Below are positions 1 to 64,000 of a stretch of 64,000 bases of DNA, one piece after another (the first letter of the stretch is position 1; every line of letters starts with the position of its first letter). Origin of the DNA: Marsupella aquatica (Eukaryota > Plantae > Marchantiophyta); assembly GCA_973895155.1 (NCBI GenBank), contig OZ316893.1, positions 10,545,660 to 10,609,659 on the forward strand, in the 5' to 3' direction. Position numbers and translations under genes: made by a program. A model generated the notes under the pieces. It was not told the DNA's origin. It saw only the letters and a list, made by a program, of their open reading frames with translations, and made no database searches.

Positions 1-1547
1 CACATCAACTAGAGAATGTGATTAAACGATGCAATTGTCAAAGAAGTTGGAATAGATTTGAGGGGCTATTATCGACCTCTGGGGTGATGAACAGAGGAAT
101 ATCACATTGTTATAGTTTAGGATCTTCTAGTCAATTTGTAGGCATATGGTTGGATTAATCAAAGCGGAAGGGAGGACTGGGAGGCTCGAGCATCAGTCCA
201 ATAGGAACTGCAAGAATTGCCATTCAAACAGTAGCGTCTATGTAAATCAACTGTAATCACTAACCTGCCAATGGACTACTACAGCTTTGAGAGAGTTTAA
301 TAATAGTGGCCAATTTTGGGGTAGCTGATTCTTGGATGGAACGCAACGTTTAATTTACAGACTATGATGGACCAAACATTCTTAGACATCCAAAACAATG
401 GACTATTGTACAAAAGAAGGTTGCCATCTGAGTACAAATTAAGGTTTCAGAGTGGTCCATGCAAGTTGCAGTGGTCCATCAGGACATCTGATCAAATGTG
501 GTGGTCCATCTTATATAAGGGGATTGGCTGGGACATTAACGACTTCAGACTGATCCATGTCATCAGAGCGAATTGACCTCCCAGTTGAGTAACTTAACAA
601 CATGGTCTTGCATCTTATATAATATGGGATCGGCTAGGACAGTAAAGGCGGTTCAGATCAATCCATGTCATCAAAACAAATTGACCTCACCAATTAACGC
701 ACACAACATCCAAACTAGTAAAGGTGACTTTAAGTGTTGCACGAACAACCACAATAGTCATTCAAAACAGCAACAAACAGATAAATTATTTTAGAACCGG
801 ACCCATGCTGACTTGACTAGGGCTTTTCAAGTCTTTCATCTATCAAACAATTCCTAATTGTTTTCTGGTTTTTACTATAATGCCACCTTTTTAGTCCAAA
901 TATCACAACGTGCCACTATTTTCAGTTTATTGCCTATAATGCCACTGTTTTCCAGAGTCCGTTTTAGTTAACCACCCCTGGTTAACTATGCGGCATCCAA
1001 CGATCCAAAATGTGCCTGGGTGTTAATCGAGCGGTCCCCCTTCCCCTCATGCTAACCTTGGTCTGCCCTCAATACCCAGCCCTGGGCAGTCCTTGGAGGC
1101 AATCGCAGGCTCCCTCACGGAGCCTTCGAACATCGGGCCCCGTTCAGCGCATGCAATGAAGCTGAAGGTCGCTGCCTTACCTTCAGCAGATTTACAAGGT
1201 ATCGATCCCCCACTCACCCATGACGATTTGATGCTTGAATGAAGATACCGTTACCTTACGTACACTGTCTCTTTTCGGCTGTTTCAGAATGGTTACCTGA
1301 CTGCCCCATGTCACAGCAGCTCAACCTTGGTGCAGCTCGACCTACCTCCCTAGGTAGTTGCTATTCAACCTCGATTCCTTGCTTGCAGTAGCTTGAGTCA
1401 TCGACCATAGAACCTGCTCATCTTGTGGAGGCAATGGAAGGTATGTGATCTAGCTTCTTCTTATTCCTTATTTTCACAAAATGTTTACTATTAAATCCAC
1501 ACCGTTCTCTTTCAATTATTGAACATTGAAAGAGAATTCCTGTGTAG

Positions 1548-3650
1548 GGCAACGGCTCATGAACCAAGACGTCAATTCAGATTGGTACAAGCGGTTGAAA
1601 GTGGGCCAAACATTTGATTCAAGGGAAGGAGCTGAAGGGTTTCATTATTGACCATGGTGTGGTGTCTGAGCGGATCATTCTTAGTGTCAAGAAAGACCAG
1701 AAGCAATGTCTGGCGTCTTGTTAGATGAATCATAGCAGTGTAGAGAGTGACAAGAGATGCCACATGAGAATTAGTCATTCTGAAGAAAAAGACTGGGATC
1801 ATCACAATCACCAAAGCTCATATGAATCATGAATGTGAGGCAGTTGATCACTGACAAGCAAGATGCACACCAATTCTGACCGTTTGGCATAAAAAATCAT
1901 TGACATTCTAATGAGGAATAGGTAGACCAGGGCTTGCTCATTGCGAGATATTGCACAAGCCCTAATTCATCCTGATATCAAGTACCATATTGCCTATGTT
2001 GCTAAGAGGCAGGCTCTAGAGACATGATTGGATGGCAAAGAGAAAGACCCTTTTTTTTAATTCCAGATCACTTGCATCACATTTTACATAGGGATCCTCT
2101 TGCCACAGCAAAGTATTATGCTCCTAATGGACAATTTGACTGTTTGTTTGCCCTAGTGTTGCAAGAGAGTCATATAAGCATTGCAGACCACTAGTGGCTT
2201 TTGATGGCACCCATACTAGATCAGCATACCCACAGATTTTGCTCATTGCTACTGCACTCGGTGCTAATAACACCATTTTCATGCCAGCATATTGTATGGT
2301 TCCAAGTGAGAATCCCACTAAATAGCAGCGATTTTGAGGCTAATTAGAGATGCCATTCCGGATTTAGCAAGGCCTACAACTGTGTTTATCTCGACAGAGA
2401 GAAAGGGTTGTTGGATGGTGTACAAGAGGTCTTCCCCAGGGGCTTTCATGCATTCTGCTCATGGCACATTGGAGACAATTGCAGGTACATGAATGTTTTT
2501 ACAAACTTTGGGAGTACTACTGAGGTTTTCAAATGTCTTGCTTCTAATGTGAGCCTGACATACAGGGCACATTTCAACAAGCAAGCTCAAAAGGACTTTG
2601 AGCCGTTGGTGTATGCCACCACTCCAGAGCAATTCAAACGGAGGCTGGCTCAAATTAAAGCAAAGAATGCCAAGCTTGCAGAGTACATTGAAAAAACAGC
2701 AGACCCAAAGCATTACTCCAGAGCTTACTGCCCGTTTCAAAGGTGTGTGAATGTATTGAATATTAATCATATCACAAACATTGTCTGCTTTTTTCGCAAA
2801 TATCTTTTGAATGTCATGTGTTCTTGACTTTGGCAGGTGGGGACATGAGACAAGCCAACAAGCCAAAAGCTTGAACAAGGCTTTGAAGCCTCAAAGAATG
2901 ACAGTAGCCTTTAAGCAGTCCAACTGTTGTGGGACTACATGTTGAGAAGAGGCAATTGGTTGAATCTGTCACAACTCCATTCCCTCCAAACATTATGGTA
3001 GTGCTGAGGAGAACCAAGGAGAAGGCTGTTCAGTTACTTGCTCATGTGTCATCAAACATTGAGGTTTGTATCACCTGATTACTTGGCCGGGGAGGCAGTT
3101 CCTGGTGGAGTTTGAACCGGAATGGAGATGTAGTTGTGGTCATTGGCAAGACATTCAAATTCCTTGTGTTCATGCTTGGAGAGCTTGCACCAAGCTGCAC
3201 AAGAGGCAATTTGATTATGTTTCTCCGTTTTACTCAACTGAAGCATATAAGTAGACATACTCAGGCAGCATCCCAGCCATTTTGTGTGATGGCCTATTGC
3301 CAAACATGGATTGTGGAGAGCCACTTTTCAGAAGGAAGAGGGTAGACCATCAAAGAAGGCAAGAATGAGGTTTGTAGAGGAAGATGGAGTCCGTAGACCC
3401 ATGAGGTGTGGCCCAGGGGGTGGCCACTGCAATGAAGTTGGCCATGATCGGAGGAAGTGCCCTTAGCATCATGCACAAGTCTCACAAGAGAAAGGGAGAG
3501 GACCCACAGTAGGCAGTGAAGATGAAGATGAAATCATAACTGCTGAGGAGATTTTAGCTGCTCATGAAGAGGCAGGGCCAATCAAAATTGAGGCTGAAGT
3601 AGAGGGTACCTTCAACATGGGCATAGAAGATTCCCCGTCAAACAGTGAAG
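1548..3650 (+). pseudogene. MuDRA/MULE transposase pseudogene (many stops and frameshifts)
   Basis: Fragments: VAFDGTH (D1, ~2195-2215), VFISTER (degenerate D2), FCSWH (CxxH), TADPKHYSRAYCPFQR|WGHETSQQA across GT-AG intron 2743-2836, SWIM finger CSCGHWQDIQIPCVHAW (3066-3254 ORF), knuckle relic GHCNEVGHDRRKC (~3420-3460). Ends are approximate. Confidence 0.9.
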
Positions 3651-4068
3651 TCAATCCAGAATTCCACACGGAAGGCAGTAGGTGTTAGGCGGGAGGGGTA
3701 CATGTCAGACAATAACGAGAATGTCTTGGTGCAGAAGTCTTGGATGTCTCATTTTCTCAGTCATATGTGGATCTCCAGGGTTCATAGGAAGGTAGCCAAG
3801 GCGGTTTTATTTCTCAATTATTGGCTAGAGTAGTAGGAGACAAGTAAGTGTGGTAGTTTGGTTCTTTCAAAATGTGACTACATGTCAACATAATTTGTAA
3901 GTTGCTCTAGAGCTTTTTGTATAATAAAGAGAAGATTGTGCAATGTTATCTGTAACATTTGAAAGATAGTGCAACATTTGAATGACAAAAAATGGTAGTC
4001 TCAATTAAAATTTGCAGTGGATGATGTGCAACTGAAAGCTCACACATTGCATTTGATTCAATATTACA

Positions 4069-4287
4069 TTAGCTGCTTACATAAATTCTCCAACCTAGTA
4101 TATATAGATCCCATTGTATTGCTAGCCACTCCTCAGTCTGTGCTCTAGTCTTAAAGGACCTATGACTATTCCCACTAAAACCAAACACTTGTTGTTTTGC
4201 ATCTTCCGAGTTGTTGTATATACCTGGTCTATGACCTGAAGCCACTGCATACTCGGGGGTCTCACTATATGGATGCCTCCCCATCAC
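4069..4287 (-). CDS. Terminal exon of MULE-A accessory gene: RNase H1 N-terminal hybrid-binding (Cauli_VI/PF01693-like) domain, probably decaying
   Basis: YAVASGHRPGIYNNSEDAKQQVFGFSGNSHRSFKTRAQTEEWL matches the YAVxxGRxPGIYxxWxECxxQVxGFxGxxxKSFxTxxEAxxW pattern. The conserved W is S here (TCG). Acceptor ttgcag lies just upstream of 4287; upstream exons probably lie in 4570-5340 but were not resolved. Confidence 0.82.
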   Translation of the reverse strand: MMGRHPYSETPEYAVASGHRPGIYNNSEDAKQQVFGFSGNSHRSFKTRAQTEEWLAIQWDLYILGWRIYVSS

Positions 4288-7200
4288 CTGCAACATTTTT
4301 AGGACTCGGACCCCCTAAAATGTAAAAAAACATTATTTTTTCAACCCCTATAAAGTTGGAATATTCCAAAAAATTGGTTATAAGGTCCCTAATGTTCTTA
4401 TAAGTCTCAAAATTTGATTTTAAAAAACCATATTGTTCTTCTCAAAAACTTCTTAAGTCTTCCCTTTGAACCAATAAAATGACCCTATACTTCGTCACAT
4501 GTGATGTGTCATTTTTGTGGAAGCGGAACCTCCGAGACTCCATAGAAACCCAATTTACAAAAGTTTTCTACATTTGAATTTTGTTGTGCACCATGAACCA
4601 GAGGATTAGTCTGTTGTAGTGGAGGCCTTTGATCCTCTTGAGGGTAAGGCAGGGTTGCACTGTCATGGGCCATCTCTACTGGTGGACGACCAACAGCAAT
4701 GAGCCGCTCAAGCAATTCATGCAAAAATTGAAATAGTTGACTAAGCAAACCCAAAAACGACCAAAACATTTTTTCGGTGCACATTCCCAATGCAGACCAC
4801 ACACATCTTATAAGTAATTGTGTGCAAATGCCCCAAATTGCATTGAACTTAGTCTCGCATACCATGCTGTAAAATTATGACCCAAAACTCGGCAGCAAAT
4901 TGTGTCTCAACCTTGCAGTTGTTCTGTCTGGTCCCAAACTTGGATTGAGCTATTAATAGCCCCAGCCCGAGCGGCAAGGAATGGAGCCCTTACTAGTTTG
5001 CAGGGTGTTTAGGATAGAGTGCTCTGTGGCAGAGTGGATGTCCCGGATTTTGGTCAGCAAAATGTGTAAACATTGGGCCTCCTCAGGGGCCTCCTTTCCT
5101 TGGGCAAAAGTGGAGGTTGAATGTTATCCTTGCAGCAGGATGATCTAGCAACAAGATAAGCGAGCTGTTGCTTGTAGGGCAGAAACGCAGCCCAACAAAG
5201 CGCCAATGCTGGGATTGGCAGGAGGTAGCAAGGTGATGTCGAGCTGGGCAGCAAGGTCATCTGGAGTCGAGGCAGCAACAACCCTGGTTTGAGTGCAATG
5301 TGCCCACATTGGGCAGAGTTTCCTCATGGAAAACAAGGGTCATTTTCTCACACGAGAAAACAGGGCCTGATGTTCGAAGGCTCCATGAGGGAGCCGGTGA
5401 TGCCTCCAAGGACTGCCCAGGGCTGGGTATTGAGGGCCAGCTGAGGTTAGCATGAGGGGAAGGGGGGTCGCTCGAGTAACACCCAAGCACATTTTGGATC
5501 ATTGGATGCCACATTGTTAACAGGGGTGGTTACCTAAACTGGACTCTGGGAAACAGTGGCTTTATAGGCAATAAACTGAAAATAGTGGCACGTTGTGATA
5601 TTTGGACTAAAAAGGCGGCACTATAGTAAAAACCTCAATTTTTTTTATCAGGAGTGACCTGCTTACAAGGTTCCTGAAGTTGTCCATCTTTTCCTTTCCC
5701 TCCACTTTCCCCAATCTAAATCCACACATGCATATTGACCTGCCTAGCCTAATACCGGTTGCAACCACAGTCAGTCTAAGTGGACCGGGGGAGAGCGTGC
5801 TTGGAGTGGAGAGCTGATGAACGAACCAGGTCGGTCCTGTGGGACAGGTTTGGCCAACAGCGCATCAGAACTGGCTCAGAGGTTAAAGTGACTACTGTTA
5901 GGGATGAAAGCTTGGTGGGCACCGGGCAGGAACATAATTAATGCCGTTCAGTATTAATGCATACACCTGTCCAACTCCATCACGCATTCATGCTGACTCT
6001 GCACCCTCCCCTTTACTATACACTGTCAGATTTCTGCCCGTAGACGAAGCTAGTGACATCCAGCAGATTATGACGGCTGATCTTCCCGGGATTAACATTT
6101 GGTCCGTTGATGTTTTCCAGGTATTCAAGTGACCATTTTGGTTCATTTATTATTGCTAAGGACCTGCGTCCCTGTTTGATCCTCAACTTCAATGCCCCCC
6201 ATAGAAAACAGGTTACTTTGTTGTCACGTAGAATAACATGCTAGGAATGTTTTCATATTGAAAATTTCAAATTTATTTTCTACTGTTAGATCTCGTCGGC
6301 TTAAGGAGATCCACCAAATTCTCCTATATGTGCCCCGTGGGAAAGTGACTAATGGGACTCAACTGTGACAAACTTTAGTCAAAAGTGGACAGATCTTAGG
6401 ATAAAGGGTAAAAGTTGGCAGAAATTTTACCCATGAAAAAAATGCTGGTTTGGGTCCCTTCACTCCAGAAGAGGTACTCTCTAGCATGTGTCCTAGCATC
6501 CTAGAGGCTTCCTTTTGTTCTGCATAAGGATGGCAAGGGGTGTGTAGGAAAGTTTTGGGGTTACACTAGGGCATCTCAAGTAGCCCTTGCCCCAATAGTT
6601 TTCTGTGCCCAGAATGCTATGGGTTGGGCCATGGGATAGTTTGTCACTAACTGATACACTCAAGGCACTCGTGTCGATCCACGCCAAATATTGGTCCACA
6701 CATTCAAATATGTTGTAGCTTTACTGAAGTTGAGTAAACCCACAGGCAGGTGCTGTGACCCATCCAAAAACCCAAACCCCATGGGTTAATTTTCCCAGCG
6801 GATGTGTGATGCTGCAATAGGGTGTCTAAAAGTTGACCTTCCCCAAATTTTTGATTAGCTGTTGTGCAAATTCCAATTCGCAACCCCACTAGAAAAGTAT
6901 TATCTAGTATTCTGGGGCTACTTTACCACCCAATCACACATTTAGCATGGGGTCCAAATTGTAACTACAAGTCTTGGGACAAGTCTGAATGCCCATTCTT
7001 TAAGTTACAATAGAGGGATAATAGAATCAGCATGAATGACTATCATTTTGACATACCAACATCCCAATCTGCTCTCCATCCGCATACATTTGGTGGGGCC
7101 CTAGAGTTGCAGTCTAGAGTCTTCACTCTAGAAACCTAGACCCCAACTCTAGTTTATGTTAGTGAATTAATAAACTTATCCGTAAACGTGGTGTTGCTTT

Positions 7201-7734
7201 CAGTGCATGTTTTGAAGCATTATTGAATGTAAAATGTTTTGAGAGTCCTGCTATCCGTAAATGCACAAATTAGTTTGAACTCTGGTTGAGATATATAGTT
7301 CTCAAATGGAGCAGGAATTGCACAATTTCTGTCACACTATCTAATTGCAATTGGCTATAGTGAACAGACTGAATCAAGTTCAACGACCAAGATTACAAGA
7401 TTGGATTCATCTTCTGGTCTCTGCTCAGTGTCATGACGCTTGCGTACCATATATTATAGGAAGACGCATACTGAATGACGGAAAAGAGTGTGCAATCAAA
7501 CACTTGAATGGCTGCTCATCACAAGCTCATTTGCTGCAGATAGAGTCGACATAGCAATAATCTAAGGGGATCGTGGGGAACAATTTCAATTTTGCCTCAC
7601 AAAAATTGGTGGAACATCGAGACCAAGAGCAAAAATGTTGCTGGATTAGACAAGGTTGCTATCAACCAAGGAGGCCCACATTGCTTAGGCTCGCAGCCTC
7701 AAATCTCTGAAATTTCACTTGTTGCTAGAAGTAC

Positions 7735-8086
7735 TGTCATGGAATTACTTTTAGGTCTACTTAGGGTTACGATGGTAACCATAGTTAGGGCTGACCTTAG
7801 TCACGGACTAGGTTAGGTTTACTCGGTTCCACACTATATCGATCCCAAATGGTGTTTGCTGGGATAGTAGGAATTCAGGCTCGTTGTTACGGAGCTAGTT
7901 GAGAGATAGAGATATCTTGTATTGTGAAGACTCAGTATGGCTGATGGGCCTAGAGTGTAATAAAGCTCTTATGTGTTCCCGTGGATGTAGTCTTAACTGA
8001 GGTGAACAACGTTAGCTCTATGTGTCGACTACTTGTGCGTTGGATGATCATGGACTTGCCATTGTAAATGTTGTCTTTGCTCAACA
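7735..8086 (+). mobile_element. Solo LTR A (Ty1/copia-like)
   Basis: TG...CA ends, 352 bp, near-TSD AGTAC/AGTAT. Contains AATAAA followed by TTCCCGTGGATGTAG...GGTGAAC, typical of plant copia R/U5. Homologous to LTR B. Confidence 0.75.
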
Positions 8087-8214
8087 AGTATGTATGTCAC
8101 TCTCTCGATCCATAATCTCGATGTTGCTTGTGCTTGCTTGTTTGGTTTTGCTTCCCATCACTCATGAGCTACTCATTGCAAAGAAAGACGAGAAGAAAGA
8201 TTGCAGGTCTGGAG

Positions 8215-8558
8215 TGTTGAGCATAGACGACATTCGTGACGGCAAGCCCATGAACCATCCAACGCACAAGAGTCAACACAGAGAGATACGTGGTTCACCT
8301 CCACATGAGGCTACGTCCACGGGAACACACAAGAGCTTTATTGCACTCTAGGCCGACCGGCCATACCAAGCATCCACAGCACAAGCTCTCTCTATCTCTC
8401 AACTAGCTCCGTAACAATGAGCCTAAGTTCCACCAGGGTCTGGCATCAGCCCTGGTTTTATGCACAACAGCACTACCGCTAACATTAGCTAAGTCCTAAC
8501 CCGAGTTAGACTAACTGTGGTTAGCTCATGAGTCACAAGACTAGAGCAATATCTAACA
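8215..8558 (-). mobile_element. Solo LTR B (same family, opposite orientation)
   Basis: TG...CA ends, 344 bp, perfect 5-bp TSD TGGAG (8210-8214 and 8559-8563). 8215-8432 is the reverse complement of ~7870-8086. Confidence 0.85.
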
Positions 8559-8995
8559 TGGAGGAGGATAGGGGAGCAATGCAACGATAACAACAAACTC
8601 AAAAATGTAACCTGAGCCACTAATTGAGGTTAAAATCTTTGAAAGTTTTCAAAAAGTTATTTTGGTCTATTTTGGCACACAAAAATATTTAGTCCATCAT
8701 TGGATTCCGGTAAAAAATTGAGTATTCCTGCAAAAAATTGAGGATTCCTGTAAAAAATTGATGCACCATTTTTGGTTTTGTGAGTCATTTTTTTCCTAAA
8801 CAGGCCCGAGTCATCCAGGGTTAAGCAGGTTTACGGATACTTAGGTTTAATACTAAGATTGAAACTATCCATTGGATACCAAGTTGGGTACCCGTAGTCC
8901 ATCAAGGCAGGTTTCCACAAAGGGGTCGATCAAGAATATACCTCGATCCTTTTGTGCTCATCATCCATCGGGAATTGTCCATCTGTCTCCTCTAA

Positions 8996-9917
8996 GGGTG
9001 GCTTTACAAGACGTTGGGGCAGTTTCCACATTTGTTTGTCTCCAAGATCTAATCAGAGCCATCCATTTGGGAGAAACTGCTGCTGTTCACTTTACAAAAC
9101 CTTGGTGGCACTTTCAACCGAACCTGTTACAAATCCTACATGGAATACAGTGGGGGCAAATTTTTGCTTATGTGGAGCACTCTTTTGTCATAGATTTTAG
9201 ACCACCTCTGTTGGTGGTCTCTTCTTTTGGCTTCTTGGTCCATTTCTATTTTAAATCATTTGCATTAAAAAGAGACCCACAAGTCCTTCATCAGATTTTC
9301 TCTTCTCACATTTACAAAGACTTTAGTCAAAGATAACGTGACATTCAGGTGGAATGGGTCCTCAATTTGTTTTTTAGTCAATTAATCTGCCTCCATTGCT
9401 TTACAAGACCTTGGGGGAGTTAGTGGCAAAAATTTGCCAGATTCCACCTCCCCAAAAATCCTTTGCCACTTTTGGCAAAAATTCGCTACTGTTTTGCTGG
9501 CTCATTAGCCAGTGTTTCACCTAATCCCAGGCTCCATCAGCCAGAATCTAAAAGTCAGCCTTAAATCTAGGGAGATCTGACCTGCTGGCTCATTAGCCAG
9601 TGTTTCACCTAATCCCAGGCTCCATCAGCCAGAATCTAAAAGTCAGCCTTAAATCTAGGGAGATCTGACCGTCTGGAAAATAATTGAATAGGGAATCTTC
9701 TGAGCATCTTATCCCTTATCCCTAGCACACACTTTACATTCGTCACTCTGGCTAAAAAGTGAAATCCTTAAAAAAAATAGGCTGCTGGGGGCAATAAAAG
9801 GATTAAAAAAATGCTTTTAGCTTGGGGACACTATATTTAGTGTATGCTATGGCGCTCCAGTTTGCTTGGTGAAAGAAAAAAATTCACAAGCGCCCCCAAA
9901 GTCTTGTAAAGTCCTCC
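8996..9917. mobile_element. PIF/Harbinger (Tourist-like) MITE, family H1
   Basis: Imperfect TIRs GGGTGGCTTTACAAGAC / GTCTTGTAAAGTCCTCC with TAA TSD (8993-8995, 9918-9920). Both ends are homologous to 37585-38172. Confidence 0.75.
9495..9670. repeat. Perfect 88-bp tandem duplication
   Basis: 9495-9582 is identical to 9583-9670 (TGCTGGCTCATTAGCC...GGAGATCTGACC). Confidence 0.95.
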
Positions 9918-10899
9918 TAAGATGCTGTCTGACTGTTCACATTTCAAAGGCTTGGCAGATTTAAGAATTGGCGTTTCTGGGTAGAAAGGATCGCCTTCGT
10001 GGAATTCTTATGAGCCGACTTTGGCATTCAGATTGGCTTGAATCAAATGGGCTCCTGCCGTTGAGTGCCGGTTGAGTCCCGGTGGCGATGGATTGGAGGG
10101 GAGACCAGGACGGATGAGGACTGGGTGAGAATGATGATGTCCACGGTGGATGAGACTCGAGGCGATGGAGTGTCCAGCGAAAGGGACAAGTTTTAAAGGC
10201 GAAACAGACTGCAGAGGGACCGAGTGTGGAAGTTCGGTTGGTTCACTGTTCTGTCTGTCTCTCGTGTTTCATCCGGTTGTATCTGTCCGGTTGCGTCCTG
10301 TAAATAATGGTTGCACCCCATGCACCGGCATTGATGATTATCCCTGGATGTCACCTAGCCGGTTATGAGACGGTTCTTCTCATTGCTGATTGCCCTCGCC
10401 CACATGTTGGGACGAGTTTACACAGTAGTACCCGCTTGGCACCTACCTTTCAACAATGGCCATCTCTTCTCTTGAATATCAGCGACACTTCATCGCTGCT
10501 TTTACTCCTTGTGTTGTCGTGCAACTCATCATTCCGACTCCGCTATCCCCTTTCAAGCTCCGCCAACGATGACTATTAACGGAGGTTTGTGTTTGCCCTT
10601 GCAGATTTGCGGGTTGGTGTGTCTGTTCACTAGTCAGCTTGTTTGTGTCTGTATTGCAGGCTTTCGCAGCTTGGAAAGACTGTAAGAAAAACTATTTTGG
10701 TGGAATTTTGGTAGTCCCTGGTTGTGGTTAGAATGATTGTTGAGGCCAATTGGGGTGGGGGGGAGAGAGTTTCCGTTCATTCAAGGATTTTTGTTTTGTG
10801 GGGCGTCTTATGTTTGGACGATAGCGAGGTTGCCGGTAGATTTGTGGATTCTCGAGATCCATTCTCAGCCGATTTCTACTAGCACCTATGTTGTGATCG

Positions 10900-12360
10900 A
10901 TGGATCTGGATATTGATGATGGGGTCACGGATCGTGCAGCGGGGGACGAGGAGTCACGCGCGCATCTTCTATCCATCCCGTCAGATTTGAGCTCCAAGGG
11001 GAGTAGGGCCAAGGTCAGCATAGAGGGCCTGGACAGATATGCAGATGAGGGAACCCGTATTCTCTTCAGTGTTTCCTTCGATATTAAGCCTGGGGAAGTG
11101 ATGGCCATCATCGGCCCAAGTGGCAGCGGCAAGTCCACCATTTTGCGAGCCATCAATCGTCTCTGGGAGCCTCCGGCTGGAACAATTTTCGTGGACGGGC
11201 AGGACATCACGAAAAATGATGTGCTAGCTGTGCGGAGAAAATGTGGAATGCTCTTCCAGACACCCCTACTCTTCGAAGGTGACTGGCTTTCTCGCGCTTA
11301 GGCTTCTGATTTTCAACCTGGCAGTCTTTCTGAATAGTCTTCATACCTAGCTGAGTATGCTATTAACTCTTGCTTCGGATGGACAAATCTCATTGAAGAT
11401 CTCAATCTCCCTACACAATAAAATCTAACATTTTCTTCTTTCATCGTTGAGGGTGACTTCACGGATGCTCTTGGTTCTCTCCTCGAGCTCTTGGGACCAA
11501 TATGTACTCAAGGAAACTACTGTAAATATTGATTAACATGCTACTGATGTGGATGCGGCAGGCACGGTAGCTGACAATATAAGGTATGGCCCTAGCCTGG
11601 AGGGTAAGACCCTCACCATGGAAGAGATCGAGGGCCTCTTGATGCTGGCGGACTTGGAGCCAACCTTTGCTACCAAATCAATTATTGGTTTAAGTGTTGG
11701 CCAAGCTCAGCGGGTTGCTCTAGCGCGGACTCTTGCAAATAACCCAGAGGTAATTTCATATCTTCCTGTCGTTCCAAGCTAAGGAGATGCAGTAGGATGT
11801 AAAGAGGAAACACGCATGGGCTGTTCGTACTTCGACTTGCACAAAGTGACAGTAACACAGAGTGAATGATCACGGAACTTCTTACGTCCTGATGGGATCC
11901 ACCGGATGCGATCAAATGTTTCTACCTGGGCGAGATTTAGCTTGATGCCATCTTTACAAGGAGGTGAATTGCAAACGTGTTGTCAGTGGGTTCTAATGTC
12001 TCAAAGTGGAAATTAATTTACACCAGATGGTACTGTCCGATATTGGAATTGGGAGCCGTTTCTGGGCTGCTGACATTGATTTACCCATCTGTTGTGCAGA
12101 TTCTCTTGTTGGACGAACCGACCAGCGCTCTGGATCCCGTTTCTACAAGACACATTGAAGAGACAGTGACAAAGCTGTCACGCACTCGAGGGCTGACTGT
12201 AATCATCGTATCTCACAGTCTAGACCAGGTTCGTCGCATCGCGGATACGGTATGCCTGGTAGCTGCCGGACAGGTTTTAGAAGTATTGAAACCAGGTGAT
12301 CTCGACCACGCACAGCACCCCGTTGTGAGGGAATTCATTGCTGCATCATCCCAAGCTTGA
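10900..12360 (+). CDS. STAR1: Stand-alone ABC ATPase, STAR1/ABCI17 (NAP3)-like; 3 exons, 275 aa
   Basis: Exons 10900-11278, 11562-11749 and 12100-12360 with GT-AG introns; 828 nt in frame. Walker A GPSGSGKST, LNRLWEPP-type motif (INRLWEPP), signature LSVGQAQRVALARTLAN, Walker B LLLDEPTSALDP, H-loop VSH. These match the plant STAR1/ABCI17 family from memory. Confidence 0.92.
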
Positions 12361-14411
12361 GGGATCCTCATCTTACTGTGAAGTAATTATAACGGGTAGG
12401 TGCGAGATCGCGAGGATTAGATCTGGCCCATTCATTGGTCATTCTGTTGGATGTGAACGTTACCTCGATGATGTAGTTTCTACTTGTCTCCGTGCATCAA
12501 GGAAACAAGTGGTCACTTTATGAATGCCACCGGCTGTTTCTTTTGGAATTGGAAATCGACTCCTACGTCGGTTTTAGCATGCTTTGCTCTTACTGCGACA
12601 ATCGAGAGACGATTCAATTACAAAAATGGGGATGGGGTGGTTAAAAAGCTCGATAGCTGGAGCTGTAACTTTAAATTTGTGACAAAACTTGCTACGGAGG
12701 GGATTTTGCACCGTTCAGTCTTGCAAAAGTGTCAGGGCAACTCTCATTCTTATGAGCTTGGGCTCTTGGATGATTTTGTGGAGGCAACGATTAAGGGCTG
12801 TGATCACTGATGTGCTGATACGTTCAGTCTCACTTTGCGGCGGAGAAGGCACAATGGATTGGTTTAGGGGATGACGGACTCACCGGCATTACTGAGTTGC
12901 TCGGAAGCAAGCAGCGACCCTAAATTGTTACTCTGCAGTGGTGAATTTGGGCTCTTGATGACTGTTTCCTATTGGGGAGAATAAACAAGCATTCTTCTGA
13001 ACTGAGATTCAGTTTAGAAAATACATTATTCAAGTTTCTACAATTTGGTACTTGTTCAGTAGCGTACCTGCCTGGTGACCAATGTTGTCACTGTCTGCCT
13101 TCAGCACTTGTCACGTTTTCTATGAACAATGCGAAGGTGAATTTAGCGGGAGATGCATGCTGGTAATCTAAGCAGTTTGAGCAGTGGATGGTGATATGTT
13201 TTTCTATTGTAGGAACCGTGGTTCAGTACCAATTTATAATGGAGATACAGATCTGAACATCTATGCCATCGTTTCGCCCATTGGGGGTAAGCTTGGAATC
13301 TACGGATCAGTTGTGGCCGGAGTCGTATTGATTGGGCTGAATGCTAGACGAGATGCTATACCTTCGTTTCTTGTAGTCATACGCATTCGCAAGCACTTGC
13401 GGTGCTCTTGTTGTAATATCATGTGACATTGTGCAAATGGATGTTGAGTCTCGAGCTCTATATGAAGCAATCACAGTCTGACTCATGCAATCTCGAGTCA
13501 GTTCTTTACAAAATTCGCTAGGGAAACACGTCGCATTTCAAGCCATGAACATCTTCGGACTCTTCCACCCGGGATCAGAAGATGCAGAGTAAGCTACTTT
13601 CCAAGAGAACGTTTCTCATGCACTGACGGCTTTAGTAATCGTATTTCCACGCTTTCACCCAATTTGAATGATGCATTCTTCAGAACTTCTGTCGAGTATT
13701 CCACGCATCGTTTGAGACGTCGGTCATATTTCAAGCAAAGTTACTCACAGTTTGAGGTACTGTAAGGAAACTTCCAATCTTGGCGCAACATCTTCCCTGA
13801 GAACCCAAGGAAATGGACCATGGCATGATAAACTCTACTCGGAACCGTGTGCTGGCACTCCAACCAGGCATTAGGAGGGCCCTTACATTCCTTCCAAGCT
13901 GATCCATTTGGTGGCCTTCCGAAGTATCGCCTGCACATTTTTTGCACTCGCACTCCTAGAAAGCCACATTCTTAGTAGATTTCTTCTCTACAATCAACAT
14001 GTCAATGCCGTCATAATCTAAACATTGTAGGTCTCAATTATGGTCGTAAAACTACCCAACTTCACACAGTAGGAGTCTCCGAAATAACCACTGCACTCTC
14101 GCCCCACTAGAGAAACTGGATATGAATATGACCAGTGTGCTTGATCCTCACCCTCAATCAAGGACAGTATCCAACAGCATTTTTTTATGGCGAAAATTCG
14201 CCAAATTCTGCATTGGGATTGGTATGGCTACGTAAGCAAAGGGAACTTTTTTATCTTTTTTTGAAAAATTAGCCGAATACTGAGGTGCCAATCCTGAAGG
14301 GTTGAAGGGTGACCACGTGGGCTCGCCAGTCCCTCTCAAGCCCTGCCACCCTTGGGCTTGATCGCCAGTGTTCTACCACAGAATTGTATTTGATCGCCAG
14401 TGTCCTATGAC

Positions 14412-14751
14412 AAAAGTGTACTTTATCAGCACTTTATCAGCGCCTCCTGCTCACATACCTATGTATTGGGAGTTGACTAAAATGTACTTCATCCAGCACC
14501 TCCTTCTCACATACCTGTGTATTGGGCTAGGGCAAAAATGTACTTTATCTGGCACCTCCTGCTACCTATGTATTGGCTAGGACAATAATATATTTTATCA
14601 GCACCTTCTGCTCACATACCTATGTATTGGGCTATGTACCAGGTGTGCACACATACCTGTGTAATGGTCTAAATACTAGGTGTAGTGACATACTTGTGTA
14701 CTGGGCTAAGTACTAGGTGTATTCACATACCTGCATACTAGGCTAAGTACA
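14412..14751. repeat. Two-tier minisatellite
   Basis: About 4 units of ~55 bp followed by about 4 units of ~37 bp, sharing the core CACATACCT(A/G)TGTATTGGGCTA. Confidence 0.8.
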
Positions 14752-15717
14752 TGGAGGGGTTCGATTCCTTACATAGAATTAATTTACAATCAAAAGGCTA
14801 ACATTGCTTTGATATTTAGGTCAGGTGTCTCTTATGTGGCCGTAATTATCCTCTCTTATTCTTCTTAGAGGATCTGGCTCAAATTTGCCAAAAGCTCTCC
14901 CAAGGCTTGTTGCCGCACAATCCTTATAGTTGGATATGACTGCTTGCCAAAAACATACCTTGCATCTCCCATGCAACAATGCTTCCCCTCTCCACCCGCA
15001 CTACCCAATTTTTATCTCTCCTTTCAACTCACCACCTTTTTGAACCAACTTCTTGCTCCTCCTCACAAGATTTCTCCATAGACCTTAATTTTTGTACAGA
15101 ATGCAGGTTATTGGTGTGTAACCATTTTGGAGGTACTTGCTATTGATTTCCCATAATCTCTTGCCCGGAAGTAACCTTTTCCGGACAGTAAATTACGCAC
15201 TGTGATGAAGATTGGGCACGGGTTCCAGCCTGAACCTGGCTCCACAAAAGCTCAAAAAAGCTTCCTGACCACCGCCAATAAGGTTTTCCTTGCTCTGGTC
15301 ACAGGGCTACAGGCTACTAACCCCAGACCAGACAGCCATTATCCTATACCTAAAATACCTCCCCATACACTATCTTCTGTTGGGACCATCTCACATATCA
15401 ATGACACAGATTCCATGCATTACATGGGTGACAGTGAGCTATTGCTCAGATAATTGTGCTTGAAAGCTGCTCCAATCAAGATGGTGGCTTTGAGAAAGTA
15501 CTATGAGAGCAAAACAAATCCAGAGTGTGGCCTTTACTCTTTAGTGTAGAAGGGCTTGACCCATGATCAGTTGGGGGGGGGGGGGGGGGCGGAATTCTCT
15601 AATCGAGAAATGTTGGACTGCATTTTCATAATTTGGGGCAAGAGTAAGCAGAACGCAATGAAGAAGAAAAATTCATGATGTTATCTTCTTAGCAGCAGCT
15701 AACCAATAGTCCCAGAA

Positions 15718-15858
15718 AGGCATGGCTGTGTGGTAGCTCACTTGAGATGAGACTCATAGGTCTCTGGTTCAAATGTTGTGGCTGACTATTCCCTTTCTGT
15801 GGGGTTTCACAGATTTCCCCTTAAAATTAAAAAAAGAAAAAGAAAAAAAGAAAAGAAA
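15718..15858 (+). mobile_element. Candidate tRNA-derived SINE
   Basis: A-box-like TGGCTGTGTGG (15723-15733), B-box-like GGTTCAAAT (15766-15774), then an A-rich tail (15823-15858). No TSD found. Confidence 0.4.
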
Positions 15859-18166
15859 CTTCTGTAGCAAAGTTTAGGTAGTTTTCATTATTTAGTTATG
15901 AAGGAAATAATAGAAATGGGGAAAATTGGAATTTTGAAGCTTCCTTAATCTTCAATGAATTTTGGTACTTACTTACTTCTTCCTAACTAACGATGAGAAG
16001 TATCAAATTGGAAACTTTCATTAGTCAGTAAGGAAGAATAGAAATCTGAATCCTAAATTCTACTTGACTTATTTGCAAAGTCAAGCACGGTTGCATGTGG
16101 TGCACTTTTACAAAGTTTTCCAGAAGGTTTTTGGTTTGATTTTGGTTGTGAAAAAGTTTCAAATAAAGCCAGGATCTGATGTGTTTGCTGTGAAGCCAGG
16201 ATGGCTTTCCAAAGCTGCAATGGATTGACAGAGAAGATGTTGGGATAACACCTTTTTTAGTTGATGTGACCTGCAAATAGGCTCCTGACTGTTTGCAGCC
16301 CGTTTCAATGAGTTTATCCAGTAGTAAGTTGTTTGCTCAGACCCAAACTACTGAGGGTGTCCTTCAGTACATGAAACATCCTTACCCTAAGTGGTAATTT
16401 GCGGCTCATGCCCAAACTCTCTGGGGTCTTTCACAAAAGTGAATCATCCGTTTGCAGTTGGTTTATGGTATTTTACCATATCCTTGCTAGTCAGAAATGA
16501 GAACGGAACATTGTTATTAAAATACTTTGTCATGTAATAGATTGGGCATTTGAAAACAAGTTGGCAAATTTAAAATTGATATCAAACAAAGTTACAAAAG
16601 TCAGTCAAACAAATGCATAAGTATGCCAAAAAGGAGGGACACAATTTAGAGCCTTGCATACACAAACAAAACAGGGAAGAGAACTTAGCTTCTACAGCTA
16701 GTACACGTCCAACAGAGAGCCTTCACATGAAGTAATGTGGTTAAAGTAGGGAGTCTCAAAGCTTGGAATGTATGGATGATGATATTCGGTCATAAAGAAT
16801 AGGTCATATTTTTTCGCAAGATTATAAAAGTTTTTTGTTTTGTTTTTTCTGTAGCCTCTAGAGTGACTAATGGTTATGGCATAAGACCAATCCTTATGGC
16901 AAAAAGTTATAGACTATGAACTGTGTAGTACATAATTTTTTGTGTCCATAATCCATACCTATGGAGTTAAGGTACATCAAATTGCCAGGTTTGACACACC
17001 CTAGTACTCCTTACCATGGGTTCCTGGGTTCCTTAGGTGCTTTATAACCCTCGTGACAATGGGTGCTTTAAACCCTCGTGACAATGGGAAAGAAGAAATG
17101 ACATCGCACATGTTCGTGACAGAGTCCTATTTGTCCGTTAGAGTTGAATTCGACATAGGCTACAAGCTGGAATTGAACGGGCCGGGACGGAATTAGACAC
17201 TCACAGATCCTTCAGAAGAGAGGACCATTGTCCTGTAGAGGAGAATTCAAAACAGACTGAGAGCTTTAATTTTCTGCTAATAGACGAATGAACTTGGAGT
17301 GTTTTGAGACTGGACTCGTAGTACTGAGTACTGGCAGTCGCGCATCTCTTTACAATCCAAGAAGACAATAGTGTCATGTGCTTTGCTTTGCATCTACCCA
17401 AACCCTGAACCCTACTCGTCGTGCTCATATGATCCGAGTTGCATCCCTTGGACTTCATTTGTCATTGATTCATTCGTCCTGTCTCTTTAGAAAGTGAACT
17501 CCAGTTCTCCATAATTTTAGCATCTCTTTGAATGTCCGTCACTGTCATGAACTGATTGGTAGCTAACTGAGTACCTTTTGAATTGTCGTGCTTTGGGTTG
17601 CTCGCTGTCTTTCTACAGATGAGATCAGTTTTTTGGTTCAGCTTGAAAAGTCTCTTCTAGCGGAGCGAGATGACCTTCGAGCCGTGCTGGATTTGTACAG
17701 GTGAGCTTGTCGAGCAAATGCTTTTTGCCGAATGGTCTCGTGCTTCACTTCATACTTCAAATGGTTAGGATAACTTGTATTATAACTTTTGATATAGCGT
17801 TTGTGCCCCATCCTTGGATCAGGATCCGTACTAAATTTATCCATGCATTTCTTGCTAGTATTATATCATTTGGTTCATGTCATGTTGAGATCCATTGAAG
17901 CAAACTCTGTTGAGTGTTGTAGTCATAGGATGAAAGATTGGCTGGAAGGAAATTGCGAGTCCACAATAAGACGGGGCTATCTTCACTGATAAGTTCATCG
18001 AAGTAATATTCACACATCCCCAATCGATCAGAAGCAAAACAAACCTTAATTATAAACGCAAGGAACATTGCTCCTTGGGAACTCTACGAAGTAAAACTGG
18101 CTTCTCTATCGCAACTCAAATGAGGCCCACTTATGCTGAATTTCATCACTTCATATATTCCGTGTC

Positions 18167-21100
18167 CTACAGGAGACTTGTATCTAAGATGGAGTTGTAC
18201 TGCTTGAGCTGCAGTAACCGATTCTCTATATTGGAGAGAACAGGTCGGTAACTGCACACAGGTCATGATGGAGTAAGAGCCAACCAATCAGAGAGATTTT
18301 TATCAAACAGCGTGCTCTTTGGTCCTACTTACGAATAACTTTGGAAATGTTTTAACTATAAATGACCAGCATTAAATGAGGCCATGTGGCTTGAAAAGCG
18401 ATGATAGGCACAAATTATTGAGCAAGTCTCCTAGATTCTACCTTTGGAATTTTAATGCAACACATTGTCAACAATGAGGAGATGCATCCACATATAACAA
18501 AGTGCTTGAGACCAAAGTACTTCACTAAGACAAAGAAAAAGAAAAAGAAAAAAAATGCAAAAAATGAGGACTCACAGTCTGCCAAGCGTGTTAGAAGCTA
18601 AGATGGCACGATTCAAGTTGGACGAGAGTTGAGCTATTTGAGCAGTCTGCTCCACTTCCCGGGCTTGCACCTTTGCTAGTTCAACCTGTCATGTTAGAAG
18701 GAAAATCGCATGATCGTCAGTAAAACTTTGATTAATTTCAGTTTCTTACTTCGCATCCAATAATGATGAATCCTCACCTCACTAGTAAGAATGATCATAA
18801 ATGATGATAATTCATCATCAATAAATATGCCCAATCACTCAGAGATTTGATAGCAATGAGAATTTCTAAGCAAGACAATTGGGACTGCTTAGAGTGCTGC
18901 ACGTTACAAACCTTCAGCTTTGCGTTCTCCGCTCTTAAAGCTTCAACATCTGTCATTTCTTTTGCATCATCTGATTGTGCTTTATGACCTTTTTCCAAAA
19001 GTTTCTCGGACAGGACAATCTGTTCTGATGCTGATACCATAGCTTGCTGCATCCGCAGCTGGTTCAATTCTGATCTCAATTGTGCATTGTGTTCTAAGCA
19101 TTGTTGAACCTGCAACCATCCAACTATCTCTACCTCAACTTTCCGAAAAGCCCAAATCAACTCACCTACTTTGGCAGGCTTATGAACCAGTGAACTTTCG
19201 CACTGATGTATTTCACTTGCAATTCCAGATGAAACATATATTACCTGTCCGTCCCATTGAGAAGCTGATGTATTTCACTTGCAATTTCAGATCAAACATA
19301 TATTACCTGTCCCTCCCATTGAGAAGCTATCTCTGACGTTTCTTCAACACTACTAGTCAGGTTAGCATTCTCCACAAAGAGTCTCTCAATCTCTGCAGAC
19401 TGTCCATCAATCTGGACGCAAGAGCACACAGAACAGGATTCTCAGTCTTGGATCTAAGGCGCATGTGAAGATATTAAGTCTTCCGCGAGCTCGGCAGAAG
19501 TCTACGAACAGAAAAACAGACTCAGATAGATTCTACATCAATTCTATCACAGAACTTTGTACTGTCAAAGGGCCTCACTGAGAGGACAGGCAACTAAAGA
19601 GGTTGGAAGGTTGAACCTCCAATTGTTAAGGGTAACACAGGATCACAATACCAACGATTCTACATGCAACCTTCTTGGACCATTTTGCCAAACATGTCGA
19701 TGAATCCCCGTAAAGAGCTCGATTTCATAGATTACTACTGATTAAAAATTCCATCGGCGAATGAGTTAATTTTAAAGTCCAGCAGGACATCTTCACAAGT
19801 TAAGTGCCTTGAAAAGACACAAATTCATACAACAGGAAACAGCGAATGCAATGAAACACCAAATCTCAGAACAACAGTTGATCATGACACATGTTGACTT
19901 GAACTCAGAATAATTCAAAGTTATCTGTTACCTCGCCTAGCAGTTTCTGGCGTCCTTTCTCTAACCTTTCCACCATTGAAGCAAGCTCATGTAGTTGCAT
20001 CTCAAGTTTACTATTTTTCTGCTGAACAATAGTGAAAGAACCACACATAAGAGGTCTGCCCTCTGAACATCTTCGTTACTTATTATTGTAAAATTTCTTC
20101 GCAGTAGAGAACACAATGCACTGAACCGGGAACGTGTAAGCATCCTGTAGATAATTTCACAGAGACAATCCTGACTATCCAAGGCACAGATCTGGCCTGA
20201 AGTACCATGCAGCCAAGCCATAATTCTTCGATTGTTCACAGGCAGATGAAGTTGTTAACATGCACAGGAAAGGACATATCAGAAACCACCAGCCTTTCCT
20301 CTCAAACGGGTTTTGATCTAATGATGCATTTCATTAATTCGATGAGTCTGCAGACGATACCTACATTTGAGCCCTAATGTCCAAACAAATCTAATTAGTT
20401 ATCAGGAGAGCCATTCAAATGATAGAGAAAACAGTGCAGCTCCTGTTGACAATTACCGAGGATGTTCCAGTGTCATCTAGTGATGATGCTCCAGACAAAG
20501 GCATGGTAATGCTAGCTGACTCTGTACCATCTGGTTTCGCACATCCCAAATTGTCAACAAATAAGGAAGTCAAGGCCGAGGATTGTATCTAGAGGTGGAA
20601 ATGATTAAAGATGCTAGACCCTAAACCCTAAACGCATCTGGAATTAGACAGTTCTTAAAAGAAAAACATTGATAAGAGGATGAAATAAATACGTAAATCT
20701 TGCACCGCTAAACGATTCCTATATTACCAGGTTGGGTTTAAGCCACAAAATAAATAAAAACTCCCACCAGCTTTATTTTTTTGAACGCCAGCCAGAGCGC
20801 TTTCAGCTTCTCGTTTTGCCTTCTCTAGCTCCTTAAGCTTTGATGTCAACAACGAATTCCGTTTCTGCTCTGTTGCTAGCTTCAATTGCTCCTGTTGAAG
20901 TCGCTGCCATGTTTCCTGCTTTTCACCAATATAAATTTGGCTTAGAGGAAAACTAAATTACCAAGGCAGATTCAAGGAGTAATAAATGTTAGGGGGGAAG
21001 TTGGCTAACCTCTAGCTCAGATCTCATAGACGCTATCTCTTGTTGGTCCGGAATGAAGGAAGTTGGCATGTAGTTGCTTTTCTGTTCTGCATGCTGTATC

Positions 21101-21648
21101 GCTTGGATTTCTGACCGTAAGGTCGCAGCATCTTCCTCCGCCTGAACATAGTAGCATAAAATTGCTACATAGCACGGCCTTAGAGGCGAATTAAAAAAAC
21201 TAGACTCCCCTTTTGAGTGATTGTACTCAACCTGTCCTTACCAGCCTGTGAACTAAGAGCAGGAATTGAAAAGACGGTCTAGTAGCTCAGAAAGAATGCG
21301 TCAAATGGCCTTAATTGGCCTCGAATGGAACGTTCAACCCTATACCAATATGAGAACACATAGTAGTTAACGATTCAAGTTTGTAACAACATTGTATCAC
21401 CTTATACTGTTCATCCTCTGCCTCCTTAAGTCTTCTCTTTGTTACGCGCAGTTGTGAAAGTAAATCCTCCTGTCAGAATATCCACTCCTCACAGTCAGAT
21501 CAAAATATTCGGAGCGGTAAGATGAGGAACAGTAAGTAGAAGTAGAGCTGTAGCACGCGTTTACACACAACAGTACCTTAGTAGCTAGGGCAGCATCCCT
21601 CTCCAGCGTCATGTCATCCAAAGCTTTTGAAAGTGCCACCACAGCCAT
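18167..21648 (-). CDS. Coiled-coil protein of unknown function, at least 10 coding exons, 359 aa from the ATG at 21648
   Basis: Exons 21648-21577, 21469-21401, 21141-21010, 20915-20768, 20530-20457, 20018-19932, 19411-19307, 19109-18912, 18685-18576 and 18251-18167. All are GT-AG with consistent phases, 1080 nt ending in TAG. Heptad-rich product (EDLLSQLRVTKRRLKEAEDEQYKAEEDAATLRSE...LYRPVLSNIENRLLQLK). The true start may lie in an upstream exon. Confidence 0.85.
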
Positions 21649-21949
21649 CTTTGCCTGCAGTGGACACTATATTATCTCGAGGACAGTCCCCTATGCCAAG
21701 AGAGGAAAATTCATTTATATGAGGACCAAAATTCTCTCCATTAGCTCATTCAGACAATTAGTGACGAGAGATAGGGAAAAGCATTCAATGAACATCTTAA
21801 GACAACAACAGTATCTCCAAATTGCACATATGGAGGGGACTACGGATCTGATGAGACTTGTGCAACGTTATTGTATTCAGATTTTACTTACGGGGAAGCG
21901 GTGCAGAGATCTTATATTTTCGCTGGTCAAAGTGAGCCTTCACTATCTC

Positions 21950-24720
21950 ACTTTTTCCTTCTCTTGTCTCCTTCAGAGTTATGCCCTAAATCTTGTGAGG
22001 CTGTATCATTCAACTCCTTGTCCAGCTTCTAACTTGTGTACCGAGGTACTACTGCTCTGTAGTTCTCTTGATATGCAGGTCTGAACACGCCAGGAAGTCC
22101 CCAGATTGGAAGGTTGAGTGCGACGAAAGTTGAAAGCTGCTGCGCCAACGAAACAAGGAGCAAAGATTAGGTTCGCACTAGGCAAGTAAGAGAGAACGAA
22201 GTAAATCACAAGTACTGACATCTTTTATCTGCCAAAGTACGCCCTAATTTTCAAGGGTAGGTCCCCAACCAAGCCTCAAAACCCAAATAGATGCAAGATA
22301 GCATAGCCCTGGCTCACTTCCACCCAGCTACTCCAAGTTACGAAAATTCCGAGGTTCGAAAGATGTCTTGCTCCAAGCATATTTGCGTGGTCTTCGCACT
22401 ATCAGCTTTTACTCCACCATGCTTCACATTCACCCCAATTCCCATCCGGACCCACTCATTGGAGACTACCTCGTTGCCTGCCATTCGTACTGAAGGAAGA
22501 ACTCTGTGTGGACTTCCAATTGCATAGCCAGACCCTCAAAATCCTATCTTGTCGAAAAGAAGCAAAATTCTTGCTTAAAAGCTCTGATGTCAATTTAATT
22601 TCCGATATGCTGCGACAGCTAATGGTGTTACAGTTTAGAGAGAAAAGTAACAAATGGCACAGAGAGCCAGCTGAGCCCCGAAATCTAAGACCATCGGCAC
22701 AGTCCCGAATTGGAACTCAAGACGTATCAAGTGCACCGAACGAACTAGACAGCAAAGAGAAAATCCATGATTGAAAACTTGAAAGAAGTTTCAATGCAGA
22801 AAGACCACTCCAGGCAGGTCGAATTTGAACTTGGTGAAACAGATCGCCTTGCAGCACAACGACCGAAAAGAACGCAGACACGCAATTGAGTTCCAAGCTC
22901 ATACCTTTTTACGAATAATTCGGCTTTACACTCTTAACGAGTGATCGTTACAGCGAAGTGGTATGAATGTTGTAAAGAAAATGAGACCGGAAGCGAGCCT
23001 GAAACCTAGCACTTATGGTGCCAAGGTCCAACCAAGCTACCAGGCCACCCAGTGAAAGTTTTTGACCTAATCCGTTGATCCATTAGCGAGACCAAGCACA
23101 ACTGGCAGTGAAGCGTTCGACTACATTAGGTAGCCTACGATAAATCCTTACATAAAACTTAAGTTTGTTCAGGGCATTACATGCTGACAGCCTTAGGACC
23201 CTATTAAATGCCAGTCTTCGGAGATGATGCGTGCTCATCCTAGACCTCAGAATATGGACGACTGCGCTCTCGCTAGTAACAGATGTTGACATTCTGTTAT
23301 TTGCGGACCCTGACGCTGGTAGCTAGAGATAGCAAGTATGCCGTTGCTGGGGTAGGATTTCTTCCCGGAGAGCTTAGGGCACTTGTGTTGCACAACAAAT
23401 ATTTCTTCTCAAATAGCTTAGCCTCACTGTGATGCACAAGAAAAATTGTCAAAGACCTTTCGACCCTAATCTCACAAGTCCACCTGATCAAAGAACGACA
23501 CCTATATATGAAAATGAATGTGCACGGGATCAAATGACAAGCTTGTTCTTCTTTGATCGTTTAGAAGCGAGTGGTAATCCCCTCTTCGTAAATAAACTCG
23601 TAAATAAACTATTGATCGGAATTTTCAAGTCCACACTGATTTATTCCATGCATACCGCCAACAGCTGTAACGAACCGAGACAGCAGCCTCGACACTGTGA
23701 TGCGGGCGTGAAGAAACTCGATGTGTATAATAGTAGAGAAGAGCGACTTCGCTCTGACCTCAAGTGAAAGAGCAAATTTTCAAAATTCCAGTTAAGTCGA
23801 CGGAGATGTTCAGTTAACAATTCTCACAACCTCGAGCTAACATTGCAAAAGATCACACTGAAAGTCCAAACATTCGACCTAAAGGACCCGGAAGAGGAGC
23901 AACGGACGAAAGCACAAGCAGCAAGGGCCCGTTGAAAAGAAATGGTAGTTTACAGATCGGGAAGCTAAACTACACGAAACTTCGAGAGAAAGAATGAGAT
24001 ACTGCCCTCATCTGAAGTCTACGGGGACCAAAATGGGCCCTGGAACCAGCAAAGGGATTTTCAAATCAACAATTTAAGAGCAAAGTCACAATGAACACAC
24101 ACAGTGGGAGTCATGCACAGGGATTTTGAAATTAACATTTTAAGGCAAAGTCACAATCAACACACAGTCGGAGATAGACACAGAGAACTCAAGTTAGATC
24201 CACTAACAACTTCCTCCCGAGCTCACGAAAACAATTACCGTTGCTTTCGGATCAAAGAAGCTCAAAGGCTTGACCACAATTCAGATCGCCTCTTTTTCTT
24301 TTGTAGCAATCACGAGGTGACCAAGACTCGTATTACAGTACCTTGATTGTGTTCATTGAAAGCTCAGCTCAGGGCAGCATATCGCAATGTTCAAGACCTA
24401 CGACGAATCCGCTATGAGGTGGAAGGGCAAATTTCTGAATACACTGGGATCTGACTCTGGGGAGCGGAATAAATGAGAGAGGGGCAACTAGATTAGAATC
24501 TCATTCCCTCCCTCCCACCAGGCGAGTCTAACCGCGAACGAAGGGACCAAAGAGCGATAATTACCGGAATCAGATGAGCTACAGCAGTCTTCACTCGTCA
24601 TCAGAAACTGCGGGCAGGTCTGCAATCACTGCAGCCTCCAATCTACGCCCTCCTGTCGCTGTCCACAAGCTAGTAAAAACTGGGATGAGCTCCCCTCCTT
24701 GTGCGTAAACCCTAATGTCA
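21950..24720 (-). promoter_or_regulatory. Probable long spliced 5' leader and promoter of the coiled-coil gene
   Basis: Minus-strand donor-like sites near 21951, 22902 and 24340. Short uORF-like frames at 22330-22485. Telo-box AAACCCTAA at ~24707. No continuous reading frame was found. Confidence 0.45.
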
Positions 24721-25770
24721 CTGGCAGATTTCTCATCATTCACTAAACGTTGGAAGGAAAAGCCCTTGGGACTCGGTGACCGGCAGTCGTTTACGGATGG
24801 TCCCCAGACTTGTTCCTCCCGGTGGATTTCCCTTCCCGACCGTTAGCAGTACATATTTTCGAGAACCATAGTGTCCACAAAATTGAGAACTGCTGTAAGG
24901 AATGACATCGCACTGGCAAAGAGAGACAGGACTTTTGACTTCACTGAGCAGATCCGCGACAACGTGACTGCAAATCATGTAATCAAATTTATTAAGTGAA
25001 ATGCTGGTCTTCTTCTACATTTTAACAGATGAAAGAACAGGTCACGACCTAAGTGAAAGTGCAGCGTCGTAGCCTAAGAAAAGCAAAAGAGAAAAGATGA
25101 AAGAACAAGAAATGATAACACCAGAAATTGTAATCTAAATCCCTGTCAGGTGGACAATATTTCTTACACACTTTTCTAAAATTACAGTGCTTGACAAAGA
25201 AGCTGGCTCTGGTCCCAATGACAAGAACGTACTTGTTTGGTGCAATCAGCCAATAACCAGCGCAATTTCTGCAAAGTTCCGTCTGTTAGGAAAGAATGTA
25301 GGCTGTTTAAAATGATCAAAACCAGTCCGGAAGGAACTAACACTTATGTCCAAACACATAATTTGGTCGTCCAGAGTTTCATTTCGAGAGTAATGGCTTT
25401 TATCGGCTGGATGGAGATAATGACGCTTCGATTCCCAACATTGCGCCCGGAAGATCTTGACCTCTTTGCACAAGGAGACAAATCTCCAAACTCGAAAGTT
25501 CATATGCGCAAGACGTTTTAACGCAATTCTCCATGCTAACGTTAAGTCCACTCCTCCGGAAAAAATACCTCCGAACAGTATTCTAGCATCATGGATGGTG
25601 CTGGGAAAGGATGAGGTTCTCGTCACTGGCTTATTATTTTTTATTTACAGGATGCGTTTTTCGGTTAGTAGGGAATCTAAAGGGGAGATGAAGCGCTTCT
25701 CAGATTGGGCTGTTCTTGGTTTTGCTGTCTCGAATTCTGCAGCCAAATTGTGTCATATCATCTGCTCACT

Positions 25771-25935
25771 TTCTCGTTTGAGTTTAACAGTTCCCTCTGA
25801 GTAGACTACTACTCAACTCTGTAGACGATTTAGGAAATGGTGCCAGAACCCTTTTCTCGTTTGATTTTATGAGTTCCCTCTGGATAGACTACTACTCACT
25901 TCTGTAGACGATTTAGGAAACGGTGCCAGGACCCT
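25771..25935. repeat. Imperfect 83-bp tandem duplication
   Basis: TTCTCGTTTGA...GTTCCCTCTG..TAGACTACTACTCA..TCTGTAGACGATTTAGGAAA.GGTGCCAG.ACCC starts at 25771 and again at 25854. Confidence 0.9.
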
Positions 25936-27799
25936 CAAATCTAGATACCTTGATTACTACATACCGCCCCTTGTGAGAGGGGCACACCGGAGAGTTAGAC
26001 TTCAACATATTTGAGTAACCTTCGGTATGCCAACTTTACTCCAAAATGTTGTACACTTGTTACGAGCCTGATTTCGGGAAAGCAATGACGTATCAAAGTA
26101 TACGCAATCCCTTGTTGCAAAGCTTGAATTTGGGAAAGCAATGAAGTGTACGTCAATCGTTTCATGTTCGAACACTCAACTTGAGAGCGTGACTTAATCG
26201 TGACGGTTTTGCTCGACCTACAAGTGCAGTACTCCTCTATTACCCATCGCGCGGTGAATTTGTCCGGAGTTGAACGCAGCAGTCGGGAGGCCCAATAGAG
26301 GATTGAGGTGGTCTGGAACGAGATTTAGATTATCCCTCAAACCTGATACTTATTAGTGATGAGTCTCTCGACATCATGTCAGCTTTTCATGAGAGGGTTA
26401 AAGCATACGCCGTACATGAAAATCAACTCGAGCAGAGATAAGAAACAGCAGCAGGGTGGATAAGTCATCGTTACTGTATATGCAGAGACTACTAATCTAA
26501 ACTACTGGAGTTGTCCAGAAATCATTCGATACTGTTCCAGCGGAGAACACAGTCATGCCACTATTGCAGGCGCCGTAATGATGCGACGCAGGAGTTAATG
26601 AACACGACGGAAGGAGGAACACTCGTGCCATTGTAGACACGGTGTCCATTCTGTAGACCGGAGGAGCTGAAGTTGATTGGCTGACAGCAAGCTGAAGGTC
26701 CATCATGACCATACCGTCTTTAAAGTTAGTAAAAGGTCTAGTGACAATTATGAACCACTTATGACACTCTGTGGATGGATGTATGCACATGACTTCGTCT
26801 CTTCATCAATCAACGAACAGTGGTAACCAAGTACATCCCCAAGGTCACTCCCCATGGACAGGGCACTCGGGCAGAATGAGTGATTCTCAGCATCATCACA
26901 AATTCACAATTCTCTTCACTTCACTTCACTTCACTTCTCCAGAGTTTCCCGGTCCTGTCCGCTATCGGACAGGACCGCTTTGGGGAGGGAGGGACGGAGG
27001 GACGGCGAGTTTGAAAGGTGCGAAAGGAACATGGAAAGGGGAATTTCCGGGACATGATCGCCGATGTCTGCTCTCCATGGCACATTGGCACTATGAACTG
27101 AGCTGTCTCGAGTGACGTCATGTCTCCTGTTCCTTTGAAGGACAAAAACTACTAAAGACTGCAGTAGATTTCAACCTAGTGGTCCAGCAACAGACTGGAC
27201 CGAAATACCGGTAGACAAGCTGCAGAATGATTGGAAGATCTAAGCACGGCCCAGTCTTTTCTCGGCATTCATTGCACCATTGTTGCGGGCAATAATCCTC
27301 CAATAAGTTTTGCTACAGCTCCAATTCAAGTAAAGTAATAAAATATGATATGACTTCCTTACTTTAATTCGAAGACAACACGTCGTACAAAAATCCCGAC
27401 GGTCGATCTCGCTTTCGCCCGGATTACCGTAGCAGGTGGAGTGGCACACCGCACATGGCCACATATTTGTTTCGCAAATCCTCATTCAAAATATACATTA
27501 TTGCCTTATTTTGACAGGTCAACGATATATAAAAGGCCACCCCAGGCAACCTTTCGTTTGAAATTTATGGAGCCAGTTCCCTAATGTGTACTCCTGTGCA
27601 GGTGGATGAGGACAAATCACCCCTTCCGTGATCGTTGGCGCATCTGCCCTCTTGCTTCCTGGCCTTCCCTCCGTGCTGACGCTGGCCCACATTCGGTATT
27701 GTATTTTATTTCGCATCTCCATGCCTCGTTGCCTCCCACCATAGCTTTCCAGTTGTACTTGGTCCCAGAAACTATTTCACAAGTGGCCCAGTATTAGTC

Positions 27800-28680
27800 A
27801 GAGAGCCAGAAGGAGTCCAGGACCATAATATAACACAGTGCCAAAGGGCCAAAAAACTCAGAACTTGAAGACATGAACCCAATGGCAAAGCAGCCCAATG
27901 AAGGGGAGTAAAGGAGGCAAAAGGGCCCCAAGAAGACCAAAGGGTCCAACAAGCCAAGGGGTCCCCAACCTAAAGCCAACTAAGAAATAACGACACAAAT
28001 TTAACCTCCAAAGAAGCCATGAAGGCTAACACCTTACCCAGCACAGAACTGAAATGTTTGGTAGAGCTCTATAGTAAATCACATAGGAGGGTCACAAAGC
28101 AGAACCTGTCGAGAGGCCCTAAAACCAACTGCCTCGGTCCTACAAAGGAGGGTGAAAGCTTGGGCCCACCAAAGAGCCACAAACACCCGCTGCCAAAAAA
28201 AGGCGGTGAGTACACATACAGGGGAAAGGTCTCTTTTCAATAGCAAAAACTGCACAGGCCCGAAGGAACTAGTCAAAGGCAGGGTGGAGAACACCAAAAA
28301 CTTCCAAGGGAAAGGGATAGAAAAGATCCCCTGGGTAGCAAACTGCAGAGGCCTCCTCCTTGAGCAGCGTTGCCTTAGCTACAACACAGCCAGGCACATG
28401 GACTGCAACCGCAACATGGCTCCCTTCTATGGGATCAACAACAACCCCAGCCCTAGAAAAGACCAGATCAGCCCGCCGCCGGTCAGGAAGACCATCCCGA
28501 GGGGGAAGCACATGTCGTTGCTCCATGACAACATGGTAACCAGAGTCTCAGGCAATGGCAGCCACGACTTCACGAATGTCATCATGGGTGGCAATCATCT
28601 CACTCCCATGGTCGCACATGATCGAGGATATGAGCTGAACAATGGCCTACACAACCTTGGGCAAGAGTGAACAGGTCTGG
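27800..28680 (-). mobile_element. 5'-truncated non-LTR retrotransposon relic with restriction-like endonuclease (CRE-clade-like)
   Basis: Minus-strand translation CDHGSEMIATHDDIREVVAAIA*DSGYHVVMEQRHVLP...RRADLVFS...YPGDLFYPFPLEVFGVLHPAFD*FL, then a frameshift into FFWQRVFVALWWAQAFTLLCR. This matches the CCHC-tail / (RH)D / E / (P)D REL region and C-terminal helix of CRE elements. Boundaries are approximate. Confidence 0.7.
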
Positions 28681-31600
28681 CAAAGACAAGCCTGAAAAGG
28701 GAGGACTTTTCAAAACCCTAATGATGTGATCAAAGCAAATGGGCTAACGATCCACTAGGGCATCTCAAAGTACTCAAAACGCGGGCGTCCAGGCCGTCTG
28801 GGAGTTTGCGGGCCAGGATGCGGCCCCAAAGTGTGCGGTCACCCGAATCGGCAACCACACTTTTACGCCCGGGCTTTTTCACTAACTTCAGGCCGCAGGC
28901 TGGGGTTAGACTATGAGGGTTTTTCTTACCTGGGTTAGAGTCGGGTGTCAGCAACCATCCTGCACATCGTTACGATCTCAAACATAACCTTGCAAAAAAG
29001 CTTGGAGACAGTGGGCGATGGTGAGAGGCAGAGTACAAGCCGCACGCATAGTTTTTGCGTCTTGAAGCATTGTTGTGACCAACAACAGGCGCTGTCCAGC
29101 AGTTGATGGTTTTGCATTAACGAACATATACTCCATGAATCCTTTCAAGCTCGTGAGTTGCTGGCCCTACCTCTAGTACTTGCAGTCGCTTGTGAGTTTT
29201 CAAAGTTGTGGAGTACCTCAATCGTGCGAAGCTTTGGCAGTACATCCCAGGTGAATCCATCCCTCCGCTTTCAGTTATGACTTACTTCTTACGCTATGCG
29301 CTATCATCTCTTCACTGCCTTCTGGATTATATGACCCTGTGACAATACCAGGTCCCCAATCTTTTGGATCCTCTAGTTCCAGGAGCCCTGCATTCAGGAC
29401 ACCCACCAGGGTCATAGAAAATGCAACCCCTACCACTCCTGTGAAGCGCAACAGTGCCAAAAAGATACTGGCAAACCTCATAGGCAATTGAAGGGGGCTA
29501 ATCTTGATGACTGAAACACCTTGTTGCAAGGGGTGTAGAAGTCCATCATTATGTATTTTTTTGTGGCACTCTGTCAAGAACTCAGCAATGAAAAAAACAC
29601 TTTCATGAAGAAATGTTAAATGGTGTACCTCTTCATAATCATTTCATTCCTTGGTTGCAATGAGTGTGGAATGTGACTTGTTATTCTCAGAATCATCTAC
29701 TGGTGACTCGGTCATGCAGGTTCATCATGCCTCGAGTTTCCAAGAGGCAACATAAGTTGAGAATGGTGAAGCAAAAACTTGAAGTCAGTGTTGCTTTACA
29801 GAGTTCCACTTCAGAATCATATGTTGACTCCATCCAGGGGACTCCTGGTTCACTCAAATGTATTCCCTCTGGGTTAAGTGAGCAGGATCCCTTAACTCAT
29901 GCTAAACCCGCGACGGTTCAGGCTCACGGCACGTCCAAACATTTGCCACCCCACTTTCTGCATGCCCGAAAAGGCGGGGACCGCCTTAGGCATGGGTGCA
30001 CTTTCGGCCTGTCACATGCCCGTGACACAGTCCGCGGTCCTAAAGGACACCCTACTGTATGAGAAATAGACCTCTACAAGAGAGAGATGAGAGCTCAGCT
30101 TGACAACTTATTTGCTCTAAGTCACAGTACTATACATCATGCCTGATAGAAATAAGTTAGACTCAACTAGTGATAAATTTACTTATACATATCACAAATC
30201 ACTTTCTAGTTATGTATATCACACTCCCAAAGAAATTCCTAGTTCACTTGAATTTAAAACTAGAATTTAAAACTAGAGCAAATCCGAGAGGGATTTTGGT
30301 AGGCGTTCCTCAAAATTCACGCCATTGATAAAATTTCTGCATCAGTCGGAACAACAAATCCAAGCTGACGTCAACGACGGTCACAGAAACCACTTGGCTC
30401 CGGACAGAGAAAACCCCAAAATAAAATGCTTATGAAGAGCGTTGGAGTGCCACCTCCCGTGATTGATGTACCCATGTCATGTACGAGTAATAAACTACAG
30501 TAGAGAAGCGGTGGGTTTCTGTTCTGCCTCGAATGAATGATGATTTTTATTAAAAGAACACAAAAATCTCACAGACGGACAGACAGACAGATGGTGAAGC
30601 GGTTCTGGGGACCTCCAGGAGGACCAGGACACTGTTCAATGTATCTATCGAAAGATCGCATTGGCCGTATCCAGCAGCTGCCGCTTTCCTAGGGCACCGG
30701 CTCGTTTCCAATGAAAAAAATGGAAAGCAAGCAGAATTATTGTGCCTGCAATTGGACTCGCGCTACATCGCCTGAGCAGTAAGAGCCGTCCGACCTTTCT
30801 CCAAAAAGGCCGAGAGAGTTTGCTTCAAGCCTTCAACACTCTTTCCCCGCACCCCGGCTCCCCATTGATTGATCGACAGCGGACAGGAAACTGGACCATC
30901 AATTGCAACGCCCCAAACTTCACTGCTGCAACACGCAACAGCGCCCTCGATTGGTTTTAGACTTTTAGAGCAGATTTTGCTCATCATCAACCCACTTTGA
31001 AGGCTTTGTATCCAGCTGCGACAGTCATTCGCGTTGCTGGCATTGATGGCGTCGCCCTCTCCGCGCGCCGCTTGCTCGATCCTGCATGACTGCATGTCCT
31101 GAGTTCTCACCGAGGGCCCACATTCTTCAGCACCGGCAATCCACTGTGAGGGCAGAGGCCCCATTCTGGCATTCCCCTCCACAGCCGAAGGCAAGCAATC
31201 TGACGGACGACCGTGCGCTGCCTGACGGACCGGGACTCTGGGAGGGGGGCCATGCAACAGCGGCGTGTACATGAACGAATGACGGTGAACTACCAAACGA
31301 TTTGTTTGTTTCGTTGGGAATGGCCGTCAGCAATCTACACTAGGCCGTTGTCCCTTTTAATTAAGGTTGCGATCAAAAAATAAAAAGGATAGTAATCACT
31401 CCTGTTTTCTATTCATTTGTATCTTATTAAACCACTACTGGCCATATAAAAGGAGGAGTGTCCAAAAATTCTCTCTTTTCCCATTCCTCTCTTCTACCGT
31501 GCGGCCGTTTTGGTACTCCTCAATTTCAGGAAAAAATACTAAAAATGGTGAAATCTGTGGAACCATATTTTTGTCATGGCTAGTGTGTCTTTAACTAGCC

Positions 31601-34600
31601 TGAATGCCTATTCTTTGAATATTAAACAAAATGATTCAAGAAATTATCTATATTAATGCAAATGTTAACAAAAATTATCATATACAATGATCATTTTGAC
31701 ATAGATAAAATCTCATTGTTTTTTTCCATCCACATAAATTTGGTGAAGCCTTAGAGTCCACTTCACTCTACAAGCTTGGACCCCAACCCATTGCAACTTA
31801 TTAGTACGATGTGCACTGCCAACAAAATCTGGGAGGAAACCAAAACATGAAGGTGGTGCAGAGAAACTAGCAAAAGGTTGTTTGGAATGGTACTCTTACA
31901 ATTATATACTGCCAACCAAATCTGGGAAGGAACCAAAACATGAACAGGCGCACAAAACCTGAGAAAGGAAAGGGGTCAAGGAGGAAGGGGAGGATGAAGG
32001 AGGATTCCCACGCCGGTACTTTCACTAATTGCACAAAGTCTCAAAGATGGTCCACACACACCATCATATTTATGACGTTTGCCAAAGATTACAATGGAAA
32101 CTAAAATCACTAATCATTAGAGTGTCAAGTGGGCCACTCTTTAGCATTTTCTTCTTAAAGCCCAAAAGAAGCCTTGCATTTAACCTATGCTTGAGTGCCT
32201 CCCTTGACTTCTTCTACGCAACAATTCTTGTACAAACAATGACCTAGTGAACCAGTAATTATCAGAATTTTAACTCTTTGTTCACAAATTTTTAGAGGGT
32301 TTTTGGGAGATCTAGAAAAACTCTAAACATATAGAGATCAATAATATTACAAACGTGAACGATGCTATGGATAAGCGAGAGGTAGGGCATACACACAGTG
32401 TCAATCTTATCAAATGGCCTGTTGACTGTATGCGCCATTGCTCTTAGTTTACTCTAGGCGGCTCAGTAGTATGATAAGTTCACAAGGTTCCCCAACTCAC
32501 AGAACTTTTTCACAGTGAACAACATAAATGCACTCTAGTTACAGCCAAAAGTCAAGCACCCAGGAGAAGGTTATCCTCACTCTCCACAACGTCGGACGAG
32601 ACTTTTACAATCGGGAAAAGACTCCCTAAAAACTGTCAGAAGCAACATTAATCTTGAATTTGAAGCGTTAATTTCAAATTACAGATTGGTTGGCCACTAC
32701 ATTTATCAGAAAGGATTAAGAAGGATAGGGTCTTCTTGGGACAAGTCCCATTGGCTGGTACACTATCTTTTTTTCCTTGAGCATAGGCCAATGGATGTGA
32801 CCTTGCCCTAAAAAAAGACAAAAGTTGCAAACACTTGTTTTCCTCACCACATTGGCTGTCACCCCCTTGCCCTTGGCCATTCAGCCCCTTATGCTCCTGA
32901 TATCCAGACCACTGATAGGTACGCTTGTTATCTTCTCAAACTCCCAACTGTTGACAAGGGAGACTTATGTTCCAATCATCCCCAAAACTCCTAACATTCA
33001 GTTAGTTTGTGGACCCCTGAGCTATTTTATGCCTTAATATGCAAGGAAGCTAATACAACTTCTCTGTACTTTACGCTTTAATTTTAAAATTTATTTATAC
33101 ATTGTAAAGTCACTGTTTACATCAAAATGCTCATGACATTCTAAAATTTGAATTTACACATCTTGTCAAGGTTTTACAAGCACTTAAAAATATTTTGTTA
33201 GTCAGGTACTAAAGTTTAGTCTTTCTTTATTTATTGCACAAGCTAGTATGGAACTATGGTAGGAGCTGTTCTTAGGGGTCACTTTTAATATTGGCAAATT
33301 CTTCAACTTGGGGCAAAATGATACAAAGAAAAATCTGGGGAACAAATATTAAGCAAAATCCGCCTTAAGCAGGAGGAGGATTTGGCAGATCTTTGAAGAT
33401 CTGATGGTTGTACTTCAGAACAGGAATCATCTGAGGATTTTAATAATATTAATATTTATTAGTTCCTGCATTTGTATTTCCTACTGCTTGTCTCCCTTGC
33501 TTGATTTTCTATGCACTTCATGCAAAAAAACTACCAACATGCTTCCCCTACACTTAAACTTATTCAGTCAATGAATGAACCAATCTTCAAATTTGTTTAG
33601 CAAGTTGGTCCCCAAGCTAGGCAGCCACATAAAAAAATCAACCCAATTTTTTAAAATTTGATTTTAGAAAGAAAACATAAATTTATAAAACAGGAAAAAA
33701 AAGTACAATGAAGGGAAAGAAAAAGTGGGCCAAAGAGGGTAAACACCCAACAAGTAAAAAGAATAGCAAGTGCAACCCTAAAAAAAGAAAAGAGAAAGGG
33801 AAAAGTGCCTAACACTACACGAGTGCAAAGGAATACTGTAGTTCTCATGTGAAAATGTGACAAGGTAAGAGCTAATTGTCCACATCCAATGTCCTATCTA
33901 AATCATGAAGTGGCACATGAATGTACTCTAGGGGAACAAGAGTATGTGGAGGTATGTTAGTAGCACCCACTGTGAGGGATCAACAATAAATTGCTCAAGT
34001 TTGAGCACGCTGTAAGGCCACTGAAATGTGCTGTCAAAAGTGCATGGTCAAGATGCTGATAGTGGGGGTCCGGAAAGATCCATCCGTCCATGAATATCAC
34101 GAGCAGCCTGTTGAAGAAGCCCATCAAACTGATGATGAATAGACTCAAATATCTCAATAGCAAGGGGGAAGACTGAAGGTATGGACTTTAGGAAGACAAA
34201 AATATGGATTATTTAACTTTTATAATATTGCATCTTAGATGCTCACATACCCAACAACACAAGCACAAAACCCAAAAATAACAAGCAACTAACTTAAAGT
34301 ACCGTTTAAAATGCGCATTGTCACCATTAATTATCAACATCAAATCTCATCCGATGATCTAAGGAAACAATGACAAGCTCTTTTTTGTGACCATTATGCT
34401 TTGTTGTCAACCGTCCTCATTGTTAGTCTATGATCAATCAGATATAATAGCTACAGTTGCTCATTGTAGTTTTTTATGTAAATAAATGAAATACAAAAGA
34501 TTATTACTGTAATGTCAAAAAGTAAATAAAATGGTTACAACCGGTTTTTGCCCTCAATCTTTGTTGTTGGGCATGTAAATTTGTCTACTATGCAAATTCT

Positions 34601-34994
34601 GAGCAGTAATTTTGTAAATTGGAGAACTTTTGAGGGCATGGCAAATTATCCCAAAACAAAAGACTACACAGTCAGGGCCATTAGGAGGTCTCAATACTCA
34701 GCCATACAAAGATGAAGTCCAGATTTGGGATGCCCTATTATACTCTGATCCAAATTGTCTCCTAAGATTCAAGATCTCCCTCTCCTTCCACAATGGTTTC
34801 CGTCCAGGCAAGGTAGTAACTTTTTCACATCCAGCTTGCCCCTGCCTAATGCCACATTGCAAGGCACTTTTTATTTCCGTTCTATAAGTCAGGGAAGTGA
34901 CATTCAATGTTGTCCATCATGCGAGCAGTGGCTGCCCATAGCCAGTTGCTGCAGGTTTGCTGCCCACAGAATTACTGTAAGTTGAAGGAAACCG

Positions 34995-35720
34995 CCACCT
35001 TGTCATCCAGAAGGCTGTGGGTTGGTGGTAGTGCATGAGAGTGGTGCGGCTGAGGTGTTAGGTACAAGCTTTTACCACACCCAAAAGTGGGGTTCAGACA
35101 TCTCTAGCAACACTAGGGATTGTTTTTCATTCCGTAGGAGCATTAACACACATCTTCCCCCACAAGTGGAGTCCACATGCAGCTAGTGGCACTTAGAACT
35201 GTTTTTCATTCCATCTGAGAGAACCAGACCAGTTTCAGGTCAATGTGCAATGAGCTAGAAGACAACATTAAATGCTGAACATGGGACTCCTAGAAGTGAA
35301 TTACTTCTGCGCATCAAGCTCACATTATGTATTTCAAGGTACTTTTTCATTTCCTTCTATACATCACAGGAATGACAGTCAATGACAGTGCATGTTTGCC
35401 CTTCTGTCCTTCAGCAGGCTGTGGGCTGGTGGTAGCATGTGAGAATGGGGCCATAGAGGTGCTAGGTCCAAACCTTGTTTGCCCACTACTGCTTTTATCA
35501 CCCCTCGCTCTCCCCCCCCAACACACAAAGTATATTTTTCACTGCACAAGAATGTCAACAAACATACTTCCCTGAAAGTGGGTTTCACATGAAGCTAGTG
35601 ACACTTAGGATTTTTTTTTCATTTCAACAGGTGAAATAGGCTGTTACAATTTATGATCAATGTTTAGTGAGCTACAGGACAAAATTAAATGCTAATTCCG
35701 TGACCTCCTAGAAGTGAATA
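34995..35720. repeat. Old imperfect tandem duplication (~400 bp period)
   Basis: AGGCTGTGGG.TGGTGGTAG at ~35012 and ~35416; CACATG.AGCTAGTG.CACTTAG at ~35174 and ~35586; CTCCTAGAAGTGAAT at ~35287 and ~35705. Confidence 0.75.
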
Positions 35721-36356
35721 AGGCTTTTCGTTCCGTCATAGTCGCCCTTGTCACCTTGTGTATTGTCCTTAAATAATAGCATACTCAAGAAAAAGATATC
35801 GGTAGAATGATTTTAGAGGCTCAGATATTTCCCAGTTCCTTGGGAAGATTTATAAATGCTCATCAATGCGTCTTATTTGGCCAGATCTTTTATTAGCCTC
35901 TTCACACAAACGATAACCCTACTTTCAGGGTCTGCTAAATTCCCCCGGTTTTTCAGTGCTAATCATTATAGAAGCCGCCGTCACCTTTTTTATCTTGACT
36001 TTTGAGCTTTCCATGTCCATTGTTCTAATTTTATCCACCCTTGCCACGCCCAGCATGCAAGACCTCTTTGGTAGTAATAATTCTTTAATCTAGTTTTTAC
36101 TAATTAATTTATGACAGTCAGATCTCCCTAAATGTAAGGATAGCCATTAGATTCGTTCAAATGAGGCCTGCGCATAGGACAATGGCAATCTTGGTTTAGG
36201 TACTAGCCTGTGAGCGAAAAGTGAACAAAAGTTGACCCACAGCAATCGGGAAGTTGCATTCTTGGCTACAACCCCTGCCAGACCTCCTTTATAGGGAGGA
36301 GATTAGGGGAGCAAGCGACTATCTCCAAAAATGGTTACATTATTGGGGAAGACTCA

Positions 36357-36683
36357 GGGCCAACTCGCATGTAGTGGGCCCTAAGGAATGCGGCCCTTAG
36401 AATGGAGGCACTTCAGGAGTCTGCTCAATCTGCAGTAACAACTAAATACATCCACCAAGCCTTGTGCTCAACATCTATAATGCGGTGCTTTTGTTTTATT
36501 TGCCACTCTAGTGTCGGGCCCTGCAAGGGCTGGACCGTTTCCAGCCTTTGCCCATGGGTCCCCATAAGACCTGCTGTGACGCCTGCCTACAGAGGGGCTT
36601 ACGGCATGGCAGAATCATGAATTAAAAGAATGACACGTCTCAGTTAAGGGTCGCATTCAGTAGGGCTACATGGGAGTTGGCTC
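36357..36683. mobile_element. Tourist-like MITE, family H2, copy 1
   Basis: TIRs GGGCCAACTCGCATGTAG / CTACATGGGAGTTGGCTC; flanks TCA/TAA. Confidence 0.7.
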
Positions 36684-36756
36684 TAAGTGTTGTCTCGCAT
36701 GTAAAAGGTCCCCAAAAGCGAGTATCTCCAAAGATGGTTACATTGGGGAAGACTAA

Positions 36757-37098
36757 GGGCTGTCTTGCATGTGACAAGTCCTTTGTGTTGCAGCCCTAAA
36801 TTGAACCCGTGGCATTTGTAAATGCAGCAACAGGCCGGCAGTCGTGACGGCGGTTTTAGAGCATATGCGAGGGCAAGGGCCGGAAATTTTCCGGCCCTTG
36901 AGGTCCCAAACTTTGAACTGCAATTAAAACAAAACTGCAGTGGATCCTGCCCTGTACAATTTGCGGTGCCAAAGACAAAGAAGTAAATGCGATTGAGTAA
37001 GCACGGCACACATAAGCTCTTCTTGATTGTATTTTGCCGACATCGGTGGGCTGCTAAGGGTCGCTTTTTTCAGGACTCTTGCACATGCAAGACAGCCC
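36757..37098. mobile_element. Tourist-like MITE, family H2, copy 2 (inverted relative to copy 1)
   Basis: Perfect 17-bp TIR GGGCTGTCTTGCATGTG / CACATGCAAGACAGCCC, TAA TSD, central palindrome AAGGGCCGGAAATTTTCCGGCCCTT. Confidence 0.85.
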
Positions 37099-37584
37099 TA
37101 AGTGTTGTCTCGTCCCAAAAGAAGGCTCTTAAAGTTTACTGATGGTGCTATGAGTGAACAAGACATTCATGCCTCAACCCCCCCCCAAGGTAGACCTAAT
37201 TGCAACATTTCAACATATTCAAGAGCAAGTGCAGGAAAATTTCCAGCCCTTCACTTCATTGGAGTGGTAAGGGCCTATTTCCACTGTTTACTGAGTGGTA
37301 AGGGCCTATTTTCCAGGACCTTCTACATACAAGAGGGCCCTTAACACTGAGCCATTTGTTGCCCGTAAAGTGGAGGATACTTCTCAGAACCTACAGTAGC
37401 TAATTTTAGCCACTAAAGAAACTCTAAACACCGAGCCAATTTTTTTCCCTAAAGTAAGGAATACTTAAGGATCTAGCAAGTTTTAGCCACACTAAAGAAC
37501 TAAAGAAACTCTGACGACCAGCCCCTCTAGGGACAATTTGGGCCCTAAGTGGAGAACTTGTTTTTCAGAATCTAGAATGTTCTA

Positions 37585-38172
37585 GGGTGGCTTTACAAGA
37601 AGTTGGAGGCAGTTTTCATTTATTTTTTTGGTCTCCAAAATCTTATCAAAGCCATCCAGTTGGGAGAAACTGCTACAAGACCTTGGGGCAATGAAAATGA
37701 TTCAAAAAATGCTTTTAGCCCCGGGACACTATATTTAGTGTTTGCATTGGCCTTCCAGTTTGCTTTGGTGGAAAAAAAATCTCTAGTGCTGCTACAAGAC
37801 CTTGGGGCAATAAGAGGATTCAAAATATGCTTTTAGCCCTGCTGCTACAAGAACTTGGGGCAATAAAAGGATTCAAAATATGCTTTTAGCCCTGCTACTA
37901 CAAGACCTTGGGGCAATAAAACGATTCAAAATATGCTTTTAGGGGGGGGGGGGGGGGGGGGGACACTATATTTAGTGTGTGATGCAATGGCCTTCCAGTT
38001 TGCTTTGGTGGAAAAAAACTCCCTAGTGCTGCTACAAGACCTTGGGGCAATAAAAGGTTTCAAAAAATGCTTTTAGCCCGGGGACACTATATTTAGTGTG
38101 TGCAATGGCCTTCCACTTTGCTTTGGTGGAAAAAAAACTCCCAAGTGCCCCAGACCTCTTGTAAAGTCCTCC
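37585..38172. mobile_element. Tourist-like MITE, family H1, copy 2 with internal tandem array
   Basis: Same termini as 8996-9917. About five ~52-bp units GCTACAAGACCTTGGGGCAATAAAAGGATTCAAAA.ATGCTTTTAG in 37672-38080, plus a poly-G run. TSD not preserved. Confidence 0.7.
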
Positions 38173-41100
38173 TTTTGGCCACTAAAGAAACTCTGACGAC
38201 CAGTCCTCTAGGAAAAGGCACCAGTCCTCTACAGAAGATACGGGGGAGGGAACCGTCCACCGCTTTGGCTGCTGGAGGCTGAAACGCCCCAGAGCTGCTT
38301 TTTCACCGAGAGAGAGAGACTTGTCATTGGCTCGTTCAGAGTGGCCCAGACAGAGACGAGGCTTCTAAACTCTCAAAAAGGCACGTCGGTGACTCCGAGT
38401 GGATACTGGATGCGTCCTGCCTGCTGCTGCCTACTTGGAAGAGAGTCGCAGCCATGCATCCATCCGTCTGCGCGTTCACCAATTCAGCTTCCCTTTCTTT
38501 TGTGGGGGTAGTTGGGAAAAAGCGTCTCGGTTCACTCCATCAAGCAATCATCGGTCGATCGATCAATGAATCAATCAATTGCAGAGCGTCATTCTCTCGT
38601 GGGGGTGTGGTACGAGTAATCTGTCCGAACTTTGTGTGAGTAAACATACACCGTTTGGCCGGATGACCGGTCGGCCTGTTTCCAGGTTCCGCACGGCACC
38701 GTTAATAATTACCAATCTGAATTTTGTTCGAGTGCGGACGCTTTTGTGAGACCTTAATTTAGTCGAACGGAGGGGAGATATTTTATGGTGATCAGTGAAG
38801 GACGAAACGATACATCTTCGAATTGTTGTTTCAAGCGAACACGATACTTTGGGATGCAGAATATTTGCGTTTGTATTGTTCACGCTTAAATCTTTGATTG
38901 GATGGGTGAACGAGACACTTCAAGGGGAGATCTATCAGATAGATACGGAATGATGGTGAACGAGAAATCCCGAACCCAAACCATTACATACCTTTGCTTG
39001 CTTGACTGGATGAGAGTTTTTGGTCAGCGCCCTCATAACCCTGGGCGAAAGACTTCATTAATCTTCCTCGAAAGAAAGAGAGATAGCATCTGAGATGAAG
39101 TGTTTCCTTGTTGACTTGCGCTGGTTCTTTATCCATATAACGGTCTGGAGGCGTTAGCTGTCGTTTGGAGGACCGGAAGGCTTATTTAGGCGAAACAATT
39201 GTGATCCCAGATAGCATCCACAGCGGCCATGTTTGCTCAGCTGGACAGGCTGATGTGGAGGCCAGGTAAGCAGCAAAAGGAATGGATGGATGGCCGATGG
39301 ATCGGATGAATGGATGGCCGCTACAGTAGATTCGTGCTCAACTAAAAAAGTCAAATAGAGAGAGACCGTGTACGCTGTGCATTGTTGCTTGCCTTCCTGG
39401 TTTTGTTTCAACGGGTGAGTGTAATCCCCTGTTCGTTCGTGCCTTGTTTCTTGCTTTCTTGCTCGCGTGATAGTTATCCTCTAACCCGTCGTGGGGTATG
39501 TGAGAGGGGTACAGTACCAGTCGTGTACAGTAGCATTCGCTGTCGCCGATAGCAGTGGCTCGCTCACCTACGGGCTACGGTACGCTTCAGGACCGGCCTG
39601 ATCCCAATGTGAGCTCTCGCATCACTGTCGTCTTGGATAGGATTCTAGCCTTCCGTTGTCTGTACTTCACACTGTCAAAGAGGCAGAGAGTATGTTCCGT
39701 TCAGCGACTACTCGGTCCATCCATCCCGAGTCCCCGGCATGCTTCTCGCTCCTTCTCCAGACTCTCCATCTTCCTGGCCTGCATCCCTGAAACGTTATGA
39801 AGGAGAGTAGGGAACACATCCGTACGTAGTGCTTCCATTCAGGAAACAGCAATAGCAATTGTCTTTGCTCATGGCTCGGTTTCGTGTACTGGGCGTTGGC
39901 TCAGCTTGCTTGACAGGGAGAGGGAGAATTTCTAACGAACATATCATCGAATTGTTTGCCGAGTGTCTGGCTCTAGCTAGCATAATAACAAAGGCAAGGC
40001 ATCTGTCCCCTGTGCGAAAAACAGATTGCAACGCTTATCAATGACAGATTGGGTCGCTGTTCCTTGATGTGTGGTCACAGTCGCATGACAGAGTGGAGAT
40101 TACCAAGAACTCTGCTCTCCACGGACCAGGGTGAGGCATTTGATGGCAACATGATGGGTCAGTCGAGCTGGCTGCTCAGACTTGTCACAGTACACAGTGC
40201 TGATAGAAGCCCAATCAATCGGTAGTCGTGATCAAAATATCAACATCCGGTACACAGTCAGAGAGAGTGTCGTCATCCATCCCCACTTGCTGGCAGCAGG
40301 AACAACCTTCGGGCAGCTGAGAAGGGAAAACGTTTCGAGGTTTGGAGCTCTGACCTCGTAACAACCATACTCCTGTCACCATCGATAGCACAACCACAGT
40401 GCAACCTGAGGACCCCCATGGTCAGTACATAACAAGTATGATTACTCCGGCCGTCATCTGCATAATTATTTGGCCAGAACGCAGTTCCCATCTCAGTCAA
40501 CTGAAAGCAAGATGTACACAGGAGTAATATGTTCGCACGTCGTCGTGCATCAGACAACTGCATTATTGTCCAGAAATTTACTCAGAGATCGTCCACTGAA
40601 CCTAGTGTTACCGCGAGGTAATCGGCTTAATAGTCAAGCACTTGGACGGCCATTTTCGAGTTCATAGTTGCTTTTCAGATGGAACTTTGGCCATTGAGAG
40701 CTACACTAGGGCGGCCATTTTCGAGTTCATAGTTTGCTTTCCCGGGAGACTTTGGCCATTGCGAATTACTGCGTACATAATAATATATTGAAATGGTCAT
40801 GATAAGATAGTTTCGCTTTAAAGCTTGCCGAGGTCTTGTCCTATTCGACTCCATTGGACGCCATAAGCTTGATCACGTGGAGAATGAAGTGATCTGAGGC
40901 TGAACTACCCTATGAGGACTTTTAGTTGGTAAGTCGATGACTTTTCAAAAATCAGAGCGTCGACGTTGACTTCGAGTCATCCTTCCTTTCTAGCTCACAA
41001 GAGACAATTCCGTCGGGTGAGTCTAATTTCTTTGTCAAATCATGTCACAAATAAGTTATTTAGCGCGTTCAAGTGGCGAGTTTCGCCAGTAGACCCTTGC

Positions 41101-42525
41101 TCAGGTGACATCCTCTGAAGTACTCTACTGAATTTGCACCCAAGTAATGTTCACGACGGGGCCCGCTACTCGGTGGCAGTGAGAGAGCAATCCAGCCATC
41201 ACAAACTTCAACTTACTCAAGGACCTGAAAAAAAACAAGGAGCGATATACGAAAAAGCGTGCGTCACACTCGAACGCCTACGTAGCTTCTTACAAACGAT
41301 ACACCAGAGCTGCGTGCAAGCCAAAAAGAATTCTTTACAATCCATTTGAGGATTGCGGTGAAAATTACTCGCTTCCTAACCAACCCAGAGGGATGATACA
41401 ACAGAGCTTTGTGCACACCACAAGAGACTAATGTGAGGCGATTCCTTGACAACCCGATTTGAGGACTGCCGTGAAAACTACCGGATTCAGGCCGTCACAT
41501 TGTGTTTCCAATCCAGCTTTAAATCGGGGCAGTTTTCAAACAGTCCACGTAAAATGTAATGATCTAAAGCTATAGTACTTGACTAGTGAAATTTATCAAC
41601 CTCTTCCGTGTTGTTGGAATCATCATCATTAAGGCGTGAAGGTTTCCAATGTAAAGATCCGCCCTGACACTCTTATCTAAATCGGGAGAACACAAAGAAC
41701 GCTTGTGCAGCTCGGGCAGTGCGTGGTAACATGAAAGTTTAGTCTCTCATCGTGCAAGAAATTTACGCCAGTGGGCTCGTCCTAGCAGTGGCTTCAATGA
41801 CCATCTGCCATCACCCTCAGCCTTCCTCGTCGCAGGAGCTGCACACATACCTTCATCCGCCAGCAGCAAATCACTCGCTCGGATTGACCTCAGGTAGCCA
41901 TATGAAACACGCCGAGATTCTAGCGAGTTCTGATCGCTCAATCGCTCCAGCAGTAACACTACCAATAACAAACTGGTACCCCACCTTTAACTGATCCCAG
42001 CAGCCGTACCAGGAGATCTTCGAAGTAGAAAATCACACGGACATCGATTTTGGATCAATGCCCTACATTCCAATCGGTATTATACAAAGGATGAATCCAT
42101 ACCATCCGCTACTGTCCCAAAGGTGAGCTGGTCCGTGACAACACTGCGGGCGGCAACCGAATTCCCAGCCACGGAGGAAGCAAGGAAACCAGACAACAGA
42201 CGGATCAACTGGTCACTGTTCAGCTTCAATCGGCCTTCACTAAGCCGTACTTGCTGAATGACAGCAGTGACAAAACACCGCTTGTTCCTGTTAGACTGAA
42301 TCCGATAGCTTTGGAGACCCTCCTTGCCTGTACATTGGAATCACGGCTAGAAGAACTTCTTCAGAACCACTTCAGAACCTCAAACGACTTCAATGTGACC
42401 CACCTCTGTACTGCTGCGAGACAGAAGGCAATCGCCGATTTTTCACGAATAAAAGCGGAAGTCGCTAGTATCAAAGTGGCAAGAGATATAAGTGGATTAG
42501 CGCGGGGGCCAGGCAGGTCTTCGAT

Positions 42526-44811
42526 TTACTGCCATGCCGAAACACCCATGAGAGGCATGCCGTGCCATCCAAGAGCAAGGTACCCACATTCACTAGGAGA
42601 CAGTGTGTACCCGCTCGAGTAATAGAGATTGAGCAACAGCTGGGCCTGACTGCCTGCCCGGTTGCTCAAAGGCACGTTGCCGAAGTGGGCGGATTGCATC
42701 TTTTTGTGCCAATATTTCATGGTCTCGTGCCCATCCACCCTGGCCGGACCTTCGCAACCAATTATATTTCTAATTTTCTGAGCAGCGAAAATCTCTTCCA
42801 TCTTCATCCTCGAAGGTGAGTCAGGAGGCAGAGAGGCATCGAAGGCGTCGAACACCGCTGAATAGTACCTTAAGCACTCGACAAAACGAGTGAGGAAAGA
42901 ATTACTGTTATGATTTCCGTCATTCTCCGCAAACGCCAGCACCTTCGGATTGAGCAGCCGCAGATCACCTAGAAGCCTGTCAATAGCGTTGGGGGATTTA
43001 TTGAGAATCCGGTGAAATTGAACAAAGCTATTCACCACAAGCACCTCGCCGCGCCGCGTTTCCACCATGCTAGCTTCGAAATCCTCCAAGTCACAAAGGA
43101 TTGGACAGAACTCGAACGGGACTCGCAGGTTCCTCGCACACTCGTGCAACTTCTCACCGGTTTCCTTCAAATCGGTCGCGTCAGACCCTATTGCTGATAA
43201 CCGAAGCTTTGGGACTTCTCCACCTCGCAACGCAAGAGCCTGGAGGAAGGCAGGCCATTGCATACCATGGAATATGCTAAGTTCAAGCACATGAATGCTA
43301 TTATCCTTCTCCACCGCATCGAGAAGAATCTGGTTGCAGGTGAGATGGCCGAACTTCCCGATAGGGATACAATCGTAATACACGCTGAAAGCCTCTAAGG
43401 TCTCGGCCTGTGGTAAAGTTTTGTCCCCATCCAGACCCAGAAATCTAGGTAATCCACTCTCCTTCTTCAACCGCGCAGTGAGAGCCTGCTCGAAGTAGGC
43501 AGCCAGGCGCTGCATCGGGTTTCCGTCGGCGAGGACATGATCCCTGAGACGCACCAATATCACTTCAGCTTCGCGCAACTTGTTCTCTGCGACTGCTTCC
43601 GCGCAGGCCAGAAGGTAATGCACAAGTTGTAAACCTGTAGCGGGGACAGAGGTTCCGGTGCTCATCTGCTCGGAGAGTTGACTCGTATGGGCAGGGAATC
43701 GCGAGTTCTGTAGCTGTAGGAGAGAAAGGGGAGCTGCTGGGCTACTGCTGGGACCAAACCCGGTGGTTTGGGGTGAGCAACGAAAGTTCTGCTCTGAAGG
43801 AATGATATTGAATCCTCCTCCGAGGCTCGGAGGACTCATCCTCACCGGCTTGTGCTGGGGCTTCTTCAAGGCCAGTTGCTGCTGTTGCTGCTGCTTCATG
43901 GCCCTCTGCTGGTGCTGCTGCGAAGAGGAAGGGCTCCCGACTTTCAAGTTCCCATTGATTCCTAGCTTACTCGTTGGAGACACGCCATGTCCTCGCCCTA
44001 CATCCACATAAAAGTTGTTGCTCATCACTGACTCGGAAGGGCTGGTAAAACCCATTGTCGCGTTATCCGAGCCCGTATCCATGGAAGAGGCTTCATACAT
44101 CATGTCGTGAAAGTCCCTAATCAAGACGGGAGGGTGGTTGGAACGGATACCCTCATCCATCATAAGGTTCCTCGTGTGCTGATGGGACACAACTGGGCCA
44201 GCCTCTAGCCCAGTGAGACCCACGGATCCATGACTGCCATAAACGGAATGCTGCGGTGCACTTGCCTGTGAGACAAGATCATTGAACAGGAAAGGGTCCA
44301 AATCCAAATCTTGGTGGTGCTGCGAAGGCAAGTCGAAGTTCTTCAACAAACCGTCAATCTTCAGCATGCCGTCAATCTCTTCCAATGCTCCCCCACCATT
44401 CCCGCCATGCAGCTGCTGCTGTTGTTGCTGGACAGGAGGCTGATTGCTGTAACGGTGGGACACTTCATGATGAGGCATATAGGAACTGCTCACTCCCCCA
44501 CTGACATGATATGTGCCTTGGGAGCTTACCAGTGTTGGAGGAGGGCCGTAATAATCGAACTCTGCAGAACTTACCAGAGGCTCCACCTTCGGGGTGTGGT
44601 AATTGTCACCCAAATCGAAAGGGTTTTGGGAGGCGTGATTGGGAAAGAAATACTGCGGGTAAGGATCTGACGTCATGTAAGAAGACGAGCAGATCTCACT
44701 GCTAGGATCCATAGTTCTCGGCCCATTAGTCCACTCCATCAGATGAGGTGAAACACTGTTGTGCTGGTTCGAGAAATACATGTTCGGGTCCGGCTCCCCC
44801 ACAACAGCCAT
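42526..44811 (-). CDS. GRAS family transcription factor, intronless CDS, 761 aa
   Basis: The ORF track start (44853) is GTG shortly after an in-frame TAG; the first ATG is 44811. Low-complexity poly-Q N-terminus. LHRI GLQLVHYLLACAEAV...PMQRLAAYF, VHIID-type KFGHLTCNQILLDA...IHVLE...GMQWPAFLQALA, PFYRE FLTRFVECLRYYSAVFD, terminal SAW. Subfamily unresolved, with some NSP2-like features. Confidence 0.95.
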   Translation of the reverse strand: MAVVGEPDPNMYFSNQHNSVSPHLMEWTNGPRTMDPSSEICSSSYMTSDPYPQYFFPNHASQNPFDLGDNYHTPKVEPLVSSAEFDYYGPPPTLVSSQGTYHVSGGVSSSYMPHHEVSHRYSNQPPVQQQQQQLHGGNGGGALEEIDGMLKIDGLLKNFDLPSQHHQDLDLDPFLFNDLVSQASAPQHSVYGSHGSVGLTGLEAGPVVSHQHTRNLMMDEGIRSNHPPVLIRDFHDMMYEASSMDTGSDNATMGFTSPSESVMSNNFYVDVGRGHGVSPTSKLGINGNLKVGSPSSSQQHQQRAMKQQQQQQLALKKPQHKPVRMSPPSLGGGFNIIPSEQNFRCSPQTTGFGPSSSPAAPLSLLQLQNSRFPAHTSQLSEQMSTGTSVPATGLQLVHYLLACAEAVAENKLREAEVILVRLRDHVLADGNPMQRLAAYFEQALTARLKKESGLPRFLGLDGDKTLPQAETLEAFSVYYDCIPIGKFGHLTCNQILLDAVEKDNSIHVLELSIFHGMQWPAFLQALALRGGEVPKLRLSAIGSDATDLKETGEKLHECARNLRVPFEFCPILCDLEDFEASMVETRRGEVLVVNSFVQFHRILNKSPNAIDRLLGDLRLLNPKVLAFAENDGNHNSNSFLTRFVECLRYYSAVFDAFDASLPPDSPSRMKMEEIFAAQKIRNIIGCEGPARVDGHETMKYWHKKMQSAHFGNVPLSNRAGSQAQLLLNLYYSSGYTLSPSECGYLALGWHGMPLMGVSAWQ
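43544..43564 (-). promoter_or_regulatory. miR171-like target site in the GRAS mRNA
   Basis: mRNA AGUGAUAUUGGUGCGUCUCAG (encodes VILVRL) compared with miR171-family UUGAGCCGCGCCAAUAUCACU: G:U at positions 1 and 10, mismatch at position 6. Same LHRI position as the HAM/NSP2 miR171 sites. Confidence 0.65.
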
Positions 44812-46129
44812 TGAAGGGTCACTGCCGTCCTCGGTATGCCTGATATGCGCCACGAGGGCCTAACCTGAATATCCCTTCTTTAAGGTGGCGAACCTGGGTA
44901 CTTGAACCTCACTCTTTGGTACTTAAATCGCTTTACTTTCAACTCCCGCAGGCAACCCCGATCGCTGCACACCTTGAACAAAACCTTCCCCAGCCTGGTC
45001 AATCGATATCACTCCCCCGTCTGAGCATGAAAGCCTCGTTGTCCTCCCCCAAGAACGGTGGGAGACTGACCACTGGCAGCTGTGCCTGGAACCGCGCTAC
45101 GTAGATGAGAATTTCCGAGAGGAAAATGGAGAACCTCTACCAGGCACAAGACTGAGAGGAGGGATGGTTCCTGGCGAGATTAAGCCAAGTGAAACTAACA
45201 ACAATGATACACAATGCTTTCAACGGACAAGCGGATACGAAGGTAGACAGCAAGAGCCCGGAGAGTGTTGCAATAGTGAGATGAAGGCAGGACGACAAAC
45301 AGAACAAGCAATCAAGAGTGATAACAAACTATGTACTGGGAGCACAGACGTACGATAAACGAGGCGAAAGTGGAAAGAAAGGTACGTCAAGCAAGTGGAA
45401 GCTGTGCTTGCTAAGGGCACTGTGAGAACATGTCTGCCTGCCTAAGGGATCCGGACAACGACAAAGATGTCCACAACCTTCAGATTTCGTTTCGTTAGCG
45501 CACTGGTTGCCAAAAAATTAGATTGGCATTATATTGCCCTCGTACTAGTGGCACTGATGAAACTTCCGAGTCCGTACCTCAACATAGCCTTCCGTGAGTT
45601 CCGTCAATGAAAGCCCACTCCGTGCTAAGGCACACCGCAGGCCATTCGGAGGTTGGTGAGCTCCAATGGAAACTGTAGAGTAGTACTACCACTACCGCGA
45701 CGCCTCAACTACATCACCTATCACTCCGTCCAACCTATCAGGGTAATCCCCGCTCCAACAAAGAGATACACCGCTCTCTTCCCCTACTGCACATGTATCT
45801 TCTCACATCTCCGCTCCATCCCTCGCATTAGACTCCGGCACTGGCAACACGACAAGCTACACATCTACCAATCTACCAGATCTCGTCCACACTTCCAACT
45901 CGAGTGCTTTTATCTCCAACCCACAAATCTTATGCCAGCTCTCGACTCCCGTAGCTTATTAGTTCCTCCTGCAACCCCTCAGTTCTTGCAGAAGCCGCAA
46001 TTAGTTCCGGCAGCAGCACCAGACGCCCCACCCTCTGCAGGCCCTGCAGCAGTATTAGCAGTGAGTAGTACTTCTATGAGTTGTGCGTGTCAGTCAGTCG
46101 TCTCTACCATCGCACAGATTTGATGCCCA

Positions 46130-46630
46130 TCACCTCCACCTCCACTCACCTCCGCATCGCCTCTCTTTCTCTCTCTCTTCTCTCTTGAGTCACTCCTTCC
46201 TGCTCCTTCCTCCCCACATCAACGTTGTTTCCCGCCTGCCTCGTCTCCCTCCTCCTCCTTCCCTTCCTCTCTCTCCTCTCAGCCTCTCTACTCCCACTCT
46301 CCCACCCATTCACTCTCTAGACCTGCTATCTCCCATCAGCTCCGCTCTCACTCTCCTCCGCTCACACGTCGAGACGATGAAAGGCCGACCGAGCTGAGTC
46401 GCTGCCCACCTTAATGTAGGCGAAGCTATGGACGGTACTCCAGTCCACTGTGCAGGCGGACCTGCCGCTGCCCTGCTGCTGCTTTGCTGCTGCCGTCGCC
46501 TCCCACTCTCCTCTCCAGACTCTCCTCTCCTCTCTCCTCTCCTCTCCTCTCCGCACGAGCACACATTGGACCAGACCCCACACCGCCCAGCCAGCTAGCG
46601 AGCCATTCCTTCCTTCCATTCCTCCACGCA
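46130..46630. promoter_or_regulatory. CT/GA-rich low-complexity tract upstream of the GRAS gene
   Basis: Runs such as CTCTCTTTCTCTCTCTCTTCTCTC and CTCCTCTCCTCTCTCCTCTCCTCTCC. Plausibly GAGA (BBR/BPC-type) promoter or 5'UTR sequence. Confidence 0.4.
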
Positions 46631-48191
46631 AATCCAGCCGTCCATCGCTCACTCATTTCGCTCACCCCGTCGATTACGATCACCGTACCAGGTACATTTG
46701 TTCCCCAGCCCCCTAATCACATACATTTACCGCTTCCCTCGTTCGCCCTTGTCATGCTGTCAGAAGATTTGGCACGATTTATTACTGCAATTACTGAATT
46801 CTGGGTTTCGAAATCGGGTGCCTTGAGTTTTTGGTTTACTGGGACAATAGAATAAGACGTCAAGCAAAAACTCTCCACATAAGTAGAGATGCTACCAGGC
46901 AATTTGAATGTTTATTTTTTCCTCCGAAGATAATTCATTTTCATCTTCAAATAAACTCCACACAAAGTACAAATGCAGGCCCCCAAGTGACGCAACCAGG
47001 CAGTTTGAATTTATAGAAACTGTCGTGGGGAAATAAGAAAGTAACCAAGTCCGAGTGAGAGGGCTATATCACAACATTAGGGTGTCTTTACAAGACATGG
47101 GCCCCCATTGTCTTCCTTTTATTCTCTCTAAAATCAAATCTGGACCATGTGACGAGTAGAAACCGCTATAACTGGCTCTTTACAAGAAAGCAGGGCCCAT
47201 TAAGGTATGATGTATACTTATTTTACATGGCAAGAAGTGGGCCCAAGGGAATGCTGATGTAGAGTTATTTTGTCGAGAATGTTAGACAACCTCCAGATGT
47301 GGTCCAAACATTTCCCAACTTTGGCTCCTTCATTTGCGAGGGATTTGCATTTATTGAAATTCATCCCATAAGATCTTTGACTTGGAGTTTAGATAAAAAT
47401 GGCACTCCAATTTGGTTTGGTGAAACAAGTCACAAGTGCCAAAAGGCACCCTTGGTTTCCTTGAAAACATTAAAGAAATTACACAACCAAAAGGATGTCC
47501 CACAAGGTTGAACTGGAATACTAGTGAGTCTCGTAGGAGGGCGGAAGAGATTTTGGCCTTCATCAGAGGGAGCTTTCAGTTTCTATAGTTTTCCACCATC
47601 CTCATTTGCAATTTCATTTATAGAGATCTTGTTGGCATTCCTGATTATGCAAATTCATACTCTCGAGATTTAGGTTTGTATGCCCAATCCTGCAACTTTG
47701 TTTTGGATATATTTTAAGGGACCAGAAGAACCCGTCACCATATGTCTCTGGGCTTTGAGGTTTTATGTGCTGCAAACAAGTCTTGGAATATCTGGGTAGG
47801 AGAGAAAATCTTGGGCCCAATTCTAGTGGCTCAGCACCAGGTCTTCCACCATTTGCTAACAATGCAATTGTTCATGGGATCCATCCCCTCTGCCGCCCAT
47901 TATTGTCTTCTACATTCTTTTGTGTTCATATTCACATTAAACACAAATGGTGTGACAAATACACTTCCCCGTGGGTCTTCACCGTAACTCTATCCAAAGG
48001 GAATTTGTTAAAGAAGGACAGTCACTTTTGACACAAACCATCAAGATTCGAACAAGACAAAGACTTGGGACTTTCAGCTCAGCTATCTGTTCCCACTCTC
48101 AATCCCATTGTCCATTCCCATCAATACTTCCATAGAGAAAATCAAAGTCAGTTGACATTTGGACAAAGCCACCCCTTCACTTATATCATTA

Positions 48192-48349
48192 GTGCGTCTC
48201 AAAGCTGCACCTGACTGGAAGTTACAGATTTATGGCTCATCCCATAACTCTGATTCTGGGACCCAGGTAAAGACAAGTTTTATGGGAGTTTCATAACTCT
48301 GGAGTTGTAGGAAAACATTATCCTTGTATTGTTAAGCTTTGAGACACCC
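48192..48349. mobile_element. Small Tourist-like MITE relic (related termini at ~58843-59058)
   Basis: GTGCGTCTCAAAGC ... GCTTTGAGACACCC after TTA; the right TSD is not preserved. Confidence 0.45.
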
Positions 48350-50990
48350 CATTATATCATCTAACAAGAGGACAAGTGAAATGCAATAGAGAAACACCCC
48401 AAGCCACATAGTGATAAGGAGGAGTGCCACCGTGTCTAGTGTATATAATCTCATTATCTCTAATTCCCAGTTCCATTAGCCTGCCACTATATAATCATTG
48501 ACAATACATCCCACCTACACAGAATGCTGAGTTTTTGTCATGAGAATTAGATTTCTGATTTGCTTCACGAGGGTTTGTTCCATTTTTGTAACCCATTTCA
48601 AATGTGGAGTAAGCCTCTTTAATTTTTTTGTGATTTTAAATTACAAACCTTAGATTGTAGTATGTAGATTGTTACCTAGTTGATAACATAGTGACCTCTG
48701 ACTCAAACATTAAAATTACCACAATTTAAGATATATCCCAGCCACTGAACTTGAGATCTTCCATTCTAGAACGCAAGAGTGTTGACCATCGGGCTAGCCT
48801 ATTAGTGTGTAAATAGTGGTCTAATTGCTCATTATAATGAGATGTTTTTCCTTCGATTCCAACCCAGAGTGCACACCATTGTTCTAAGAGAACACGACTG
48901 TGACACGCTAACAACTTTCTCAGAACTAATACCCGTATAGCATACATTTTATATTCTTCAATCATTATTAGTAATTATAATTCTCATGGGCACCGTTCAC
49001 AGCAATAGGCCTTGCCTCTTGTCACTTTTCTTATTTAAATTGTCCTAATGATATCAAAGAGTGCAATCTCTTTAATATATACCACAGTGCCAGAACGAAA
49101 AAAACGAGGAACTGGGAGACAGGGTCCCCATTGCAAAGCAGCCCAATAAAGGGGGGAAGTAACAGGAAAAGGCCCCACTCTTTAAGAGTTTTTCTTATCA
49201 CTCTTAACTAGAATTTATTTTTGAATTCACTACACCAAATAGATATCGCTTTACTTTGCTAGAGGATAAAATAATTGCGTCAAGCATGTTCAAGGATGGG
49301 CCAACTATACTATATCTAACTTTGGCACTTGCCCCCATTTCAAACCCATGGTAGGGTTGCAATCAAACATAAGAAAGCACAACCAAATTGTTGGCAACAT
49401 CTATTTGTCCGGCTCATAGTCCCACTCCATTGACCTTGTTGCCTCCTTTGTGGCTTCCAGGTAACAAGCACCTATTGTGCATTAGTGCTTTAGCGATAGT
49501 TGTTAGCTAGCCCTTGTACTGCAGTGGACCTACTATGACTCCCCAATTTTAACAATCATCCTATTGCTTCTTCTTTTTTGCCCTTTCACCACATTATGCG
49601 GACAGGACAGGGCAGGGTGGTAGTCTGGTAGGGGTTGAGCAAGGCCCTTTGTATCTGTGCCTTGTGTTGTGTAGGTTTTCAAATCTGCCTCGCCAGCCTA
49701 AATCTTGCCATGGCTAGCATAGTCTCCTCCTCTCTTGAATGCCCTTATGTATAGTATACTACCCGGTGCCAGTTCATTGCACATTGTTGTTCAGAGTAAT
49801 TGATGTTGAGCTCAAGTGTTCTCAGGGATAGTGGGATCTGCCGTTAGTCAGACTCTGCCATGATTCAGCAAGTAGTCTAGGAACTGGATTTCAAGGAGTG
49901 TTGCACACATCTCAATCACCCTAGAAATGGATCTTTTGTATGTGTCTCTCTTGGTTTTTTCCTTTCCTCTATACATGACTGTTTGCACACTTCCCCGCCA
50001 CAGAATGGAGTTATCCATGCTGTATTTAGACACAGTGAATATTATTATCTTTTGTGTTACTATAACTACACATCAAAATATGACTTATACAACATATGAC
50101 ATGACATCAATCCATAACCTGATAAACTTCATTGTTATTGTTATTTTTTAACAGCTTTTTATCAACCTGTCCCCTTAACTTGCCGAAATTCGTAAGCTGT
50201 CCCCCAAACGATTTTATTTACTTTCCTGCCCCCCATTTTGTATACGAACTGGTATGTTAGAAGTATGGTGCTCCGGATGCCAGGTGGCAAGGCGTCATTG
50301 GCCCGGATGATTCTGGCTTGTACTCCTTCCCCCCTCCCTGCCGGGGCCCATTTTCCTGATGCAAGGACCCGGGAGGAGGCCAAACAGCCCCGCCACGAAC
50401 CTCCGCTCCCCCCCTAATTTTCCGCTGCCCCTGCCCTCACAAGCCCCAACGTCCGTGGAGCCTGAGCCTGAGCTTACCCCTCGCGAACCCTGAGTGCTCG
50501 CGAACCCCCGGCCCCGTTTTTACAAAGGAAAAAATGCAGGGAATGTTGACACATTTGCCTCCCAACTTTTGGCAGCTCGCTCTCGACCTTTGATCAGCTG
50601 CAATGTTTGGCAGGCTTGCTATCTTGGTGCGCCCCTAGGGTTTAGACACAAAGTCACTGCGAAGTCGTAAGTGTTTGCAATCGTTTGCTCTCTCTTTCAA
50701 CCCTGCAATCCTGCGGTTTGTTGATTGATGTTCCCGGTTGATGTTTTTTTTTCAATGCTGGTAGCTGTTCGGCCTGCGTCTTAGTTTCCTGTAGCGCACC
50801 TGATCAAATGCTGGCCGAGGGTGACAATTAAGCCGTTGCTAGGTGGAGCACTATCAGTAGCACTTTCTTTCGACACGTTTCTGGATTCTATATTTTGGAA
50901 AGCTTCCAGGGAGAGACGTTGTGGCCATGGCAAAGTGGGGCATTGTTTTCAACACATTTGCAATATGCATTTGGCTAGCTGTTAGATTGC

Positions 50991-51527
50991 TTGCCTCAAT
51001 TTTTTCGTTTCATCTCAAACTTGTTGGACAGTGCCACAGATTATCTGCATGCTTGTGTGAATCGTTATGAGCACATACATACATTACCCAATCCTACACC
51101 TTCTGCACCTGAAATGCCTCCAGATTTCATGAGTGAGCACGGGAAAGGACCTGTGGATATTTGTGACAGGATGAAGGTCGAGGTTGGAGCCCCTGAAGCA
51201 GTACCTTTGGCAATAGTAGCAGCAGCTGTTTGTGGCAAAGTAGGAGAACCAAGGACAGTTTCAGCTGGGATGGGCACTGGTTTGCCGGTGGAGTATGTGA
51301 ATGGTCCAAAAACAGTGTGGAAAGCAGGGCAAAAGAGAAAATTCTACGCTGTTGTTCGTGGATTTCAGCCAGGAATTTATGAGACATGGGATGAATGTAA
51401 TCAGCAAGTCTGGGGATTTAGTGATTGTAAATTCAAATCGTTTAAGACTAGGGCAGAGGCTGTAGAGTACATGCACAATGGATTGAGGGCACGAGGTACA
51501 TGGGGAATGCCCCATACTGCAGCATAA
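50991..51527 (+). CDS. MULE-B accessory gene: C-terminal RNase H1 N-terminal hybrid-binding (Cauli_VI-like) domain, no catalytic RNase H domain
   Basis: Domain at 51339-51470: KFYAVVRGFQPGIYETWDECNQQVWGFSDCKFKSFKTRAEAVEY. Stop at 51527, AATAAA at 51604. The ORF opens at TTG and the first ATG is 51114; the 5' exon structure is unresolved (donor GTAAGT at ~50667). Confidence 0.88.
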   Translation: MPQFFRFISNLLDSATDYLHACVNRYEHIHTLPNPTPSAPEMPPDFMSEHGKGPVDICDRMKVEVGAPEAVPLAIVAAAVCGKVGEPRTVSAGMGTGLPVEYVNGPKTVWKAGQKRKFYAVVRGFQPGIYETWDECNQQVWGFSDCKFKSFKTRAEAVEYMHNGLRARGTWGMPHTAA

Positions 51528-51842
51528 GTAGATTGACCAATACTTCACTTTCCCAGTATCATTCAGGCAACTTTGACCTTTCATGCACATTGAGTTTCCA
51601 TGCAATAAAAATACCAATTTGCACAAACAATTTGCACAAACAATCATGAGTCTGTGAGACTGTTTGAACAATACTGTGTAACATGGCCTCATTTCATTCC
51701 ACATATCTCTTATTGGAATTTATGAAATTTATTGCAAATAGTTTACAAAAAAGCCTGTATACAGGTGCTAGACTATTACAAAAAGTGGTGGTGTGCTCTT
51801 CCAAGCTCACACATTCTGTGAACAAAATTGGCCTACAGGTTT

Positions 51843-53825
51843 CATCTCTGTGATTCTACTGTCTCAAGCAATTGAGAGAAGGTCCCAATGTCCAAGCTTT
51901 CCTGACTACTATCAGTGTTGTTCATGTCCATGTTGTCTTGGCTCTTCTCAGCATTTTGTCGAAGGGCTTCTCTTGCTGCTGATCATTCTGGGCAGCTCCT
52001 CTTGTCATGGCCTCGTTCAGCACACACACCACACTTCCTGGGCAATCTACACACTTCCTCACCTTGAAATTGCATCCTTAGTCGCTCTGTGGGACGTCCT
52101 TTCCTACGCTTCTTCAACGGTGGTCCACAATGGGGGTCTGGCAGCAATTCGGTCCTCAATAATGCGGGGAGATGAGCCATATATGTCGCCCGGAATGTGT
52201 CAGTTGTCTACAATGGGGAAACATAATCATAATGCCTTAAACACAATCTGGTCAAGGCCCGCCATGCATGCACACAAGGTAACAAAGTGTCCTGGAAATC
52301 GCCACAACTGCAAAACCACTCAGGTTCAAACTGCACAAGATACTGATTGTTTTTATCATCAGTTATCCGAACCTCAATTGCATTGGAAGGGTGGGCAGTC
52401 AGGTGAGTGGCTGCCTCTTCAATGTCCCTCAAATATGTCATAATGTTTGGTGGGAATGGAGTTGTGACACTGGTAGCCAATTCCCGCTTTTCAAAATATT
52501 TGACCATGATATAATCCCAAATCTGAGAAGACATATTCAATGTTACCTCCTGTCGTTGGGGTTTGAAAGCACGATTACTGCTTTCAGCTTGCTGTGAAGT
52601 TTCATGGCCCCACCTGGCACAAACCATTGTTCAATGCTCACAATTTCAGATCACAAAAACATCCAGCATCTCTGAGCAACAAAACATGGTCTAGAAACAA
52701 AACAATTATAGCAATTGAAAATGACTTGCCTTCGACCAGGGAAGAATGCTCTTGAATAATATTTAGGATCTGCTGTTCTCTGAATGTACTGAGCAGCAGC
52801 AGGGTTTTTAGCCTCGATCTTCTCCAATCTAAGACTGAACTTTGTTGGAGTCATTGCATAAGGCAAGGACTCAAACAACTTCCTGATTTCTTTTCCGTAG
52901 TGTTTATGCACATTCTTTGCTAGGTGCCATGTGCAATATGCAGGATATGCATGAGGAAAAATTCGTGGCACCCCATCAGTCAACCCCTTCTCCCTGTCTG
53001 AAATAAACACAGTGCCTATCTTGCTCAAGTCGGGAATGGAATCTCGTAACAAATTCAGGAAAAACATCCAGTTCTCTTCATTTTCTGATGGCACCCAACT
53101 GTAAGCAAGAATAATCACAGTGTTGTTGGCATCGAGTGTGGTGGCCAAAAGTAAAACTCCAGGATACATACACCGTGTATGGGTGCCATCCAAGGCCACC
53201 ATGGGCCTGCAATGACGATATGCTTCCTTGGAAGCCGAAGGGCAAACAAACAACATATCCAATTGACCACCAGGAGCCCTGTACTTAGCAAATGCCCCTG
53301 GGTCACGTTCAAGGATATGGTGGCAATGGGCAGGGATGAACTTGAATGACTCTGTCTGGTCTCCATCTAATCGTTTTAAACACCTTTGCTTTGCAACATA
53401 TGCAGTGTGGTATTTTATATCTGGATGGACTAATGCTTGGGCTGAGTCCCTCAAGAATGAGGGTCTGGTTTGGCGATTCTTACCGATAATATCCATTATG
53501 CGGTCAGCAAGCCTGTCTGAATTGGAATGCATCCTGCGGTGGTAGTGATCTGCAGCTTCACATGAGTGGTGCAAGTTGGCTACTGTTATGGTTATAGTTT
53601 CGGTTCTAGACTTCTTTGTTGCCCTCAGCCACCAGGGGCACTGCCTTTCATTGGTGTCCTCATTCATTCGACATCTTACCTTCCACTTTGTATGGTCCTT
53701 CTTTTGGGTGACAAGAACTCTCTCAGTTTTTACTCCCTCATCCACAATGACTTTCTTCAAGTCCTCCCAGTTCTCAAATGTTGTCCCGACTTGCAACTTG
53801 ATAGGTGTTTGTGGATCCATAATAC
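51843..53825 (-). pseudogene. MuDRA-type transposase with one or two nonsense codons
   Basis: Exon 53825-52730: MuDR N-domain CPWWLRA...HHSC, VALDGTH, FISDREKG, YCTWH. GC-AG intron 52729-52614. Exon from 52613: QAESSN (catalytic E), SWIM CSCGDFQDTLLPCVHA, in-frame TAG at 52208-52210, knuckle CGVCAERGHDKRSC, TGA at 51983, then an open acidic tail to ~51843. Upstream donor at 54052. Confidence 0.93.
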
Positions 53826-54429
53826 CTACAAACATAGAAACATAGAAATTGAAATTTTAGCGTAACTGTTTCACAGCAGGTTCACATGTTCCAGGCAGGG
53901 ATTGAAATGAACATAGACAGTGCCAAAGCTCAGAATAGTTCAAGCAGAATTGAGTCTACCTTGTCACGCTAATGACACTGTCCAAGGGATCAGATTGCTA
54001 GTGCTGTGGACATCCTAGCTTGGATTCAGTCAATTTGTTCCAAGAATGATACCTTCAATGTTTAGGCTGTTGCTGTCGTGTGTTCCATGGCAGCGGCAGC
54101 GCCCTCCAACTGCCCCCTAGCCAGCAGCCGATCATGAATTCCTGGTGTTGTCAAGGCAGCAAAGTCGAGTGAAGTTGAATGCAGCTTAACCAGGCTGAAG
54201 TCTGGAACCAAAATTTGCCCAATGTTGTTTTCTTTGAAAGAACAGGGCAAGAAAATGCAGGGAAGACGATGACACAGATTCCCGCACTCATTCAAAAACT
54301 TTGTTGTGGCTCTGTGCATAAACCCTATGGGCGAAGGTTGCAGCAGCGTTCTATCGAGAGCAAGCATATCACACTGCCAAAACCGTGGAGGCGAATGTGT
54401 GAACAATCGCGACATTTTTCCTTACTAAA

Positions 54430-54690
54430 AATGGGGCTTAGGGGAGCGGAGGTCGGGGGTTTGCGAGGGCTCAGGAGCAGCCGAGGTTGAGGGTTTGCAA
54501 GGGCTCAAGGGCAGCGGAGGCCGGGGGTTCGCTCAGGCTCAGGCTCGATGGAGGTTGAGCCTGGCGAAGGCAGGGGCAGCAGAGGTCCAGGGTTCGGCTC
54601 AGAACGCAAAGGCTGGGGGTTCGCTCAGGCTCAGGTCCGCTGAGGTTGGCGCTTGCGAGGGCAGGGGCAGCGGAGTTCAGGGGCAGTGGA
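54430..54690. repeat. GC-rich subterminal repeat expansion inside the right TIR of MULE-B
   Basis: Reiterated GGGGGTTCGCTCAGGCTCAGG and GGGGCAGC(G)GAGG motifs. The left end (50430-50540) has a shorter inverted counterpart. Confidence 0.7.
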
Positions 54691-56578
54691 AAATTAGGGG
54701 GGGAGCGGAGGTTCATGGCAGGGCCGTTTGGCCTCCTCCTGGGTCCTTGCATCAGGAAAACGGGCCCGACAGGGAGGGGGGAAGGAGTACAAGCCAGAAT
54801 CATCCGGGCCAATGACACCTTGCCACCTGGCATCCAGAGCACCATACTTCTAACATACCAGTTCGTATAGTGAATGGGGGGCAGGAAAGTAAATAAAATA
54901 GTTTGGGGGACAGCTTACGAATTTAGGCAAGTTAGGGGGACAGGTTGATAAAAAGCTGTATTTTTTAAATCAACATATGACATGACATCAATCCATAACC
55001 TGATAAACTTCATTGTTATTGTTATTTTTTAAATCAGTGAATGCACACCATAATACTATATTTTGATGGCACACCATAATACCACATTTTGATGTGTGAT
55101 TACAGGCATTATGAGTCTCTCTCCCTCTTTTTTACTTTCCTCGATACACATCCATCCTGCAGTAAAACATGACTGTACTATGTTTTTGTGCCACTCTCTG
55201 TCTCCTGTTTGTTCTTGCCTCCATACACGTTACATCCCACTAAGACATGGACTGTACTATCTTTTGTGTCTCTCTCTTCCTTTTGTGTTTTCCTTCATAC
55301 ACGTTCATCCCCCGCACATCTCGATCACGGTTGCAGTTATCCTCGCTGCAGTTAGACACGGTGTACTAGCCTGTACAACCTTATGTTTCTCTCTCTATGC
55401 TATCCTCCACACAAGTCCATTTGCACATCTCGGCCGCATGATTATTGCAGTACCTTACCATTTTTGGGGCGCAGTGCAACGCGCGGCATGTGAGCACCGG
55501 AGGGACGTATACGGGCCTGTACTACTGTACAGCCATGCCCATCTCCCACAAGCGCATGCATGCATGCACAACCTTCGGTTTCCCCGATGCAGTGGATGTA
55601 TGTATGTCACTTGACAGACCGTACGAGAACACAGGTCATGGTCTGCGCGGGTTTTCCGATCCTTCTTTCGTCCGTACGGGACAAGTTACGATATCCATCC
55701 ATATATCCACCGCGACATAAAATTACTCGCTAATAAAAGTCGCCATTGTACTCTAGTCAGTGAAACACAAGTTGGTCGCAAACGAGAACGTCATCCTACG
55801 GCCACGACAGACAGCTGACCTTGATTACAGCGATAGTCTTGTCGCAACTCAAACCGTTGTAAATTTACCATATCCCTTCTTAACAATTAACCATCGTAAA
55901 GAATGGTTTACACCCCAAGTGGAAGTTGTGAAGGACACAGTCGATAGTTTAGATTGAAGTGTAGGTTTTGATGGACACAGTAAATGGTTATTATTAGGGT
56001 GTGTTGACTCTTTTGAGTTTTATGTGACCGGAATAGTATGGACTGGGTAAGGGGGCTAAAATCTGCACTTCTGGATGATTGCTACTGCCACTAACTTGGG
56101 GGGTAAGTCACCCGCTGTCGGGACTTAAACATTGGTGCGCCTCAATGCACCAGCACCCTTCAATAACATCACCGAAATAAAAATTGATGATGTTAGGTGT
56201 TGTGACTTGTCTCGAACCAAAAACTCCTGGGACAAAGTTTTCTAGAGTCTGGATTTCTGTCAGGATCATGTACTGACACGTCTCATAGCAGATATTTGAT
56301 GAAACATCAGGTTAGAGATGCCCTATTGAAGTGATAGTTCTGATTGACATGCACATTTGATGCAAAATTCTGATAACACTATTGAAATGTTGAAATTGAC
56401 TCTTAGCACATATTTTCTAAGAATATTAGCAAATGAGGAAAATATTTGCTAAGAATATTACATGTTGTAAGAACAAAATGCATTTGATTGGGAATATAAT
56501 ATTTTCCACATTTGACCTGTCCATACAGTCACCTCTTCTCTCATTCAACTGGAGGAGTTGGGGCTATTGGTTCCCTTA

Positions 56579-57091
56579 GAGCATCTCCAACGGTGTTGTT
56601 TTTCTTCCCCCTATCCGCCAAATATCCATATAGCGGTCCGTTTTTGCAACCTCCAAAAGTTTGGAGGCTCGAGGTCTAATCTCTGCCTGCTGCCAGATTT
56701 GCCCTGGAAGGAGGTCGGCATTCTATGCTGGAGACAAGACCTCCATAGGCATAGAGGGCCAGCAGCAGCCCACGCGGCAGAATCTTGCATCAGTATGGAC
56801 CACTTTTTTGTAGTGCAGGCATCCCGCCAGAACTTTGTGCTGTGAGATCAAAACTTCATGCGAGAGAAGTAGCACAGTGTATGAGTGGGCAGCAGAATGA
56901 CTATCTACTTTGGGGTGGAACCGGTGGGGTTGTGAACTTTGACAGCTACCCAGCTCCTTAAAATAGCTGGTACTTCCCAGGGTATTTTAACGGGATAGCG
57001 GCCAGCTACCCAGCTCCTTAAAATAGCTGGTACTTCCCAGGGTATTTTAACGGGATAGCGGCCAGTGACCGCTATTCCGTTGGAGATGCTC
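56579..57091. mobile_element. PIF/Harbinger Tourist-like MITE (513 bp)
   Basis: Perfect 15-bp TIR GAGCATCTCCAACGG / CCGTTGGAGATGCTC, TTA TSD (56576-56578, 57092-57094). Contains a perfect 60-bp tandem duplication at 56943-57062. Confidence 0.92.
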
Positions 57092-60000
57092 TTATATATA
57101 ACTTGTTGCACTTCCCATCATGATACTGTAAGGTTCCCTAGTATCATAATATTGTAAAGTCCATCTCTCCATGAGAGCTTCCACTTCTTTTTACTGAAGA
57201 GAGAGGTTCTTGACCAGAACACCGTACTTTCTGATTTCAAGTTGATGTCTAGATTAACATTAAAACTATCTAGATATTAACAGCAACATACTCTGATCAT
57301 TTGAAAACCCTGTATTGACCATTGTGGAACATTATATATCACTTAAATACATTGTTTCTATACTAATAATCACTTCTTGTGTGTAAAAAAAGTGTATATG
57401 ATGGGAGTCCTGAGCGTCCTGAGCTCAACAGAATGGTTCATCCGAGCATCAAACTGTCTATATGGACTATGAAATTTCACTACAAGAGCGCCATGGATTG
57501 AGAGCTTTTGAAAATTAATTGTCAATACCAAAACGTTAACTGCATGAGAAATAGAGTTCCAGGAACATTTATTTGGGTTCTGTTCATCCATCCAAGTCCC
57601 CACTGAAGTGTTTCCTTGTGGGTGATACATCTGTTCAGACATTTCGATTGTCCAATATGACATGGCGAATCACTCATCAGGGCAATGTGATCCTAATCAG
57701 GCACCCATTAGTCCTCAACAAGCGATTCTAGAACATCTACAGTAAATGGTTGAAGGATATTGAACTTACCAATCTATATATCAATTAAAACTAGTGAGTA
57801 TGTGCTTTATTCCTGATTAGTTATCGTGGCCTAATTTTTTTGGTGTGTTCTTGGGCACAAACCGCAGTGAGACGTGCATCCAGACCCTGACCACCCATAA
57901 TATTTGTCGAATCACTCATCGATTGAAAAGGCTAAAATGTTTTCTCTTTCGTTTTAGCTATGAATGGCAAACCCTAGCTACGTATTTTAAGAGGCCAAAA
58001 GGTGATGGGGAAATTGGAGGTCAGGAGACCAAAAACACATTCTACATCAATCTACGCTCCCTATAAATTCTGGGTCCTTTTAGATCTGGTTTGGAGACAA
58101 AGCAAGATGGCCCCCACTAGATTTGTTTCTTTGTTAATTTTATTTCTCAAACTTTTCCTGAAAATCTTACCTCATATTGAGCACTGACTTCTGACCAATT
58201 GCATGGCTCAATCCCCACATCTCTCAATATAATAACATTTTGAAAAGCTCTTTGCAAGACCTTAGAAACCTTGTTCTTGGCAATTTTTTAAAAATGGATA
58301 GACTGTCAACGTTGGACAGTGTATAATGAAGTTCTCCCTAGTTAATCTAGATATGCCAAAAAAACGTCTACATAGTTTTCTTAGTTCTCATCATTGCACC
58401 AGATCTTTTTTCTTGGAAAAAACATGAAGGAAATCCCAACCGAGAATCCACGTCTCACAATTGCCCAAGAATTTTGGGCCTAAAACAGTGAACGCTGTTT
58501 GATCCCGATGATGCATTTACCTGTTGAGGAAAGAACGTGCATATCCAAATTATTGAGGGTCCAACTTGGGCATACACAAGTCTAGAATTTCTCGAGCCTA
58601 TCTAATCTCCAGTAGACTATCTAATCTAGCAGATCACAGGTAGATTTTGTGAAAGGAACTTAAGATGTGACGGTTTGCATCTGAATTTCACTTAGTTTCA
58701 CTGGTAGGCTAGTTTGTTGTTTCCTTTTATGCTTCATGGTTTTTCCTGCCTTACTAGTGTAAGCATCAGTGCCTTATCATGAGGGGTCAGTGTCACCAAG
58801 TTTACTCCGTTTCCTCATTGGGCAGTTGTACTTTGAGTTAATAGGATGTCTCAAATCTCAAGATTTGATGAACCTAAAAAGTTATGGTCTACCAAATTGG
58901 TGATCCATAGCTTTTTCCCAGGAAGATTGATCATATGCCATGACCATAAATCACTGTAGAGGCTAGTGAAAAAAAGCTACATAAACTTGTGGTAAAGTTA
59001 AAGTCATTTGTTTATTGTTAAAAGTCATCATCCATAACTATAAAGCTTTGAGACACCCTACAGTAGTTTCTAAGGTGATGGTTGTGTGGTCCAACTCTTG
59101 GTTCAGAGCAGTTGTGCTGCGGCCCGATTTGGCCCAGTCCTCTCTTTTCCTAAGCTAATGAAGGCTCTAGAGCAGCAATAGTTTCTTCCTTCCCTCTGTC
59201 TACCTATCTGCCGAGACAAATACAAAATGGCCCAGAAAACAGAGGGTGCCATAGTGTTATCGTGTAAATATAAATAAGGCACCATATTTGGATGTGAGGC
59301 TTACAACAGGCTAAAAGCTTAGTTGACTACATATGTGAGAGAAGCACAATGCTTGGATGTGAGAGTTAACTCCAAAGCAATATCATCAAAGAAATGAACA
59401 AAGACGGTCACTTTCCCGCTAACTTGGTAGGACTAATATCATTAAACAAACTTTTACTATTGCCCATGGCCGAGTCCACGAACACGAACACGAACAGCGA
59501 AGCTTCTTCTACGGGAACAGGTTGAGGGGAGGGACGGTGCGCGAGTTATAGGTCAGTGACTGATTTTACACCTAGAAACATCTCTCATTTTTTCATTGAT
59601 CAGTGGCCCTTGTCGCTTAGAGTATGGTGCCTGCAAAAGGCCTCCTATTGTACGAACACAGTACTATACAACCTACCACCAGTTGGATTTTTCAATGAAT
59701 CTATTGAACTAAGTTGTCCTCCTTGGAAAAGGGGACAACAGGCGTTTTCCAAGAAAGATTTGCATTATCATAATACCATGGGAAAGCCTCACCAATTCAG
59801 TAGCAATCAAAGCAAGGCTCGTGGTGCACATGAGCAACTTGCAATGGGCTACCTATGGGGCCCTACTGCCCCTATACAAGTCTGTGAACGAGTATGACCA
59901 GTTTCACCATTACCAATCGAGCTACTTTAAATCTCCATAGCTACAGTGGATAGCAGACTGACAAACGTATTCATAAAGTAACGACAGATGTCCCTGCCTT

Positions 60001-61399
60001 CAACCGAAGCCAATGGAAATAGGGAAGGATATACTCAGCATGTCAACTGCATTGGAACGTACTGTTTGTTCAACTTTTCGAAATGGAAGAAAGAGATGGG
60101 AGTCTGATGACAGAGAGCTTGGAAACTACGGTGTTTTGCATGATGACCATCTGATCATCACGTTCTCTTTGTCTTCGAGCGATAAGGTTTTGGATTTCTT
60201 GGATGACAAATGTTAGCAAAACTTGGAAGACCATCTGACTTTTGTTTTTTTCATTGTGAACTAGCATGAAAGCCTGTTAATCATGAACGCCTTTTCATTT
60301 GACTGTGGATCTGAATAACAAATATATCTCACTTGTATGAGCATAAGTGATGTTAAACGCCAAAACCTTGTCTGCCTAACTGAAAGGGTTATGGAATACG
60401 AAGCGTGTCAAAGATGTCTATCTGTAGATCACAAGATCAATTATAGAGACCCTAGATCAGTCAACCCAAAGACAAAAAAATAGTAAACAACCCACCATCA
60501 AAATCCAAATCTAGGCACGTGTAAGTAAATGATTTTGTGGTGGTTCTCATTGCACGCTCCATCTAAAATCTAACTGACTCGATCTCAAAACAGTAATTCC
60601 AGTGAATTCCTAAATAAATTAAGACTTAAAATCAAAAGAGGACAAGATAATTGGTGAGGAAGCAGGGTAAAAATGCCAGGTTGCAGCCTGCCATTGCCTC
60701 AGAGCAGTGTTCCAGAGAAATCTCAACTTTCTGTAACAACCCCAACGGAAAGTAAACTGGGTGTTCATCTTTTCCTTTCTTCTTTTCTCACCATGAGCTT
60801 TACCAGGCTAGTGAGTTTATGTATATATAAAACAACCCAATATAGGGGGGGAAGAAGAAGGGGGAAAGGAGAAGTGAGTATACTGCTCACTAGGGCTTTA
60901 GTTCCTTTGTACTCAACCTATGACTTTTTGGCTAATTGGGGTTCCTGGGATTTTCTCCCCTATATTGGGTCTCCTGCCCTTGGGATCTTTGTCTCCCCAT
61001 TTGACGTTTTTAGTTCTTTGGAATTTTGATGTATTTTTCTGCGTTGTAAGTGGCAGGAAGAACCCTATGCACTGGTTTTCAGGATTTGTTTCACGCGTGG
61101 ATACTGCTCTTTAGGAGCTTTACAAGAATTTTGGGGGCACAAATGTTCAGTTTTCATCAATAGCAAATGGGAGGTCCGTTGCATTAAATCAAAAGAATCG
61201 TTAAAGGGTTTGCCAGATTAGAGTTGTGGTAGAATGTGGGTGAGTGTTCGGTCATTTTGTTTGGGGTTAAGGTTTCAACCCAAATTGACAATTCTCAAAT
61301 GACTTGCAATGTTGAGAATCACAGATTTTGTGTTGGTTCAGCTGGTGACAAAATTTTGTTATGGTTGACAATTCCTTTATTTCAAGTGGATTTTCAGCT

Positions 61400-61577
61400 G
61401 AGGTATTTGCTTGATCAACCCCCAAAATGAAACTTCTTACTTGATCGACCCCCTGAGGTCTATCAACGGTCCAGATCTGAGATTGAAAGGTCCATCAACG
61501 GTGCAGATTGGGGAAAAGTATTGAGGGGGTTGATTAAGCACACTTTTTCCAGAAGGGGTCTACTAAGCATATGTCTC
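61400..61577. mobile_element. Small TIR element (MITE, possibly MULE-derived) between ~75-bp direct repeats
   Basis: Imperfect TIR GAGGTATTTGCTTGATCAACCCC / GGGGTCTACTAAGCATATGTCTC with internal TTGATC.ACCCCC subrepeats. Flanks 61322-61397 and 61578-61652 are nearly identical. Confidence 0.65.
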
Positions 61578-63299
61578 CAGATTTTGTGTTGGTTCAGCTC
61601 GTGACAAAATTTTGTTATGGTTGACAATTCCTTTATTTCAAGTGGATTTCAGATTTAGTTTTGGTTTGGCTGTGACAAATTTTCTTCTGGATGACATCTC
61701 TCACTGCTGTGTGGATCTGTACATGCTGAACTCAACCTCAGTTTTGGTGAGTTAACAGCTCTCAGGGGAGTTTTTTTAGGGTTACTCTTTTCTGAGCTTA
61801 ACTTACCCAACTTTTTCGAGTTAACTGTATTGTGCCCCCAAGTTCATGTAAAGTGATGTTTGGATTGTTGGCACATTTGAATGGTTACATTGCATCTCAG
61901 ACCTAGAAAAAGAAAAGACAACCCAAACCCGGGGGCATGCAGCAATTAGCAGTTCTTGGGTAGTCCTGAATCCGGTTTACCCAGACACTGTTGCTGATCA
62001 TACACTCCACTATGCCATTGCCAACCAAGGACAAAGTCAAACAAATTCTCATCCATATCCGCATGGCAACTATTTGCCAATGGAAGAGGGGCCTTACATA
62101 GTGCCCAAACCCCACAATCATGAAACAGCTTTAATATTAAGTACATGTCTTCATGTACGCAACCTCCCAGGACCTTCAACAGAGTACGGTATCTTGCTGC
62201 CAATCACCTCCACCTTTTCTTGTGAGATTGCCCTCCTTTCCTTGGGGAAAACAAAATTATGACAACCCCCAATCGCTGCCTCTCAACCCTACGCTTAATA
62301 AACCAAGCTGCCACTCCAATAGAAGGGGCCGTGCTCCCAACACGCCAGTGTCTAGGTGAATAGGAACCCACCTGGCAAGTTTTCCCATTCACTTCTCATC
62401 ATAGGACCCTCTTATCCTAAAAATGGTTTCTTGTGATGTACCCAAAAATACTAATTATATTTAGATGTGGTTTTTAGTGAAGCTTAGATCTGGGTGAAAT
62501 ACTGATCTACATTTTGAGCAGTAGATTACCCTCCATGGTGCACTGATGAGATGAAACTGACACTGAGAAAATCCCCAAAACATAACAGGCTATTTCACAT
62601 ACATGATTGTCCTGCATGTGAATGAGTGCTACCCCAGTGCTTTACATTGGAACATGTGGTTTAAGTTTGCCAGGAGGAGAGTAATCAGTTTGATCTTTGG
62701 GGCTACTAAAGTATCCCATCACCACTTGGACAGATGGGTTCCTCTACTTATAAGCATGAAGTAATAGACATTAAATGTTTGTGGTTGTTGTGATACTTTT
62801 GAATACTAGCCTGAATACCCTTGAGTATGCACATGAAGGGCTCCCCATACCCAGACTCTCACTGTCCCTACTCACAAGCATAATCCAAACATCAAAATTT
62901 TCTATTACCCTACAAATTATAGCTTATGGCTTCACTTTACAGAGTAAGGCATTAAAGATAGACTTCCAGCACAAGTTAGAGTATAGCAGATCACAACACC
63001 AACAATGTAGGCTTGCAAATCACCAGACCTTTGGGTCCCTTGCTTCATTCCCTCTGTGGTAGGACTCCTTCAACTTTAGGGTTTTACTTGACAGTAAAGA
63101 ACTCTTTTGAAACCAAAAAAATGACCAGACACTTTAACCACCAACAATTTATATGGAAAACTAGTGCTTTACAGGTGCAAACACCATACTTACAAGCAGG
63201 AAGAAACTGGTAATGATATACAAGCTCGCTCCATACAAAAAAGGGAAGAAAAAAATAAGGAAAGTGGATGCTAAATCTGTTTGTGTGATCTATATATTG

Positions 63300-63640
63300 T
63301 GACCTGTAAGAATCTATGTCTGCACTCGGGCTCTTACCTGACAAGATGGCTTTGTCCAACTCTAATTTGACATGGAAAGGTAGTCTTTCCCTGGATGTAA
63401 AGAGGAACCTGAAACCCACATATATTTGAAAGTACCATAATCCATTCATGCAAACAAAAAACAAATTGACCAGAAGACATGTCAAATTCTTGGTGGCTCA
63501 GCTCAAAAATGACAAAGCTCACAAATGTATGGTTCCCAAAACTGCAGGGTGTAAAAATGTAGGGGCCATTTAGAGACATAGTGACGAAATTAAACAGCCT
63601 GAATGTCTTCATTTAGACTAAATGCCTGCAGACAAGGCTT
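63300..63640 (-). pseudogene. Possible highly decayed L1-type reverse transcriptase fragment
   Basis: Ordered weak motifs NFVTMSLNGPYIF (cf. NxRPISLxNxxYKI), SSGQFVF (cf. PxQxGF) and HVKLELDKAI (cf. KLDFxKAY) across a frameshift. Confidence 0.3.
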
Positions 63641-64000
63641 CTGTTGAAATAAGCTGTGAACACCTGTTTTGGCTAGGTGTTGGCTACATCCCCCCAAAAG
63701 TAGAATAACAAGACTTTCTTGCTGTAATGTTTTTCAATGGGCACCTGCAAAAGTCTCAAAGCGAATTGAAAGGACTCTTCGCAACTAGAGTCCACGGTTC
63801 AAGGGTTCACATTCGCCCTTCAACTAGAATACTTATTTCATTATTACAACTCATGAATTGTATGTGTCGATCCTTCTTTTGAAAAAGTTTTAAGAACTTT
63901 TTGGATCGATTGGGTGTCAAAAACCTTTTTCAAGCAGATCTGTCGTCTCGTAGTGCTTTTGTCCATCCATGTCACTTTTTGACAAGAAAGAGCCATTGGT

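Follow-up and report, generated by a model that had tools for sequence, protein, structure and literature searches.

Results

In this work we have analysed a 64-kb window of Marsupella aquatica DNA (the whole stretch under study), in which a MULE, here called MULE-B, spans positions 50152-54958 (4,807 bp). It lies between two perfectly matching 10-bp TSDs, TATTTTTTAA, at 50142-50151 and 54959-54968. The arms of its TIRs match over 203 nt at 94% and extend to about 330-346 nt at 89%; the left TIR (50152-50480) is C-rich on the plus strand, with a degenerate inverted similarity that runs on to about 50665, and the right TIR lies at 54616-54958. The preliminary description of this DNA had claimed a 4.8-kb MULE with TIRs and a 10-bp TSD, and these ends bear it out. 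The AT-rich TSD lies within a small multi-copy repeat, and other copies of the element are flanked by A/T-rich DNA. A Met-initiated reading within the degenerate inner extension of the TIR was rejected by eye, as the differences between the arms are mostly non-synonymous.

The transposase gene is on the minus strand and runs inward from the right TIR. Its main exon (52730-53825) encodes PF03108 and the DDE core PF10551, and is followed by a predicted GC-AG intron of 116 nt (52614-52729), at the matching place of which the second element of the window, MULE-A, has a GT donor. The last exon (51842-52613) carries the catalytic Glu motif, the SWIM domain, a zinc knuckle and an acidic tail, together with two premature stops. 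In Pfam, PF10551 (50.6 bits), PF03108 (29.1) and SWIM (27.6) all score over the cut-off and the zinc knuckle scores under it. MULE-B thus combines a PF10551/PF03108-type DDE transposase with SWIM, long TIRs and a TSD in the range of 8-11 bp, and the latter two are part of the MULE definition as given in PMC6446971. An autonomous MULE would have an uninterrupted transposase; that of the window copy is interrupted by stop codons in frame, at 52208-52210 and 51983-51985, where other contigs have sense codons.

The second gene runs inward from the left TIR on the plus strand. The sole Pfam family of the ORF at 50979-51527 is PF01693, which aligns along its full profile to aa 121-164 (68.7 bits, E 5e-19). 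This RNase H1 hybrid-binding domain (HBD), at 51339-51470, also matches the human (3BSU) and yeast (1QHK) structures with E about 5e-8, and 18 residues separate it from the ORF stop (51525-51527). Human RNase H1 contacts nucleic acid through Y29, R33, W43, F58, K59 and K60; the first five have equivalents in the HBD of MULE-B, and in place of K60 it carries Ser, a residue found there in 88 of 137 comparison HBDs. Pfam detected no RNase H catalytic domain (PF00075 or PF13456) in the scanned ORFs. The gene therefore has the hybrid-binding domain of an RNase H1 and lacks the catalytic domain that an RNase H1 carries in the same protein. The claim of an HBD without a nuclease, for which a PF01693 match had been proposed as the check, was confirmed in this way; the term stand-alone holds as regards the nuclease and has to be given up otherwise, because 18 residues follow the HBD and a probable hydrophobic helical N-terminus precedes it.

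Upstream of the HBD, inspection of splice consensus sequences suggests a 5' leader at 50579-50908 (acceptor at ~50578, donor GTAAGT at ~50667 and acceptor at 50908), and one diverged contig does not resemble the window from 50586 to 50906. The predicted start is the ATG at 50927, which opens a hydrophobic N-terminal helix (50927-51005; maximum Kyte-Doolittle 19-mer 1.94). It is followed at 51006-51338 by an amphipathic helix with a hydrophobic moment of up to 0.8 and a Pro-rich, acidic linker, a segment in which Pfam found no family. In the single-sequence model, which is poor from 51114 on (mean pLDDT 41), the linker has pLDDT < 50. The product is thus likely a protein of ~199 aa in which hydrophobic and amphipathic helices at the N-terminus, which may serve in self-association or in attachment to a membrane, are joined by a flexible linker to a C-terminal HBD. 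In the window copy, the T-run at 51000-51005 has one T too many, and the N-terminus and the HBD are therefore in different frames. A near-identical contig over 50927-51005 shows no substitution and one base deleted relative to the window, and only the phase that lacks the extra T brings the N-terminus of a diverged contig into frame. Other contigs read through all three breaks of MULE-B, the second-gene frameshift and the two transposase stops, and the window copy is a defective one in which both genes are broken.

The convergent stop codons are separated by a spacer of 314 nt (51528-51841) with AATAAA at 51604 (+) and 51733 (-), and in diverged copies unlike sequence takes its place. In maize MuDR, mudrA and mudrB are convergent. 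The same geometry had been claimed for MULE-B, with the transposase running inward from one TIR and the second gene from the other, and the positions of the ORFs and splice sites agree with it.

MULE-A (865-5636) belongs to a different family and is older and decayed, with TIRs of 278 nt at 91% and a 9-bp TSD with one mismatch. Its transposase, on the plus strand, is 57% identical to that of MULE-B (278/490), and the TIRs of the two elements are unrelated. On the minus strand and convergent with the transposase lies a second gene, whose HBD (4126-4251) matches PF01693 with 50.6 bits (E 2e-13) and is 44% identical to that of MULE-B (49% over 43 aa by tblastn). At a position where 136 of the 137 comparison HBDs carry Trp it has Ser (codon TCG), which is ambiguous because MULE-A is decayed. 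In a tree of 139 HBDs the two are not sisters, although with 44-48 residues this tree has low power. The N-terminal part of the gene (4512-4865) would form two helices followed by a Pro/Gln-rich linker; its N-terminal helix, with a hydropathy of 1.35 and charged residues within, is less hydrophobic than that of MULE-B, and the N-terminal similarity between the two is weak (p 0.017, local shuffle). Foldseek returned no PDB match for the model of the MULE-A N-terminus, and a POPDC match to this part was disregarded (E 0.26). AATAAA-like signals at 3923 (+) and 3811 (-) would make the MULE-A transcripts overlap. Both elements show a mirror-image GC skew at their ends. In MULE-B the TIR and sub-TIR region at 54400-54800 is G-rich on the plus strand (skew 0.34) with two G4-like runs, the right end ranks at the window's 98th percentile, and the left TIR has a CpG observed/expected of 0.6 versus 0.31-0.35 inside the element.

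We then compared copies of the second gene among contigs, using the best-supported 40 of 147 rows, in which some HBD-covering contigs could stem from outside MULEs. Over the HBD, 17 of the 20 listed variants are synonymous and 3 non-synonymous; over the whole ORF the ratio is 24:5 (29 variants), against an expected synonymous share of 0.19-0.26 (p < 1e-7), which corresponds to a pN/pS of 0.04-0.07. The same variants give 4:25 and 3:26 in the other two plus frames and 16:13 in one antisense frame. Across copies, purifying selection thus acts strongly on the codons of the HBD, and the transposase variants (22:9) do not differ from those of the HBD (Fisher p 0.32). A long antisense ORF at 51261-51719 was rejected as a selected gene (6:23). 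In four of six contig joints, from runs of organisms A and B, a spacer of unlike sequence connects the HBD side with the transposase tail, with at least 37 nt on either side; in run X5 (organism C) the HBD and the transposase are covered by different contigs, with no bridge among the listed pieces. In every run contig depth is highest over the HBD, and depth cannot rank the parts of the gene.

Our literature searches, with Repbase outside their scope, found no description of an HBD second gene in a MULE. In protein searches 21 of 25 candidates matched the second gene, with alignments over the HBD only and no clade-specific relative among them, and none of the best 120 of 194 longer matches contained a MULE domain. 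Among grasses, Coix shows an over-representation of IPR011320. A bacterial-like stand-in query for the window protein retrieved HBD-only clusters. No related locus came from 13 pattern matches in genome contigs or from 50 in viral contigs. The one metagenome locus (L001) obtained from 219 pattern matches was spurious, with a 10-residue match and no tblastx match to the window.

Discussion

Is the second gene of MULE-B a part of the element or something that it carries along? A Pack-MULE would have no transposase and would carry a host fragment that drifts without selection, whereas here a transposase is present and pN/pS is about 0.05. Because diverged copies keep the HBD linked to the transposase and 17 of the 20 HBD variants are synonymous, the second gene is very probably a selected accessory gene of the MULE lineage and not Pack-MULE cargo. 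The preliminary description had already favoured a transposon-encoded accessory gene over a recent capture, and selection, linkage and the same layout in MULE-A all speak for that view. The idea of a captured fragment of host RNase H1, a passenger without function for the element, would accord with the frameshifts of the second gene in the window copy and in contigs of organism A, and with HBDs of MULE-A and MULE-B that are only 44% identical and do not group in the low-power tree. However, besides the low pN/pS, the HBD is kept while the adjoining spacer has been replaced, and two families whose transposases are 57% identical place and orient the gene alike. We therefore regard this idea as largely refuted and highly improbable.

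What could such a protein do for the transposon? Because two distinct families carry a nuclease-free HBD gene that faces the transposase and diverged copies conserve this module, the second gene probably represents a novel type of helper, whose ligand would be RNA:DNA hybrids of the element itself. Our preferred reading, to which we give a probability of roughly 0.4, is that the conserved accessory protein binds hybrids on the element's DNA without cutting them and helps to keep the element active. Read-through or outward transcripts over the GC-skewed TIR ends would form R-loops, and the protein would coat these in competition with host RNase H1. The stabilised hybrids might then hold the TIR promoters in an open or unmethylated state, and the outcome would be an anti-silencing role like that of VANC, reached by a different route. 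The full-length PF01693 and PDB matches, the contact residues present in MULE-B, the selection on the HBD, its linkage to the transposase, the layout of MULE-A, the GC-skewed ends, the G4-like runs of MULE-B, the higher CpG ratio of its left TIR and the binding of RNA-DNA hybrids in vitro by the motif of CaMV P6 (PMC5902531) are consistent with this proposal. Several observations weigh against it. Both inward-running transcripts would be C-rich over the TIRs, which disfavours R-loops, and the proposal therefore needs read-through or outward RNA. The N-terminal 19-residue hydropathy of 1.94 is in the transmembrane range, and the protein may reside at a membrane instead of on chromatin. The HBD of MULE-A has Ser for Trp, and the P6 motif doubles, in the account of PMC5902531, as a protein-binding surface. 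The variant tally draws on 40 of 147 rows, with some contigs perhaps from outside MULEs, and one antisense frame gave 16:13. Lastly, the GC skew and CpG retention of the TIRs may simply reflect transposase-binding sites.

The next-best explanation, although an unlikely one, is a cofactor of insertion or targeting analogous to MURB, whose helices would bind the transposase and whose HBD would tether the transpososome to R-loops or aid gap repair at the new site. It would fit the shared mudrA/mudrB geometry, as well as the two modules joined by a flexible linker and the selection on the HBD, which is as strong as on the transposase; mudrB is described as apparently required for integration (PMC6446971). 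Yet the TSD is AT-rich and other copies have A/T-rich flanks, not GC-skewed R-loop DNA, and TED and Jittery are described as being without mudrB homologues (PMC9569675). Could the protein instead be an adaptor, with its N-terminal helix in the ER or nuclear envelope and an HBD fold that recruits host proteins or tethers the element's nucleic acid there? A hydrophobic and then an amphipathic helix occur in both families, ANKLE2 is described as having both a transmembrane and a Cauli-VI domain (bioRxiv 10.1101/611384), and the P6 dsR domain is reported to bind TOR, eL18 and eL13 (PMC5902531). This seems to us distinctly less probable, since the MULE-A helix is less hydrophobic and contains charged residues, the N-terminal similarity of the two families is weak, and MULE-B retains the nucleic-acid-contact residues.

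HBDs prefer RNA:DNA hybrids over dsRNA, and this already counts against a silencing suppressor that would sequester the dsRNA of overlapping convergent transcripts or of TIR fold-back transcripts and hide it from Dicers. The AATAAA signals of MULE-B also predict non-overlapping mRNAs, although 314 nt lie between the stops of its convergent genes and the transcripts of MULE-A would overlap. Anti-silencing genes such as VANC do exist in other MULEs, and the P6 motif binds dsRNA in vitro (PMC5902531). The preliminary description had argued for a suppressor from the example of CaMV P6; this argument fails because the matching dsR domain is reported, in the same source, to be unnecessary for suppressing RNAi. 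We consider this reading slightly less probable still than the membrane adaptor.

MULE-B resembles maize MuDR in its long TIRs, its 8-11 bp class of TSD and two genes that, judged here by ORF and splice-site position, converge inward from the TIRs; it differs in that its second gene is an HBD protein, which MURB, compared by description only, is not said to be in the accounts that we consulted. VANC of VANDAL/Hiun is also a MULE-encoded accessory protein with the anti-silencing role that we propose here. However, Pfam scans showed no sequence similarity to it, MULE-A and MULE-B have long TIRs, and the proposed ligand is an RNA:DNA hybrid. The HBD is like that at the N-terminus of RNase H1 (3BSU, 1QHK) in its full-length PF01693 match and, in MULE-B, its retained contact residues; unlike in RNase H1, it is C-terminal, and the element contains no catalytic domain. 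With the dsR motif of CaMV P6/TAV it shares the same Pfam motif of 40-44 aa, and no similarity was detected outside it. A PF01693 gene within a DNA transposon has been described in a Pleurotus helitron (capE), as a gene captured in a single long copy (PMC4289320), but that case is fungal and belongs to another superfamily, and we found no case in a MULE. Perhaps the handle of RNase H1 became, in an old plant MULE clade, a shield of R-loops that lacks the nuclease and oligomerises or is held at a membrane through its N-terminal helices, and unrelated DNA transposons, helitrons included, recruited the module independently, so that R-loop capture would be a general anti-silencing strategy; we hold this wider scenario to be rather doubtful.

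Of all the parts of a MULE, the second gene (mudrB, VANC, PMD) is understood least, and descriptions of mudrB still give its function as unknown. Here the slot is filled by a domain with well-known biochemistry, and the role of a MULE helper gene therefore becomes directly testable with point mutants. Such a helper would also connect R-loops with the way in which a cut-and-paste transposon is controlled or targeted. The closest known filler of the slot is the antisense gene for a plant mobile domain (PMD) in angiosperm MULEs: Table 1 of Dupeyron et al. 2019 gives groups 42 and 45-50 a conserved, often antisense second gene with this domain. These elements share with ours a SWIM/CCHC transposase and such a second gene, but in MULE-A and MULE-B the slot holds PF01693, and Pfam found no PMD in either. 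The transposase is only 23-35% identical to the named angiosperm relatives that we found. The comparison with antisense PMD genes goes beyond the preliminary description, as do the N-terminal helical segment, the second gene of MULE-A and the breaks in MULE-B.

Results

MULE-B (50152-54958) is 4,807 bp long and lies between identical 10-bp TSDs, and its TIR arms are complementary at 94% over 203 nt and at 89% over about 346 nt, which bears out the preliminary description of a MULE with TIRs and a 10-bp TSD. The transposase is on the minus strand; PF03108, PF10551 and SWIM score above the Pfam cut-off and a zinc knuckle scores below it. Splice sites predict a main exon at 53825-52730 (-), a GC-AG intron at 52614-52729 (-) and a last exon at 52613-51842 (-). 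The donor of this intron is GC, compared with GT at the matching place in MULE-A, an older MULE of a different family. The transposase of the window copy has stops at 52208-52210 and 51983-51985, and at these sites contigs of other copies read Tyr and Arg codons. The window copy is therefore broken but the family is not.

The second gene runs on the plus strand, convergently with the transposase. Its ORF, 50979-51527, hits the PF01693 profile of Pfam from end to end (68.7 bits) and no other family, the RNase H1 hybrid-binding domain (HBD) lying at 51339-51470 (+), and it also matches human and yeast HBD structures (E about 5e-8). The Pfam search thus upholds the HBD proposed from the sequence, and so does the ORF the proposed lack of an RNase H catalytic domain: it ends 18 codons past the HBD, so that no nuclease domain follows. 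Residues equivalent to human Y29, R33, W43, F58 and K59, which we take to have a role in hybrid binding, are retained. Upstream, an ATG at 50927, shortly 3' of a predicted splice acceptor, starts a predicted hydrophobic helix, and a single extra T in the T-run at 51000-51005 puts this reading out of frame with the HBD in the window copy. Among contigs from the sequencing runs of three source organisms (A, B and C), one from organism B is free of substitutions over 50957-51404 and lacks a single base there. In a diverged contig, which shows 59 differences over 451 nt, the net deficit is 16 bases; this keeps the frame only in the phase that is one T shorter, a check with a one-in-three probability of being passed by luck. 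The intact product is likely a protein of 199 aa, predicted to comprise, from N to C, a hydrophobic helix (Kyte-Doolittle 1.94), an amphipathic helix (hydrophobic moment up to 0.8), an acidic Pro-rich linker and the basic HBD. A long contig of organism A retains the extra T, which suggests that the youngest copies there may give no more than a shorter protein. In organism C, a low-depth contig of 217 nt is identical to 50969-51185, in a run whose other copies are diverged; it might stem from contamination, from a hybrid origin or from recent transfer.

Contigs of four runs were aligned to 51290-51990 at 80% likeness. The tool selected 40 of 147 variant rows for listing; we counted the 29 in the ORF and left out the 11 in the spacer and transposase tail. 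Synonymous changes make up 24 of these 29, and 17 of the 20 inside the HBD, against an expected share of 0.19-0.26 (p < 1e-7; pN/pS 0.04-0.07); all variant tallies here are of listed differences, not phylogenetic events. Read in the other plus frames, the same 29 variants give synonymous to non-synonymous counts of 4:25 and 3:26, and in the minus frames 5:24, 16:13 and 6:23. For the transposase, 33 rows among the 40 listed of 1,340 give 22:9 and two stops, which does not differ from the HBD tally. The HBD side is connected with the transposase tail across an unlike spacer in four of six joints, which come from organisms A and B; one 790-nt contig, for example, aligns with 51398-51514 and with 51873-51979 (86-88%), the two matches being separated by 319 nt of other sequence. 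Organism C has contigs covering the HBD, and those listed contain no bridge to the transposase. Selection and linkage combined lead us to reject a neutral passenger, and the earlier view of a transposon accessory gene rather than captured cargo holds.

A PF01693 domain is also found in MULE-A (865-5636), at 4251-4126 (50.6 bits) and again convergent with the transposase. MULE-A is decayed, with a TIR of 278 nt at 91% and a TSD identical at 8 of 9 positions; its transposase pieces share 278 of 490 residues (57%) with those of MULE-B, and comparison of the two TIRs revealed no common sequence beyond chance words. The ORF upstream of its HBD has two predicted helices (residues 2-26 and 31-59, pLDDT 67-82) and aligns weakly with the MULE-B N-terminus (score 48; p 0.0004 by global and 0.017 by local shuffle; BLASTP E 0.012). 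Identity between the two HBDs is 44%; each is nearer to some unrelated HBDs, and a tree of 139 HBD sequences did not join them. From position and layout, a single ancient acquisition would be the simpler reading. The MULE-A HBD has Ser at a nearly invariant Trp position. Between its N-terminal ORF and HBD exon lies an AT-rich, weakly self-complementary stretch (4300-4510), which may be an intron or small insertion absent from MULE-B.

Besides the TSD, MULE-B has on either side a copy of a perfect 62-nt direct repeat (50090-50151 and 54971-55032), which places the element within the first unit of a tandem duplication of 64 nt; other tandem duplications of 60-95 nt occur at 9495, 19203, 25770 and 56943. 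The insertion site is a small repeat that has short inverted ends and is present in multiple copies (50060-55108), and in many contigs about 50089 is joined to about 55076 with no MULE-B between. The window also contains ABC transporter exons (10897-12357, +) and an intronless GRAS-family ORF of 777 codons (42529-44859, -; 366 bits), from which a land-plant origin of the DNA can be read. A 219-nt inverted-repeat pair at 82% (7870-8431) is probably a MITE.

Discussion

The second gene is real, a selected accessory gene common to at least two MULE families, and its proposed mechanism is directly testable. The closest transposases found are unnamed fragments of 47-59% identity. The literature we searched, with most subscription journals beyond its reach, yielded no description of a MULE with an HBD gene, or of an HBD in MULE helper genes. 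In the portions available, Dupeyron et al. (2019; PMC6446971) name mudrB, mutB, vanB/vanC, PMD, FAR1, SET and OTU as further content of MULEs, and 'RNase H' and 'Cauli' do not occur in that text and three of its supplementary files. The closest structural parallel, as far as the accessible sources go, is the antisense PMD gene of angiosperm MULEs.

What might such a protein do? An HBD without a nuclease would be unable to remove hybrids, and could hold, shield or tether them. On the plus strand of both MULE-A and MULE-B the left ends are C-rich and the right ends G-rich, with G4-like runs in MULE-B, and because of this an outward transcript through a TIR would be rich in G and prone to form R-loops, whereas the inward mRNAs would not. 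We therefore favour, at a probability of roughly 0.4, a protein that would shield the element's own R-loops so that the TIR promoters stay active, each functional step being an inference.

According to Pooggin and Ryabova (2018; PMC5902531), both hybrids and dsRNA are bound in vitro by the dsR motif of CaMV P6; TOR, eL18 and eL13 are further binding partners, and RNAi suppression does not require the motif. The main analogy of the preliminary description, to P6 as a silencing suppressor, falls for this last reason. Sequestration of dsRNA, for which the in vitro binding would speak, is improbable. Scarcely better placed is a membrane-anchored or protein-binding adaptor, with which the hydrophobic helix would be compatible; an HBD module occurs together with a transmembrane domain in ANKLE2, according to the portion seen (bioRxiv 10.1101/611384). 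Selection on the HBD as strong as on the transposase would also suit a MURB-like insertion cofactor, which we consider unlikely, if less so than the adaptor; TED and Jittery are described as lacking mudrB (PMC9569675). A passenger, given the variant tallies and the linkage, is hardly credible. The R-loop shield remains our preferred reading.

Sources available in part also report one Pleurotus helitron copy with a PF01693 gene (PMC4289320), over-representation of IPR011320 in Coix (PMC7247446) and an HBD module in RNase LS toxins (PMC3710099). Among the matches listed are unnamed proteins that fuse the HBD to a PIF1-like helicase, a G-patch being present as well in four of the five, and an RNase H of Calypogeia fissa that has two HBDs (together P0090, P0101, P0115, P0120, P0139 and P0082).
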